Part shown: piece after piece, positions 1 to 64,000 of the stretch
Numbering within the stretch: position 1 is the stretch's first letter
How the letters are laid out: each line of letters starts with the position of its first letter
Origin: Nemertoderma westbladi
Taxonomy: Eukaryota; Animalia; Xenacoelomorpha
Reading direction: 5' to 3'
NCBI GenBank assembly: GCA_032718475.1
Contig: JAUCBJ010000012.1
Coordinates: 5,673-69,672, forward strand
Length of the DNA stretch: 64,000 nt
The notes under the pieces: model-generated
What the model was told of the DNA's origin: nothing
Seen by the model: the letters and a program-made list of their open reading frames with translations, nothing else
The model's database searches: none
Program-made: the position numbers and the translations under genes

Positions 1-789
1 TTAATGGGTTTTGTCAGTATTTGAAATAAATGTTATTATTTCTGGGGGGTAATCACTACACAAAGCGGTACGCTTTCAGTGAAGTGTTACTTATAAGACA
101 CTAAAACAAATAATGCTAATTTACCTAAGTTACTTAATACTACAAATTACGTACAATTCGGGTGAGATTACAATCTCTAAATAAACACAAAAATTTACAA
201 AAAACACAAAATACGAATTTTCAGGGTAATTTTACAAGAAGTCTACAAACCAGCCTAACAAAGGGTTAGAAATCTGGTTATTACAACGGACAGGGTACTA
301 CGGTATTTGAAAATAATAAGTAGTAGTAAAATACACTGCGTTGTCCAGATAGGAAAATACCACCGCCTGACGACCTATAGCTGTATCGATATAGGTACTA
401 CGTTATGTATCACGGAGTGTTCCTACCTAGAAGTTAATAGAGCTAATCGAACGTGCCTATCAACCACTTTACAACACAAATATAATGCCTACACTAATTA
501 CTTTCGGAAAGCACTGTACACTAAACCCTAAATTAGGTACGAGTACTTGTACAACATATAATCAGTAGTTAAATATACTTGAACAGCTAAAAGAACCACG
601 GCATCTGCTGGAGTGACCGGTGCACAAAATCACCAGTCTTTACCTATGCCAAGCAGCCCGTGTAGTACCGGGGTTAATTTAACTATAGCGGTATGTATAA
701 CAAACACAATTATTGTAGGAACAAACTTGGGGAATGAATGTTGCGAATAATCGCATAAACTCTGAATAATAAATATTACGCTACGCGTA

Positions 790-1350
790 CAAACCACTCA
801 AACAAAATGCAGACCAAACACTGACAGACTACTATCAAGCCTAAATAAACTACAGGACATGCAGACTCCGAAATGATTAGGTAGTATGCGTTCTAACCCA
901 GTAGTACGACTTATTCTTTAGTTGGGGGTTTACCTTACAGCATTGGCTGCCCCTACTTCCTAACCGTTCTTTATCGGACAGAGGCTCTACACACACTGCA
1001 ATCCGTTCAGACCTAATAACAACCAGACAACTATCCAGCCTACAAATTATCTAAATAAATATAATACGCTACCTGTACAGACTACACAAACAAAGTACAG
1101 ACTAAACGATGGCAGACTACTCTCAAGCCTAAATAAACTACAGGACATGCAGACTCCGAAATGATTAGGTAGTATGCGTTCTAACCCAGTAGTACGACTT
1201 ATTCTTTAGTTGGGGGTTTACCTTACAGCTTTGGCTGCCCCTACTTCCTAACCGTTCTTTATCGGACAGATGATCTACACACACTGCAATCCGTTCAGAC
1301 TTAACAGCAATCAGACAACAGCTCAGCCTACAAATTGTCTGTACAATCTG
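790..1350. repeat. Two tandem ~280-bp repeats in the retroelement 5' leader (also ~46300-46860 and ~52120-52680)
   Basis: Block 'gcagactccgaaatgatt...tatgcgttctaacc..gtagtacgacttattcttt' occurs twice in each of the three copies. Confidence 0.85.
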
Positions 1351-1689
1351 ATCAGGCTTACACGCCTTCTGTTCAATACTGGCCTACAAACAAATAAAAC
1401 TTGACAGAAATAAGTAAAAATCTCAATAAAAAACCAGGGCTGCAGTCCCTGATTAATTATTAAGGCCTACCGGTATATAATTATCAAAATCGAATAATAC
1501 TGCTGTACCTATACTGCTGTAGGTACCGGTCCGGGTGGTTAAGTAGTCAGGCCTACTGGGTACCGGTTGCCGGTACTTCAGCTTTATTGCCTACTGCAAT
1601 ACAGAAGCAATATCCGTTATTGTTCTTACCAGAACAATATTAAACTGTATTTAATGCCTACACTGCAATACAGACTAAATATCCGTTAT

Positions 1690-2870
1690 TGTTCGCGCTT
1701 TCAGACCTTTGGCAGTTTAACCCGCCAAATTAGGATGTCTTCTAGATAATAATTCGCTTTTAGCCTATGACAAGTATTTGATTCACTACACTAGTCGAAA
1801 CCAATCTGTGCGCGATCATTCACCCGCTGGATATACCCGGGAGATTGGGTTCGACGGCTTAATCGTATTGCTATGTAAGCCTAATGTATTATTCGACTGA
1901 CAGTATTATATAATCTCTGACAATATTATTCACCTTTGGGGAATATTAACAGTTCCTTTAGGACGTGGCGCTCTATCTATAAACAGAGTTATGACTTAAA
2001 CTACTCACAACGATATGGCTTAGTTACAATTCACATATATGGCGCATTCTTTAGGAAATGCTTCGTTATCAGTCTCACTCATACACAATGCTGCACAATA
2101 CTGCACACTGATCTGCCGATCTTCACTGATTTTAGTCACATATAAAAGGAACACGGACCGAATCATGTAGGGTCTATCAAATAACATTAGATTCACTTCA
2201 AACCACTTTAACATAAGTCACAATCGTTATATGTAACCTTTCTCTCTTACCTTCGGTATATCAAGAATATTGGGTTTTCGGGGTTATTTATCGTTATTCC
2301 AAATATAATAATTCATCAACCATATTATGAAGAACTGACAGTAAATAGCAGTATAACAATATAAAAGTATGCACAGGTTGTTTGATTAGGTATGGTATGG
2401 TATGTTATGTTTAGTTATGTTATGTTATGATAACGGATATATGTCCTTATAATTAAGCCTACTAGTGTAAGACTAAAAACTGAAAACACGGAGGTGCCAA
2501 AAGCCGGTTCTTAGGCTCTGGGCAAAAACATAACACTGAACTGATAAGAATAACCTTATTTACAAAGGCTTCCACCCACCACAGAGAAAGAGCATACAGA
2601 TAGGAAAATTCAGTTCAGTAGATCTGTGATAGGTCGAAATCAAAATCAACTCAAATCCTATTGGCAGATACAGAAATCAGGGCTGTGGGGCAACTTTCCC
2701 AAGCTGGTTGGACAATCAAACGTAGCCCAGATCCCTTCGCACAGCAAATCAGCCAATCAGCCGGTAGCTTGCGCTATTCGAGTTATAGATCCCTTTTTAG
2801 AGTATTCCAGCGCCTGGGGGGAACTTGTTAGCAAGGCAAACGAATCAGTTATCCCACAAAACCTTTTACA
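1690..2870 (-). repeat. 5' LTR of copy C (~1.18 kb, TGT...ACA)
   Basis: Same R/U5 sequence and termini as the copy A and B LTRs; U3 part (~2540-2855) is unrelated. Confidence 0.8.
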
Positions 2871-2938
2871 ATACTATATGTATAAATAATCATGGAATAT
2901 GACATTGATAACTCACGATTGGTTATATTTTATCGCAG

Positions 2939-3102
2939 GTTCGGGGAAAGTTCGTTCAGCTGTAGGGAAGACTAATCTCCTGCTCACCCAGAAGATAAAA
3001 CAGTTTCGGGAGCTGTGCAGTCAGAATATGGAAGTGGGAGAGTCTGGTCGTAGACCTTCACCAGACGACCTGGAGGGGTTCTGGGATATGGTACTGATAC
3101 AG
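2939..3102 (+). CDS. DLGAP/GKAP-family (SAPAP/vulcan-like) gene, internal exon in the GKAP domain
   Basis: Translates GKVRSAVGKTNLLLTQKIKQFRELC...DDLEGFWDMVLIQ, a hallmark GKAP motif; bounded by cag and gtaag. Confidence 0.85.
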
Positions 3103-3346
3103 GTAAGTTAACAACCAACATAATATATGTGTCAATTAAGTACATCACGTACTAGTACTACATATACTTTTGGTTCTATTTTGTGGTCCTGACATGCTCC
3201 AAAGATAGGTCGGCATTTAGTGGTAACATCCACCGAGGATTGACATTTCATTTAGTGACGGTAGTAGTATCCACTGAGTGGGCTGTGTAACAAGCCCTAT
3301 TTCATGACCTGATTAATCGTTTGTTGCCAATTTTCATTGTTTTCAG

Positions 3347-3436
3347 ATTCTGGATGTCGATTTGCTCTTTGCGAATTTGGAAGCGATGAAATCATCCCAA
3401 TGGGCTCCACCCGCTTCTCCAGTCCCGCCACGAAGG
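3347..3436 (+). CDS. DLGAP/GKAP-family gene, penultimate exon
   Basis: tttcag acceptor; ILDVDLLFANLEAMKSSQW continues the GKAP domain in frame; gt donor at 3437. Confidence 0.8.
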
Positions 3437-3497
3437 GTTAGAATATTTAAATAGTACAATATATCAGTCGTGTTGTGTCAGTTGTAGATTCCAATCA

Positions 3498-6400
3498 ATT
3501 CATGGGAGAAGCGACCTGTTATTTTATTTCATTACATGGGCGAAGCGAGCTGTTATTGTATTTCATTACAGGGCGAGACGAGCTGTTATTGTATTTCATT
3601 ACATGGGCGAGACGACTTGTTATTGTATTTCATTACAGGGCGAGACGAGCTGTTATTGAATTTCATTACATGGGCGAGACGACCTGTTATTGTATTTCAT
3701 TACAGGGCGAGACGAGCTGTTATTGTATTTCATTACATGGGCGAGACGACCTGTTATTGTTTTTCATTACAGGGCGAGACGAGTTGTTATTGTATTTCAT
3801 TACATGGGCGAAGCAAGCTGTTATTGTATTTCATTACAGGGCGAGACGAGCTGTTATTGTATTTCATTACAGGGCGAGACGAGCTGTTATTGTATTTCAA
3901 TACCGGGTAGAAGCGAGCTGTTATTGTATTTCAATACAGGGCGAAGCGAGCTGTTATTGTATTTCATTACATGGGCGAGACGAGCTGTTATTGTATTTCA
4001 TTACAGGGCGAAGCGAGCTGTTTTTGTATTTCATGACATGGGCGAGACGACCAGTTATTGTATTTCATTACATGGGCGTAGCGAGCTGTTATTGTATTTC
4101 ATTACATGGCGAGACGCGCTGCTAATGTATTTCATTACATGGGCGAGACGACCTGTTATTGTATTTCATTACATGGGCGTAGCGAGCTGTTATTGTATTT
4201 CATTACATGGGCGAGACGAGCTGTTATTGTATTTCATTACAGAGCGAAGCGAGCTGTTTTTGTATTTCATTACATGGGCGAGACGTCCAGTTATTGTATT
4301 TCATTACATGGGTGTAGCGAGCTGTTATTGTATTTCATTACATGGCGAGACGAGCTGCTAATGTATTTCATTACATGGGCGAGACGAGCTGTTATTGTAT
4401 TTCATTACATTGGCGAAGCGAGCTGTTATTGTATTTCATTACAGGGCGAACCGAGCTGTTATTGTATTTCAATACCGGGTAGAAGCGAGCTGTTATTGTA
4501 TTTCAATACAGGGCGAAGCGAGCTGTTATTGTATTTCATTACATGGGTGAGACGACCTGTTATTGTATTTCATTACATGGGCGAGACGAGTTGTTATTGT
4601 ATTTCATTACAGGGCGAAGCGAGCTGTTATTGTATTTCATTACATGGGCGAAGCGAGCTGTTATTGTATTTCAATACAGGGCGAAGCGAGCTGTTATTGT
4701 ATTTCATTACATGGCGAGACGAGCTGTTATTGTATTTCATTACAGGTCGAAGCGAGCTGTTATTTTATTTCATTACATGGGCGAGACGAGCTGTTATTGT
4801 ATTTCATTACAGGGCGAAGCGAGCTGTTTTTGTATTTCATGACATGGGCGAGACGACCAGTTATTGTATTTCATTACATGGGCGTAGCGAGCTGTTATTG
4901 TATTTCATTACATGGCGAGACGCGCTGCTAATGTATTTCATTACATGGGCGAGACGACCTGTTATTGTATTTCATTACATGGGCGTAGCGAGCTGTTATT
5001 GTATTTCATTACATGGGCGAGACGAGCTGTTATTGTATTTCATTACAGAGCGAAGCGAGCTGTTTTTGTATTTCATTACATGGGCGAGACGTCCAGTTAT
5101 TGTATTTCATTACATGGGTGTAGCGAGCTGTTATTGTATTTCATTACATGGCGAGACGAGCTGCTAATGTATTTCATTACATGGGCGAGACGAGCTGTTA
5201 TTGTATTTCATTACATTGGCGAAGCGAGCTGTTATTGTATTTCATTACAGGGCGAACCGAGCTGTTATTGTATTTCATTACATGGGCGAGACGAGCTGTT
5301 ATTGTATTTCATTACAGGGCGAAGCGAGCTGTTTTTGTATTTCATTACATGGGCGAGACGACCAGTTATTGTATTTCATTACATGGGCGTAGCGAGCTGT
5401 TATTGTATTTCATTACATGGGAGAGACGAGCTCTTATTGTATTTCATTACATTGGCGAAGCGTGCTGTTATTGTATTTAAATACAGGGCGAAGCGAGCTG
5501 TTATTGTATTTCATTACAGGGCGAAGCGAGCTGTTATTGTATTTCATTACAGGGCGAAGCGAGCTGTTATTGTATTTAAATACAGGGCGAAGCGAGCTGT
5601 TATTGTATTTCATTACAGGGCGAAGCGAGGTGTTATTGTATTTCATTACAGGGCGAAGCGAGCTTTTATTGTATTTCATTACAGTGCGAGACGAGCTGTT
5701 ATTGTATTTCATTACAGGGGCAAAGCGAGCTGTTATTATATTTCATTACAGGTCGAAGCGAGCTGTTTTTGTATTTCATTACATGGGCGAGACGACCAGT
5801 TATTGTATTTCATTACATGGGCGTAGCGAGCTGTTATTGTATTTCATTACATGGCGAGACGAGCTGTTAATCTATTTCATTACATGGGCGAGACGAGCTG
5901 TTATTGTATTTCATTACAGGGCGAAGCGAGCTGTTATTGTATTTCATTACAGTGCGAGAGGAGCTGTTATTGTATTTCATTACAGGGGCGAAGCGAGCTT
6001 TTATTATATTTCATTACAGGTCGAAACGAGCTGTTATTGTATTTGATTACATGGCGAGACGAGCTGTTCATGTATTTCATTACATTGGCGAAGCGAGCTG
6101 TTATTGTATTTCTTTACAGGGCGAAGCGAGCTGTTATTGTATTTCATTACAGGTCGAAGCGAGCTGTTAATGTATTTCATTACAGGTCGAAGCGAGCTGT
6201 TATTTTATTTCATTACAAGGGCGAAGCGAGCTGTTATTGTATTTCATTACAAGGGCGAAGCGAGCTGTTATTGTATTTCATTACATGGCGAGACGAGCTG
6301 TTAATCTATTTCATTACATGGGCGAGACGAGCTGTTATTGTATTTCATTACAGGGCGAAGCGAGCTGTTATTGTATTTCATTACAGTGCGAGACGAGCTG

Positions 6401-7650
6401 TTATTGTATTTCATTACAGGGGCAAAGCGAGCTGTTATTATATTTCATTACAGGTCGAAGCGAGCTGTTTTTGTATTTCATTACATGGGCGAGACGACCA
6501 GTTATTGTATTTCATTACATGGGCGTAGCGAGCTGTTATTGTATTTCATTACATGGCGAGACGAGCTGTTAATCTATTTCATTACATGGGCGAGACGAGC
6601 TGTTATTGTATTTCATTACAGGGCGAAGCGAGCTGTTATTGTATTTCATTACAGTGCGAGACAAGCTGTTATTGTATTTCATTACAGGGGCAAAGCGAGC
6701 TGTTAATATATTTCATTACAGGTCGAAGCGAGCTGTTTTTGTATTTCATTACATGGGCGAGACGACCAGTTATTGTATTTCATTACAGGGGCGAAGCGAG
6801 CTTTTATTATATTTCATTACAGGTCGAAACGAGCTGTTATTGTATTTGATTACATGGCGAGACGAGCTGTTCATGTATTTCATTACATTGGCGAAACGAG
6901 CTGTTATTGTATTTCTTTACAGGGCGAAGCGAGCTGTTATTGTATTTCATTACAGGTCGAGACGACCAGTTATTGTATTTCATTACAGGTCGAAGCGAGC
7001 TGTTATTGTATTTCATTACAGGTCGAAGCGAGCTGTTATTTTATTTCATTACAAGGGCGAAGCGAGCTGTTATTGTATTTCATTACAAGGGCGAAGCGAG
7101 CTGTTATTGTATTTCATTACATGGCGAGACGAGCTGTTGATCTATTTCATTACATGGGCGAGACGAGCTGTTATTGTATTTCATTACAGGGCGAAGCGAG
7201 CTGTTATTGTATTTAATTACAGTGCGAGACGAGCTGTTATTGTATTTCATTACAGGGGCAAAGCGAGCTGTTATTATATTTCATTACAGGTCGAAGCGAG
7301 CTGTTTTTGTATTTCATTACATGGGCGAGACGACCAGTTATTGTATTTCATTACATGGGCGTAGCGAGCTGTTATTGTATTTCATTACATGGCGAGACGA
7401 GCTGTTATTGTATTTCTTTACATGGGCGAGACGAGCTGTTATTATATTTCATTACAGGTCGAAGCGAGCTGTTTTTGTATTTCATTACAAGGGCGAAGCG
7501 AGCTGTTATTGCATTTCATTACAGGGGCGAAGCGAGCTGTTATTGTATTTCATTACATGGGTGAAGCGAGCTGTTATTGTATTTTATTACAGGGTGAGAC
7601 CAGCTGTTATTGTATTTCATTGCATGGGCGAGACGGCCTTTTATTGTTTT
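3498..7650. repeat. Intronic minisatellite, ~35-bp unit (GGGCGA[GA/AG]CGAGCTGTTATTGTATTTCATTACA[T]), roughly 115-120 copies
   Basis: Direct inspection; near-identical ORF translations at 4106 and 4912 show an 806-bp (~23-unit) higher-order duplication. Confidence 0.95.
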
Positions 7651-7852
7651 TTATCACTACTCACACTTACCACTACCGTATTACTCGGCCAAAATTACGA
7701 ACCATCAAGTGGGCCACATCCCTACCCATGGCATCTAGTCTCGAGGGATGGTTTATTTAATTATTTATTTTTATCTTGACAGCAATTTAATTTAATTTGT
7801 AACTTAAAAATGAAATATTCGACTCACTAAACCATGTTTTTTTTATTTGTAG

Positions 7853-8077
7853 AACTCCGGTTTCGTACCCGGAACCGGGTCCGGCTCCGCTTCCCCTTCT
7901 CGCACTCCGCGGATGTCCGTCTCCATGGCTCCGAACTCAGCCGCCTCCAAGTTCGCCGCTCATCGGGAGGAAGCCCGTAGGAAACTCGCCGAGGCCAAAC
8001 GACTTACTGGCGGCGTCAGACAGCCCCCCGAACCCCAAATACAGTTCTACATTCCGAAGCCGGGGGCGAAAAGGTGA
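7853..8077 (+). CDS. DLGAP/GKAP-family gene, last coding exon
   Basis: tttgtag acceptor; HREEARRKLAEAKR...QIQFYIP resembles the DLGAP C-terminus (RQEARKRLMAAKR...IEIYIP); TGA at 8075-8077. Confidence 0.8.
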   Translation, partial: NSGFVPGTGSGSASPSRTPRMSVSMAPNSAASKFAAHREEARRKLAEAKRLTGGVRQPPEPQIQFYIPKPGAKR

Positions 8078-8479
8078 CGTCATCGGGAACCAACCGGTGA
8101 CGTCACTGTAGCGGGCAATATTTAACGTCATTGGTGGACCGTGAAGTGATGTCAGCGGGTGCCAGACAGTGACGTCATCAGGGTTAGGAGGTCTTCCAGC
8201 GTTCCTCTAAGTATTCTACATTGTCGACCGACACACCCCTTTCCTTTTGAGGTCTTAATGTCTACATATAATGTTAACAATGAATTGGTTCCACTACCGC
8301 CTTTCATATATTTCCTGGTTACATCTTCACATGAAGGCTCACTTTTGGTGCTATGGGATTTAAATGAACACTTAATCTGTAACCCGAGTACTTAATGATG
8401 CGCTTTTTTTACTTCGTGAGTGGGAACACCCCACTAAAATGTACTGCATTTAAAATGTTTTACGGTAGTTTTTTTTTTA

Positions 8480-8897
8480 CAGGATTGCCACTCACCTGGA
8501 AAATATGGAATTGTTAAGGAATTTCATTTTGTCTTGAAATGTGGGGGAATTCATGTAACTCGGGCAAGTTGATTTAAACTCGACATGAGTCATAAGTGAA
8601 AATTTATTGATAAAATTGTATCTGTTCGCTTCAATCGCGATTTAATTTACTTACGGTCTCAAGGTTCACTTCATATACCGACGTACTAAATATTATTAGA
8701 TTAGGAGCACTCTGTTCGCTCGTTTATCAGTCATTGGTATATTGTTGTGATAGTTCACCGATAGTATTACCAGCTACAGTTTATGTACAGTCTGCCTATC
8801 AAGTATATATACACCTTGGTACACCTACGCTATGCACGCAGTCAGGAATTTTTTAGAAGTCAGGGAAAATTGAAACAGAAATAAAGTGGCAACCCTG
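8480..8897. mobile_element. MITE with CAGG(A/G)TTGCCAC terminal inverted repeats
   Basis: caggattgccact ... agtggcaaccctg, with TA on both flanks. Confidence 0.6.
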
Positions 8898-10807
8898 TAA
8901 AACTACCAAATAGATTGTGCGTGGTACAAAGTGACGTTGTAACCGGCCAAACCACATTATTATCAATTCGAATATAGTAAATCGTAAACAATGTATGACC
9001 ATCATTCTAATTCGATTATATTATTTAAATTGGCCGCCTTTTCTAAATGTATTTTTAACTCTTCTATAGATTGGGGCTATTAATTAATTGTTGCGTGAAA
9101 TTCTACATTGAAGTTATTCCGTTACGACATTTATGTCATTTAGGTAGTGCGTACTGTACAGGCACACTGAACTGATAATCATAACAAAAAACAATTGTCT
9201 TCGTTCCTAAATGATCATTCATCATTCTAATATAACTAACAATAAAGTAGTTTAATTGTTATTGTATAATCATGAGGTTTTATATGATATGTTGTAATAA
9301 AACGACTTTCCAGTTGTCGTTTTGTCGAAATGGTTAACAATAACTTTTATTTTCTGTCAATTTGAGACTAGATAATTATTCATTAGTACGAATTCCCCTT
9401 TATCACTTGATTTACTTGCTGTGGTGGCCACCAACGTTTGGTTTTAGTTAACGAGTAGCCCTATTTTACGGAGCCACTCAAGAGGACAAGAATTCCTCGG
9501 TTTTTTTCACACTAAATCGATTACCGGTATTGACAACGGAAAACAAGCGAGGATGTTATGACCCTTGGGCGCCTCTGTTCTGTTTTGTAGTCCCACATTC
9601 ATCAGTATTATTAATGATCGGCCCGGCCCGACTGATCTCTTTTTTTGCAATTTTTAATGTTATTAATATTATTTTATTTTTTACTTGTAAAGTTAAGTAA
9701 TACGTTTGATTTGAATATGATTTCGATTTCATAAACACATTTATTATTCATCATGTATATTATATGATTTGTTTCTTACTTTTGCTGTTCACACTTCTTA
9801 GCCATTTGTCAGAAAGACTTTTACTGGTTATATTTCCTTGTATTGTTTTATTTCACCTTGTATTTCTTATTGTTATAATGTACTTCATGGACTGCATTCC
9901 TATTGGTAAATACGTTTATTTTTGTTTTCTTGATCTAATGATTAGATGATCAGCTTTCCTATTTTAAGTTACGCCGCTTATTTTGATAAAAACTCTTGAA
10001 GGGTCTTATTTTGACTTTCCAATTTGATTTATTTTTGAGTTTAGATTTAGATCCTTCAACTTTTGTCGTAAATTATTTGGTGCAATGTGGTCACTAATAA
10101 TGTACTATATAAATATTAATTAGTCGTGTTTAGATGCACAAGTCACTTCAAATACGGTGTTTATTTATCATTTAATTAATTTGACGGGCAAAGTTTTCCC
10201 AAAGTAAACCAATGACCATATTGAATTGTACCGGTAGTACAACTAACAGACTAACAACACTAACTACATTAATTATGGACAAAATTTACACTAAATTCGA
10301 TTTATTTCAAAAGATTACAACTTTTAATTAAATTGGTGTCATCGTATTTCGTTTAAAAACTAACATGTCGCACATCAGCTTTCCTGCGTTTTTTTATGAC
10401 TCATCACGTATAAAACACGAAATCCTTTTATATTTTTTCCATTGGATTTTTCCATTGGTTTTTTTTGTATTGTATTGTTGTATCTGTGATAAATAATTAG
10501 GCAATATGACCTGATTATCTGTTTCGTTAGTTTTAACCCATTAGTGAATGAATTTAATTTATTAATTATTTATATATAATGTGTAACGGAACATTTTAGT
10601 TAATTATCTAATTAAGTACTCAATTATTTTATGTTTATTCTAACGATTGTTAATTAAATTCTAGTTAAATAATTATTGTGCTTCGCAAACAATTATACTT
10701 TATATCTGGAAAGCCCAATGGAAACCCCAACAGTATCGACTCGTTACATTGTTGTACCTCACTCAGATCTCAACTCAATCATAATCTGTACCGCGTTGCG
10801 GACGGGA

Positions 10808-13800
10808 TAGTCCAGGAGAAATGGGGTCGAACCATAAAGAAGGGTACGGACGCAATTTTTTTGGCTTAAATTATAGTATGGGGGCGGAGTAACACAAAAC
10901 AGGCCATAAAAACTTCTGAGACCTTGAGCAATTTTTTTTATGCAACTTATTAATTGAGAGTTAACATTGCATTTTAAACTCTATTTCAGCGATAGTTTTA
11001 CGTACATAGTCATAGTGGTCGGTATATGTGTTTGAACTGCCAGAATCTCTGCATGTCCAACATAGTTTACAGTTGTAAATTACAATCCTTGTTACTATAG
11101 CAACGGGCTTGAGGATAATATTGCAAGAATGACTGGACCTCCTCTACTCCAAATACAGGAGTATAGCTAACTAGATCAAGAATGATCAGCATTACAAAAT
11201 CCTTGTCACCATAGCAACGGGTCATGATAACTGGTTTGTAGAAAATATGGCATATACTTTTCAATTATGAACAACCCATTTGGTCAACCCATTTGAATAT
11301 GGAGTGGTATAGCAGTTTATATAGAAACATGAATATAATACGTCACAACGAGAGATTTGTGAACATAGTTTTGACCTGTTGTAAATGCTTTTTTGCCATT
11401 TTGTTTTGTTCTGTTTGATTATGTTTTTTTATCTTTATTTAATATAATTATATAATAACATAATAATAAATACATAAATGACAACAGTATTATTTAATAA
11501 TTGAAACTGCAGATTATAAAATTGCCCATTGATGTTTATCACTGCTTCTATATGTGTAATTATTGTGCATTTATAGCTGAAGTGTAAGTATTTCTAAGGA
11601 TGTTGTATGATACTCCAACATTCATATTCAATTTCGGCGGAAATGACTTAATCTTTCCTCGAAAAAGAAGAACCTCTGGAGTGTTGAGTTTGAAAGCATT
11701 TAATTCAGTTTTTGAAATTCGAGGTATAATCATTTCTGGTATGAAATTATTTTCCTTACTAATTTGGGCTAATTCAATGACCATCGTATGTGACTCTCTG
11801 CATCCATTAGGAGTGTAAACTTGGAGATCGAAATTATCGCACCAAGAATTTATTACCTTTGTGCCCACGAATCTATTGTTGCAATTGTAATCTCCTTTGC
11901 TGCCAAACACGGCCGCAGATTTGCGGAAACGTAATACTTAGTCATAGCTTGTCATGTATCCACTTGAGTGCAACAGGTCAATCAGTTCTCTAGAACCAAA
12001 ATGATGGTGAACTTGTAATGCCAAGCCTAGTGTAGTTTGATTATATTTTAGCAATAAGGGATTAATTGTGAAATGCAAATTGATTCTTTATAAATATTAC
12101 CATACGAAACTTATCGTGATATATTAATGAGAGTAATGAACTGCTTGTGGATGATATCATGTTGTTGTATGATAATGTATTTGAATTATTGTAGAACTTG
12201 CGATGAGATTCATCTTCAAGTTGCTTTTTATTTCAGACGTTATTTTTTGGACTAAGGAGTTAATATTACTGTTAATATTATTGGTTGAGGGACATTGATC
12301 TGCTTTCAGTGGAAATTGAAGCCTTGTTTTAAAACAAAGAACACTTGCACGCCTTCTGCATGCAGTACAAAAATCTTATCACCAAAATGAGCTTGAATTT
12401 TATTGATTAGATTTGTGCGTTGACTGCCTTGTAGAGCTGTGACGCTGTCTTCTTCTGTACCAAATGAATGGAGCGAAGATATACTGTATATATGCCGAAT
12501 ATCTCACTAGAATCCCAAATTTTAATTTGGTCTTTTTCAAGTTTCTCGAACATTTTTATGAAGGGCTTCTCGCTCGGTTTCTCCAGCCTAACATCTTTTT
12601 TTTCTTCTATATCTTCTTTTTCTTCTCAAGGCCGCCATTGAGTTCCTTTTACCAGTGAAGGGTGAAGGCTTTATAGCAATCATTCTGAAACTTCGCGCCA
12701 CTTGTAATGACATCACCACAAACGGAACCTAAGCGAAATTCGACCTTTCCTGCAAGTTCATCTACTCGAAGCCCTCGTAATTTACATATTCGTAGGAGTT
12801 CATCCTGCACCTCGACCGTCTCACACTCAACTACTCTTCTCCATCGTCCGGTATTCTTTGGATCTTTGTTGGAACATTTCTCACCGCAAATAATACAACT
12901 CCTGTTAAAATCAAAGTTTTCACTGGATCGCAACCGTTTAGGAGCTTTGATACCATCACCACTTCCACTTTGAGATGGCATATTTTCGCAATATTTTTTA
13001 ATAAGAAATATCACAGAATTGTTCTAGAACAATAGTTTACAAACACATTACACAAAATTTTTTATTTAAAAACAAATATTTATTTTTCTGGAACATTTTT
13101 AAAAACACAATATTATTTATTATTATGCGTTAAATTGCGATGCAATAAATTGTGTGTTTTTCCATATTTAAAAAGTAACAATTAATAATTCATAAATAAG
13201 ACAAAAGAAAATATGATTTTTAAAACTACTAGCTAGTACAAAAATACTAGCCCATTACAATACCCTTGTAAAATACTACCACATTTCCAAAACGTAACTG
13301 TTTGATGTAAAACATCTCTTTGTAAAGAAAAAAATGATATTTAAAATTTTGAAAAATAGCTATTTTTATTAAAAAGTGTAAAAAAATATTTTTTCTAGAA
13401 AAAGGTTTTATTTAGATAAATAGCTTAGCTTATATTAGAATATAGAATAGATCTAGAATATAATACTAGTTTTAGTAATATATTCTAGAACATTAAAAAA
13501 AAGTAGTGGAACATTAAAAAAAAGTTACTATAAATCCTGAAAAGTGAGCATATATACTATACTATAATGCCGTTAGTTAGAGGCACTACTGGAGGAAGGG
13601 CGATCTATACAGACAACACACTTCCCCCTATATGAAAATGATAATGGTTAAAACAAAAAATTACACACCATTCCCGTACCGGTAGTGTATTTTAAGTATT
13701 AATTTTCAGTGACAATTACTGCTTACTATTAAACTTACACTATAAAACTACTCTGGAACATTTTCTATCACAATTGCTCTCAAAACGGCATTAACAAAGT

Positions 13801-13981
13801 TCTTGTTGCTCTGAGCGAAAGTGCACACTTAAAATTCCAATAAAAAAAATTGCTCAAACTAATTGTTCCGGAAATCGCTCGATTTCGTATTGGGACATTA
13901 CAAACTATCATTCAAAGAAAAAAAATTGCGTCCGTACGCTACTTTTGTTGTATTAGGTGACTAAGGGCGTCTCCTGGACTA
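10808..13981 (-). mobile_element. Internally deleted DNA transposon, Academ-like
   Basis: TIR TAGTCCAGGAGA / TCTCCTGGACTA with subterminal gtacggacgcaattttt inverted repeat; 3-bp TSD GGA; broken ORF fragments (CIICGEKC...NDCY; HHFGSRELIDLLH..SYD; WCDNFD...H) typical of Academ-type transposases. Confidence 0.7.
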
Positions 13982-14243
13982 GGACATAGGTCAAAAAAAG
14001 TTTTCAGAAAGTTTAATATTCCAGTACTAAAATATTGTTATATAATACTAGTATGTTGTTTTAAAGTTTCCAAGCAATAGCACTTGTGGTTTTTAAAATA
14101 CAGCATTTTAAATCTGGTTGTCTGTCATTGTTGCGGATGGGACAAAGCCATGTCATTGTGCTGATACATTATGTTTGCACATAAGATACACCGATGTTTT
14201 GAGTTAAGAAACTAACAACAATGTTTAAGCATTCATTCAACCC

Positions 14244-14289
14244 AACGCTATATGTACGTTTCGGCCTAACAGGCCTCATCAATGGCGCT
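14244..14289 (-). ncRNA. Degenerate minimal type I hammerhead ribozyme (Penelope-like element remnant)
   Basis: Minus strand AGCGCCA-TTGATGA-GGCC-TGTTA-GGCC-GAAAC-GTAC-ATA-TAGCGTT: stem I, core (C3 to T), stem II, GAAA, short palindromic stem III. Confidence 0.55.
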
Positions 14290-14410
14290 AACCTGCTCAG
14301 CCACTTCCCTCCTGTTTCACTCTAGCATACTTGAGGCCGTTAGGTCCACTGTTAGAGATAGAATATATGGAACTTAAGACTGTCCGTTCAATAGAAGTGG
14401 ATTAGTTGGG

Positions 14411-14690
14411 ATAACATAATTTATGTCATTTTTACATTTATTTATACAGCAACTAATATAATTTATGCAGTTTCTATCACTTACAGTATAATATATTTAC
14501 AATCATTTCGTAATGTTAAAATTTTGCAATAAAACTACATACATATACTTGTTGCAAAGTACTTACAGTGTTCTGATCCTCGTGGCTTTATTTGTTGTTC
14601 GTGTAACAACAAAGCCACTCGGATCATTACACTGTAAAGTGCTACTTTACACACAAGTACTGTTTGTAAATAGTTATAAATATAGTAATT
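14411..14690. repeat. Dispersed repeat with palindromic core (second copy ~17840-18125; related core ~24140-24222)
   Basis: Shared 'ataacataatttatgtcatttttacatttatttatacagc'; core cagtgttctgatcctcgtggcttt...aaagccactcggatcattacactg. Confidence 0.7.
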
Positions 14691-15455
14691 AATATTAAAT
14701 CTGTAAAGTTCATATATCTAACAAAACGTGTATACCAGTGTAGTATACACTACACTACACTTGTACAAATATAATTAATTGTAAGCAAATGCAACGGCAC
14801 CGAAATATGGGCCGCTACAGTATCAATCACTAGCGGCCTTGGTTCTTCTGTGGTCAGTATGAAATGATTGACAGAACTTTGATTCATGTAGATTTTATCC
14901 TGATATCTGATCCTGATAGAAATAAAAAGTACGGTATTATATAAAGTGATAATATAAAATACCTAAATAATAATAGGCCTATAAAGTAATTATAAAATAA
15001 TGAAATTTGTTTTGCATCTTTAAACAAATAATAAAATAATACATAGAATAGAAACTAAATAACGTCACCTGATAACGAAGGACTTCAAAAGGACATAACG
15101 AAAGGAACTACATAATTTAGAAACACAAAAAATATAGAAAATAATTCATGAAAGCAACCGATAATTGAGAAACTAATACCAGAAATAGATTCTCCATATT
15201 TTTTACCCCAGGATGTGTATGTTTATCATTCAAACTGGGTATGTTTATCATTCAAACTGGTTACCAGTAACAAAAACAACGGGTATAACTTTTCGCCGTA
15301 TATGGTTAATAGGTACTGCACTATTGGCGCATCCCGGGGCTGGTGGACACCGGCTGTCACTCACCGTCAACTATCAGACAGTCAGAATATAGGCCTAAAC
15401 AGTCTGACAGTTGGAAATGTGCTACCGCCTACCAGTTTCCAGTCTTTACAGCAGT

Positions 15456-15598
15456 ACAGGGGGGCAGGAGGGGGAAAATTTCCTAAAGGTGGGGCATAAT
15501 TTCCTACAGTTCTAGGAAAAAATTGCCCGGGGGGGCATAATTTCCTAAGGAAAAAATTCCCGGGGGGGGGGGGGGGGGGCTGATTTCCCTGTGACACC
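15456..15598. repeat. G/C-run MITE-like repeat; inverted relative at ~28280-28387
   Basis: Repeated aatttcctagga / ggggcataattt motifs; ends gtgacacc. Confidence 0.5.
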
Positions 15599-15860
15599 AG
15601 TCCAATTGCCAATTGAACATCGCCATTTAAAATATTATTCGAGTATAGAGTATTAGTCTGTTAGTTGATTGTCTACTTACAGTCTGACAGTGCAGTAGGT
15701 GGTAGGTAGGTACCGGTGTAGTCGTAGTGCAGTTGTCTAGTACCGTACTGGCACTACTGGCTGACTGGCACGGCAGTAGTACCTACTCAACTGATACTCA
15801 GATACTGTGATACTGACTCTGACTGTCTGACACTCTGACAGTGGTCAAATTAACAGTATG

Positions 15861-16730
15861 TGCTACTTTGGTTAGGTGGATATGATGACTATTGACTAGG
15901 ATTCATAGAAATATAATAAAAAGTCTTTCTGGAATTTTTATCTTGTAGTTGCAAAGGTGCAAGGTAACCGGGTGCAAAGTTCAAACTTTGTGTGCCTGTA
16001 ATTCAAGACGATGACGGATTCTGTAATTGAGATTTGGTTGGTGAGTAAAGGGAATAATCAGGTCTATCAGATTATTTTACATTTGAATTTGTTTACATAC
16101 CCGTTGCCATGGTAATAAGTACAATGACAAATCTGAATAAAAGTCTACCAAATCTATAAAACACCATTTTTATTCGGTTTGTCAGTCAAAATAGTAAGTT
16201 AAAATTGCCAACATTTTATTTTATAAATAGTATATAAATTGTGAATGACAGTTCTGCAGTTAAGAGTGTCAAAATGTGACAATAATCAAAACTGTCCAAT
16301 AAGAGAGAAAGACTTTTGACAGCATGATTTTTACATTCCAGATTATTAAATTTCGGTTTGCAATTATTAGAAACAAAGGACAGCCACCAGGCATGTCAGG
16401 TGCAAATGAAATAGATAGTAAATAGTATCAAAATTTCTCACTGGCGGTCATAATGGCAAATTATCGTAATACCCATCACCATCACCATGGAAACAGGATT
16501 GAAAAAAAAAATTTAATGTAAAATATTCTGACTGTCTGATAGACTTTTATTTACTTTACTCACCCCATCAAATCTCAAGAACAGAATCCCTCGTCGTCTT
16601 GTATTACGGGCGCGCAAAGTTTGAACGTTGCACCCGGTTACCTTGGCAACTACAAGATAAAAATTCCAGAAACACTTTTTATTACATTTCTATAAACCCT
16701 AGTCATCATATCCACCTAACAAAAGTAGCA
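15861..16730. mobile_element. Foldback MITE with ~220-bp terminal inverted repeats
   Basis: tgctactttggttaggtggatatgatgacta... versus ...tagtcatcatatccacctaacaaaagtagca, with the inverted match continuing inward. Confidence 0.75.
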
Positions 16731-17033
16731 TAAAATAAATTCCTAGGGAAATATTATGATAAAAGTGCCATAAATATGGAAAAGATCGGCCCACGCTAAT
16801 TTCAGGAATCCGCTCGCTGCATGACCTGTTATTTAGTACACCTTGATACTACCGTACTGTACTTGTACTAGAACCGGTATTGTATTAATTATAAAACTTA
16901 AGTAGATAATACAACCAACCGCAGGGTGCGTGGTGCGTGATCCTGTCAATTAATAATAATAATAATAAATTGAAGTAAATAATAAAGAGACCAATATACC
17001 GCTGTTTTTAGAAAGATATATTTATTTCGCAAA

Positions 17034-18232
17034 TTTTCGAGTTGGCATTACTCTTAATCATGCTATTATTGTAGGGCCTAGTTAAATTATAGTAAATGTT
17101 TGTTTCTAGGAAACTACACATTTTAAAATTATATTATATTTAAAATGTTTTACATTGCGAGTCTCATGGATCAAAGGCTTGTAGACCATATTAGTTAACA
17201 ACTGCTTCATTTATTGAGTTCATCCCGTATGGTTCTAAAGTATTCAGTTGACAGGTTGACGACATTGCAAGTGAGGGATTCTGGCTATGTCAACTGAATA
17301 GTTTCACTTTAGAACCATACGGGGTGAACTCAATAAATGAAGCAGTTGTTAACTCATACCATACGGTCTACAAGCCTTTGATCCATCTTACTGTCTTAGA
17401 GAGACTCGTACTGTAAATCATTTTTATTCCAAAATTGTAACATTACTCAATGCCGTTAGTATTAACAGCGAGTTGTTATTTAACACTTTACAACTTTAGA
17501 GGACTTTACAGCATTGTATTGGCCTGTACGTACATTTAGTATTGTAATTGGTGTTATTGTTTACGTGGTACTGGTAACCAATGACGGCGTTAAGTTATGT
17601 CCTCTAACAGAATGGGACATTAATTAACGCCGTCATTGATTACCACTTTAACAATAACACCAAATACAATATTAAATATACAGGCCAATACAATGCTGTA
17701 ATATCGTCTAAAGTTTTTGCCTGACAGCCAGATAGGCCTACTGCATTACATACAGGTAGGCGGGGTATAGCTATTAATAACCAGTAGCTAAATGATTAAC
17801 ATGGCTCCAAACGCCACCATAAATATAAGCTAACTTATTTATAACATAATTTATGTCATTTTTACATTTATTTATACAGCATCTAATATAATTTGTGCAG
17901 TTTCTATCACTTATAAGTTATAATGTATATGTACAATCATTTTGTAATGTTACAATTTTGGAATAAAACTACATACAATATACCGTAAATACTTGTTGCA
18001 AAGTAGGTACTTTGCAGTGTGATGATACGAGTGGCTTTGTTACACGAACGAACGTTAGTGAGTGAGTGAAAATAAAGCCACGAGGATCAGAACTACTCAC
18101 ACAAGTACCAGTATGTGAATAGTTATATACCCACCGGTATAATATAAGTTTAAAATGTGTTGTTTCTAAGAAACTAACATTTACTATAACTTAGCTACAA
18201 TAATAGCATGTAAGAGTAATCCAACTCGAAAA
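17034..18232. repeat. Nested multi-arm palindromic region
   Basis: Outer inverted repeat ~17034-17127 / ~18149-18232 enclosing hairpins ~17166-17386 and ~17492-17715 and a palindromic dispersed repeat. Confidence 0.7.
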
Positions 18233-19064
18233 ATAATAATAATAATTAAATAGGCCTATATATATTATTGTATATATATTATATATTTATTTATTTCATA
18301 TATATATTGGTATTTACAATGTTCTAGAACAAGTCTCCTTGATATTAGCCTATACATTCAAATTAACAACACAATATGATGCCATAAATTTTCCAAAAAT
18401 TGGCCCCAGGCCACACTAATGCCGAAAGGGACGGTCCCCAAAGCGAAAGTAATGAAGTACCGGTAACGAGATCCCCTCTTTAATCATACTATTACGTAGC
18501 TATTCATACATAAACGAAATGTTCTAGAATACCGGTATGGTGTTTTTTATTAATATAATAAAATAGCCTCCCTCAAGTGCAAAACCTTGCAACATTTGAA
18601 CGTATCTCAGCTATTTACAATGAAATTCTGATTGTATTACATACCGGTATTTGGAATTGTTTTGCAGCCACATTTCCATCAGTAAAAAAACCAATCGCGA
18701 TAAGGTTCAAGAATAACTGCAATGTAACTAGTGAAATACATTTCAGCATTTTTCAAACGCTTGTAGATAAGAATGAGAGCCAAAATAAAATTTTCCACTC
18801 TCTCAGCCAGGAGGAGTTATGTGAAACTATCTCTCTTTCAAATTTCATGCAATCTCATAAAGATTTGTATACTTTTTTTTTGGTGGGGGGGGGGGGGGGG
18901 GGGCATGTACCAGACAGCCAGAGTCAGAAAAACGACATTATATTCCAGGACATTGGTGTAGGCAAGTAGGCCAACTTTATTAATTAATACAATCAATGTT
19001 CTATATTATCCTGTTAGGTGTGTAGCTGTAGAGATCAGATCACATATTCATATTGTAAGCAATT

Positions 19065-19373
19065 ATGCCGCATCAGAAGGTGATTATTGGAGGAGTTATA
19101 CGAGAGAAAGTCCAGCATAATATTCTGGACATAGCAAATGTAGTAAAAGAAACTGTGAAATCCTCAAATTGTTCAGAAATGCTCGTGCAGTCATCGAAAA
19201 CATTCGCAGCTAACGAAATACGAATTTTTGAGTGTGAAAAAACTTTAAAGAAAATGGGAGTCTTAGTCACACATTTGGGGTTTCAGTTGGAGTCAGTTAA
19301 GAGGAATATGGAGGATGTTAGCGGAGTAAATGATCAAATTAAAGCCATAATAAAAACAGAATCTGGAGAATAG
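19065..19373 (+). CDS. BORCS7: BLOC-1-related complex subunit 7-like protein, single coding exon, 102 aa
   Basis: EKV...DIANVVK..VKSS..SEML.Q..K.FA..E..I...EKTLKKM..LVTHL.FQ.E.V..N pattern and size match BORCS7 as recalled. Confidence 0.75.
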   Translation: MPHQKVIIGGVIREKVQHNILDIANVVKETVKSSNCSEMLVQSSKTFAANEIRIFECEKTLKKMGVLVTHLGFQLESVKRNMEDVSGVNDQIKAIIKTESGE

Positions 19374-19574
19374 GCCTAATACGAGTAATAAAGTTTACCA
19401 GATTCATGAACGGACGGGTCAGCGGTTTAAATTTTTATTTCATTCTCCTGATACATTTTAATTAGATTCTGCAAAAATGTGAACTATTTTTATAACAACA
19501 TCACATCGAGCATCTGGAGAATTTCAGTACCAAAAGTAACCAGATACGGTGGCGTGATAGGTGATGGAATTACT

Positions 19575-19650
19575 GCGAGGGGCGGTGATATAATGGCTGT
19601 GAGGGGCGGTGACATAATTGCTGTGAGGGGCGGTGACATAATTGCTGCGA
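19575..19650. repeat. Three 24-bp tandem repeats (GAGGGGCGGTGA.ATAAT.GCTG) containing GC-box-like GGGGCGG upstream of SRSF2
   Basis: Direct inspection. Confidence 0.7.
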
Positions 19651-19915
19651 ATGGTCGACACAGATTAGAAAAATAATGATCTTAAGATGTCTGTTAGGTC
19701 TGTTCCTGAGTTCCAGTTCGCTGAATCCCGCTGTGAGTTTTATCTAAACGAACGGTGAACGGGGCGGTGAGTTGGAGACAAATACAGTACCGGTACATCC
19801 AGTGACACAGTCGGTGAATAGGTATATAAGCTGATTAGGGTATCACAATATTAGTATCTCTACAAATACATATATATTGGTTGGATTTGTTTACAATTAT
19901 ATATCTATAGTAACG

Positions 19916-20419
19916 ATGAATGATTATTCCTATGGACCTCCGCCTAAGGACGCAGACGATATGGTGTCGTTGAAGGTGGACAACCTCACCTACAGGACAA
20001 CGCCGGACGACCTGCGTCGCGCATTCCAGAAATACGGGGAAGTCGGAGACGTTTATATTCCGCGCGACCGGAGCACTCGGGACAGTCGCGGCTTCGCGTT
20101 CGTTCGCTACTACAGTCGGCGAGACGCGGACGACGCGATGGACGGCTTGGACGGGTCGCTGATGGACGGAAGGGATATTCGGGTTTCCTTGGCGCGACAT
20201 CCGCGCCCCTTGGAGCCGCGGGGCTCGTACGGAAGGGGCGGGGGCGGCCGGTACGACGGAGGGGGGCGTTCCGGTGGCGACTACAGGTCCGGTCCGCCAC
20301 GGAGTCGGTACGGGGGCGGTAGGAGCTACCGCTCACGCTCGCGAACCCCGCCACGTCGGGACAGACGGCGCAGTCGCAGCTACAGTCGCTCGCGGTCGCT
20401 CAGTCGGTCTCCCAGGTAA
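19916..20419 (+). CDS. SRSF2: Serine/arginine-rich splicing factor 2 (SC35)
   Basis: [49 protein letters not shown] followed by a Gly-rich linker and RS domain; ATG at 19916; AATAAA at ~20546; the end cag|gtaaag could instead be a splice donor. Confidence 0.92.
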
Positions 20420-21571
20420 AGGGTTCCGTTCCAGGGTCAGTCCCCGTTTGGATTTCGCAATGTCTCGTTTACTACACTCTCTGTCCGTCTACACTGAGTC
20501 TCCTTGTGTTAAACCTGCTATCTTTTAGCAGCCCCGCTTATATCAAATAAAACTGAATCCTTTCCCAACGTGTTGGTTGGCTTTAGTCTCTTTGAAATGA
20601 TTAGTTTTAATTGGTTATTATGATTACTGACTAACGTAACGTTAGGTTGTCATTGCGATTGAGACAGACTTACCCTCGAAATCTACAATCTGCTTTACTG
20701 AACACGAACTATTTCAATCCGGTTATTGATGTACTTCGTATTGTCTTTACACTTATTTGTATTCTACTGTAGGTAGGGGGTGTCGTTTGTAACTCAGGGG
20801 CTCAGTGATATATATATATATATGCTTAGTATGAATATATCGTATTATTTTAAGAAAATGTGAATAAAATTAATTAATTTCGATCATCAGTCATTGTTAT
20901 GTGACGCTTGTCCGTTATTGATAACACTGACAGTAACCAGCATGGTAGTGAATGGGTTAGGGTTAGGTATATCGTACTGACCCTAATACTAGTAATAATA
21001 ATAAATAATACGATATTTTACTATTTTAAAATTATATAGTATTGACACGAGTTACTTTGTTCCATCATTTTATTGGTCGCCAGTAGATAATGTTGTAAAT
21101 TTGTTAAAGGTTGATAAACATTGAGCGGTTATGTTATTGGTTTACTGTGATGACGTTCATTAAGACGGTGTTGATTTTATTGGAATTTTTAATTCTTATA
21201 CTAGAGTTATTCATCTATATCATAATATATATCTGACTACTTTATCACAAAAAGTGGAATAGTAGATCAAGTTTATTTTACGGTAATAATCACGACTGTT
21301 TGTTTGTTTTCAAATGGTTGTTTGCCTTACTCAATTTCAAGTAAAATTCGGGTATTTTAGGCTTTTCTTACCTTTTTGGTACAATAAGAAAAATTATACC
21401 GGTATCTGATTTTAAATAAAGAAGATATTATTATGAAGATTACTGGAACTTATTATATGAGTATAATAATAGGTAACTCTAGTATATACAGTTAATTACT
21501 TTTGGCAGTTTCATTTGCGAGACTTTTCGCTTTGTAGTTTTTTTATGTGGTGATTTATTGTTTCGTATTCT

Positions 21572-23560
21572 TTATTGGTCACCAGGCGTTCTCCAAGAGT
21601 TGCAGTTGTTACACAACCGCGGACAGACACATAATCCAGGATGAGTCAGTGTCAGACCCACTCCCGCTGACATGTACGTATCCGATATCCGAGTTGGCTC
21701 TATTATAGGAGGTATAACCCTGTAAACAATAACGGTATAACCCTGTACGCAATAACGATATAACCCTGTAAACAATAACGGCATAACCCTGTAAACAATA
21801 ACGATATAACCCTGAAAACAATAACGATATAACCCTGAAAACAATAACGCATAACCCTGTAAACAATAACGGCATAACCCTGTAAACAATAACGATATAA
21901 CCCTGAAAACAATAACGATATAACCCTGAAAACAATAACGATATAACCCTGAAAACAATAACGCATAACCCTGTAAACAATAACGATATAACCCTGTACA
22001 CAATAACGATATAACCCTGAAAAGAATAACGCATAACCCTGTAAACAATAACGGTATATATATAACCCTGTACACAATAACGCATAACCCTGTAAACAAT
22101 ATCGATATAACCCTGAAAACAATAACGCATAACCATGTAAACAATACCGATATAACCCTGAAAACAATAACGATATAACCCTGAAAACAATAACGCATAA
22201 CCCTGTAAACAATAACGATATAACCCTGTACACAATAACGATATAACCCTGAAAAGAATAACGCATAACCCTGTAAACAATAACGGTATATATAACCCTG
22301 TACACAATAACGCATAACCCTGTTATCAATAACGATATAACCCTGAAAACAATAACGCATAACCCTGTAAACAATAACGGTATATATAACCCTGTACACA
22401 ATAACGCATAACCCTGTAAACAATATCGATATAACCCTGAAAACAATAACGCATAACCATGTAAACAATACCGATATAACCCTGTAACAATAACGATATA
22501 ACCCTGAAAACAATAACGATAACCCTTTAAACAATAACGATATAACCCTGTAGACATTAACGATATAACCCTTTAAACAATAACGATATAACCCTGTAAA
22601 CAATAACACATAACCCTGTAAACAATAACGCATAACCCTGTAAACAAAAACGCATCACCATATAAACAATAACGCATAACTCTGTAAACAATAACTCGTA
22701 ACCATGTAAAGAATAACGGTATACCCTGTAAACAATAACGCATAACCCTGTAAACAATAACGATATAACCCTGTAAACAATAACGCATAACCCTGTAAAC
22801 AATAACGCATAACCATATAAACAATAACGGATAACTCTGTAAACAGTAACGCATAACCATGTAAAGAATAACGGTATACCATGTAAACAATTACGATATC
22901 ACACTGTAAACAATAACGATATAACACTGTAAACAATAACGATTTATCCCTGTAAACAATAACGCATAATCCTGTACAAACAACAACAGTATAACCCTGT
23001 AAAAAATAACGCATAACCCTGTAAAAAATAACGATATCACACTGTAAACAATAACGATATAACACTGTAAACAAAAACGATTTATCCCTGTAAACAATAA
23101 CGCATAATCCTGTACAAACAACAACAGTATAACCCTGTAAAAAATATCGCATAACCCTGTAAACAATAACGATATAACCCTTTAGACAATAACGATATAA
23201 CCCTGTAAACAATAACGATATAACACTGACTGTAAACAATAACGATTTAACCATGTAAACAATACCGGTATAACCCTGTGTAAACTATAACGGTATAACA
23301 GATATTTAGATTTAATAGATATAAAACGAATTTGCTCAAATCTACCTGGAAACACCCTCAGATTGATATGTAGGGTTATTGTAGTTCACACTAGGTATTT
23401 CTAGAACCGACACATTTGTCGGATGTTGAGTCCCTAACTTCTCTCGACATGTTGGACACGGTGGCATTGAGGCTCCTGTATGTATCGTTTGCGACGGCCT
23501 TGGGCATTCTCGGCACAAGTGACCCGTTCCAGGTTGAACAATAAATGAGCTCAACTCATT
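21572..23560 (-). CDS. Putative last two exons (23560-23346, 21719-21572) of an unidentified Cys-rich, possibly RING-like gene
   Basis: ttttag|AATGAG acceptor, CAG|gtag donor, GHLCREC...CPTCR motif; joins in frame to VIPPIIEP...CVCPRLCNNC*; a further candidate exon at ~24506-24686. Confidence 0.35.
21712..23300. repeat. Minisatellite, ~22-24-bp unit ATAACCCTG(T/A)AAACAATAACG(C/AT)
   Basis: Direct inspection, about 65-70 copies. Confidence 0.95.
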
Positions 23561-24365
23561 CTAAAATAAAGAATATCTTAAACGGCCTGTCAGATTGCTA
23601 GTTTTTGTTTATTTTTATCCGTTATATATTTAGTGTAATAATCATTGACACTAATGATTAGTATAAAAAATTGTTCTCCCTTGGCCTGTTACACTTCTTT
23701 ATCACCTGCGTCTCCTATCGGTTCATTGAATAATAAATACTAACACATTTGTGATAATTGTGTAATTGATTCGACGCAATCAAAATTCATCCCACTCCCT
23801 CGGTAAATCAACGAAAATAATCGTTTAATGTTTTGGTTAGAATAACGTGGCCACTGTAACCTGTTCCTTACCCTGAATTTATAATTTAACATGAGACGTC
23901 ATATTAATTAACTGAGGAGGTATTCCCCCCCCCCCCCCCCCCCCCCCCTTTATCACAGTATAATAGTTCTACAACAGAAGGTAGATAGTTGTAACCTTGT
24001 GAAGTGACGATAAACATCCACTATCATATGTTCGTGATTGGGTATTCGTTGGGATTGTCCAAGTTGCTATTGTCGATGTCCCTACAATTACAAATTAAAT
24101 GATATTTACACTAAACTGTATCGGCATATTATACACAGGATCTTCGTAACTTTATTCCACTCACTCGCCACGTTCGTTCGTTTAATACGTTCGTTCGTTT
24201 AAAAACCACTCCGGTCAGTATACTCAGCAGGTAGGACAGTCACCGAGAGTTCAAACTGATTGTGTGACGACCCCCTGACTTGCAGGTAACAGCCAAGAGA
24301 GATGAGCATTCGGGATACTAAATTATTTCACGTTCCCCGATAACTTTACGGTATTTATGTAAATA

Positions 24366-24526
24366 GTTATTAATTACCTGAAGTTTTTGTGTTGTAAGTT
24401 ATTAATTACCTGAAGTTTTTGTGTTGTAAGTTATTAATTACCTGAAGTTTTTGTGTTGTAAGTTATTAATTACCTGAAGTTTTTGTGTTGTAAGTTATTA
24501 ATTACCTGAAGTTTTTGTGTTGTAAG
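24366..24526. repeat. Five 32-bp tandem repeats ATTAATTACCTGAAGTTTTTGTGTTGTAAGTT
   Basis: Units start at 24369, 24401, 24433, 24465 and 24497. Confidence 0.95.
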
Positions 24527-24883
24527 CCCCTTTTCTTTGCGACACGAGGAACCTGTGCTTGCGGTCGATCGCATTCTGTCTGCGCTGTGATTCGTGGTGA
24601 TAATTCGGATTCATAGCCATGTCGAGGAGGTGAAGTATCCTTTGCTTAACCTTATCGTATGTCGTGAAATACAACTCAGTACAACCTATAATTATGAAGT
24701 TATAATGGTACACGAGTGGGGTCGTTGTGTATAAGTCCATTTATAGGAAGGGATCTAGGGGTCTTATCCTCGAATGATAAGTTTATTTTACCGAAAATAA
24801 CTTATATTTTATTGGCGCAATTGTAGGACTATCCCATCACATGCGTATTTTTTAACCGGGTAGTGTACAAATTTGTATATGTA

Positions 24884-25133
24884 TAATCTCTCAGTTCTTG
24901 TGGTCGTACGAAGTTCGTTTTAGGCTCATTCGAGCTCTTTTCTCAGAGAACAAAGTTACCATTTGGTTTGGCAAACTCTTGAAAGCTGCCTGAGCAATCA
25001 TAACTTGAACAAAATTTGCAAGACATATTTTACCCAAATTCATGTTATGTTGCTTCACAACCATTTTATCTTAAATCAAATGGTAACTTTGTTCTCTGAA
25101 AAACTTCGTACGACCACTAGAACTGGAGATTAT
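24884..25133. mobile_element. Small MITE
   Basis: taatctctcagttcttgtggtcgtacgaagtt ... aacttcgtacgaccactagaactggagatta; inner IR cagagaacaaagttaccattt / aaatggtaactttgttctctg. Confidence 0.7.
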
Positions 25134-25739
25134 CCATTTTGAAGATCTCCGATGACCGATAAGTCTATTCCGTGTAATCCCGCAAAGACCGCAGAGTCGC
25201 TTATTCGAGTCCAGTCTTTATTCCGGAGACTTAAAGTTGTCTTATAAACTGATAGTAGGTCCAATAATCATAAAAAAATACCTTCTCAATTAAAATTTTG
25301 TGCTCTTTCTCGTAGAGACATCCAAATGGCACCACTGAGCACAGAAATTTGCAGAAATTGAATGAAGTTTCCCCACATGGGCTTTTTTTTTATATTAATT
25401 GATATAATTTGAAAGCGACTGAAACAAAACTGGAAATTAATATGGCAGGATTGTGCAATAAATAGTCAAAACATGTGGTTAATTACAATGAACCTGACAT
25501 AAAATAATAAGGGTTCGAATTTCCATTCGTTGTACAGTAAAATGTAACAATTTGCTTTTGAATCCAGAAAACGTTTATTGGCGATAAAACCAACATAAAT
25601 ATATATATATAACAAAGCATTGTTGCGCGGGTGTACCGGTAGTCTACAAGTAATTTGGACATTGTTGTGTGGTATTGTCAAATAATTTACAATCTTTTGA
25701 GTTATTCAAAAAAATTAAGACTCCCCTAAAGTCAAGTAT

Positions 25740-27345
25740 CCCCCCCCCCACCAAATTATTCTCTTAATAAGATAGCATGAAATTTGAAACAGAGATAGCT
25801 TCAACTACGTCCTCCTTTGTGGGTGAGCCAGAATTTTTATTTTCGCTTTCAATCTATAGCTACAGTCTTATTGCAGTTATTCTTACACCTTATAGTAATT
25901 TGTTGGTAGCAATGGAAAGCTGGCCGTGCAAAGATTCCAAATATGTGAAAATATTTAAATTTGGTTTGGAAATAGCTGAGTTATGGGCATTCGAATGTTG
26001 CATGTAATTGCTTCCGCTGCAGGCCATTTATTCTATTTAATAAATACTCGATGTTCTACAACATTTTGTTTATGTATGAATATCCATGTACTGTAGTAAT
26101 ATTATTATTATAGGCATTATACTGTTGCCAAGCTACTTATGAGAAAAACAAAATGTTCCAGAATATTGTGTATTTATTAAATAGAATAAAAGGCCCGCAT
26201 CGGAAGCATTACATGCATGATTCGAATGCCCATAACTCAGCTATTTCCCAACCAAATTCACAACTATTTTACATCATTGTGTGCAAAGTAGCACTTTGCA
26301 GCGTTATGACCCGAGTTTATTTATGTACCGAGCGAGCGCAGCGAGGGAGGTTTACATAAATAAACAAGGGTCTTTAATGCTGAAAAGTGACCTTTGCACA
26401 CAATGGTGTATGTAATTTTGTTACATTATGTCAACTTATCAGCGTTCGGTATGTGAAGAAGGATTTTATGGATACTCATTTATACATTTTAATCTTGTAC
26501 TATATCGAATTTAAGTGAAATTTATTAACAGGTACACAGTATTAATTATACATTTATATCTAATTAAAGCTTATTGTTGTTATCTTCTGCATGGATGTGA
26601 TAAAACTTTGATTCATTCCATTTTTTCCTTGGTCGCCTGCATCAAATATAATCGCCTGTGTCGCCGTCCAGTTTTACTGAACATTGTTGCCATGTTCTGT
26701 GCTCATTTTCTCTAAAGTGTCTTCTATTGGACGTTTCGATATAATGGAATAAATTAGACGTTAAACAATTATTTACATACAGTAGCTAGTCATAATCCCG
26801 TCACTGCTAACTGGATTGATAACAAAGCAGCACGCATTAATATAAATGGAAATAATACATTCTGGAGTACAGCAATTGAAGTTGTTTCCATGTCATTGAT
26901 TACTTTGCAGCGTTCCGTCCTATAGGCCACAACGCTGCAAAGTGGTACCTTGCAGTGTTACGAGTAATTCATCAGAACGCTGTTAAGTTGACATAATGTA
27001 ACAAAATATTTTTACATCTTTGGAATCCTTGCACGGCCAGCTTTCCATTGGTACCAGCAAACAGCTACTGTATATAAGGTAGAAGAATAACTGCGGTGGT
27101 GTAACTGTTGTAATTTCGCTGGAGACACTTTTTTTAAACGCTTGTAGGGTGTAGCTTAAGATTGAAAGCAAAAATAAAAATTCTGACTCACCCAAGAAGT
27201 GGTCGGGAGGTGACACTATCTCTGTTTCAAATTTCATGCAATCTCATCAAGATTTGAAGAACAAATTTTTTTTTTTTTTGGGGGGGGGGGGGGGGATGTG
27301 TCACTGATTTACGACACTACTGGCTATTGCAGGACATGGTGTAAT
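25740..27345. mobile_element. Composite foldback element with nested palindromes; a related end fragment lies at ~18825-18960
   Basis: gcatgaaatttgaaacagagatag...atggaaagctggccgtgcaa repeated inverted at ~27000-27240; inner hairpins ~25969-26250 and ~26270-26410, and IR ~26419/~27003. Confidence 0.65.
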
Positions 27346-30084
27346 GTAGAGTAGAAAAAAAAATGGTTTGGATGAATTGCGAATTTGTTATGGGTTGACC
27401 CCCTTTTTGACCAGATTGACTCGCCTATTAGGACACATCCCCTCCAAAATTTATTAACAAAATATTTATTAAACATTGTTTCTGTTAGTTTTTATTTAAT
27501 TTATATATATATTTAAAGTGTTTATTTAAGGCCTGACTATATTAGGCCTACATATTTTTTGGACTAGCTAACAACAAAATAATAGCTACCATAAATAAAC
27601 ATCACCAAGAATCACATAAATATCATTCATGTACCATGGAACTATGTACTAAGTACGGTACATGAAGCCATAGTCGTACGAGTGTGTTATAGGTTCACCC
27701 CCACGAATTTTTTTTATTTTTGTACACTGTATATACTTGATTTTGTTTGAGTGATCCCATTGCAGCAATACTGCGTAGGCCTATGCTTAGTGAATATTTC
27801 CATAAATTACCCCCCACCTCCATCTGAGTCTGAGAGCCTTCTGACGATACAGACTGACACTACTTGCAGTACCCGGTACCGGTACTTACCTTTTCAGTTT
27901 ATGACGATTTATCTAATGTACAGTATGTAGTAGCGAACGTACCCCTTTTTAGTGTATAACTTTGTCTTTAAATTAAGTTACATTGCATTGGTTTACAAAT
28001 TCTACATTAGCTAACTGTACAAAAATGTATATTTTATTAAATAACACTTGTTAATTTTTCCATTCAAAACATTAGCACAAAAGGGTACTTTTTAGAATAC
28101 AGTACTTTTTACATTTCAGTTGCCATGTGATTATTATCTTGGAGTTGTTACGGTAATAGTTCCTGCTTGCGTGTGTGTAGGCCCGTGTAAACCTGGGCCG
28201 CTCCTGAGTCTTGGTCTCAGTTCATTGTACCTAAAACCCCATCCGGTTCAATTTTGTCCGGTCCACAATAAAGTTCATAACGGGAAAATATGCCCCCCCC
28301 CCCCCATAAATTATGCCCAGGGGGCATATTTTCCTAGGAATAATGCCCCCTCGGGCAAATTTTCCTAGGAAAAATCCCCCCTCCCTGAATTACACTATTT
28401 TATTGAAGACTCTCTGCCTCTGAGATTGTATGCACAACTGAACCCCGCGCCTACGAAAGAGACCCCACCAGCCATGGCAGCATGGGTTATTTTACCGAGT
28501 CAAAACACAAAAAAGTGGCCAGATCGTTTATACAAATTTGGCGGCCCCAAGCATAACTTTTGACATACATTTGACCATTTCTCCTACATTTACCCTCAAA
28601 ATGAAGGTACATTTTGTTAATATTCCAATATCCCCCCCCCCCCCCCCCCCCCCCCATCATAAAAAAAAGTCCAAAACTCCAAACACTGGTTTGAAGTCAA
28701 AACTGATGCTGGACATTTTAATTAAGCTTCAAAAAAAGACTTCTTACTCCTCGAGTTTTGAATAGTTCGAGACACCAAATGTCATATATCATTGAAAAGA
28801 GCACAACATTTTACGCCCATATGCAATGCTCTATGGATGATAAGATACAGTAAGAGCTAAGAGAGAAAAGGCAGCAGAAAACAAACGACGACAAAGAATG
28901 AAGTGGAGGGAGGATGATACACATAAGAGGATGATAGTGGAAGAACAATCTGAAGGTAATTTAACGGTTCTTTCAGATACAAACATACAATCATCAGGAA
29001 GTCACAGTCGTTCTCTAGCAAGACGTCGTCATTTTAACATGGCGTAAAATATTCGAATAAAACAATTAGTGATGAGAAATGAAAAACTAAGAAAGAAATT
29101 GTTTTACCTGAAACAAAAGGTTAACTTGCCTGATACTCCCATTGCTGCAAAGGGGCTGCAAAGTGACAGTGACAAAGCAGATAATGAAGGTCAAAGTTGA
29201 TTACCGTTAAAGACCTCAATGTACAATTAACACCCCGCTCTAAGCGTAAACTCTGTACAAGATCACCCATGCGGAAATCATTACGCCGTCTCAGATGTCG
29301 CATTAGGGTGGCTGGGAATGCAAAACGCGACAGCTTGTGACATAGAACCACTACAGACGGAGTCAATAAAGAAAAAGTAATTCTGTTGACGTTTCCTCAG
29401 AATGTCCTGATAAAAATAAACACAACAAACTACTGTATGGAAACACTTGGTGGTTATAACGCCAAGGAGCAGCTAAGATATCAGAAACGATTACTTAAAG
29501 ATTATTCACATTAAATTCGATGAAGACATGGATTACAGTTTGTTTTGTAGGTACTGGCCTAAAAACGTAATTCTGCCTACATTTTCGAATTGGGGAGATC
29601 AATAGCTTGTCATGGGAGCAGGCTAGCGATGAGATTGGCAAGAAATGGTGGTGTAGAGTTCATAGAGTCATTCCTTTGAAGAGGTTCATAGATATAATTA
29701 TTGAAGCCTTTGCTGATCTCAAGGACCATATTAACCGCTGCGCTATGTAGCTCAGTATCGCGCTGTTAAAGCAGCAAAGAGATTTATCAAGGAAGATGAA
29801 CTACGTAGTAGCGCAAATAGATTGGTCGGATAATTATACGATTTTTCAGGCAGCAGAAATACATTGAGCTTACTATGACATTGAGTCGATATCAATCCAT
29901 TGTATTACAGCCTGGAAGAGGAAAATGGATCGAAATCGTTTGCTTCATTAAGTGAATGCACTAACCATAAGGCACCTGCCGTTATGGCGAGTTGATTGAA
30001 TTTTTTAAATGACCAGATTGAGTACCGACACATTAACAAAATCATTATAATAACAGATTCTCCCACGTCGCAATACCGTAGCAC

Positions 30085-31284
30085 GTAGGGGAGAGCAGGG
30101 GTGGTTGAACCGTGAGGAGGGGTGAATTAGTGCAATTTAAAGGAGAACGCTTGGGTTGGGCGTTTCCATGGATACACCATTAGATAGACAATTAAAAACT
30201 GCACCTACTGTTGTATTTAGTCCAACTCTGCGGCTGCTTTACCATGAAGGAAAGTGTGCTTTTCCCACGTGTTTTCTAGAAATGATACCGCCGTTTTTTT
30301 GGATCACTCCCATTTCATTGATTTGTCAATTCACAAATAAATGTGATACTTTTCTGGTGGAGAAATTATTCAGCTTCAAAATTAGGTATGGACGATTACG
30401 TCACTGGTCTGCACTTTTCGTACACAATGCATTTTTCAAAAAATGGAGTAGTGTGGGAGTCTTGAATCAATGGAGAGGTGGGAGGGTTGATCCACTTTCC
30501 TATTGGTTGTTCTGGCTACCTATCTACAGATATGGATTAGGTTCCACCTTGGTGTAGTGGTTACATTGAATTCACATCTCCCGTAGGTCGTGGGTTCAAT
30601 CCTCACATGGGCCAGGGCAGTTTTCGTTTCGGCACGAATGCTTTAAAGGGACCAGCCAGGGCGCATCTGCCTTGCATCCTTATGTGGTAGCTAAATGAGT
30701 ACTGGAGTTTCCTCTGGGGAGTAAAGTTCTGGGGGGGCACTGGAAATAAGTCATCAATCAGACTTTGTGCGTAATCCAGCCTAGCGGCCGATGAAAATTT
30801 ACTTTTACTTTTTACTTTTATGGATGCTTCTTGTCAACCAGTGGTGACAGATAGTAGATAATATTATTGTCAAATAAAAAGACGACAGTTATTTATGGAG
30901 ATAGAAAGTGTATTTGACAAAAGTGAGATGTCACTGGCAGACAAACACTGAAAATACACTGACAAATAAATAGGCAGAAATACTAATTTCCATTGACATA
31001 TTTTCCTATTGATAACATTGCTTCTATAGATGGTTCAACCCTCCTAACCCCCCTGATTCAAGCCTCCTTCCTATATGGGGTAGGATGAGGCGTGAACGAA
31101 AAAAAAAACGCGAGGAAAACGCTTATTTCTCATATAATACATGATTTTAGCACCTCAATGTATTCCAAATAGATGTAGAATATATTGTTTTAGGTTTTTG
31201 TGTAATTTCAGCTTGAAGCTACGATGAGGAACAGAATAAATCAATTTTTTGTAAATTTTGGTTCAACCCTCCTTACTCCCCTAC
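30085..31284. mobile_element. Non-autonomous DNA transposon inserted in the Sola2-like transposase
   Basis: TIR gtaggggag...ggttgaacc / ggttcaacc...ctcccctac; splits the transposase right after SQYR. Confidence 0.65.
30541..30819 (+). mobile_element. tRNA-derived SINE
   Basis: A box TGGTGTAGTGG, B box GGTTCAATCC, 3' (TTTTAC)n tail. Confidence 0.75.
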
Positions 31285-32329
31285 ATTTTATACCTGTTCT
31301 ATGTATTTGCTAAGGAAAATAATTTACAGATTAAATGGTTGTAATTGGAAGCAGGACATGGTAAAGAATCTCCATATGGTATTGGCGGAACCCTCAAGCG
31401 CACTTTAGATGCAGTGATGGGGATGGGTGTACACCAGACACCATCTTTTGATGACATTGTGAATTGTTTTAAGACTCGAACAGTGACAGAAATACTGTAC
31501 TGAAGATGATGTTAAACAACAAAAGTTGAAGTTGACACCCGAACCTAGGCCTATTAAAGGCATTGTAAAGGCACATGAGGTTTTGCTTGATCCCATCGTA
31601 ATGGATTTATCGTGCCTCTGGCAAGATAAGCTCCTAAAACGGCTTTGTATCTCTAAAGTTTCCAAAAAGTGCTTTCACTTTTTTACTGTTTTGGTTTCTC
31701 GGTATCAAGACAGAACTAGCTCGCAATAATACACGGTCCTTCAATGACTTGTTGTTTACGGAGATCCACAGCCATTTTCTAGATAGTGCAAAACACCGTG
31801 ATTTCTGTTCTTTCCAGGTGTTATATTGCTTCCTTCTGGTATAAAAATAGTGTACTCTACGTAACACCATAGAAAAACCTCTTCGAAGAGGAGAAACCGG
31901 GTGAAGAGTGCTTTGGGTCCGTTAGGATCCAAAGTATAGCTTCGAAAAATAATACAATTCAAATAATTGTAACCAAAATACACAGAAAATACAGTATTTT
32001 AGTCGTTTCGTTATGCTAAAATACTCTGAAAAATATACAAAAAAGTCCATTGAAAAAAGTCTGATTGTAGAAAAGTCTATTTTGTGGAAAATAGTCATGA
32101 AAAGTCGTAATAAACTTGGTGCAGCTTCACGCTATTGGAACTTGGCATTAGTACAAACACCAGGTACCCGTCTGGGTCCAAACGGCGGTGGGACCGATTG
32201 GATTGAAATGGTTGGCTACTGAATTGATATTTTTGATATAAATTGATTGAATTGATATTTATTTCCTTACTTCTTTATCCTACGACTTAGGATTGACCTC
32301 TAAGTCTGTTCGCGCTTTCAGACCGTTAT

Positions 32330-33509
32330 TGTTCGCGCTTTCAGACCTTTAGCAGTTTAACCTGCCAAATTTGGATGTCTTTTAGATGATAGATAGTCTT
32401 TAGCCTATGACAAGTATTTGATACACTACATTAGCCGAATCCAGTCTATGCGCGATCATTCACCCGCTGGATATACCCGGGAGACTGGATTCGGAAGCCT
32501 AACCGTATTGCGGGGTAGGCCTACTGTATTATTCGACTGATCGTAATATATATAATCTCTGACAAATATTCTTCACTTTCGGGAAATATTAACAGTTCCT
32601 TTAGGACGTGGCGCTTTAAATATATAAACAGAGTTATGACTTAAACTAGACACAACGGGATGGCTATAGATTCACGTATATGGCGCATTCTTTAGGAGAT
32701 GCTTCGTTATCAATCACGATCATACACAATACTGCACAATGCTGCACCCTAATCTGCCGACCTTCACTAATTTTAGTCACATATAAGGAGAACAACAGAC
32801 AATACGTGTAGGGCCTATAAAATAGCATTAGATTCACTTCAAACCACTTAATGTAAGTCGCAATCGTTATATGTATCCGGTCTCTCTAACCTTTAGTATA
32901 TCAAGAAGATTGGGGTGTCTGATTGTTTATCAGTATTCCAAATATAATATTCCATCAACAAATATAATGAATAAACGACAGCAAAAGCAGTAATGTTAAG
33001 GTATGTTATGAGTGAGTGAGTAAGTTAAGTTATGTTATGTATGTATGATCAGTGAGTTTGATATGATAACGGATATACGTTCTATAATTAAGCCTACTAA
33101 TGTTGAACTAAAGACTGAAACACGGAGGTTCCACGCCGGTGTTGTAGGCTGTGGACAAAATCACAATACTGACTCACTTCCCTAGTTTCTATATACAATC
33201 TCCAACACAGAGGCAAAAAACGCTCTGATTGGTCGACCGAACAAAGAGAGAACAAAGAACAAAGAGATGTTCCACGTGGCAATATCAGCTGTTAGCCGTC
33301 GTCATGGTATCTACACTGTTTCAAGAGGATCCGGCGTATTGCGTCATAGAATTGCTAATCATGTCCGCTAAAGTACACATACAGAAGAAATGGCTTTTAT
33401 GTCCTCTAAAACAACAGTACAGTAAGGACACGGCCTTTTATGCCTGCTAAACCAACTACAGAGTACTTTACGGGGAAAATAACCGGCTAATTACGCAAAA
33501 GCCTTTACA
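32330..33509 (-). repeat. 3' LTR of copy A (1180 bp), with a further 23-bp terminal duplication at 32307-32329
   Basis: Near-identical to 47210-48389; preceded on the element strand by the purine-rich PPT GGGAGCGG (33510-33517). Confidence 0.95.
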
Positions 33510-33587
33510 CCGCTCCCAGAAAATGGGATTTAAGTCTATAAAATATAACAAATCACAGTTTCTAAAATATAAAAATACTCTAAACAG

Positions 33588-36500
33588 TTAGTCTTTCTTA
33601 CGCGGACGGCGTTTACGCAGTTTTTTGAGGCTAGCAAGAGTCCTTTTCTCTTTGGGGCGAGCCACTTTACTAGGAGGGCTGTAGCTCCTGGGTGAAGGGT
33701 GCAATACAATTGCATCAGAAGGTTTAGGATTACGATCGGTGTATCCTCCGGTCGAGGTACCTGGTTGATCGGTATCAACTTCAGTGGAGCGAGGTCTAAT
33801 GGCTTTTAGGGCGCGTCTTAGGACAGCAGCTCCTACGGGTCCTTGACGGGTCGTCTGGACAATGGCGGTAGGCGGACCGTGAGTGGTAAAAAACTTCCTT
33901 GGTTTAATGGTTCTTTCCAGCTCGCGTTCTCGGGCTCGATATTTGTAGGGCCGTCGAGATACTTCCTGTAACTCAGGGTGCGAGTTGATAAATAAATCGC
34001 CATACTCAGGGTCTTGACGGATGAAATTGATCAAATGATATGAAGTAATATCGTTAGGATTGACGTTCCTAAGATATTTTCGAACAAATTTGGTGGAAAT
34101 ACACTCACCAACACGCTTCATTAGTTCGTAACTCGGTGTGCGTGTTTTTTGTTCCACAGACGCGAATAAATAAGGATGGAACGCGTAAACTCCCTCGTAA
34201 GAGCGTCCAGGGTAGTAGCGATGGCGGGCCTCACAATGTAAATCCGCGTTCGCTTCCCAAGCTCGGATGTAGCGCAGGGTAATCATCTCATCTACGCTTT
34301 CTAAATCGCGGTTAAAGGGGCAATTATAACTGGCATGTCCTTTAAGTTGACAGTGGTGACATTGGGTCATAAATTGGGGGCAGACTGCAAAAATATGCGA
34401 GTTATTAAGTCTGCAATACGCACAATAGATCTCCATCATCGGTTGTTCGTGGAAATAGGAGCAGGGTACGTCTGAGTCCATAGGGGTGAAATGGTCTCTC
34501 GATGCGCATAATCGACAACGTTTTCGAGAAATATAGTTGGCGTGTCGATAATCGTATGCGGTGAGACATTGTGGACCTTGATACCACTCCAAGACGTAAT
34601 CGTTATCGCTGCTCCGGGGCGCTGTAGGCTGGATCGCTTCAGATTCTAAGCATATTGGTTCGTCTTCCAATTGCATAGCTGAGGTAGGTGCGGCTGTCTC
34701 CGCAAGCGGACCCACGGTCTGAATTTGAATATTCTATTGTCTGAATTTCCACGACAGAATAACCTGTGGGTATTCGAGGTCTTTGTATAACAGATGAATG
34801 TAAGTTCTGTATACAAACGTCCTGAAAGAGAGCAAATCCCGCGCTGTTTAGCTTCTCTGCAGCTGAGTCTCTTAGGCTGAGTTTGGTCAGAGCGCGGTCC
34901 TTGAACTGACTATCAACGTTACGGAACGGAGTCAGAAAGCGCCTGAAACATTCGAAGCGGATTAATTTATTGTGTTCATCTAACTTGGCGAGTTTGGTTC
35001 CAAGTATTAAGGGATGGGCGCGTATGGTACGACTGCACACATCGGCTAGCCAACCAGCAAGTGCTGCGTTTTCAAAGATCGTGTATATAGCTAAGGAGGG
35101 ACAAAGTGGAACACTCATAAAGCTATACACGGCGCCAGGTGCGGTCAATGGTCCATCAAAGTATAAACGAGAATATTGATCTCCATATACTTGTTGGTAA
35201 TTTATAGGATTTCCAACCTTGAAATTCCATCCATATTCTTGAAAGGCAAGATGTCCGATGGAGGTTCGTTGTACTTTGGTAATGCCGCTGGGTGTATTGG
35301 CATACATAGTGCGGAAGAAACCTCGGCCTTCTGCCCAGGGAGTAATCAGCTGAGTATCCACGAAAGGGTATGGAATGTTTTCCATATTCCGAAAGTCGTT
35401 TTGTAGATCTCCATAAACAGCCGAGCCGATTTTAAGGATTCTTTCGTTAAACAACATCTCGAGCACAGGTTGGGGTAACATCGATCCATCGATACCCATG
35501 GCCGGTTTGCGCTCGGTGTCGGCGACGTAACGCTGCGCGAGCTCGAATTGTCCATGTCGGAGTCTCTTTTGTGTCTCAGTAAGAGTTTCAAAAGAATAAT
35601 CAATCACATCGGAACACGCTCGAGTAAATACGTGGGTAGAACCAGCGAGTCCTCGTATGTGTATCATCCGCGTAGTTCCCAGTTCTCCAACCGGAATGCT
35701 ACCTTCGTTATCGTAAGTGACAACTCCATACATCTCGATAACGTTAAGAGTTTCGTTCCACTCTTTAGTGGCGTTTTCGAGGGTCATTCCCACAGGATGC
35801 CACAAGGTAGCGCATTCGCTAGCATTAGGTAGGTCTCTATACTTTAAATATTGTGTGGTATATGTTTCCACATCTCCATATCGTTGTATTCTTTCCTCCT
35901 CGAATAACACGTCAAGATTCCAGTGTACTAAACGAGTTTTGATGAATCCATCAAGATTATACGGAGGTATTGTTTCTTTCTCTATTCTGGAAACATTATA
36001 TGGTTTTCGAAATGAGTTTACTTTAACTAACTGATCCAGATGTTTCTGCAGTTGTTCGAGTTCGACAAGATCGAGAGGATTTATTAGTGGTAGAAACCTC
36101 AGACTATGTGTAGGATCTTCCGGTTTTACCATGTAATATTGCGTTAGATTGACGTAATAAGGGTGATCTTTGCCTGTCTTTCTTTTTTGATAACTCTTCA
36201 ATTATCCTTCTAAGTGCCAAAATGGGCTCCATGGTCCCACGACCTTTACGGAACCCATTTCAGGGTTCCCCCAGGGTTCCGTAAAGGTCGTGGGACCATG
36301 GAGCCCATTTTGGCACTTAGAAGGATAATTGAAGAGTTATCAAAAAAGAAAGACAGGCATCTGGCTGTTATCTTTGTTGACTTCTTCAAGGCCTTTGATT
36401 CAGTCTCTCGCTCACGTATGTTCAGCATACTTTCATTATATGGGATTCCTGATGAAATTATTGCAGCAATCAGATCAGTATACGATGGTTCGACAACATT

Positions 36501-39198
36501 TGTGTCTACTGTTGACGGTGACACAGAACCATTTGAAGTGTTATGGGGCGTCCTCCAAGGAGACACACTTGCACCATTCTTGTTCATTATTGTGGTTGAC
36601 TATGTTCTACGCATGTCCTTAGATCATCATAATGATGATGGGGTGATGATAACTCCACCTACTGGCTCCAGAAGTCGAGGAAATCCTGCCAAGTACCTAA
36701 CTGATCTAGACTTTGCTGATGACTAAGGAGTACTCTCAGAATCATTAGAGGGAGCCCAGCGGCTCCTCAGCTCATTAGAACATGCTGCTTCTAGTGTTGG
36801 TCTTTTTATTAACTCCAGAAAGACCAAAATTCTGACAGTTAACTTTGAAAGTCCTCAACAAGTCTCTGATCGGATGAGCATAAGCTCAAAGGATGGTATG
36901 CTTGAGCATGTGGACGACTTCTGTTACCTGGGATCATGGATCCGGAAGTCAGGTGAGGACCTTCGAATACGTAAGGGAAAGGCATGGGCAGCCTTGAATA
37001 GGCTTTCCAGGATTTGGAAGTCACCTAGAATTAATCGGAAACTTAAGGTCCGATTATTTAGAGCAGCAGTAGTTCCAGTACTCCTCTACGGGAGTCCATG
37101 CTGGGCTCTAACTGCTGAGGACACCAAATCTCTGGATGGCACATTCACAAGAATGCTACGCCGGGTACATTGTGTCAAGTACAATGCACACATCTCCAAC
37201 CAGACACTATATAACATTGGAGGTGTCTCATTGGTTCCCCCAAGCTTGACACTAGAACAAAATCGTCTCCGCTTTGCAGGACATTGCTTTCGCCGTGAGG
37301 ACCAGCCAGTGCATAATCTTGTACTTTGGCAGCCTCATGGAGTGAATAAGCATGGTGGACAGCCCATGACTTTCTTGAGACGCATCTTAAAGGACACTGG
37401 CCTTAAAGATGCGGATGATCTAGCAAATGTCATGGGTGATAGGGAGTTGTGGCGGCGCAATTTTGTTGACAAGCCGGCACAGCATTCTTAAAAATGCAGC
37501 TGCAATGCAGCATGCCGATCCTAGTCCTAGTTGATCCCATAAAACGAGTCCGGTAAAGGTCTAGCGCGTATGTTTACATCGTGTACCATGCGACGGACAA
37601 GATCCGCTCTATTGTCCGGAGGTTGAACGAGTGTACCATCTACACGAGCGGCTTCGATGGGTGGACGTTGCAACATGGGAGCGTCGGCGATAAGCTCTCT
37701 AGATCTTAGGTTGATATCAACCGGTTGGGGTTGTATCGTCGCAAAGAGTTTGTCTCCGAAATGGGGAACCATCGAGGGATGAAGGATGGTTTTAGAGTAG
37801 AGATCCGTCATAAGGATTTGAGCATCGGGTTGAGCTAAAGCTGCTTCTTCTCTCTCATCTAGTTCTATATGTCTCTCCTCGAGCTGATTTTCCTCCGCTT
37901 GTTGTTGTAGACGCTCATCTAGGAACTCTTGTAAAGAGTAGGTTCGTCCACGTTCGATGTCCTCTTAGAGATTTTGTATTTCTCTATCGAACTGGGGTAA
38001 AGCTAATTCCTTCACCGCTTGGACTTGTTGTTGCAATTTACGTTTCTCCAAACAATCGTAAGTTCCTTTTCCGATTTTCTGCCGAATAGCATCTAACGCG
38101 TTTCGTACGACGCTCTCTTCGACTTCTGTAACGGGTTGTATCGAGGTGAAGCCGGGACGGTTGTGTGGGTTAAATGGCGATTAGGTAGGGTTGGCGAATA
38201 TCTAGTGAGCCTACTACCGGAGTACCACCGATCAACTGTTCGGGTAACACTAGATCTTTGAACAGTGAGTACAGTTCAGGAGGATCCGTGATACTATTAG
38301 GATCAAGAGTCTGAGGTCTAACTGAGGAATGAGGAGGTCTGACCGAGTATTCCGGAACTCTGATCATTGGTTTGTTCAAGGATCGTTTGAGTCGAGCGAC
38401 CATAGGGGATACGTCGAACAGGTTTCGCTCGAAACTCCCATAAGTATATCGTGTAAAACTGTGTTTAGCGCAACGTCTCCGCGGATGTTTATGTCTTTCC
38501 GTTTGCTGATTGGGTCTAGGGCATTCGTCGCAGTAATACCAAAGACGCACGTCCTGCAGGGGAAACGCGGGTGATCGTTCTCCAGTTTTACAATATTCCT
38601 CCATCTGTTCGAAGCTATCTGGGACGACAGGTAGCGGTCGATCGGCGGTAAGATACATCATAGTGAAATAGAGTCGTTTGAGTTCTATCATAGGATCATG
38701 ATGTATACCTTGTGGATATCGAGTTTCGAGATTTTGTTGACTGGCAATAATGAGATATGTCTCTCTCAGGAATTCCAGATAATCGTTGAAGTCGCTGCGT
38801 TTATCCGGCTCTTCAACGTCTTCCCTTTCGAGTTTGTTTCGAATAGAGTTCTCGTGTTCTATTCTCGGTTTATCGTTCCGACTCCGCTGGGTATGATATT
38901 TAAATAAAACCATTTCCCTTTCGGTGTCTACATCGTCCGTATCGTGTAAATCGATAGGATGGCCAGTAGTTAAGAAGTCCATATACGTACCATTACGATG
39001 CGTATAGCGAGCGGTGAACTTTCTATAATCCAATTCACGCGTAAGTTGCTCCTGGGACATTGGCGGTTCGATATAACGACCATCATCCTCCGTAGTAGTT
39101 GGACCAGCGTCTCCGCGTATCAAGCTATCGACAAACGCTTGTAAAGGTAGAGTATATCGCTCCCTAATACCGAGATCATCTTCTATCAACTCAGTCAT
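33588..39198 (-). pseudogene. Accessory ORF of copy A (~1400 codons once the LINE is removed): unknown N-terminus, coiled region, DEDDy 3'-5' exonuclease (~35060-35760), CCHC zinc fingers (~34310-34525), basic C-terminal tail; frameshifted and LINE-interrupted
   Basis: ExoI VVTYDNEG; LP..VLEMLFNERILKIGSAVYGDL (ExoII); FVDTQL; SIGHLA; PL..SLAIYTIFE (ExoIII, D to E); CRLC..H..C, CAYC...H...CP, CHHCQLKGHASYNC; KKLRKRRPRKK. Confidence 0.75.
36169..37531 (+). mobile_element. 5'-truncated non-LTR retrotransposon (RTE-group-like RT) inserted antisense in the accessory ORF
   Basis: GFRKGR, FVDFFKAFDSV, GVLQGDTLAPFLF, DFADD then one in-frame stop, thumb YLGSWI, LLYGS..W; (CCTAGT)2 tail; possible TSD TGATC at 36164-36168 and 37532-37536. 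Confidence 0.9.
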
Positions 39199-40019
39199 AT
39201 CTGCTATGAGTTTATCAATATTATAATGAGTTTATATATTAGGCTAGCGGGCGTCGCTGCCTACCCCTCTTTTGCCCCCGGACAGTGCAAGATCCTCAGC
39301 GCCGATGTACCGTCGTCGCTGTGCTTTCGCCAACGATGTAGCTACACAACGACAACGATAACCGGCACAAGTCACTCCACTGTCCGTCCCAAAGGCTTAG
39401 ATGTACTTTAGGTTCTTTCTGGAGAGTTAGGGTTACTTTCACAATTGCGACTAGCTACTGTAAACACACTTTAGCAGTAACATTCACCTATGAACGCACA
39501 AATTCAACACAACTGCCATAAACTGTACACATTCGGGCCATTTGTCCGTTAGTCAGTACCTTCCAGAATGTCACTTTATTTATTATGTATCCTTGGATAC
39601 TAGCAGTGCGCTATTTATTCCCTATGCTATTCAATGGGGCAAGCCTTCTATTGTTCTTTTAACTCACTTCTAATTCTAGCGTGGTTGTTGCCATGGTGAC
39701 ATTATGGAAAGCTAGCGGTAGAATTAGGGTAATTCTCATGCATACAGATCTGGGATGCTATTTAATAGTAATTCTTTAATTGTCAATATCCTCTCTATAT
39801 ATGATTTTATGAATTTTATCGGCTATTGACTATATATTGGAGATTCTCGCACACAAATACACTTAATAGAGTGAATCTCCGCTCCCATGATCTATTAATT
39901 AATGGAATTTTGGGAATGTTATAAATTGTATAAAATGACAATTTATTAAATTCATTGAAATATCTGAATTTAAATTTATTCCCGTAAATTTTATTATTTA
40001 ATGTTAAATAGACACAATT

Positions 40020-40290
40020 TTATTCCAGAACGTGTCTGGGGACTGGGACCCTTGATTCGATTCTAGGAATTTTGTCTTTTTAAGAGTATCGGTAAGTGCT
40101 ACGATATCTTAATCGACTAGAATTTTAAAGGATCTGATATTTGACAGATTTTGTAAATATTAATAATTAATATTTAGGATGGGCACCAGTTTATTCCAGA
40201 ACTTGTCTGGGGACGTTAACCACTGATTCTAGAATTTTGTCTTTCAAGTATATCGGTGGGTGCCACGATATCTTAATCGACTAGAATTAC
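40020..40290. repeat. Two ~100-125-bp repeats in the pol-to-accessory-ORF spacer (copy B ~61290-61550)
   Basis: tttattccagaac.tgtctgggga...aattttgtcttt...cgatatcttaatcgactagaatt occurs twice in both copies. Confidence 0.75.
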
Positions 40291-40832
40291 AGCTGGTCAA
40301 AGGGTTTAACAGATTTATTTGCGTTGTACGCTACTGTTAAAGGGACATCACGCTACTATATGTATTATCTAATATACGGTATGAGAGCAATATCGCACGA
40401 AGCAATGTCAGTGTGAAGAGGCAAGTCGTTTCCAAGGTCTACCCGGAGCTTGGTTTAGCCGAGACACGAGGATCTGAACTTTGCATTCCTAATACTCTGC
40501 CTACCAATAATACTTGAATATAGTAGTGGCTTTATTGTACTTTAATAAGTACGGACATTTCATCTTACTGTAGTTACGTATTCGTAATGTAATACGGGCA
40601 GCAAGGAAAGAGAAAAAGAATTGTTTCTCGCCGTCGCACTAAATATATAATATAAGTAATTACGTAATAAACGAGAATATATTGCACTAATCTACTAAAT
40701 AATCGCTAAAATAACATTCTACTAAATAAAATTAAAGAAAACGATTATAATAAAATTACATAATAATACATACATAAATATAAAATAATAAGAATATAAA
40801 ATAATATGGTCACACACCCACTCCATATGCTA

Positions 40833-41270
40833 CTAAGCTGGGGAGTCCCTAGATGTTTGTTGGATTAGGGAGGTGGTCGTGGGAAGAGTATCTTGCCTCC
40901 CATAGTTTCCGGAGAGTTCTCTGTCTCTTTCCAGTAAACATAAGCGACCAACTGGGCGATTGAGCTGCTGCGTCTCGAAGACAATTCCCGGTTTCTTGAA
41001 GTTACGTCGCATGACGACGAGTTCTACCGATCGCACCAAACCGTCATCCGAGATGTGAGTCTCGATGATACGACCTGTCTGCCACCGCTTACGTGGAAGA
41101 TCTACATCCAGAATAAGAACCATGTCTCCAGCGCTGACGTTTTCTTGCTGCGCAAACCACTTAGTTCGAAGTTGTAGCGTGGGCAGATAATGTTTTTCGA
41201 AATGGTCAGCGAAACGACGGGATAACAACTGCATGAGTTGCCAAGTTTGCCGGCAGTATTCGTCTCCGTC
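40833..41270 (-). pseudogene. C-terminal remnant of BEL pol (post-integrase, DUF5641-like), copy A
   Basis: F...F.KHYLPTLQLRTKW...GDMVLI.D..LPR.RW.TGRIIETH...DGLVRSVEL...RPV.RLCLL. Confidence 0.85.
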
Positions 41271-41279
41271 TGTGATTTC

Positions 41280-44200
41280 CGATTGTGGTAGTTAGGGTGA
41301 GGTTGCTGTCTGTGTCTTTTTCATACGTAAGTGCTCGATACACTGCGGTATTTATCATGTAACAGGATTCACCTTCGTCGGAGAATTCATCTCTATAGAA
41401 TCCTTCCATCTCAGAGCTTTGGTCAGTGTCGTTCACATCACTGAATTGGACATGTAGTTCGGAATCACTTACCTGACTCTGGCTGTTTCGCTCAAATTCA
41501 GTGTGCAACAAGATATGATGTTTCGCACCGCACTTTGCACACCTTGTGTCGGAGTAACAGGTTCGCCGTTGGTGTCCTTGTCTGAGGCAATTATAACACA
41601 ACCGCTTATCCCACATGACTTCCCGTCTCTCCGCTAATGATTTCTTCAGGAATTCATCACACGTATTCAAATGGTGGGTCCCGTCACATAGCGCACATTT
41701 CGGTTTGATGTTACTTACCTTATTTTGAATAACAGTGTGCACACTCTTTCTTTCTTCGGGCTTTCTCACCTGAATTCTCTTGGGAGACGTAGGAGGAGTT
41801 TTTCTTACCTGTTCTCTCCTGTCATTGGTTCGAGACTTGAATTTACTTACCTGTTCTTTAGGCGTTTTATTGACATAATAAGATCTTTCAGTGTCTTTCC
41901 CGCTATCCTCTCCTTGAGAAGTCTGGCTTTCGCCGTCGTCTGTATAACACACTGGTGTTACCTTTCTCCTAGAGATGGGTTTCTCACTTACCTTGTTTTC
42001 CGGTGTCTTCTCTCTGGACTGCTTTATGAGCTGTAATTTCACTTCGCCATCCAAGAATGACATGAGATCAGCCATGGTAGGGTCTCGTTGTTGTTGTTCC
42101 ATCATATATAACACTTTCTTGTCCCAGCGTGTACCTACTCCACCCTTCGGTAAAGTAGAAGCCACTGCTCTAATAACCATAGCACTCTGATACTCATGAG
42201 ACTTACCTAGCCAATCTAATTGTCTGCAGATCTCCTGAATCTCATCGGAAAACTCTATAATCCCGCTGCTAATAAACTTTCGGGGCGCTACCAACTTTGC
42301 ATACAAATACCCAGCTATGTTATTCCTATTACCATACCTGATGTTTAGTGTATCCCAAACTTGTCTTAATCCGTCTGGATGTCCAATAAACTTTAACGCC
42401 ATTAACTTGGGAGATCCTTCCAAGCACTCGATGAGGAATCTAAGTTTCTCTCCATTAGATAGCACAGAGTTCTGTATGTTATCTTTATAATATTCATTAA
42501 AAGGTAACCATTTCATCTCATCTCCATTGAACTTCACTATCTCTCCCACCTTTACCGCTTGGCGGGCTTCGGTTCTAGCCATTTGACGCGTAAAACTTTC
42601 TTGGGCCATCGTGTTATTTAATATCGAGTTATCGGTATATAAATTTCTTGGGTTATGATCAGGTCTATAGGGAATATCACTATCAACAGGTCTATAATTA
42701 CCCTTAATAGGGTTTACTATAGGAGTTTCTACTTCACTAGCAGTATAGATGCGTGTAGGCTCCACACCTTGCGCATGAAATACTTCAGACCTAACGGGTT
42801 GACATATTGTTACAGAGGGTGGTGATATACCCTTTTGTAAATTTACTAATTTCTCGCGTTCTAGCGCGATACTTTGCTGCACTTCTTGCAACTCTAACCT
42901 ACTTTCCTTTACGGTTCCCTTTAACTGTTGAACAGTCCCTTCTAACTCTCGGACCTGTAGGGAGGAGCGCACTCGATTCTCCTTCATCTCTCCGAGGAGA
43001 ATGTCCATCCCCCGCTGTCTCTCGTCTACCCAATCAACCGCCGAAGCAGGATCCGCCAACGTCGTAGCGGGCGGACGAGGGACTACAGGCGATATATCCT
43101 TTATATTTCGCTCGGAGTCCAGGACCGACACTGCTTCAGGGGCTGTTCCTCTAGGCACAGATAATTTGGTGCTGTGTAAAGGGAATTTAAAGGTGGGTTC
43201 TGGGAGCACAGGTGTCTCTATCACCGAAGGGGTGATTTCAAGAACAGGCCTAATTATTTCAGGCTCATCTACTATAGTAGGGAGTCTTTCTAGTTTAATT
43301 ATTTGGTCTGTGGGTTCTGTACTACCTAAATCTGTGTTAGTTAATTGCCTTCTAACAGCTGGGGGCAAATCAGGCAATTTGTGACGGTAAGATGTTCTTC
43401 TACGCCTACTTAGACGAGATCTATTTCCTCTGCCTTCAGGATCGGTGGTATCGCCTTCCTCAGATGATGTATAACCTTGTCTCTTGGGAGTAGATCTATT
43501 CATCATCTGCATATTACTAGCTGTTAACTGTTTACTGAAGTTGTCTTGCTTCTCTTGAAGATTTTCCAACTCTAGTTGGGTTGTCTCTTCAGATGCCCTC
43601 CGTTCTGCTTCTGCCACTGCTATTTTTCTTTCCGCTTCGGCCGCTGCCGCTTTTCTTGCTGCTTCTACTGCTGCAGCTGCCGCTTTTGCTTCTGCCGCTG
43701 CCGCTTTTGCCTCTGCTGCTGCCTCTGCCGCTTTTCTATCCGCTTCTGCCGCTGCCACTGCCGCTGCTGCTGTCTTTCTATCTTCTATACGTTTTTTCTT
43801 TACTTGTTCTTCTTGAACCTTAGCGATGCGGATGCTTTCATTGAATTTAGCTTGGTTCGCAGCTAACCTATCCACATCGATTGCGTCCAACACACGCTGG
43901 GCTCCTTCACTATTAGGGCTAAGCCCCTCTAGTCTTCTCCTCAACTCTTCATCTCCTACAAAACGTTGATAGTCCGACAGATAGATGTCAATGGCATCCC
44001 TCTTATGCGGCTTCTCTGCCGTCGCTTCACTTTCCACTTGGGAAAAAGTAGCGTCTGTTGATTCTCCATGGGTTGAGCGCTCATCCAGTTGGGCTTTCCA
44101 CTGAGTCGTTCCTTGCACCTGGAGGCTCACCTGTTGAAACCAAGTCTTTACGGCAACTTGCAACGACGTGTCTTGTCTTCTTTTAGAAGCCTCCTCAAAG

Positions 44201-44949
44201 GCCGATAAGATTAGCCTGATTCGTAGAATTCTTTCTCTAACTTGATAAAGCAGCTGTCCCTGCTCTTGAGGTCCTTGGGGTTGTTGAAACAGTTGTTTTT
44301 CTAATCACTCCATGGAGCTGAAGAATCCCTGTACGTATCCGGCTGCGGACCTCTTCCACACAGCTGGATCGATGGTTTCCTTGGTTACTCCCATCCTGTG
44401 TATATCTTCCCAGGCAGCTTCTGATAAATCAAACGGGAGTCCGGGTCCGGGGAAGTTCCATTGCGACTCGACAATAGACTTCAGTTCTTCCCTTGTGTAT
44501 CCCTCATAACTATCTTTAGTCGATCGCTTACTTCTCGCCCAATCGATCTGGTGTTCTTCCACCGCAATCAATAACCTAGTGAGTATGGCTGCAGGAAGGA
44601 TGAGAAGGGGATCCGAATAAACCGCATCCGTCATCTTTGCTCCGCGCTCGGGTGTCAGCTCTACAGTATCCTCACTACTGGAGCTGTCGGGCCGTTGAGA
44701 AATAAGTTCTTGGCTCGCGGGTTGTTGTTGTTCCGCTGCTTCTTGGTCCCGCTTGACCTGAGCTCTAGTGCCTATGACAGACCTACGGTGTTGGACCAGC
44801 CTAGGTTCTGATATTACTACTGGGGAAATGATCTTTCTTACAGTAGGAGGTGAGTTGAACTTCGGTCTAACACGTTCCACACTCCTGTCTGGGTCACATA
44901 AGGTTGTATCTAGGAGACTGTCTGACAGGTTTTGCTTTGTGTCAGACAT
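41280..44949 (-). pseudogene. BEL/Pao gag, copy A, with one premature TGA at 44305-44307
   Basis: KFNGDEMKWLPF...LSNGEKLRFL...L.G (DUF1759-like); CALCDGTHHLNTC, CYNCLRQGHQRRTC, CAKCGAKHHILLH; copy B has CGA where A has TGA. Confidence 0.9.
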
Positions 44950-47209
44950 GTTGGTTTGTACAGTTGAATGCCTACTGCTATATTACAGTTAAAGCAAGTT
45001 TAGTAATTCAGTATCAACTGTTAGCCTAGTAATTAATTACCGATACTGCTACTCAGTGTAGCGTGATATATATATAATATATTAGAATACCGGTATGCTT
45101 ATAGTATATATATAAGTATTATTACAGACTAGGTTTGTCACAGGATACCGGTATGTAATTCCAGCACAAATATATATAAATATATAATAGGCCTATCGTG
45201 AATACCGGTATGCAGCTTACACTTATAGTACATATAAGTATAATTATTAACTAGAATTAATTACAGAATACCGGTATGATTTCAGCCTAAATTTATATAA
45301 CTAAATATAATAAGCCTATCGTGAATACCGGTATGTCAATTATTTTAGAATAATTGAATTTCTGAATTTTTAGGGGTTACTTGGTTACTTTAACTTACTT
45401 TATTACCGTTATTTAAGCAGTAGTCCAACTGATATTTAGACCTAATTGTTGTATGGCAGGCCTACTATTTATAAATCGTTTGATTTGATTTATAATATAT
45501 ATATACCCGTTTAATGGGTTTTGTCAATATTTGAAATAAATGTTATTATTTCTGGGGGGAGTCACTACACAGAAGCTGTGCGCTCTCAGTGGAATGCTAC
45601 TTGTTGGACACTAAAACAAATAATTCTAATTTACCTAAGTTACTTAATACTACAAATTACATACAATTCGGGGTGAGATTACAATCTCTAAATAAACACA
45701 AAAAATTACACGTACGAATTTTTAGGGTAATTTTACAAGAAGTCTACAAACCAGCCTAACAAAGGGTTAGAAATCTGGTTATTACAACGGACAGAGTACT
45801 ACGGTATTTGAAAATAATAAGTAGTAGTAAATATACTGCGTTGTCCAGATAGAAAAATACCACCGTCTGACGACTTATAGCCGTATCGCTATAAGTACTA
45901 CGTTATGTATCACGGAGTGTTCCTACCTAGAAGTTAATTACCGCGGTCTACCAGAACCAACGTGCCTATTAACCACTTTACAACACAAATATACTGCCTA
46001 CACACTAATTGCCTTCGGAAAGCACTGTACACTAAACCCTAAATTAGGTACAAGTACTTATACAACAAATAATTAGTAGTTAAAATACTTGAACAGCTAA
46101 AAGAACCACGGTATCTGCCGGAGTGACCAAAGCACAAAATCTCCAGTCTTTACCTACGCCGAGCAGCCCTGATGTAGTACCGGGGTTAGTTTAACTATAA
46201 CAGTATGTATAACAAGCACAATTACTGTAGGAATAAACTTGGGGAATGAATGTTGCAAATAATCGCATAAACTCTGAATAATAAATATTACGCTACGCGT
46301 ACAGACTACTCAAACAAAATGCAGACCAAATACTGACAGACTACTATCAAGCCTAAACAAACTACGGTATATGCAGACTCCGAAATGGTTAGTTAGTATG
46401 CGTTCTAACCTAGTAGTACGACTTATTCTTTCAGAGGGGGTTTACCTCACAGCACTGGAAGCCCCTACATTCCCAACTGGCACTTTATCGGACATACACT
46501 CTACACACACCGAAATTTCCTCAGACCTAACAACAGCCAGACAACTATCCAGCCTACAAATTATCTAAATAAGAATTATACGCTACCTGTATAGACTACA
46601 CAAACAGAGTACAGACCAAACGCTGGCAGACTACTATCAAGCCTAAATAAACTACAGTATATGCAGACTCCGAAATGATTAGTTAGTATGCGTTCTAACC
46701 TAGTAGTACGACTTATTCTTTCAAAGGGGGTTTACCTCACAGCACTTGAAGCCCCTACGTTCCTAACTAGCACTTTATCGGACAGATGCTCTACACACAC
46801 TGCAATCTGTTCAGACTTAACAACAGTTTGACAACAGTCTAGCCTACAAATTGTCTGTACAATCTGAGCAGGCTTACACGCCTTCTGCTCAATATTGGCC
46901 TACAAATAAATAAAACTTGACAGAAATAAGTAAAATCTCAATAAAAAACCAGGGCAGGGCGGCCGTCCCTGATTAATTATTAAGGCCTACCGGTATATAA
47001 TTATCAAAATCGAATAATACTGCTGTACCTGTACTGCTGTAGGTACCGGTCCGGGTGGTTAGGTAGTCAGGCCTACTGGGTACCGGTTGCCGGTACTTCA
47101 GCTTTATTGCCTACTGCAATACAGAAGCAATATCCGTTATTGTTCTTACCAGAACAATATTAAACTGTATTTATTGCCTACCCTGCAATCCGAACTTGAT
47201 ATCCGTTAT

Positions 47210-48389
47210 TGTTCGCGCTTTCAGACCTTTAGCAGTTTAACCTGCCAAATTTGGATGTCTTTTAGATGATAGATAGTCTTTAGCCTATGACAAGTATTTG
47301 ATACACTACATTAGCCGAATCCAGTCTATGCGCGATCATTCACCCGCTGGATATACCCGGGAGACTGGATTCGGAAGCCTAACCGTATTGCGGGGTAGGC
47401 CTACTGTATTATTCGACTGATCGTAATATATATAATCTCTGACAAATATTATTCACTTTCGGGAAATATTAACAGTTCCTTTAGGACGTGGCGCTTTAAA
47501 AATATAAACAGAGTTATGACTTAAACTAGACACAACGGGATGGCTATAGATTCACGTATATGGCGCATTCTTTAGGAGATGCTTCGTTATCAATCACGAT
47601 CATACACAATACTGCACAATGCTGCACACTAATCTGCCGACCTTCACTAATTTTAGTCACATATAAGGAGAACAACAGACAATACGTGTAGGGCCTATAA
47701 AATAGCATTAGATTCACTTCAAACCACTTAATGTAAGTCGCAATCGTTATATGTATCCGGTCTCTCTAACCTTTACTATATCAAGAAGATTGGGGTGTCT
47801 GATTGTTTATCAGTATTCCAAATATAATATTCCATCAACAAATATAATGAATAACCGACAGCAAAAGCAGTAATGTTAAGGTATGTTATGAGTGAGTGAG
47901 TAAGTTAAGTTATGTTATGTATGTATGATCAGTGAGTTTGATATGATAACGGATATACGTTCTATAATTAAGCCTACTAATGTTGAACTAAAGACTGAAA
48001 CACGGAGGTTCCACGCCGGTGTTGTAGGCTGTGGACAAAATCACAATACTGACTCACTTCCCTAGTTTCTATATACAATCTCCAACACAGAGGCAAAAAA
48101 CGCTCTGATTGGTCGACCGAACAAAGAGAGAACAAAGAACAAAGAGATGTTCCACGTGGCAATATCAGCTGTTAGCCGTCGTCATGGTATCTACACTGTT
48201 TCAAGAGGATCCGGCGTATTGAGTCATAGAATTGCTAATCATGTCCGCTAAAGTACACATACAGAAGAAATGGCTTTTATGTCCTCTAAAACAACAGTGC
48301 AGTAAGGACACGGCCTTTTATGCCTGCTAAACCAACTACAGAGTACTTTACGGGGAAAATAACCGGCTAATTACGCAAAAGCATTTACA
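47210..48389 (-). repeat. 5' LTR of copy A
   Basis: TGTAAATGC...GCGCGAACA; CCAAT, TATATAGAAA and initiator-like TCAGT (48052-48048) on the element strand. Confidence 0.95.
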
Positions 48390-48394
48390 AAGTC

Positions 48395-49950
48395 TACGGG
48401 CAAAGTGCGTAAGTAATCTGACAGAGTCAAGCCTGCAGATTGCTGCTGCTCTGTTCTCAAAACTAAACCGTTGATCCTGGGACGAACGAAGTAGCCAGCG
48501 GGCAGATGTGCTAGCGCTCTAGAGCTGGTCAGCCAAAGCTAAGTCCTCAGCGGGAGCCTTACCTACAAACCCAAATACCAAGTAACCTCTGCAGCGAGGA
48601 ACACGGTACTGGATCAAACAAAGTAGGTCCGATACCGAAGAGCAGAACCTAGATTAGCTGCCGAGGCTGCCATTTACTAAGGCCTGTCGTTATTGACTGA
48701 CTTTTCCATCGGAATGTGGCCCTTTTTAAACTCGGTATTCGGGGTCAATGTGAAGTTGACCCCTAATTATCACCTAGTCATAATCTGTCTTTCCTATGCA
48801 CTGATTTACTTTGAAATATGTAAAATATGATTAATATTGGGTTTGGTATCGTATCATCTCACCTCGAATCCATAAGGATTTATGGGGAAAGTGAAGATGC
48901 CGGCTCGAATATCGTAAGTTCATTCTCATTAGTTGCTGCCTTTTCTACCCTCCACTTCAGTTTCGAATGGAGACTCGCGAGATACTCAAGCTCTTCACAG
49001 CGAGATATCTGGTCCATGATTGTTATGTCAGTCCAACACTCAAAAACACAATGATTTCTGTTCTTCCCAAGATGTATATACACAAACATACATATAAACT
49101 TATATACAGAAAAATACAGTACTTTTAGTCGTTTCGTTATGCTAAAAATACTCTGAAAAAATAAAATTAAATGTTATAGAGCAAGTCACGGGTTATGAAA
49201 AACGTCGTAATAAACTTGGTTCAGCTTCATGCTATTGGAACTTGGCGATAGTGCAGAACACCAGGATACCGTCTGAGTCCAAACAGTGGTGGGACCAATT
49301 GGACGGAAATGGTTAGCGGTTACTTTGCCCTCAAAACTATACCGTCGATCCTGGCGAGCCTGGGATGAACTGTATATCCAGCGGACAGAGTGCTCAAGCA
49401 CTACCGAAACTGACAGAGTCGAAGCCTATAGGGACTGGACTGCTTAGTTTGCCCCCAAAACTAAATAGTGGATCCTGAGACAAACTAAGTAGCAAGTGGA
49501 CAGAGTGCGCGAGCGCTCTGGGGGTATTCCAGAGATCTCAATCCTGGGCAGTAACGTGTAACATCTTACCTTCCCAGCTACTGTGAACCCGCTAAGGCCG
49601 GCCTGGGAAGAAAGAAGTCCAATACCTTGGAGTGGAGCTCACTTTAAGGCTAGTCAGCGAAAACTCAGTCCTTGGCGGTAACGTCTTACCTTCCCAGCTA
49701 CCACGAACTCGCTAAGGCCGGCCTGGGAAGAAAGAAGTCCAATACCTTGGAGCAGAGCCTAGTTTAGCTGCCGAGGCGGCCAACTATGAAGGCTGATTTT
49801 TGGGACTGACTTTTCCATCCAAATGTGGCCCCTTTTAAACCCGGTGTGGGGTCAATAAGAAGTTGACCCCGAATTATCACCTAAACACAGTTTGTCTTTA
49901 TTGTGCAGTGATTTTACGTTAAACCCATGTAAATATAATTAATATTGGTT
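48395..49950 (-). repeat. Two diverged tandem promoter/leader units (X 49105-49950; X' 48395-48840 continuing at 31780-32301 across copy A)
   Basis: Shared blocks ggggtcaa...ttgacccc, gactgacttttccatc, tagctgccgaggc, gtcgtaataaacttggt.cagcttca, agtcgtttcgttatgctaaaa. Confidence 0.75.
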
Positions 49951-50262
49951 GTTAGACTGACCAATAACCGATTCGATTACTAATGAATGGCAATAGCAAT
50001 AGTCAATTATTCCTTTGTTAATAACTGGGTGGGATTAATAGGTGGGTGAGGTTGGCGTACTGAGGGGCCAATGAGAGAAAGGAGGGAGGTTGTACAGGGA
50101 CCTCCTTCATTGGATAGCAGTAATTTGTAGGGGAGTAGCCGGCAATATTGGTTGGAATTGTGGGTGAGGGCAGTTAAGGATGTCTGGGATGGAAATATGT
50201 TGTAATATTGGATATTAATGGAATGAAATATTACGGTGGGAAAGGGAATAATTGCGTAGTGA

Positions 50263-50660
50263 TTATTTCATTTTTAAATCAGGATCATGATGGAGTGTAT
50301 TTTTGTATGTTTGCCTACGGAGGCGCAAAAAATCGATTACAGTAAAGTGTTCAACCACATCCTCTTCTTTCTTTGACTTATCATTACGGCTGAACCACCG
50401 TTGCATCTCAGTACGGACAATGACTTCCTCATCCAAGTCATACGTGTACTCTCGGGCCACCTCTAGCAATGATTCCATTAAGTTGACCTTTGCATAGGCA
50501 GGGAGTAGTTCATGAAGTGTAAGCTCACTCGGTACAGTAGAAAAGCGGTATGACAGCTCAGTGTGCATACTGTCTATGAATGGAATAAATACTGACCGTC
50601 GTAATACTCCTCAGGAGTTGATCATCAACATTAGACCGATAAATTTGTTGCTTCGTACGG
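50263..50660 (-). CDS. Unidentified ORF fragment, cut off upstream by the copy B insertion
   Basis: 101-aa ORF with protein-like composition; no recognised motif. Confidence 0.3.
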
Positions 50661-50671
50661 CGTGGGATGGC

Positions 50672-51840
50672 TGTAAAAGCTTTTGCGGAATTAGCTGGTT
50701 ATTTTCCCCGCAAAGTACTCTGTAGTTGGTTTAACGGACATAAAAAGCCGTTTCCTTACTGTACCGGTGTTTTAGAGAACATAAAAAGCCATTTCTTCTG
50801 TATGTGTACTTTAGCGGACATAACTAGCAATTTTATGTCGCAATACGCTAAAATCCTCTTGACACAGTGTAGTTACTATGATGACGGCTAACAGCTGATC
50901 TGTACACGTGGAGCTTTTCCTTTGTTCTCTGTTCTTTCTTTGTTCGGTCGACCAATCAGAGCGTTTTTTGACTCTGTGTTGGAGATTGTATACAGAAACT
51001 CATGCAATTGAGTCAGTTGGTGTATTTTGTCCACAGCCAGAAGACCGGCTTTGGAATCTCTGTGTTTTCAGGCTTTAGCAAAACATTAGTAGGCTTGATC
51101 ATAGAACGTATAACCGTTATCTAAACAATTCATACCTAATCAAACAAAACAATCAAAACACCGCATTTTTACTGCTATTTACTGTCGGTTATTAATTATA
51201 TCAGTTGATGGAATATTATTATATTGGGATAATATCGATCAATAATCAGAAACCCCAATCTTCTTGATATACTGAAGGTTAGAGAGACTGGTTACATATA
51301 ACAATTGCGACTTACATTATATTGGTTTTGGAGTGAATCTAATGCTATTTCATAGGCACTACATGAGTCAGTGGTTGTTCTCTTTATATGTGACTAAAAT
51401 TAGTGAAGGTCGGCAGATCGGTGTGCAGCATTGTGCGGTAGTGTGCATGATTGTGACTGATAACGAAGCATCTCCTAAAGAATGCGCTTTATACATGAAT
51501 CCATAGCCATCCCGTTGTGTCTAGTGTAAGTCATAACTCTGTTTACATATTTAGAGCGCCATGTCCTAAAGGAACTGTTAATATTTCCCAAAAGTGAATA
51601 ATATTGGTCAGAGATTATATATTAACAATCAGTCGAATAATACAGTAGGCCTACACCGCAATAAGGTCAAGGCTTCCGAATCCAGTCTCCCGGGTATATG
51701 CAGCGGGTGAATGGTCGCGCATAGACTGGCTTCGGCTAATGTAGTGTATCAAATACTCGTCATAGGCTAAAGTCGATTTATAATCTAGAAGACATCTAAA
51801 TTTGGCAGGTTAAACTGCTAAAGGTCTGAAAGCGCGAACA
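50672..51840 (+). repeat. 5' LTR of copy B (1169 bp)
   Basis: Homologous to the copy A LTRs; CCAAT ~50952, TATA-like ~50989, TCAGTT 51013-51018. Confidence 0.93.
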
Positions 51841-51851
51841 ATAACGGTTAT
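51841..51851 (+). promoter_or_regulatory. Non-tRNA primer-binding site ATAACGGTTAT, complementary to LTR 51110-51120
   Basis: Immediately follows the LTR end; exact reverse complement of ATAACCGTTAT; no TGG tRNA-type PBS. Confidence 0.7.
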
Positions 51852-52934
51852 TGCTTCTGTATTGCAGTAGGCAATAAAGCTGAAGTACCGGTCAACCGGT
51901 ACCCAGTAGGCCTGACTACCTAACCACCCGGACCGGTACTTACAGCAGTACAGGTACAGCAGTATTATTCGATTTTGATAATTATATACCGGTAGGCCTT
52001 AATAATTAATCAGGGACTGCAGCCCTGGTTTTTTATTGGGATTTTACTTATTTCTGTCAGTTTTATTTATTTGTAGCCCAATATTGAGCAGAAGACGTGT
52101 AAGCCTGCCCAGATTGTACAGATAATTTGTAGGCTGGACTGTTGTCTGACTGTTGTTAAGTCTGAAGAGATTGCGGTGTGTGTAGAGTGTATGTCCGATA
52201 AAGTACTAGTTAGGAAAGTAGGGGCTTCCAGTGCTGTGAGGTAAATCCCCTCGAAAGAATAAGTCGTACTACTCGGTTAGAACGCATACTAACTAACCAT
52301 TTCGGAGTCTGCATATACTGTAGTTTGTTTAGGCTTGATAGTAGTCTACCAGCGTTTTGTCTGTATTTTGTATGTGTAGTCTGTACGGGTAGTGTAATAT
52401 TTCTTATTTAGATAATTTGTAGGCTGGATTGTTGTCTGGCTGTTGTTAGGTCTGAAGAGATTGCAGTGTGTGTAGAGTGTATGTCCGATAAAGTGCCAGT
52501 TAGGAACGTAGGGGCTTCCAGTGCTGTGAGGTAAACCCCCTCGAAATAATAAGTCGTACTACTCGGTTAGAACGCATACTAACTAACCATTTCGGAGTCT
52601 GGATATACCATAGTTTGTTTAGGCTTGATAGTAGTCTGTCAGCATTTGGTCTGCATTTTGTTTGAGTAGTCTGTACGCGTAGCGTAATATTTATTATTCA
52701 GAGTTTATGCGATTATTCGCAACATTCATATCCCCAAGTTTATTCCTACAGTAATTGTGCTTGTTATATATACCGTTATAGTTAAATTAACCCCGGTACT
52801 ACATCAGGGCTGCTTGGCGTAGGTAAAGACTGGTGATTTTGTGCCCCGGTCACTCCAGCAGATGCCGTGGTTCTTTTAGCTGTACAAGTATTTCTAACTG
52901 CTAGTTATTTGTTGTATAAGTACTTGTACCTAAT

Positions 52935-54640
52935 CCCAGTTAAACATGAGTATGTGTTTCATATATGGTTGCCATAAATAATTCGACATGTGATACATAT
53001 ATGTAAATGTTACAGTGTTGTCAAATGTGATCCATATGTGGAATGTTCACATGTGATACACATATGTTTTTTATGTGACAAGTGCGACAAAAAGAGTAAA
53101 AATTTAAACTGAGACCGACCAATCACTGGTGTGGGTCTGCATTTCCTATAGAGAGGTGGGGCGGGGGGGGGGGGGGGGGGTAGCCTACCTCAGTACCTTA
53201 TCCTATCCAATCCCTACACCCTATCCTACGGCCCTACACCTACCCTATACATTTAGAGAAGGAAGCATCGGAGTATATATGAAAATATTTAATCCATAGT
53301 GATATGAGAGTATCCTTAATAGATTTTGGTTATGATCCGTAAATTCGTATTCTATTAGTTAGATTTAATTAAGTTATCTAATTTCCAGCTATAATAGATT
53401 ATTCATTTTGATAAATCTTCGAAAATTAATTAATTCTAAGATCATATAATTGCTCATATGATATTTTATATCTAATTTTAAGACATCTTTTCCATACAAC
53501 ATATATATACCACATATGAAACATATGTTCAATTTTTTAACGGGATAAGAACTGCAATAGGCCTGCCTACCTTACGGATGGTATAGTGCATGTATGTTAT
53601 CTGTCTATGTCTGTACCCCTTACTGATACTTAGCAGCGCAGATGACAATGCACAACCACAACCTGACAAGTGAAAACCACCACACAGCCATACATATGTT
53701 TGTCTAATTCTGTTAATACAGCACTGTACAATGCACATGCACAGCACAATGTGCATAGTGCAAGGCAGAAAGCAGGCAAGTCACACACTGCATCACTGAA
53801 CAATTGAGTGGACTATGACTGTATGATAAGCGGTAGGCTTATGCAACGCATTATGCTGTTATGGGTAAAATATAAAATAATTTGCGATTCACTAGCTAAA
53901 CTACAAGCGACACGACGTGGTTAAGAAGAAAGATTGCAGGATCAGACTATGAAATGCCTATCATTTTAAGAATGTGTCCCACCACCAGCCCTCAAATGCA
54001 ATAAACAAAACAATTGGACGATCGACTATGGTTACTTCAATTTAGTGTCCATACAGCCTTCACAGATCATTTAAACCTTATAGCAGGCCTATGTATTGAT
54101 TATACATTATATGGTTAAATAGCCGGTACTTTGAAAATACAGTATAACAAAAAATATAGATTCAACGTATTATACTGCTGATTAAAACGATATTTGTTCT
54201 TAATGCAAAAAGCTGAGTAGTGACATCAACAAATTCCGCATCCCCCCTCGCTATTCTTTTCTGTACATGTATTACTGTAAGGCCTGTATTACCATAAGGC
54301 AAACATGTGTGCAACATATAAAATCCATGAACTGGATTACACAATTACGAATTGAATAGTTTATGGATTTAAATTTAACTCGGAGTCTTGGCTATGGCTA
54401 TTTCACATATGCTCGACATATATTATTCACATGCGCATTCTCACACATTTATTTATGATAAATTCATATGTGCAACATATAAATACCATAAATGGCGATA
54501 CACACATTCTAAGTGTATGTATCACCGCATGCGTGACATGTATTATTCATACATGAGCATAAAAACCCAATTTCCAGACACACCTATTCCATACAACATA
54601 TATATACCACATATGAAACATAAGTTCATGTTTAACTGGG
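52935..54640. mobile_element. Non-autonomous CMC/EnSpm-like DNA transposon nested in the copy B leader
   Basis: TIR CCCAGTTAAACATGA / TCATGTTTAACTGGG; 2-bp TSD AT confirmed by the empty site ctaatttaggg in copies A and C; subterminal acatatg repeats. Confidence 0.85.
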
Positions 54641-55748
54641 ATTTAGGGTTTAGTGTACAGTGCTTTCCGAAGGTAATTAGTGTGTAGGCAGTATATTTGT
54701 GTTGTAAAGTGGTTAATAGGCACGTTGGTTCTGGTAGACCGCGGTAATTAACTTCTAGGTAGGAACACTCCGTGATACATAACGTAGTACTTATAGCGAT
54801 ACGGCTATAAGTCGTCAGACGGTGGTATTTTTTCTATCTGGACAACGCAGTATATTTACTACTGCTTTGTTATTTTCAAATACCGTATTACCTTGTCCAT
54901 TGTAATAACCAGATATTCTAACCCTTTGTTAGGCTGGTTTGTAGACTTCTTGTAAAATTACCCTAAAAATTCGTACGTGTAATTTTTTGTGTTTATTTAG
55001 AGATTGTAATCTCACCCCGAATTTTACGTAATTTGTAGTATTAAGTAACTTAGGTAAATTAGAATTATTTGTTTTAGTGTCCAACCAGTAGCACTTCACT
55101 GAGAGCGCACAGCTTCTGTGTAGTGACTCCTTCCCAGAAATAATAACATTTATTTCAAACATTGACAAAACCCATTAAACGGGTACACAAATATTATAAA
55201 TCAACTCAAACCGATTTATAAAATAGTAGGCCTGTCATACATCAATTAGGTCTTAATGTCAGTTGGACTACTGCTTAAATAACAGTAATAAGGTAAAGTA
55301 AAGTAACCAAGTAACCCCTAAAATTCAGAAATTCAATTATTCTAAAATAATTGATATACCGGTATTTACGATAGGCTTATTATATTTATTTCTATAAATT
55401 TAGGCTGAAAATTATACCGGTATTCTGTAGTTAATTCTAGTCTGTAATAACACTTATATATATACTATAAGTGTAATCTGTATACCGGTATTCACGATAG
55501 GCCTATTATATATTTATATATATTTGTGCTGAAATTTATATATACCGGTATTCTGTGACAAACCTAGTCTGTAATAATACTTATATATACACTATAAGTG
55601 TATACCGGTATTCTAATATATTGTATATATATTACGTTACATAGAGTAACAATATCGGTAATTAATTACTAGGCTAACAGTTGATACTGAATTACTAGAC
55701 TTGCTTTAACTGTAATATAGCAGTAGGCATTCAACTGTACAAACAAAC

Positions 55749-58700
55749 ATGTCTGACACAAAGCAAAACCTGTCAGACAGTCTCCTAGATACAACCATCT
55801 GTGACCCAGACAGGAGCGTGGAACGTGTGAGACCGAAGTTCAATTCACCTCCTACTGTAAGAAAGATCATCCCTCCAGTGGTAATATCAGACCCTAGGCT
55901 AGTCCAACACCGTAGGTCTATCATAGGCACGCAAGCTCAAGTCAAGCGAGACCAAGAAGCAGCGGAACAGCAGCAACACTCGAGCCGAGAACTTATTTCT
56001 CAGCGGCCCGACAGCTCCAGTAGTGCGGATACTGTAGAGCTTACACCCGAGCGCGGAGCTAAGATGGCAGATGCGGTTTATTCGGATCCCCTTCTCATCC
56101 TTCCTGCAGCCGTACTCACTAGGGTATTGATTGCGGTGGAGGAACACCAGATTGATTGGGCGAGAAGTAAGCGATCGACCAAGGATAGTTATGCGGGATA
56201 CACAAGGGAAGAACTGAAGTCTATTGTTGAGTCGCAATGGAACTTCCCCAGACCCCGACTCCCGTTTGACTTATCAGAAGCTGCCTGGGAAGACATACAC
56301 AGGATGGGAGTGACCAAAGAAACCAGCGATCCAGCTGTGTGGAAGAGGTCAGCAGCAGGATACGTACAGGGATTCTTCAGCTCTATGGAGCGATTAAAGG
56401 AACAACTGTTTCGACAACCCCAAGGACCTCAAGCGCAGGGAGAGCTGCTTTATCAAGTTAGAGAAAGAATTCTACGAATCAGACTAATCTTATCGGCCTT
56501 TGAGGAGGCTTCTAAAAGAAGACAAGACACGTCGTTGCAAGTTGCCGTAAAGACTTGGTTTCAGCGGGTGAGTCTCCAAGTTCAAGGAACTGCCCAGTGG
56601 AAATCTCAGTTGGCTGAGCGCTCAACCCATGGAGAATCAACAGACGCTACATTTTCCCAAGTGGAAAGTGAAGCGACGGCAGAGAAACCGCATAAGAGGG
56701 ATGCTATTGACATCTATCTGTCGGACTATCAACGTTTTGTAGGAGATGAAAGTTGAGGAGAAGGCTAGATGGACTTAGCCCTAATAGTGAAGGAGCCAAG
56801 CTTGTGTTGGACGCAATAGATGCGGATATGATAGCTGCAAACCAAGCTAAATTTGATGAACGCCTCCGCATCGCTAGATCCAAGAAGAACAAGTAAAGAA
56901 AAAACATATAGAAGACAGAAAGACAGCGGCAGTGGCAGCAGCAGTGGCAGCGGCAGAAGCGGAAAGAAAGGTGGTAGAGGTGGAAAGAAAAGCGGCAGCG
57001 GCAGCAGCCGAAGTGGAAAGAAAAGCGGCAGTAGCAGCGGCAGAAGCGGATAGAAAAGCGGCAGAAATAGAAAGAAAGGCAGTGGCAGAAGCAGAACGGA
57101 GAGCGTCTGAAGAGATCGCCCAACTAGAGTTGGAAAATATTCAAGAGAATCAAGACTGCATAAATAAACAGTTAACAGCTAGTCAAATGCAGATGATGAG
57201 TCGATCTACTCCCAAAAGGCAGGGATTTACATCATCTGATGAAGGCGATACCACCGATCCTGAAGGTGGAGGAAATAGATCTCATCTAAGTAGGCGTAGA
57301 AGAATGTCCCACCGTCAGAAATTGCCTGATTTGCCCCCAGCTGTTAGAAGGCAACTAACTAACACAGACTTAGGTAGTACAGAACCCACAGACCAAATAA
57401 TTAAAATAGAAAGACTCCCTACTATAGTAGATGAGCCTGAAATAATTAGGCCTGTTCTCGAAGCCACCCCTTCGGTGATAGAGACACCTGTACTCCCTGA
57501 ACCTGCCTCTGAATTCCCTCTGCACAGCACTAAGCTACCTGTGCCCCACAGAACCACCCCTGAAAATGTTCATGTCCTGGACTCCGAGCGAAATATTAAT
57601 GATTTGTCGCCCGTTGTCCCTCGTCCGCCCGCTACAACGTTGGCGCCTCCCGCTTCGGCGGTCGAGTGGGTAGATGAGGGACGACGGGAGATGGGTCTCC
57701 TGCTCGGGCAGCTGAGGGAACACCGTTCTTGCTCCTCTCAGCAGGTCCAGGAGATGGGGGAGACTGTGCAGCAGTTAAAGGGAACAATTAGAGAGGGTAG
57801 GTTAGAGTTGCAAGAAGTGCAGCAAAGTATTGCGTTAGAACGCGATAAACTAGTAAATCTCCAAAAGGGTATACCACCACCCCCTGTAACAATGTGTCAA
57901 CCTGTTAGGTCTGAAGTATTTCATGCGCAAGGTGTGGAGCCTACACGCATCTATACTGCTAGTGAAGTGGAAACTCCTATAGTAAACCCTATTAAGGGTA
58001 ATTATAAACCTATTGATAATGATATTCCATATAGACCTGATCATAATCCGAGAAATTTATATACCGATAACTCGATATTAAATAACACGATGGCCCAAGA
58101 AAGTTTTACGCGTCAAATGGCTAGAACCGAAGCCCGTCAAGCGGTAAAGGTGGGAGAGATCGTCAAGTTCAATGGAGATGAGATGAAATGGTTACCTTTT
58201 AATGAATATTACAAAGATAACATACAGAACTCTGTGCTATCTAACGGAGAGAAACTTAGATTCCTCATCGAGTGCTTGGAAGGATCTCCCAAGTTAATGG
58301 CGTTAAAGTTTATTGGACATCCAGATGGATTAAGACAAGTTTGGGATACCCTAAACATCAGGTATGGTAATAGGAATAACATAGCTAGGTATTTGTATGC
58401 AAAATTGGTAGCGCCCCGAAAGTTCATTAGCAGCGGGATTATAGAGTTTTCCGATGAGATTCAAGAGATCTGTAGACAATTAGATTGGCTAGGTAAGTCT
58501 CATGAATATCAGAGTTCTATGGTTATTGGAGCCGTGGCCTCTACTTTACCTAAGGGTGGAGTAGGTACACGCTGGGATAAGAAAGTGTTATATATGATGG
58601 AACAACAACGACGAGACCCTACCATGGCTGATCTCATGTCATTCTTAGATGGAGAAGTGAAATTACAGCTCCTAAAGCAGTCCAGAGAGAAGACACCGGA

Positions 58701-60738
58701 AAACAAGGTAAGTGAGAAACCCGTTTCTAGGAGAAGGGTAATACCAGTGTGTTATACAGACGACGGCGAAAGCCAGGCTTCTCAAGAGGAAGACAGCGGG
58801 AAAGACACTGAAAGATCTTACTATGACAACAAAGCGCCTAAGGACGTAAGTAAATTCAAGTCTCGAACCAATGACAGGAGAGAACAGGTAAGAAAAACTC
58901 CTCCTACGTCTCCTAAGAGAATTCATGTAAGAAAGCCCGAGGAAAGAACGAGTGTGCACAACGTTACCCAGAGTAAGGTAAGTAACATCAAACCAAAATG
59001 TGTGCTGTGCGACGGGCCCCACCGTTTAAGTGTGTGTGATGAATTCATGAGGAAATCATTAAAGGATAGACGTGAAGTCATGTGGGATAAGCGGTTGTGT
59101 TATAATTGCCTCAGACGAGGACATCAACGGCGAACCTGTTACTCCGACGCAAGGTGTGCAAAGTGCGGCGCAAAACATCATATCTTGTTGCACACTGAAT
59201 TCGAACGAAACAGCCCGAGTCAGGTAAGGGAGTCCGAACTACATGTCCAATTCAGTGATGTGAACGACACTGACCAAAGTTCTGAGATGGAAGGATTCTA
59301 TACGGACGAATTCTCCGACGAAGATGAATCCTGTTACCTGATAAATACCGCAGTGTATCGAGCACTTACGTATGAAAAAGACACAGACAGCGAGCTCCCC
59401 CTAACTACTTCTGACCGACAACCATCTTGGAAAGCACCAACTTCCAATGTAGGAATCCGAGAATTTCCAGTAGTGCAGTTAAGGGTCCATGGACCTAAAA
59501 GGAGTTATATAGTGAACGCCCTCCTTGACTCCGGTAGCACAGGAACATTCATCGACAAAGAACTAGCCGAAGACATCTTTGCTGGACAACCCAAGTTCCG
59601 AACTAAGTTAAACATGTCAGGAATTATGCAGGTTTGGAAATCTACAGTAATAGCTGATTATTATGTAGGTGCGTTGTCCACCCCCCAGGATGAACTAGGA
59701 GAACATAGTATAAGGTCAGTAAAAATGGTGGCGATAAAGAACTTCGCTACCAGCCAAGTGGTACCTTATAACTGGAATGAGGACGATTCCACCCAGCAGC
59801 TTAATATACCCAGATTCAACACAGATTACCCCGGAGTGCAAATACTCATCGGCCAAAATGCGCATGAAGCGCTTGAGACATTAGAGAAACGGCCTGCTCA
59901 ACCGCAACCATTACAAGTCTATGCGGGAAGAACTAGAGTAGGTTGGTACATTACTGGTCCTTCACGTAGAACTCTAATGGAAAGATTACCAAAAGAACAG
60001 GTATATCAATTAAGTGAATGGGAAGTGGAGAGCAGTGAAGTTGACGACCCAACTGAGGGAACACCATACTCCTCAGATAATGATGATATTAACTCCAATG
60101 TAGATCAATGGAGACATTGCCCCGAGACGATTAATCTGGCCGACATCGCTTCCAGAGGAGCAACTCCTCAAGAACTGACAGATACTCCAGACTGGTTAGG
60201 TGGACCCGACTTCCTAAGTAAAGAAGATGAATGGCCTCCCCATCTTACCACGGCTGAGATTAGACAAGCCAGGGGAGCGGAGAAAGTCAAACCTAAAACC
60301 CGGACGAGTAAATCAAGGTTATTTAAACCCGTGATAGATCTGTCTGTACTACACATTGCCAGGGACGACGCTGTGGATCTGAACTCCCCCACCGCGAACC
60401 GATCTGTTGTGGAGATCAGAGAGAGAGACTGGAGATCTGGAATACCAGACGTCTCGCCGGGACTCTCACCTCTCCTGCCGGGAGCGATGGACCACTATAG
60501 ATCCTGGAATCGGCTTTGTAAGGCCGTCGTGTATTTGAAGCGATGTTTCTATCGTCACTATTCCAGGACGAAGAGGAAACCTGGAATTGTCTTCGAGATA
60601 CAGCAGCTCAATCGCCCAGTTGGTCGTTTATGTTTACTGGAAAGAGACAGAGAACTCTCCGGAAACTATGGAAGGCAAGATACTCTTCCCACGACCACCT
60701 CCCTAATCCAACAAACATCTAGGGACTCCCCAACTTAA
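55749..60738 (+). pseudogene. BEL/Pao gag-protease fused in frame to RNase H-end and pol C-terminal remnants (RT and IN deleted); frameshifts ~56750-56900
   Basis: Gag as in copy A; aspartic protease ALLDSGSTGTFI and ILIG; QWRHCP...NLADIASRG...W..GPDFL; no RT or DDE integrase core visible. Confidence 0.9.
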
Positions 60739-62401
60739 CAACGTCTGGAGTGGGTGTGTGACTATATTATTTTATATTCTTATTATTTTATATTTATGTA
60801 TGTATTATTATGTATTTTTATTATAATCGTTTTCTTTAATTTTATTTAGTAGAATGTTATTTTAGCGATTATTTAGTAGATTAGTGCAATATGTATTAGT
60901 GTTTATTACTTAATTACTTATATATTATATATTTACAGCGACGGCGAGAAATAATTATTTTTCTCTTTCCTTACTGTCCGTATTACATTATAAATACGTG
61001 ACTACAGTAAGATGAAATATCCGTACTTATTAAAGTACAATAAAGCTCCTACTATATTTAAGTATTATTGGTAAGTAGAGTATTAGGAATGCAAAGTTCA
61101 GATCCTCGTGTCTCGGCTAAACCAAGCTCTGGGTAGACCTTGGAAACGACTTGCCTCTTCTCACTGACATTGCTTCGTGCGATATTGCTCTCATACCGTA
61201 TATTAAATAATACATATAGTAGCGTGATGTCCCTTTAACAGTAGCGTACAACGCAAATAAATCTGTTAAACCCTTTGACCATCTGTAATTCTAGTCGATT
61301 AAGATATCGCGGCACCCACCGATATACTTGAAAGACAAAATTCTAGAATCAGTGGTTAACGTCCCCAGACAAGTTCTGGAATAAACTGGTGCCCATCCTA
61401 AATATTAATTATTAATATTTACAAAATCTGTCAAATTTTAGATCCTTTAAAATTCTAGTCAATTAAGATATCGTAGCACTTACCGATACTCTTAAAAGAA
61501 CAAATTTCCTAGAATCAAGGATCCCAGTCCCCAGATATGTTCTGGAATAAAATTGTGTCTATTTTAATATTAAATAATAAAATTTACGGGAATAAATTTA
61601 AATTCATATCTTTTAATGAATTTTATAAATTGTCATTTTTATGCAATTTATAACATTCCCAAAATTCCATTAATTAATAGATCATGGGAGCGGAGATTCA
61701 CCCTATTAAGTATATTAGTGTGCAAGAATCTCCAATATAGTCAATAGCCGATAAAACTCATAAAATCATGTATAAAGAGGAATATTGACAATTAAAGAAT
61801 TACTATTAAATAGCATCCCAGATCTGTATGCATGAGAATTACCCTAATTCTACTGCTAGCTTTTCATAATGTCACCATGGCAACAACCACGCTAGAATCA
61901 GAAGTGAGTTAAAAGAACAATAAAGGCTTGCCCCCTTGAATAACATAAGGAATAAATAGCATACTGCTAGTATCCCAGGATACCCAATAATAACGTGGCA
62001 TTCTGGAAAGCACTGACTAACGGACAAATGTCCCGAATGTGTGCGATTTGTGACAGTTGTGCCCGAATGTGTGCGATTTGTGACAGTTGTGTGGAATTTG
62101 TGCGTTTATAGGTGAATGTTACTACTAAGGTGTGTTTACAGTAGCGAGTCGCAATTGTGAAAGTAGCCCTAACTCTCCAGTAAGAACCTGAAGTAAATCT
62201 AAGCCTTTGGGACGGACGGTGGAGTGACTCGCGCTGGTTGTTGTGGTCGTTGTGCAGCTACGACGTTGGCGATAGGCACATCGGCGAAAGTACACCAGCG
62301 CTGAGGATCTTGCGCTGTCCGGGGGCCGAGAGGGGTAGGCAGCGACGCCCGCTAGCCTAAATATAAACTCATTATAATATTGATAAACTCATATAGCAGA
62401 T

Positions 62402-63765
62402 ATGACTGAGTTGATAGAAGATGATCTTGGTATCAGGGAGCGATATACTCTACCTTTACAAGCGTTGTTGATAGCTTGATACGCAGCGACGCTGGTCCAA
62501 CTACTACTGAGGACGATGGTCGTTATATCGAACCGCCAATGTCCCGGGAGCAACTTACGCGTGAATTGGACTATAGAAAATTCACCGCTCGCTACGCTAT
62601 ACGCATCGTAATGGTACGTATATGGACTTCTTAACTACCGGCCATCCTATCGATTTACACGATACGGACGATGTCGACACCGAAAGGGAAATGGTACTAT
62701 TGAAATATCCTACCCAGCGGAGTCGGAACGATAAATTGAGAATCGAATGCGAAAATTATATTCGAAATCGACTCGAAGGAGAAGACGTTAAAGAACCGGA
62801 TAAACGCGGTAACTCCAACGTATATTTGGAATTCTTGAGAGAAACATTGTAAAACCGAATAAATATCACCCGCGTTTCCCCTACAAGACGTGCGTCTTTG
62901 GTATTATTGCGATGAATGCCCAAGACCCAACCAACAAACGGAAAGACATAAACATCCGCGGAGACGTTGCTTTAAACACGGTTTTACTCGCTATATTTAC
63001 GGGAGTTTCGAGCGAAACTTGTTCGATGTATCACCTACGCTCGTTCGATTCAAACGATCCTTAAATAAATCTATGATCAGAGTTCCGGAATACTCGGTCA
63101 GACCTCCTCATTCCCTAGTTAGACCTCAGACACTTGATCCTAATAGTATCACGGATCCTCCCGAACTGTACTCACTGTTCAAAGATCTAGTGTTACCCGA
63201 ACAGTTAGTCAGTGGCGCTCCGGTTGTGGGCTCCCTAAATATTCGCCCATCTTACCTAGTCGGATTGGGACGCGGACATCTAATATCGCCATTCAACCGT
63301 ATCATCGTCCCTGTTTAACCCGATACAACCTGTAACCAAGGCGGAGGAGAGAGTTGTACGAAACGTGTTGGACACTATTCGTCAAAAGATCGGAAAATGA
63401 ACCTACAATTGTTTAGAGAAACGTAAATTGCAGCAGCAAATCCAAGCGGTAAACGAATTAACTTTATCTCAGTTCGATCAGGAAATTCAGAATGTCTAAG
63501 AAGATATCGAACTTGGACGATCCTATTCTCTGCAAGAGTTTTTGGATGAACGCATCCAACGATAAGCGGAGGAAAATCAGCTCGAGGAGAAGCATATCGA
63601 AATGGACGAGACATCGACCGTAACCCTAAACCTTCCGATGCAATTGTATTGCACCCTTTACCCAGGAGTTATAGCCCTCCTAGTAAAGTGGCTCGCCCCA
63701 AAGAGAAAAGGACTCTTGCTAGCCTCAAAAAACTGCGTAAACGCCGTCCGCGCATGAAAAACTAA
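62402..63765 (+). pseudogene. Deleted copy of the accessory ORF in copy B, lacking the exonuclease and zinc fingers
   Basis: MTELIEDDLG start homologous to 39198; jumps at ~63612 to DRNPKPSDAIVLHP...KKLRKRRPR. Confidence 0.85.
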
Positions 63766-63915
63766 CTGTTTAGAGTTATTTTTATATTTTAGAAACTGTG
63801 ATTTTTTATATTTTATAGAATTAAATCCCATTTTCAGGGAGCGGTGTAAAAGCTTTTGCGGAATTAGCTGGTTATTTTCCCCGCAAAGTACTCTGTAGTT
63901 GGTTTAACGGACATA

Positions 63916-64000
63916 CGGCCACCTGTAGCTGCATAGACCCTCTTACTAGGGCAAATCTGGTCCTGTAACTAGGACCCCCTTCGTTCTGGGATAAGGACGC
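63916..64000. mobile_element. Unidentified insertion in the copy B 3' LTR, runs off the window
   Basis: LTR identity stops abruptly after ggacata; GC-rich sequence with small hairpins follows. Confidence 0.5.

Follow-up and report, generated by a model that had tools for sequence, protein, structure and literature searches.

In bdelloid rotifers, the Juno and Vesta LTR retrotransposons and the Terminons encode a DEDDy exonuclease in their ORF3 (Rodriguez et al. 2017, PMC5408684). According to these authors, DEDDy exonucleases were previously unreported in retrotransposons; they proposed 3'-end processing as a function and found no clear link between the ORFs and copy number. Neither activity nor selection was ever demonstrated for the rotifer ORFs. 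A cellular enzyme of similar architecture is TbRND, a trypanosome RNase D with CCHC fingers that processes U-tailed guide RNAs in the mitochondrion and has four knuckles near a domain with a canonical site; its knuckles raise both RNA binding and cleavage (PMC7797062).

In this work, we describe a BEL/Pao family from Nemertoderma westbladi with a giant gene in the env position, based on a window of 64,000 nucleotides (the whole stretch of DNA that was analysed, from contig JAUCBJ010000012.1) and on contigs from other copies of the family. As in the rotifer elements, the env-position gene codes for an RNase D-like exonuclease with an altered acidic motif and an activity that is only predicted, and it lacks a membrane segment (PMC5408684). 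A DEDDy ORF3 in this position is therefore already known; the BEL/Pao host, the size, the fused knuckles as in TbRND and the D-E-D-Y-E site are new. The rotifer elements, in contrast, have a GPY/F-type integrase and a dUTPase, their motif is DEED (as described in print), their ORF3 differs from the roughly 1400 codons with fused knuckles found here, and no significant departure from neutrality was reported for it (PMC5408684). The family thus adds a different superfamily, purifying selection and a conserved exonuclease-knuckle architecture that has a characterised cellular analogue. The C. elegans BEL element Cer13 is said to have once been described with an exonuclease domain. The preliminary description of this locus had mentioned DEDDy accessory ORFs in both rotifer and nematode LTR elements; the rotifer cases are in print (PMC5408684), while none from nematodes was found in the literature searched, and the word 'nematode' occurs 0 times in PMC5408684.

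A pol-deleted BEL/Pao element with a gene in the env position

The element occupies positions 32307-48389 of the minus strand. It is a young insertion: its 5' LTR (47210-48389, 1180 bp, with TG...CA termini) and 3' LTR (32330-33509, extended to 32307 by a 23-bp terminal duplication at 32307-32329) differ by 8 mismatches in 1180 positions, and the same 5-bp target site duplication is found on the 5' side (48390-48394) and on the 3' side (32302-32306). Its BEL/Pao features include these LTRs and target site duplication, a polypurine tract read directly from the sequence (33510-33519, minus) and, by the motif definitions of PMC554778, a gag with a triple Cys-His box and DUF1759 (41206-44982, minus; E 8e-11) and an integrase C-terminal remnant with DUF5641 (40833-41291, minus; E 2.8e-21), at 41288 of which a loose contig ends. 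An LLDSG protease is present in a second family copy (50672-64000, plus strand), which runs off the window; this copy retains gag, a portion of the protease and both ends of the accessory ORF, but neither exonuclease nor knuckles. The gag of the first element has a premature stop at 44304, read through in the second copy, and runs into a deletion that took out the protease, RT, RNase H and the core of the integrase; the second copy, too, has lost RT and integrase core. No Rfam family matched within the element and no tRNA gene was found in the window.

BEL/Pao elements (Belpaoviridae) that carry env share with this one the triple Cys-His gag, DUF1759, DUF5641, the LLDSG protease (of the second copy), 1.2-kb LTRs, the polypurine tract and an extra ORF ahead of the 3' LTR (PMC8742986, PMC554778). 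Here, however, the extra ORF is no fusogen, no TGG start follows the LTR, and the element, despite its missing pol, still measures 16 kb, where 4.2-10 kb is stated for BEL/Pao (PMC8742986, PMC554778), which takes these elements far past their stated size range.

The accessory ORF has the integrase-tail remnant (40833) on one side and the polypurine tract and 3' LTR (33519-33510/33509) on the other. Its placement between pol and the 3' LTR, as first reported, holds as an env position, but pol itself is deleted and only the integrase tail remains. The absence of an obvious signal peptide or transmembrane helix was borne out: in none of the five coding pieces did the Kyte-Doolittle mean over 19 residues exceed 1.47, and the N-terminus is acidic, with no signal-peptide or anchor features of an env fusogen by hydropathy.

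The element's own reverse transcription could be served by an active exonuclease that trims either the primer or the 3' termini of the element's RNA or cDNA. In three window copies, the bases after the LTR (primer-binding position 47190-47209, minus) do not begin with the usual TGG (BEL/Pao elements are characterised by an 18-nt primer-binding site for tRNA-Arg or tRNA-Gly); in its absence, the primer may need trimming, and 3'-end processing is also what the rotifer authors propose (PMC5408684). Nevertheless, BEL/Pao elements as a rule replicate with no gene of this kind (PMC8742986). Moreover, the ORF is parted from pol by a 1.6-kb, AT-richer spacer (39199-40832, minus; GC 0.36), so that packaging of its product into particles is not assured, and we consider this role unlikely.

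Breaks and purifying selection in the accessory ORF

In the window copy, the accessory ORF consists of five coding pieces on the minus strand, in order of 338, 71, 143, 476 and 381 codons (1409 in sum). Piece A (38185-39198, counted from the first ATG) has a CxxC..H..C cluster at 38532 and no match of note in Pfam, PHROG, NCBIfam or PDB. After a frame change near 38183 follows piece B (37968-38180), which ends at an in-frame premature stop (37967-37965) shared by both window copies and missing from nearly all other copies. Piece C (37536-37964), Glu/Gln-rich and coiled-coil-like by eye, is separated from piece D (34741-36168) by a 5'-truncated non-LTR retroelement (LINE) of 1.36 kb inserted on the plus strand (36171-37534), with an RT fragment containing a stop (RVT_1 E 1e-11, DUF6451) and a 5' fold-back of 86/90 bases. 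Piece D contains the exonuclease domain recognised by profile and feature searches (about 35800-35010), itself unbroken and assayable as it is. A last frame change near 34735 leads to piece E (33588-34733), with three CCHC-type knuckles at 34517-34320 (zf-CCHC_3 E 2.5e-4) and a basic tail.

A single ORF of about 1400 codons had been described, with no mention of these four breaks; the length applies to the family, and the window copy is in five pieces. In contigs of other copies, 96-100% of the depth carries another letter at stop 37965 in 4/4 runs, empty-site joints for the non-LTR insertion occur in 4/4 runs, and the remaining breaks are missing, with the frame kept. Since the breaks are missing there, one reading frame of about 1400 codons across the family is likely. 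The letter found at 37965 also rules out a programmed read-through, which the presence of the stop in both window copies had suggested. That shared stop could instead separate two or more genes, one for an N-terminal protein of no recognised domain and another for an exonuclease-knuckle protein of the size of the homolog P0001, which has only 648 residues; none of the contigs listed covers the entire region, and just a single contig, of low depth, spans the 34735 break. The other letter at 37965, the kept frame at the other breaks and selection on either side of the stop make such a division improbable.

The pieces shared with the second copy are under purifying selection. The two copies differ at 96 of 295 synonymous sites against 68 of 1034 non-synonymous ones. 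The dN/dS estimates, which cover pieces A-C and the C-terminal tail, the exonuclease being missing from the second copy, range from 0.04 to 0.29: 0.17-0.22 for piece A, 0.09 for piece B, 0.04 over 36 codons of piece C and 0.29 over the last 53 codons of piece E. They are as low as those of gag (0.15-0.23), and evolution of these pieces is hence not neutral. Among the family variant positions listed in 37900-38220, 30 of 39 are third codon positions (bias P 3e-8), as are all five of those listed in the exonuclease piece. A captured fragment of a host gene carried as a neutral passenger might be deleted in many copies, and four different joints do skip the exonuclease in contigs of other copies, as does the second copy; given the low dN/dS and the third-position bias, this explanation is hardly credible and, where pieces A-C and the tail are concerned, has for the most part been refuted.

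Contig depth, which is not a measure of copy number, was higher over gag than across the exonuclease.

The probable exonuclease domain and its homolog

The motifs named in the preliminary description are all present on the minus strand, the sense strand of the element (YDNEG at 35715-35701, LKIGSAVYGDL at 35436-35404, FVDTQ at 35364-35350 and IYTIFE at 35088-35071), and the DEDDy, RNase D-like fold proposed for them is very probable. ESM Atlas features placed piece D with DNA_pol_A_exo1 clusters (0.93, 160-165 shared features), NCBIfam gave an RNase D match (E 0.006-0.012), hhalign reached 94% in the ExoII region, and the piece scored 24.2 bits on an RNase D profile, where the highest of 1000 shuffles scored 4.5. 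When a two-row profile was run against 201 proteobacterial genomes, 42 matched, and the 30 loci fetched from that run comprised 28 of RNase D type, one Pol I-like by eye and one short frame with a stop. These DnaQ-fold matches converge, each of them below the curated family cut-off for the window piece, and high scoring is confined to the ExoII region. Pfam and PDB sequence searches returned no match for the exonuclease piece, word-indexed homolog searches with piece D found nothing, and phage tblastn gave rows at chance level only.

Identity to RNase D is under 20%. With the EXD2/WRN/Mut-7 (Nibbler)/EXD1/Rrp6 group (Pfam DNA_pol_A_exo1), the domain shares the ExoII 'K-x-G...D-L', the 'DTQ' stretch and the PL-x6-Y-x3-acid ExoIII, a likeness to the group that points to no single donor subfamily. 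The AlphaFold model from the single sequence had a pLDDT of 32. A model guided by alignment A6 reached 51, and its top structure matches were all DEDD-family (Foldseek best E 1.4e-3, to EXD2; best Z 7.7, rmsd 3.6, 105 aligned), EXD1 and Egalitarian among them; because RNase D rows guided the modelling, these matches are not independent evidence.

The ExoI D-x-E (35704-35712, minus) aligns with RNase D and P0001 in alignment A6, with another register in A3 and A5, and the guided model puts it on a strand of pLDDT 70-79. The ExoII Asp (35407-35409, minus) is an invariant column in two alignments. ExoIII (35071-35085, minus; low pLDDT in the guided model) is a variant site, Y-x3-E in place of the Y-x3-D of RNase D. 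The same Glu is found in P0001, the sole homolog found among 1.84 billion representatives (E 3e-6) and the only match in a word-indexed search with the profile of alignment A2. Because P0001 is just 29% identical to the window protein and shares it, the substitution is a trait of the family and not a lesion of the window copy.

An Asp-to-Glu substitution is able to cripple a metal site. The protein might accordingly be a weak or dead nuclease that, in the manner of EXD1, Egalitarian or Maelstrom, serves as an RNA-binding adaptor and would bind element RNA for export, transport or packaging. Both known members carry a replacement of the ExoIII Asp, the domain has two long insertions (alignment A6), the fold matches of the guided model include EXD1 and Egalitarian, and nucleocapsid-type knuckles, the basic tail and the coiled-coil-like piece C would suit such a role. 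Pseudo-nucleases, however, usually lose their catalytic acids outright, and here the four acidic positions are still acidic and the Tyr is intact in two distant proteins. An adaptor is thus a serious, if doubtful, candidate, and from the retention of these residues a working two-metal site seems somewhat favoured.

Zinc knuckles and the proposed function

CAYC (34424), CHHC (34361) and the basic tail (33626-33591) lie on the minus strand as first noted. The nanos-like spacing attributed to the CAYC/CHHC pair did not survive: nanos fingers follow C-X2-C-X12-H-X10-C-X7-C-X2-C-X7-H-X4-C, a pattern that none of the five pieces fits, and zf-nanos had no Pfam match at E up to 1 or 10. A tandem of three CCHC clusters does exist, one being an exact CX2CX4HX4C, one longer by one residue and one degenerate (H-X9-C). 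Their profile matches (nucleocapsid and Air2, E 4e-4) identify them by sequence as nucleocapsid/Air2-type knuckles.

Based on our data, we propose, with a probability of about 40%, that the window holds a broken copy of a selected env-position gene for a soluble protein, likely of some 1400 residues, that combines an RNase D-type 3'-5' exonuclease with CCHC zinc knuckles and would act against the short host RNAs silencing the element, by trimming or destroying them. The knuckles would feed single-stranded RNA into the active site, by analogy with the measurements on TbRND, in which an RNase D-type exonuclease is likewise followed by a knuckle array (PMC7797062); this likeness may be due to convergence. 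Since the domain is lost from many copies, the protein would act in trans. Small silencing RNAs as the target are the least supported step. Mature piRNAs bear a 3' 2'-O-methyl, which blocks such enzymes and counts against them.

The family bears on the question of whether transposons of animals encode enzymes directed against small-RNA silencing. A more far-reaching and speculative possibility is that a BEL/Pao lineage swapped env for a giant, active exonuclease-knuckle protein that destroys piRNA or siRNA precursors, with a D-E-D-Y-E family moving between distant elements. Such a protein would correspond, in a single chain, to Rrp6 together with Air2, or else to TbRND, and would be a nuclease encoded by a transposon that suppresses small-RNA silencing.

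Neither piece D nor P0001 matched any locus when viral and metagenome contigs were scanned. P0001 carries the exonuclease and three CCHC knuckles in one chain, and its top Atlas neighbour, which we take as a lead only, is a Euglenozoa cluster with PF01612 and PF00098 (0.86).

A BEL/Pao element and its interrupted accessory region

Self-comparison of the window and boundary checks placed an LTR element on the minus strand at 32307-48389, with LTRs of 1180 bp that have TG...CA ends and differ by 8 mismatches, a TSD of 5 bp at its flanks and a PPT at 33519-33510 (minus strand). Its gag contains DUF1759 (E 8e-11) and a triple Cys-His box, a DUF5641 remnant (about E 3e-21) lies downstream of gag, and the LLDSG protease motif is kept in copy 2, a second family copy running on the plus strand from 50672 to past the window end. 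These are BEL/Pao hallmarks (PMC554778). The RT and integrase core has been deleted from both copies, which are therefore non-autonomous. The family is described as spanning 4.2-10 kb (PMC8742986), and this element exceeds that range, reaching 16 kb even without pol.

The preliminary description placed a single ORF of about 1400 codons in the env position. Its quoted motifs were all found where it had put them, but in the window copy the region (33588-39198, minus strand) consists of five pieces (338, 71, 143, 476 and 381 codons, 1409 in total). Four breaks interrupt it. The reading frame changes near 38183 and again near 34735, the latter at a short local duplication; between these lie a stop at 37967-37965 and, on the opposite strand, a LINE fragment of 1.36 kb (36171-37534). 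Compared with other copies, the breaks look copy-specific. Copy 2 and contigs of two sequencing runs (X3, X4) have extra sequence at 38181-38183. At the stop position, another letter accounts for 44388 of 44447 depth units in run X1 and 41650 of 43325 in X3; in X4 and X5 it accounts for every unit. Joints skipping the LINE occur in all four runs (four studies), with a length that preserves the frame. The break at 34735 is bridged, again with a frame-preserving length difference, by one low-depth X5 contig, the weakest link in the case for a family-level frame. Since none of the contigs listed spans the whole region, we infer, with considerable confidence, a single ORF of about 1400 codons at the family level; that the five pieces instead reflect several genes seems improbable.

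The stop is present in both window copies, possibly through gene conversion or repeated mutation. Around it (37965-37967; near 63500 in copy 2) dS exceeds 1, the two copies differing at many synonymous sites. At its 5' end (36171-36359) the LINE folds back on itself almost perfectly (86 of 90 bases), which points to template switching during insertion.

The probable exonuclease and the knuckle piece

A DEDDy exonuclease had been proposed for this region. Pfam, PHROG and PDB sequence searches with the exonuclease piece (34741-36168) were empty, but several weak matches point the same way. Atlas features link it to DNA_pol_A_exo1 clusters at 0.93, where the 160-165 features in common suggest distant relatedness, and NCBIfam RNase D matched at E 0.006-0.012, far below that family's cut-off. 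A single homologous protein, P0001, a singleton from ENA, was matched among 1.84 billion representatives (E 3e-6, 29%, 648 aa). Among 201 proteobacterial genomes, 42 gave a match to the two-row profile of both sequences at E up to 0.1. Thirty loci were fetched; judged by eye from their motifs, 28 were RNase D-type and one Pol I-like. Against an alignment of 22 fetched loci the piece scored 24.2 bits and none of 1000 shuffles rose above 4.5, a lenient control because the 22 rows were profile-picked. hhalign gave 94%, over ExoII only; P0001 aligned over all three motifs (53%). In A6, which aligns the piece with P0001 and RNase D rows, D, E, D and Y coincide with invariant columns of RNase D and E takes the place of the last D; the ExoI register differs in two other alignments. 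The structure model was guided by A6 and so is not independent evidence. Its ExoI and ExoII elements are predicted with confidence, and it showed matches to EXD2, Rrp6, Nibbler, RNase D, EXD1, Egalitarian and TbRND. At the sequence level, these weak tests converge on the assignment.

The following piece (33588-34733) carries three knuckles (CX2CX4HX9C, CX2CX5HX4C and CX2CX4HX4C) with a Pfam match to zf-CCHC_3; a knuckle profile including P0001 matched retroviral nucleocapsid and Air2 (E 4e-4). The suggested nanos-like spacing, tried with the nanos finger pattern, is absent from the accessory pieces. P0001 shares the ExoIII Glu and likewise carries this three-knuckle array behind the same exonuclease, so this architecture and variant site are older than the window family. 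The N-terminal 650 residues had no match in Pfam, NCBIfam, PHROG or PDB, and a hydropathy scan found no membrane segment in the accessory pieces, in agreement with the preliminary description. A fourth Cys/His cluster of no recognised family, at 38532-38470 (minus strand) in the N-terminal piece, is kept in copy 2.

Our literature searches turned up no BEL/Pao element that carries an exonuclease ORF. An older report is said to describe the C. elegans BEL element Cer13 with an exonuclease domain. That report, Repbase, supplements or subscription papers could remove the apparent novelty of the BEL/Pao variant. The kind is already known, as the preliminary description noted for rotifer LTR elements. 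PMC5408684 describes DEDDy ORF3s in the rotifer elements Juno and Vesta and in Terminons; there DEDD has become DEED, activity is unproven and no departure from neutrality was seen, a description echoed in PMC5718144, PMC6431247 and PMC6338049. The accessory ORF differs in having D, E, D, Y and E in A6 and a purifying dN/dS in the stretches compared. The main texts of PMC3118150 and PMC13524379 do not contain the word 'exonuclease', and PMC6681497, PMC11662393, PMC3315495 and PMC9094657 contributed nothing more.

Selection and possible function

Between the element and copy 2, accessory dN/dS was 0.17, 0.22, 0.09, 0.04 and 0.29 over 146, 140, 68, 36 and 53 codons, gag gave 0.23 and 0.15 in the same comparison, and the other two frames 0.49-3.96. 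When the counts are pooled, differences affect 96 of 295 synonymous sites and 68 of 1034 non-synonymous ones. Third positions make up 30 of the 39 variant positions listed for 37900-38220, from a list with 22 more rows (P 3e-8). Purifying selection, which the preliminary description had proposed to check across copies, is thus indicated for the stretches present in copy 2. Copy 2 has neither exonuclease nor knuckles, so for the exonuclease the evidence is limited to listed variants, of which 5 of 5 are at third positions (among 40 of 3325 rows). To judge from these comparisons the accessory gene family is real and under selection, though broken in the window copy; a mere passenger is hardly credible. 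The accessory pieces (33591-39198) have a CpG observed/expected ratio of 1.16-1.37, compared with 0.76 for gag, 0.70 for flanking DNA and 0.47 for the LINE, which may reflect a foreign origin.

We tentatively favour, at a probability of about 0.4, an active 3'-5' exoribonuclease that would be assisted by its CCHC knuckles and act in trans on the host's short silencing RNAs, because the acidic site is retained and by analogy with TbRND, whose CCHC domain increases RNA binding and cleavage (PMC7797062). An RNA adaptor with a dead nuclease is a rather unlikely reading of the same pieces. In other copies the exonuclease was deleted via at least four distinct joints among those listed, a pattern that a trans-acting product would predict where copies are non-autonomous. 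Primer or 3'-end processing seems less likely still; a hint in its favour is that three copies lack a TGG primer site downstream of the 5' LTR (47209-47150; 51855-51910; about 1680-1620).

Other features of the window

The LTR-end/leader junction recurs about 60 bases downstream, and a duplicate of 7 leader bases sits at the end of the 3' LTR. Seven of the eight differences between the LTRs (32323-33509 vs 47203-48389) are transversions, five of them C/A, an unusual spectrum possibly due to damage or sequencing error. A third family copy is represented by its 5' part at 1-2539, which contains a 290-bp leader tandem repeat also found in the other two. Satellite arrays lie at 3400-7700 and 21600-23300, with units of 33-34 bp and 22-23 bp; the 23-bp unit has about 14 bases in common with the LTR-end/leader junction, maybe by chance. 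At about 19880-20419 (plus strand) there is an intronless, GC-rich SR-type RRM gene (RRM_1, E 6e-20, plus an RS tail), consistent with an animal host, SRSF2-like by eye and possibly a retrocopy.

Follow-up and report, generated by a model that had tools for sequence, protein, structure and literature searches.

In three copies (A, B and C) of a BEL/Pao-derived retrotransposon family from the xenacoelomorph Nemertoderma westbladi, the 11 nt that immediately follow the 5' LTR are perfectly complementary to an 11-mer within the element's own LTR. All three copies lie in one 64,000-nt stretch of DNA (contig JAUCBJ010000012.1, hereafter the window). The primer-binding site (PBS) feature is real and probably reflects self-priming in BEL/Pao with a seemingly internal primer. 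That the primer derives in some way from the element itself is judged likely. The particular reading preferred here, in which an element-derived RNA would start at an initiator-like TCAGT motif, be cut behind the LTR 11-mer and prime the minus strand, is given a probability of roughly 0.55. The sites concerned are as follows.

50672-51840 (+), copy B 5' LTR, 1169 bp, TG...CA
51110-51120 (+), copy B partner 11-mer, complement of the PBS and predicted 3' end of the primer
51841-51851 (+), copy B PBS, directly after the LTR, without TGG
63836-63915 (+), copy B purine tract and start of the 3' LTR, the first 71 bp of which (63845-63915) are followed by unrelated DNA
47210-48389 (-), copy A 5' LTR, 1180 bp
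47946-47956 (-), copy A partner 11-mer, complement of the PBS
47199-47209 (-), copy A PBS (unit 1), complement of the LTR 11-mer
47130-47140 (-), copy A second PBS copy, 69 nt downstream of unit 1 and likewise preceded by GAACA
32330-33509 (-), copy A 3' LTR, 8 mismatches in 1180 against the 5' LTR
1690-2870 (-), copy C 5' LTR, with a U3 (2540-2870) unlike that of A and B beyond its first ~40 nt and homology resuming at TCAGT (2539)
2430-2440 (-), copy C partner 11-mer, complement of the PBS
1679-1689 (-), copy C PBS, complement of the LTR 11-mer
1610-1620 (-), copy C second PBS copy, 69 nt downstream of the first

The initial annotation of the window had placed the LTR, PBS and partner sites correctly in all three copies, and its report of perfect 11-nt pairing without a TGG-type tRNA PBS is borne out: the pairing is exact in 3/3 copies and TGG is not found in the first 8 nt after any of the three LTRs. 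It had overlooked the second PBS copy of A and C, the 3' LTR of A and the loss of RT. The complement begins at LTR+1 and is exactly 11 nt long in each copy, with no 12-nt match; each LTR contains the reverse complement once when 8, 9, 10 or 11 nt are taken from LTR+1, and never when 12 are taken. In dinucleotide-shuffled LTRs the 11-mer was found in 3, 12 and 6 of 10,000 shuffles for the three copies. As the copies are kin, the match in A, B and C has one origin, not three. The partner starts 94-97 nt past the A of TCAGT, in agreement with the distance of about 95-105 nt first proposed, and about 720-740 nt separate it from the PBS.

It could be argued that the complement is incidental, a near-palindromic motif that occurs twice, with the changes in B being separate palindrome-perfecting events. 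The 11-mers of B are indeed near-palindromes that differ by one base, the PBS can form a predicted local hairpin of -4.5 kcal/mol, and the relatedness of the copies means that the match arose once. Nor are such matches unique, since a second 11-nt complement between LTR and leader lies further on, 11 nt being reached at 2/975 leader starts in B and at 3/975 in A and C. Against this, the match falls exactly at LTR+1, which is 1 of the 975 leader starts examined, and recurs in only 3-12 of 10,000 shuffles; the sites of A and C are exact complements yet show 3 mismatches if read as direct repeats; conservation of the family stops at the 3' end of the 11-mer (see below); and the element would be left without any primer. 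An incidental match is therefore considered very improbable.

The pairing had been described as supported by covariation. Position 51848 of the PBS and its mirror position 51113 of the partner do both differ in B from A and C, so the paired change itself is real. The description is overstated nonetheless: only 1 of the 11 pairs is affected, the three copies record a single event, and each of the two changes in B also perfects a palindrome, which makes palindrome correction an alternative source. With 56 B-private changes in 807 LTR columns, a match at the mirror site by chance has a probability of ~0.023 given one PBS change; in 185 leader columns there are only 2 B-private changes, one of them 51848. 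In the standard LTR cycle, plus-strand synthesis copies the primer into the PBS (excerpts of PMC7175516). If the same holds here, a change in the 11-mer would pass to the new PBS, and rewriting of the PBS by templating from the primer would account for both changes in B with no need for two separate mutations. Another allele of the partner, in which A replaces G at the position equivalent to 47951, is present in 8 contigs from 4/4 DNA runs and would keep pairing with the PBS through G.U; among the 40 differences listed, out of 331 in one DNA run, none falls at either 11-mer.

Pairing in B had also been said to extend beyond the 11 nt. All three extra helices are present there, yet 65/300 shuffles equal the flank duplex, so that the extended pairing in B is not significant; in A and C the helices fall out of register. 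At the first PBS unit the extended pairing is equalled by 271 (A) and 29 (C) of 300 shuffles, and at the second unit by 9/300 (A) and 12/300 (C), which is at most a weak hint. In A (47130-47209) and C (1610-1689) the LTR-end/PBS unit has undergone a 69-nt tandem duplication, hence the two units; B has a single unit, as do a few contigs from the DNA runs, and the second PBS is partly buried in a predicted hairpin.

Copy A is a complete element of 16 kb, with two 1180-bp LTRs and a flanking 5-bp target duplication, and the end of the LTR is thereby fixed independently. At the outer edge of its 3' LTR it carries the following.

32307-32329 (-), extra 23 bp after the 3' LTR: the first 7 nt of the PBS, then the final 16 nt of the LTR repeated
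32302-32306 (+), with its twin at 48390-48394: the 5-bp target-site duplication, outside the extra 23 bp

Since the 7 PBS nt lie inside the target duplication, the PBS site was copied during reverse transcription, which indicates that priming occurs there. The simplest cause would be copying of an incompletely removed primer, which left PBS letters on the cDNA end, followed by slip-back. The remnant marks the priming site and is compatible with several candidate primer RNAs. The letters at the 3' LTR show that PBS unit 1, not unit 2, was used in A despite the presence of the second PBS.

One such candidate is a host small RNA, a tRNA fragment or other, in which case the LTR 11-mer would be a structural or regulatory decoy. 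The tRNA anticodon loop follows the rule of U33 and a purine at position 37, and the complement, if taken as a tRNA half that ends in the anticodon loop, would break it. The PBS is also without TGG, and a host primer would hold the PBS constant, whereas that of B has changed jointly with its partner. In favour of a host primer, members of the Belpaoviridae, whose replication is poorly understood, are described in the ICTV profile as tRNA-primed through an 18-nt PBS for host tRNA-Arg or tRNA-Gly (PMC8742986), and half-tRNA primers are known in copia lineages (excerpts of PMC6317226); no 18-nt PBS for the 3' end of either tRNA is present in the three copies, all of which lack TGG. The exchange of U3 in copy C, described next, also has the ordinary pattern left by an uncut template. 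Overall, priming by a host RNA is regarded as unlikely, and the preferred reading remains priming by an RNA of the element.

The start of that RNA would be set by promoter-like motifs in the LTR, in the neighbourhood of which three features matter.

50952-51017 (+), copy B promoter-like set: CCAAT 50952, TATA-like 50989, initiator-like TCAGT 51013; predicted U3/R border and start
48112 (CCAAT), 48075 (TATA-like) and 48052 (TCAGT) (-), copy A promoter-like set, matching that of B
51121-51170, end approximate (+), hypervariable simple-repeat block of copy B, directly 3' of the 11-mer

Copy C, which runs off the start of the window, has a U3 only 43% identical to that of A (176 differences in 309 columns), with homology back at TCAGT. 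Considered with the CCAAT and TATA-like motifs that precede TCAGT in A and B, the swap indicates that the U3/R border is likely at TCAGT, which would place the primer site 94-97 nt inside R. No canonical poly(A) signal (AATAAA or ATTAAA) occurs in any of the three LTRs, so that R past the cut, which priming in cis needs, remains presumed.

The DNA runs bear on where the conserved part of R ends. Contig depth, compared over 369 contigs from 4 DNA runs and 3 samples, one of which may be the source of the window, rises 8- to 110-fold across the 11-mer border, between 47940-47943 and 47944-47947, in 4/4 runs. The same trough at that border is seen in a longer stretch of one DNA run, and loose ends at 47942-47945 that run into diverse sequence account for 8 of the 24 rows listed. 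The depth jump and the loose ends indicate that family conservation ends at the predicted 3' end of the primer, 1-2 nt past it. The family is abundant and diverse in these runs, with 10,607 contigs matched in one of them. Among the 7 sequencing runs listed as carrying it there was no RNA run, which says nothing about its expression. Less favourable is the segment between start and primer (51015-51109 in B, 47957-48050 in A), in which 24/97 positions differ between A and B, as against 39/336 in U3 and 67/656 in the LTR after the primer (p 1.7e-4 for start-to-primer versus the rest of R-U5). This high divergence is unexpected and counts against the best reading. For the same segment a 15-bp hairpin is predicted; across the 3 sequences its changes are one-sided in 4 cases and two-sided in 0, which is uninformative.

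A rival reading is a start like that of Tf1, in which the 11-mer would serve as a second start site and form the very beginning of the competent RNA, while a different transcript would begin at TCAGT. The complement is exactly 11 nt, as in Tf1, the hypervariable block opens right after the 11-mer, and in Tf2 alternative start sites make competent or incompetent RNA (excerpts of PMC5341516). Such a start is nevertheless thought quite unlikely, since CCAAT, the TATA-like motif and TCAGT align ~95 nt upstream of the 11-mer, the U3 swap of copy C stops at TCAGT and not at the 11-mer, and no TATA-like motif was found ~30 nt ahead of the 11-mer.

The preferred start at TCAGT was also considered in predicted RNA folds, which contain a long-range stem between U5 and the leader.

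51633-51643 (+), LTR arm of the U5-leader stem in copy B, given by the second 11-nt complement and the predicted fold
51962-51972 (+), leader arm of the same stem, on the same grounds

This stem, in which the LTR pairs with the leader from ~207 nt before the LTR end, is predicted at P 0.88-1.0 in 3/3 copies; its 11-nt arms are identical in all three and therefore without covariation. It encloses the PBS and is predicted to leave most of it unpaired in A and part of it in B and C. The stem crosses the primer-PBS helix, so that the two are incompatible in a nested fold of one uncut RNA. Nested folding from TCAGT yields the 11-bp helix in copy B alone, and there only when 30-100 nt of leader are included (P 0.6-0.97 and 0.2-0.58). 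For B with longer leaders, as for A and C, its probability is about 0, an absence that is partly expected because of the crossing stem.

Taken together, a possible course of events can be outlined. Transcription would start at TCAGT, as the promoter motifs and the U3 swap of C suggest, and the RNA would be packaged with the reverse transcriptase (RT) of an autonomous helper, A and B being without RT and RNase H. The U5-leader stem, complementary in sequence and predicted in folding, would hold the PBS in a loop, and the 11-mer would pair with the PBS, to which it is an exact complement. By analogy with Tf1, the RNA would then be cut behind the 11-mer, most likely by RNase H, to give a primer of ~105 nt. 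The template of this primer may be the molecule it came from or the other RNA of the dimer, the latter being slightly favoured: a U3 swap exactly at the start site implies an uncut template, with strong-stop DNA reaching the start, which a cis cut at +105 would prevent, and it thus favours priming in trans or by a host RNA over a cis cut. The proposal that the family primes itself from an internal site is consistent with the data and has gained indirect new support, while the start, the cut and the junction are still deduced. No precedent for an internal cut was found in the literature examined.

The assignment to BEL/Pao, also made at the outset, rests on the coding regions of A and B, the genes of copy C falling beyond the start of the window.

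55716-60738 (+), copy B coding region, two frames: gag (DUF1759, zinc knuckles), protease, short post-RNase H remnant
40833-44982 (-), copy A coding region: gag (DUF1759), integrase C-terminal remnant (DUF5641)
33588-39231 (-), extra 3' ORFs of copy A (353, 144, 520 and 381 aa), mostly deleted in B
36214-37491 (+), non-LTR RT fragment that splits the extra ORFs of A, RVT_1 E 1e-11

DUF1759 is matched at E 4e-11 and 8e-11 and DUF5641 at E 3e-21, and of 10 proteins homologous to the gag-PR region, 9 are BEL polyproteins that carry PF05380. Matches to a BEL polyprotein profile are collinear, at 17-685 and 1244-1315 for B and at 133-493 and 1722-1813 for A, and neither copy matches at the profile positions of RT (~899-957) and RNase H (~1134). 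The coding region of B accordingly has no RT or RNase H, and that of A lacks protease, RT and RNase H. The LTRs are of BEL/Pao type (1169-1181 bp, TG...CA, a 5-bp duplication in A and purine tracts in A and B), and the Gag, protease and integrase-side domains are BEL-type and follow the order gag-PR-(RT-RH)-IN. Gag, protease, the BEL-type post-RNase H motif and the DUF5641 tail identify BEL/Pao ancestry, and the family is filed as BEL/Pao-derived, high-copy and defective in A and B. Lacking RT and RNase H, both copies are non-autonomous and their priming would need a helper; no autonomous helper was seen. The leader is very long, about 3.9 kb in all three copies, and includes a two-copy tandem repeat of ~290 bp (52120-52702 in B, 46273-46856 in A and 768-1340 in C). 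A tRNA-like or otherwise known RNA was also sought in the element, with no Rfam matches in 45000-56000 and no tRNA genes in the window.

Among the extra 3' ORFs of A, that of 520 aa (34639-36201, -) has 3'-5' exonuclease-like motifs by eye, and that of 381 aa (33588-34733, -) has zinc knuckles; an inverted repeat at 36171-36359 adjoins the non-LTR RT fragment. A single homologue, P0129 (E 3e-6), unites both ORF parts in one chain and has a sub-threshold match to a 3'-5' exonuclease (E 0.2). The exonuclease identity of the 520-aa ORF is tentative: the ORF itself gave no Pfam or PDB match, PDB sequence searches returning zinc knuckles or noise, its structure predictions reached pLDDT values of only 28 and 31, and the homologue search found no relative beyond P0129.

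Searches for related elements elsewhere yielded little. All 11 matches to the LTR-end pattern, at 10 metagenome loci and 1 viral locus, were rejected as chance, being without further homology, and scans of viral contigs for BEL proteins gave 139 and 49 candidates, none of which was a relative. Among genome contigs, 2/36 were relatives: L012, which has no LTR, and L013. In L013, an unrelated BEL element, a strong splice donor at 359 and an acceptor at 827 after the LTR start form a junction that is a 12-nt complement of 898-909, ~25 nt before the gag ATG (1/5,000 shuffles); its LTR end is not fixed, as the contig end cuts the 3' LTR. A splice-built primer was sought in the A/B/C family too and rejected, no GT/GC-AG junction spanning a complement of at least 11 nt; the splice-junction rows returned were artefacts, with donors within the first 14 nt of the LTR. 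One run presumed to be RNA gave no splice-type joint, at a coverage too low for any conclusion.

These observations bear on a further alternative, in which the 3' end of the primer is made by another process, either exonuclease trimming of a short LTR transcript or a splicing step, with priming in trans. The exonuclease-like motifs in the 520-aa ORF of A, the sub-threshold match of P0129 and the 12-nt complement built ahead of gag in L013 would fit it. The exonuclease call is weak, B is without the 520-aa ORF, the 11-mer is not followed by GT, and none of the splice junctions tried in the LTRs of this family yields the complement; the alternative is accordingly held to be scarcely credible. 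A wider picture, put forward as a tentative possibility, would have a BEL/Pao branch drop tRNA priming in favour of a capped R RNA of ~105 nt, made by an internal cut, capable of acting in trans and rewriting the PBS in each cycle, with the primer assembled by splicing in relatives and an exonuclease that may shape its 3' end.

The surroundings of the copies deserve brief mention. A host exon (2939-3103, +) with a GKAP domain (PF03359, E 5e-16) lies ~70 bp from the LTR of C and identifies an animal locus; a DLGAP-type gene may harbour A, B and C in its introns. Satellite DNA occupies 21713-23299 and 3501-7651, in arrays built of 23-bp and 34-bp units, and a 10-nt word common to the 23-bp unit and the LTR-end/PBS junction is probably due to chance. 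Fold-back (MITE-like) inverted repeats are present at 17034-17715 and 25740-26274.

A Cer element of the BEL group in Caenorhabditis elegans may encode its own tRNA-like primer, for which the literature search gave no support. In Tf1 studies a U5 stem (U5-IR) has reportedly been found near the PBS, as has leftover primer on the cDNA end, and the U5-leader stem and the PBS letters on the cDNA end seen here echo those reports. Self-priming has been described for Tf1 and Tf2 of Schizosaccharomyces pombe, Tj1, Tf1/sushi and Tcn1, where an 11-nt PBS by the LTR complements the element's own R (excerpts of PMC7175516, PMC4600332, PMC5341516 and PMC6317226). The present family likewise lacks a tRNA PBS and has instead a PBS of 11 nt that abuts the LTR and can pair with R, a length and position that match the 11-base primer of Tf1. 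It differs in that the proteins of A and B are BEL-type and not those of Ty3/gypsy chromoviruses, that the PBS is doubled in A and C, that A and B have no RT, and that the primer is predicted ~95 nt inside the RNA, the Tf1 primer being nt 1-11 of the mRNA; Tf1 is said to need the first mRNA nucleotides (excerpts of PMC5445492). By analogy, then, the A/B/C family would work like Tf1 without belonging to the Tf1 group.

The family resembles the Belpaoviridae in its TG...CA LTRs within the 0.2-1.2 kb range, purine tract, DUF1759 gag with zinc knuckles, protease, BEL-type post-RNase H motif and DUF5641 tail, and departs from them not only in its PBS but in the deletion of RT and RNase H (A and B) and in the 16-kb length of A with its extra 3' ORFs. 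A self-complementary PBS outside Tf1/sushi is a trait held in common with the TAR lineage of plant Ty1/copia elements (Houba, Osr-1), for which self-priming is a prediction from a PBS-LTR complement of at least 10 bp (excerpts of PMC6317226), and that prediction suggests that the trait arose more than once. In fungal GalEa copia elements a palindromic Conserved Hairpin Site replaces the tRNA PBS after the LTR; a palindromic site right after the LTR is thus common to both, but the LTR complement present here is one that the available portion of the source did not find in GalEa (PMC5445492). The bdelloid elements Juno and Vesta carry a DEDDy-type ORF3 for which a role in 3'-end processing of element RNA has been suggested (excerpts of PMC5408684); both they and copy A have an extra 3' ORF with 3'-5' exonuclease-like motifs, although Juno and Vesta are not BEL/Pao and the assignment here is tentative.

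No report of a self-priming BEL/Pao element was found in a literature search in which subscription journals were thinly covered and the slashed spelling was partly missed. The literature examined, in part as excerpts, placed self-priming only in the Tf1/sushi/Tcn1 gypsy elements and the TAR copia lineage. BEL priming is not addressed in the accessible parts of PMC3601003, PMC5443660, PMC8220671 and PMC12786077, and primer, PBS and tRNA go unmentioned in the main text of PMC3118150, although supplements and Repbase/GyDB entries may list BEL PBSs.

If the reading is correct, BEL/Pao would be the third LTR superfamily with self-priming, and dependence on host tRNA would be gone, together with a target for tRNA-fragment silencing. 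The internal primer would require an RNA cut not described for Tf1, and the predicted RNA ends are exact, with a start at TCAGT and a 3' end behind the 11-mer. Furthermore, annotation tools that seek tRNA PBSs would overlook such elements.

Follow-up and report, generated by a model that had tools for sequence, protein, structure and literature searches.

How an LTR retrotransposon whose primer-binding site (PBS) lacks the tRNA-type TGG begins reverse transcription, and whether a nuclease encoded by the same family takes part, is the question raised by the stretch of Nemertoderma westbladi DNA analysed here (64,000 nucleotides, referred to as the window). A preliminary description had proposed a coupled system, in which an RNA of the element, once annealed to the PBS, would be shortened 3' to 5' by an element-encoded DEDDy nuclease back to the edge of the duplex, leaving a 3' end at the LTR boundary.

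The window contains one LTR retrotransposon family in three copies—A, B and C—which, belonging to the same family, together constitute one observation and not three. Copy B starts at 50672 on the + strand; copy C runs from 48389 to 32307 on the − strand, with the target-site duplication GACTT on both sides; and copy A, also on the − strand, starts at 2870 and runs off the edge of the window. The 5' LTR of copy B (50672..51840, +) is 1169 nt long with TG...CA ends, the terminal CA ending at 51840, and corresponds to 47210..48389 (−) in copy C and to 1690..2870 (−), with a diverged upstream part, in copy A. The 3' LTR of copy C (32307..33509, −) has 99.3% identity with the 5' LTR of that copy, and the 3' LTR of copy B is interrupted, its start lying at 63845..63915 (+).

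Copy B carries gag-protease ORFs with DUF1759 and internal deletions (55716..60738, +), and copy C carries gag ORFs and an integrase C-terminus with DUF1759 and DUF5641 (40833..44982, −); domain searches found no RT domain in either of these two full-length copies. PF03564 and PF05380 are both present in 8/8 homologs matched by the family's proteins, and the best homologs are BEL polyproteins. By its Gag DUF1759, the DUF5641 of its integrase end and these homologs the family is assigned to BEL/Pao, the RT having been deleted in B and C. It further resembles canonical BEL/Pao elements in its protease, in the G-free tracts of its LTRs, and in having TG...CA LTRs with a 5-bp target-site duplication (GACTT in copy C).

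Control elements were taken from a BEL polyprotein scan, in which the best 80 of 494 loci were kept and the 59 with long flanks were searched for LTRs. Twenty-seven elements in 20 families passed the filters (LTR identity of at least 95%, 250-2000 nt, CA end); 26/27 are from one assembly, and the set consists of distant elements, not close relatives. In each of the 27 a TGG lies no more than 8 nt from the LTR, and none has a long ORF ahead of the 3' LTR; in the family described here the LTRs are 1.2 kb long, the leader is 3.9 kb and ORF3 is large. A self-complement of at least 10 nt at the PBS is found in 0/27 of these TGG-type elements, and there are no matches to the ORF3 nuclease or to its homolog P0001 (below) among the best 80 of the 494 BEL loci. 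Homolog and locus searches, which included viral and metagenome contigs, found no close relatives of the element, and no BEL locus was found in the viral contigs.

The primer-binding site and its complement in the LTR

The PBS of copy B, ATAACGGTTAT (51841-51851, +), adjoins the CA that ends the LTR and has no TGG. Its exact reverse complement, the putative self-primer 11-mer ATAACCGTTAT, lies inside the LTR at 51110-51120 (+). The corresponding 11-mers of copies C (47956-47946) and A (2440-2430) are likewise exact complements of their own sites, so that the match is found in 3/3 copies, at a distance of 720-740 nt; relative to B, copies A and C carry ATATCCGTTAT / ATAACGGATAT, changed on both sides (compensatory). 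The number of chance matches of the 11-mer expected per LTR is 0.0005-0.0007, and 0, 0 and 1 of 40 shuffles equal or beat the 11-bp duplex in the three copies. The base 3' of the primer is C, opposite a template A, in 3/3 copies, and the duplex therefore stops exactly at the LTR boundary, where the preliminary description had placed its edge.

Copies C and A have two tandem PBS units each (47130..47214 and 1610..1694, both −), 69 nt apart and each made of GAACA and the full 11-mer, and copy B has a single unit. In all five units complementarity ends at 11 nt, the flanking bases do not pair, and the sequence beyond diverges. Neither a tRNA gene nor an Rfam match was found in the region. Summed over the three variants of self-priming weighed below, it is likely that this family uses RNA of its own as the primer for reverse transcription, independently of tRNA, as had been proposed; the 11-nt LTR self-complement at the PBS and its compensatory change are the evidence that supports it.

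A PBS beside the LTR with an LTR complement of at least 10 nt (11 nt here, in 3/3 copies) and without TGG is an arrangement of the Tf1 type. The passages available for Tf1, Tf2, Tj1 and the Tf1/sushi group describe a PBS of 11 nt whose complement lies in the LTR of the element itself, and no tRNA site (PMC7175516, PMC4600332, bioRxiv 2022.12.06.519325). Tf1/sushi elements are Ty3/gypsy chromoviruses, whereas the element here has BEL domains (DUF1759, DUF5641) in place of chromovirus proteins. Self-priming is reported for the Tf1/sushi group, and Tcn1 and TAR are predicted to use it as well; the passages in which this is stated make no mention of a nuclease ORF. To our knowledge, experimental self-priming is confined to Ty3/gypsy elements of yeast. 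No report of BEL/Pao self-priming was found in titles, abstract beginnings and passages (including those of PMC6317226, PMC5443660, PMC3601003, PMC4600332 and PMC8943300), a literature that lies mostly outside the subscription journals, and no report of nuclease-trimmed self-primers was found in titles and abstract beginnings.

Global folding of the LTR plus the first 80 nt beyond, with no pseudoknots modelled, predicts the primer:PBS helix in copy B, where pair probabilities reach 0.97, and not in the other two copies (0.0 in each). Two elaborations of the primer were rejected. A 4-bp extension of the duplex past 11 bp appears covariant by eye and is not better than shuffled flanks in 4/5 units (fractions 0.24, 0.22, 0.34 and 0.51; 0.048 in the fifth), and a primer built by splicing is unnecessary, the 11-mer being contiguous.

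The sequence upstream of the 11-mer bears on where the primer RNA might start. The motif TCAGT, which we take to be initiator-like and thus a candidate transcription start, lies at 51013..51017 (+) in copy B, 97 nt upstream of the 11-mer, and at -96 to -99 in 3/3 copies; over the interval from about -118 to about -73, the similarity of copy A to B and C climbs from 35-65% to 72-85%. A putative U5-pairing arm (51061..51076, +) has as its partner the end of U5 (51821-51836), just 5' of the PBS. This is the arm's best partner in B and A and its second in C, with no two-sided change, and helices as good arise in 1/40 shuffles in B, 3/40 in A (marginal) and 10/40 in C (not better). A pyrimidine-rich TTTCAG (TTTTCAG in B, within 51061-51071), 39 nt upstream of the primer and kept in all copies, may be a splice acceptor or the U5-pairing arm. 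A hairpin in U5 (51801..51822, +) recurs in each of the three copies despite two changes that affect one side only, and a helix of 7-9 bp between the sequence after the tract described below and that after the PBS can be drawn in all copies, overall no better than in shuffles. The TCAGT motif, the limit of the copy A divergence and the arm at -50, all situated 35-100 nt upstream of the 11-mer, are hints that favour a primer longer than 11 nt; the strict 11-nt limit of complementarity in the five PBS units points instead to an 11-nt primer.

The A/C-rich tract and ORF3

GTTAT, the 3' end of the primer, had been noted to run directly into a nearly G-free, A/C-rich tract, and this is confirmed in all three copies of the one family (51121..51162, +, in copy B; 47945-47872 in copy C; from 2429 in copy A). 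The longest G-free run of each LTR is at or beside the primer end—46 nt in B, 61 nt in C and 59 nt in A, that of copy C beginning after one G at +16—and the next-longest runs are 16-19 nt. A G-free run of at least 46 nt occurs in 25/5000 Markov simulations of the copy B LTR, and by position we estimate the coincidence of tract and primer end at roughly 1 in 100. Across the copies the tract measures anything from 50 to 77 nt, is built of short repeats, and has a T-rich stretch on its 3' side in all three (T fraction 0.43-0.6 at +60 to +120).

Over the first 45 nt of the tract the mean unpaired probability is 0.64 in B, 0.51 in C and 0.86 in A, compared with 0.39-0.41 overall, and the tract ranks 10/766, 128/782 and 1/786, respectively. 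It is thus predicted to be largely, and not entirely, free of structure, as had been claimed for it, and less so in C.

G-free LTR runs are also present in the controls, with lengths of at least 40 nt (up to 87 nt) in 4/27 elements (3/20 families) and of at least 30 nt in 13/27; two of these elements, L070 and L074, have 37 A+C in 45 nt, equal to copies B and A. The control tracts are mostly found near the start of the LTR, in many cases ahead of a TATAA, and a tract directly at the primer end is particular to this family among the controls compared. Because G-free A/C tracts occur in TGG-type controls without ORF3, the tract is not diagnostic of trimming. No conserved poly(A) signal (an AATAAA-like hexamer) is found near the tract or the 11-mer in the three copies. 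The suggestion that the tract marks an RNA end or the action of an exonuclease is accordingly not sustained.

The nuclease invoked in that suggestion belongs to ORF3. In copy C it is represented by an RNase D-like (DEDDy-type) ORF (34639..36170, −) with the motifs YDNEG (35715-35701), GDL (35412-35404) and YTIFE (35085-35071), by a zinc-knuckle ORF in a different frame (33588..34733, −), and by an upstream piece with no family match (38170..39231, −). A LINE fragment (36171..37537, +; RVT_1, DUF6451) lies inside the region; the start of this insertion (36171-36359) is an inverted repeat of its own sequence, resembling a 5' inversion. The ORF3 remnants of copy B (62300..63765, +) have the exonuclease and zinc-knuckle part deleted, with the joint at 63604-63611. 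A similar joint is present in contigs of run X1 (assembled contigs of uncertain type); contigs of this run also read through the site of the LINE insertion and span the boundary on the side of the 3' LTR. Since the X1 contigs bridge both the insertion and the 3' LTR junction, ORF3 belongs to the family. The element-encoded DEDDy nuclease of the preliminary description therefore stands as a real RNase D-like ORF of the family, and not as an intact gene of these copies, being absent from B, broken in C, and out of view in A, which leaves the window. Copy B is also without RT and would be copied in trans, and so the loss of ORF3 at the B and X1 joints is neutral evidence.

The Atlas top matches of the nuclease ORF are to PF01612 (score 0.92, 162 shared features). 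TIGR01388 (RNase D) matches the copy C nuclease ORF at E 0.026, and no Pfam match was obtained for that ORF. The sole homolog found, P0001, matches PF01612 at E 0.2 and also has nucleocapsid-like zinc knuckles, with both domains in one protein; it is an unnamed 648-aa protein, a single member, on a 9.4-kb contig, and scans of viral and metagenome loci for the nuclease ORF yielded no further homolog. Structure models of the nuclease proteins are of low confidence (pLDDT 28 and 30). In both the copy C ORF and P0001 the D-x-E of Exo I and the D of Exo II are aligned, with motifs assigned by eye, and Exo III reads Y-x-x-x-E, not Y-x-x-x-D; for the assignment of Exo I, II and III we have used what we take to be the DEDDy consensus. 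With YxxxE in place of YxxxD in both proteins, the catalytic activity of ORF3 is uncertain. These lines converge, weakly, on membership of the RNase D family. Synonymous third-position changes make up 12/13 of those among the variants listed in the three ORF3 frames, and 4/4 in the nuclease ORF, a count that covers 40 of 1259 X1 variants overall; these are signs of purifying selection and of some function of ORF3 in the family.

RNase D-like ORFs downstream of pol are also described for the bdelloid LTR elements Juno and Vesta and for Athena/Terminon. According to the parts available of PMC5408684, DEDDy ORFs are common to the unrelated retroelements Juno, Vesta and Athena, and a role in 3'-end processing is proposed for the DEDDy ORF3, without demonstrated activity. 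Those elements are of another superfamily and have the motif DEED, as against D-E-D-E here, where zinc knuckles follow the domain. The terms 'PBS', 'tRNA' and 'self-prim' are absent from the main text of PMC5408684, and a link to priming is not drawn there. The sharing of DEDDy ORFs by unrelated retroelements fits a modular accessory, and ORF3 probably encodes an accessory protein, either an RNA nuclease or one that binds RNA, whose task is a different one (processing of RNA in the particle, or counter-silencing).

Formation of the primer

An exonuclease requires a free 3' end; as long as the genome RNA is intact, the loop that holds the primer has none and cannot be opened in this way. The reading we put first, with confidence evenly poised, is that a Tf1-like endonucleolytic cut makes the primer, the tract serving as an unpaired linker and the nuclease as an accessory. 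The 11-mer would pair with the PBS across about 720 nt, and RT/RNase H would cut after GUUAU, at the edge of the duplex, as in Tf1; the tract, as a linker of low structure, would leave the primer unhindered and the site of the cut open to the enzyme; and plus-strand synthesis would copy the primer back into the PBS, so that a compensatory change would propagate. A cut of this kind needs no exonuclease, and it accounts for the length of the primer, for its edge, and for the benefit that an unpaired linker would bring. For Tf1 itself, the passages available describe pairing of the first 11 bases with the PBS and an RNase H cut that separates base 11 from base 12 (PMC7175516), within a three-duplex structure (bioRxiv 2022.12.06.519325). 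The element here differs in the spacing of primer and PBS (about 720 nt); in its 11-mer, which, unlike the primer of Tf1, may lie elsewhere than at the 5' end of the RNA; in the three-duplex 'pretzel', which is not clearly found; and in the PBS, which is doubled in two copies. Also counting against a Tf1-like cut are the loss of RT from both full-length copies, the primer:PBS helix unpredicted in A and C, the coincidence of tract and primer end, and the constraint on ORF3.

Trimming by the ORF3 nuclease, as proposed earlier, is neither refuted nor favoured; it ranks below the Tf1-like cut, and we consider it unlikely. An RNA whose free 3' end falls within the tract or beyond it—a short LTR RNA, the 3' R region, or the 5' fragment left when the loop is cut imprecisely—would anneal to the PBS and be trimmed to the duplex edge; a hybrid of imprecise cut and trimming is possible, and is counted within the same low estimate. 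In a fuller form, likewise doubtful, a long, LTR-derived primer RNA would dock on PBS and U5 in the manner of a tRNA, and the ORF3 nuclease would trim its tract to the LTR boundary; the upstream TCAGT and the -50 arm fit such a longer RNA. Trimming is further consistent with a tract that begins at the primer end, with the union in ORF3 of an RNase D-like domain and nucleocapsid-like zinc knuckles, with its synonymous variants, and with the 3'-end processing of element RNA suggested for such ORFs in the available parts of PMC5408684. The self-complementary PBS and ORF3 occur together in one family, and neither is found in the 20 distant control families (27/27 elements); the controls being distant and having neither trait, this co-occurrence is concordant with coupling yet uninformative. 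Against trimming stand the unspecific nature of G-free tracts, the lack of a conserved poly(A) hexamer near the tract, and the third motif YxxxE of copy C and P0001, and a 3' R used as primer would presumably consume the strand-transfer acceptor of that RNA. RNase D and RNase T, the latter of the DEDDh branch, are 3' trimmers of the predicted fold family that stop near duplexes. The trimming required here is flush; a short overhang remains after digestion by RNase T, which also stalls at a 3' C (PMC3439924).

Self-priming with a 3' end made by host machinery—cleavage or termination near the tract, small-RNA-guided slicing, or host trimmers—we hold to be improbable. The T-rich stretch after the tract in all three copies would suit the region past a cleavage site, but no conserved AATAAA-like signal lies near the 11-mer, and U5 would be about 650 nt. 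It is also rather improbable that the pairing is a structural element (for dimerisation, packaging or a switch), with a host RNA as primer and the tract as ordinary low-complexity LTR sequence. That explanation could draw on the occurrence of just one compensatory change across three copies, on the variable length and short repeats of the tract, and on the helix missing from the predicted fold of A and C. It fits poorly with a PBS that has no TGG, with a complement that begins at the first base past CA and measures 11 nt in all five units before the sequence diverges, and with the lack of a self-complement of at least 10 nt in the 27 TGG-type controls.

The presence of both unusual traits in one family offers a direct test of what retroelement DEDDy nucleases do. 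Trimming, if true, would be a new way to make a retroelement primer; failing that, the family would still offer a clean case of probable BEL self-priming, in which a compensatory change is present alongside an uncommon nuclease ORF.

Other features of the copies and the window

The 3.9-kb leader of copy B (51852-55715) contains a 290-nt tandem repeat, and copy A is without the stretch equivalent to 52934-54641, with an identical joint in one X1 contig. The upstream part of the copy A LTR (2870-2545, −) is 35-65% like B and C and its termini are kept, which suggests that the promoter region has been swapped. At the end of the copy C 3' LTR (32307-32329, −), 7 nt of PBS are followed by the last 16 nt of the LTR again, a 23-nt duplication after which the target-site duplication comes next; it may record a slip of the template when minus-strand synthesis began, or a gene conversion from the 5' end. 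A 16-nt LTR-end pattern gave 15 viral matches, presumed to be chance. Elsewhere in the window are an RRM-domain ORF (19835-20419) and tandem-repeat arrays at 3445-8000 and 21700-23300 (units of 33-34 nt and 22-23 nt), all apparently unrelated to the element.
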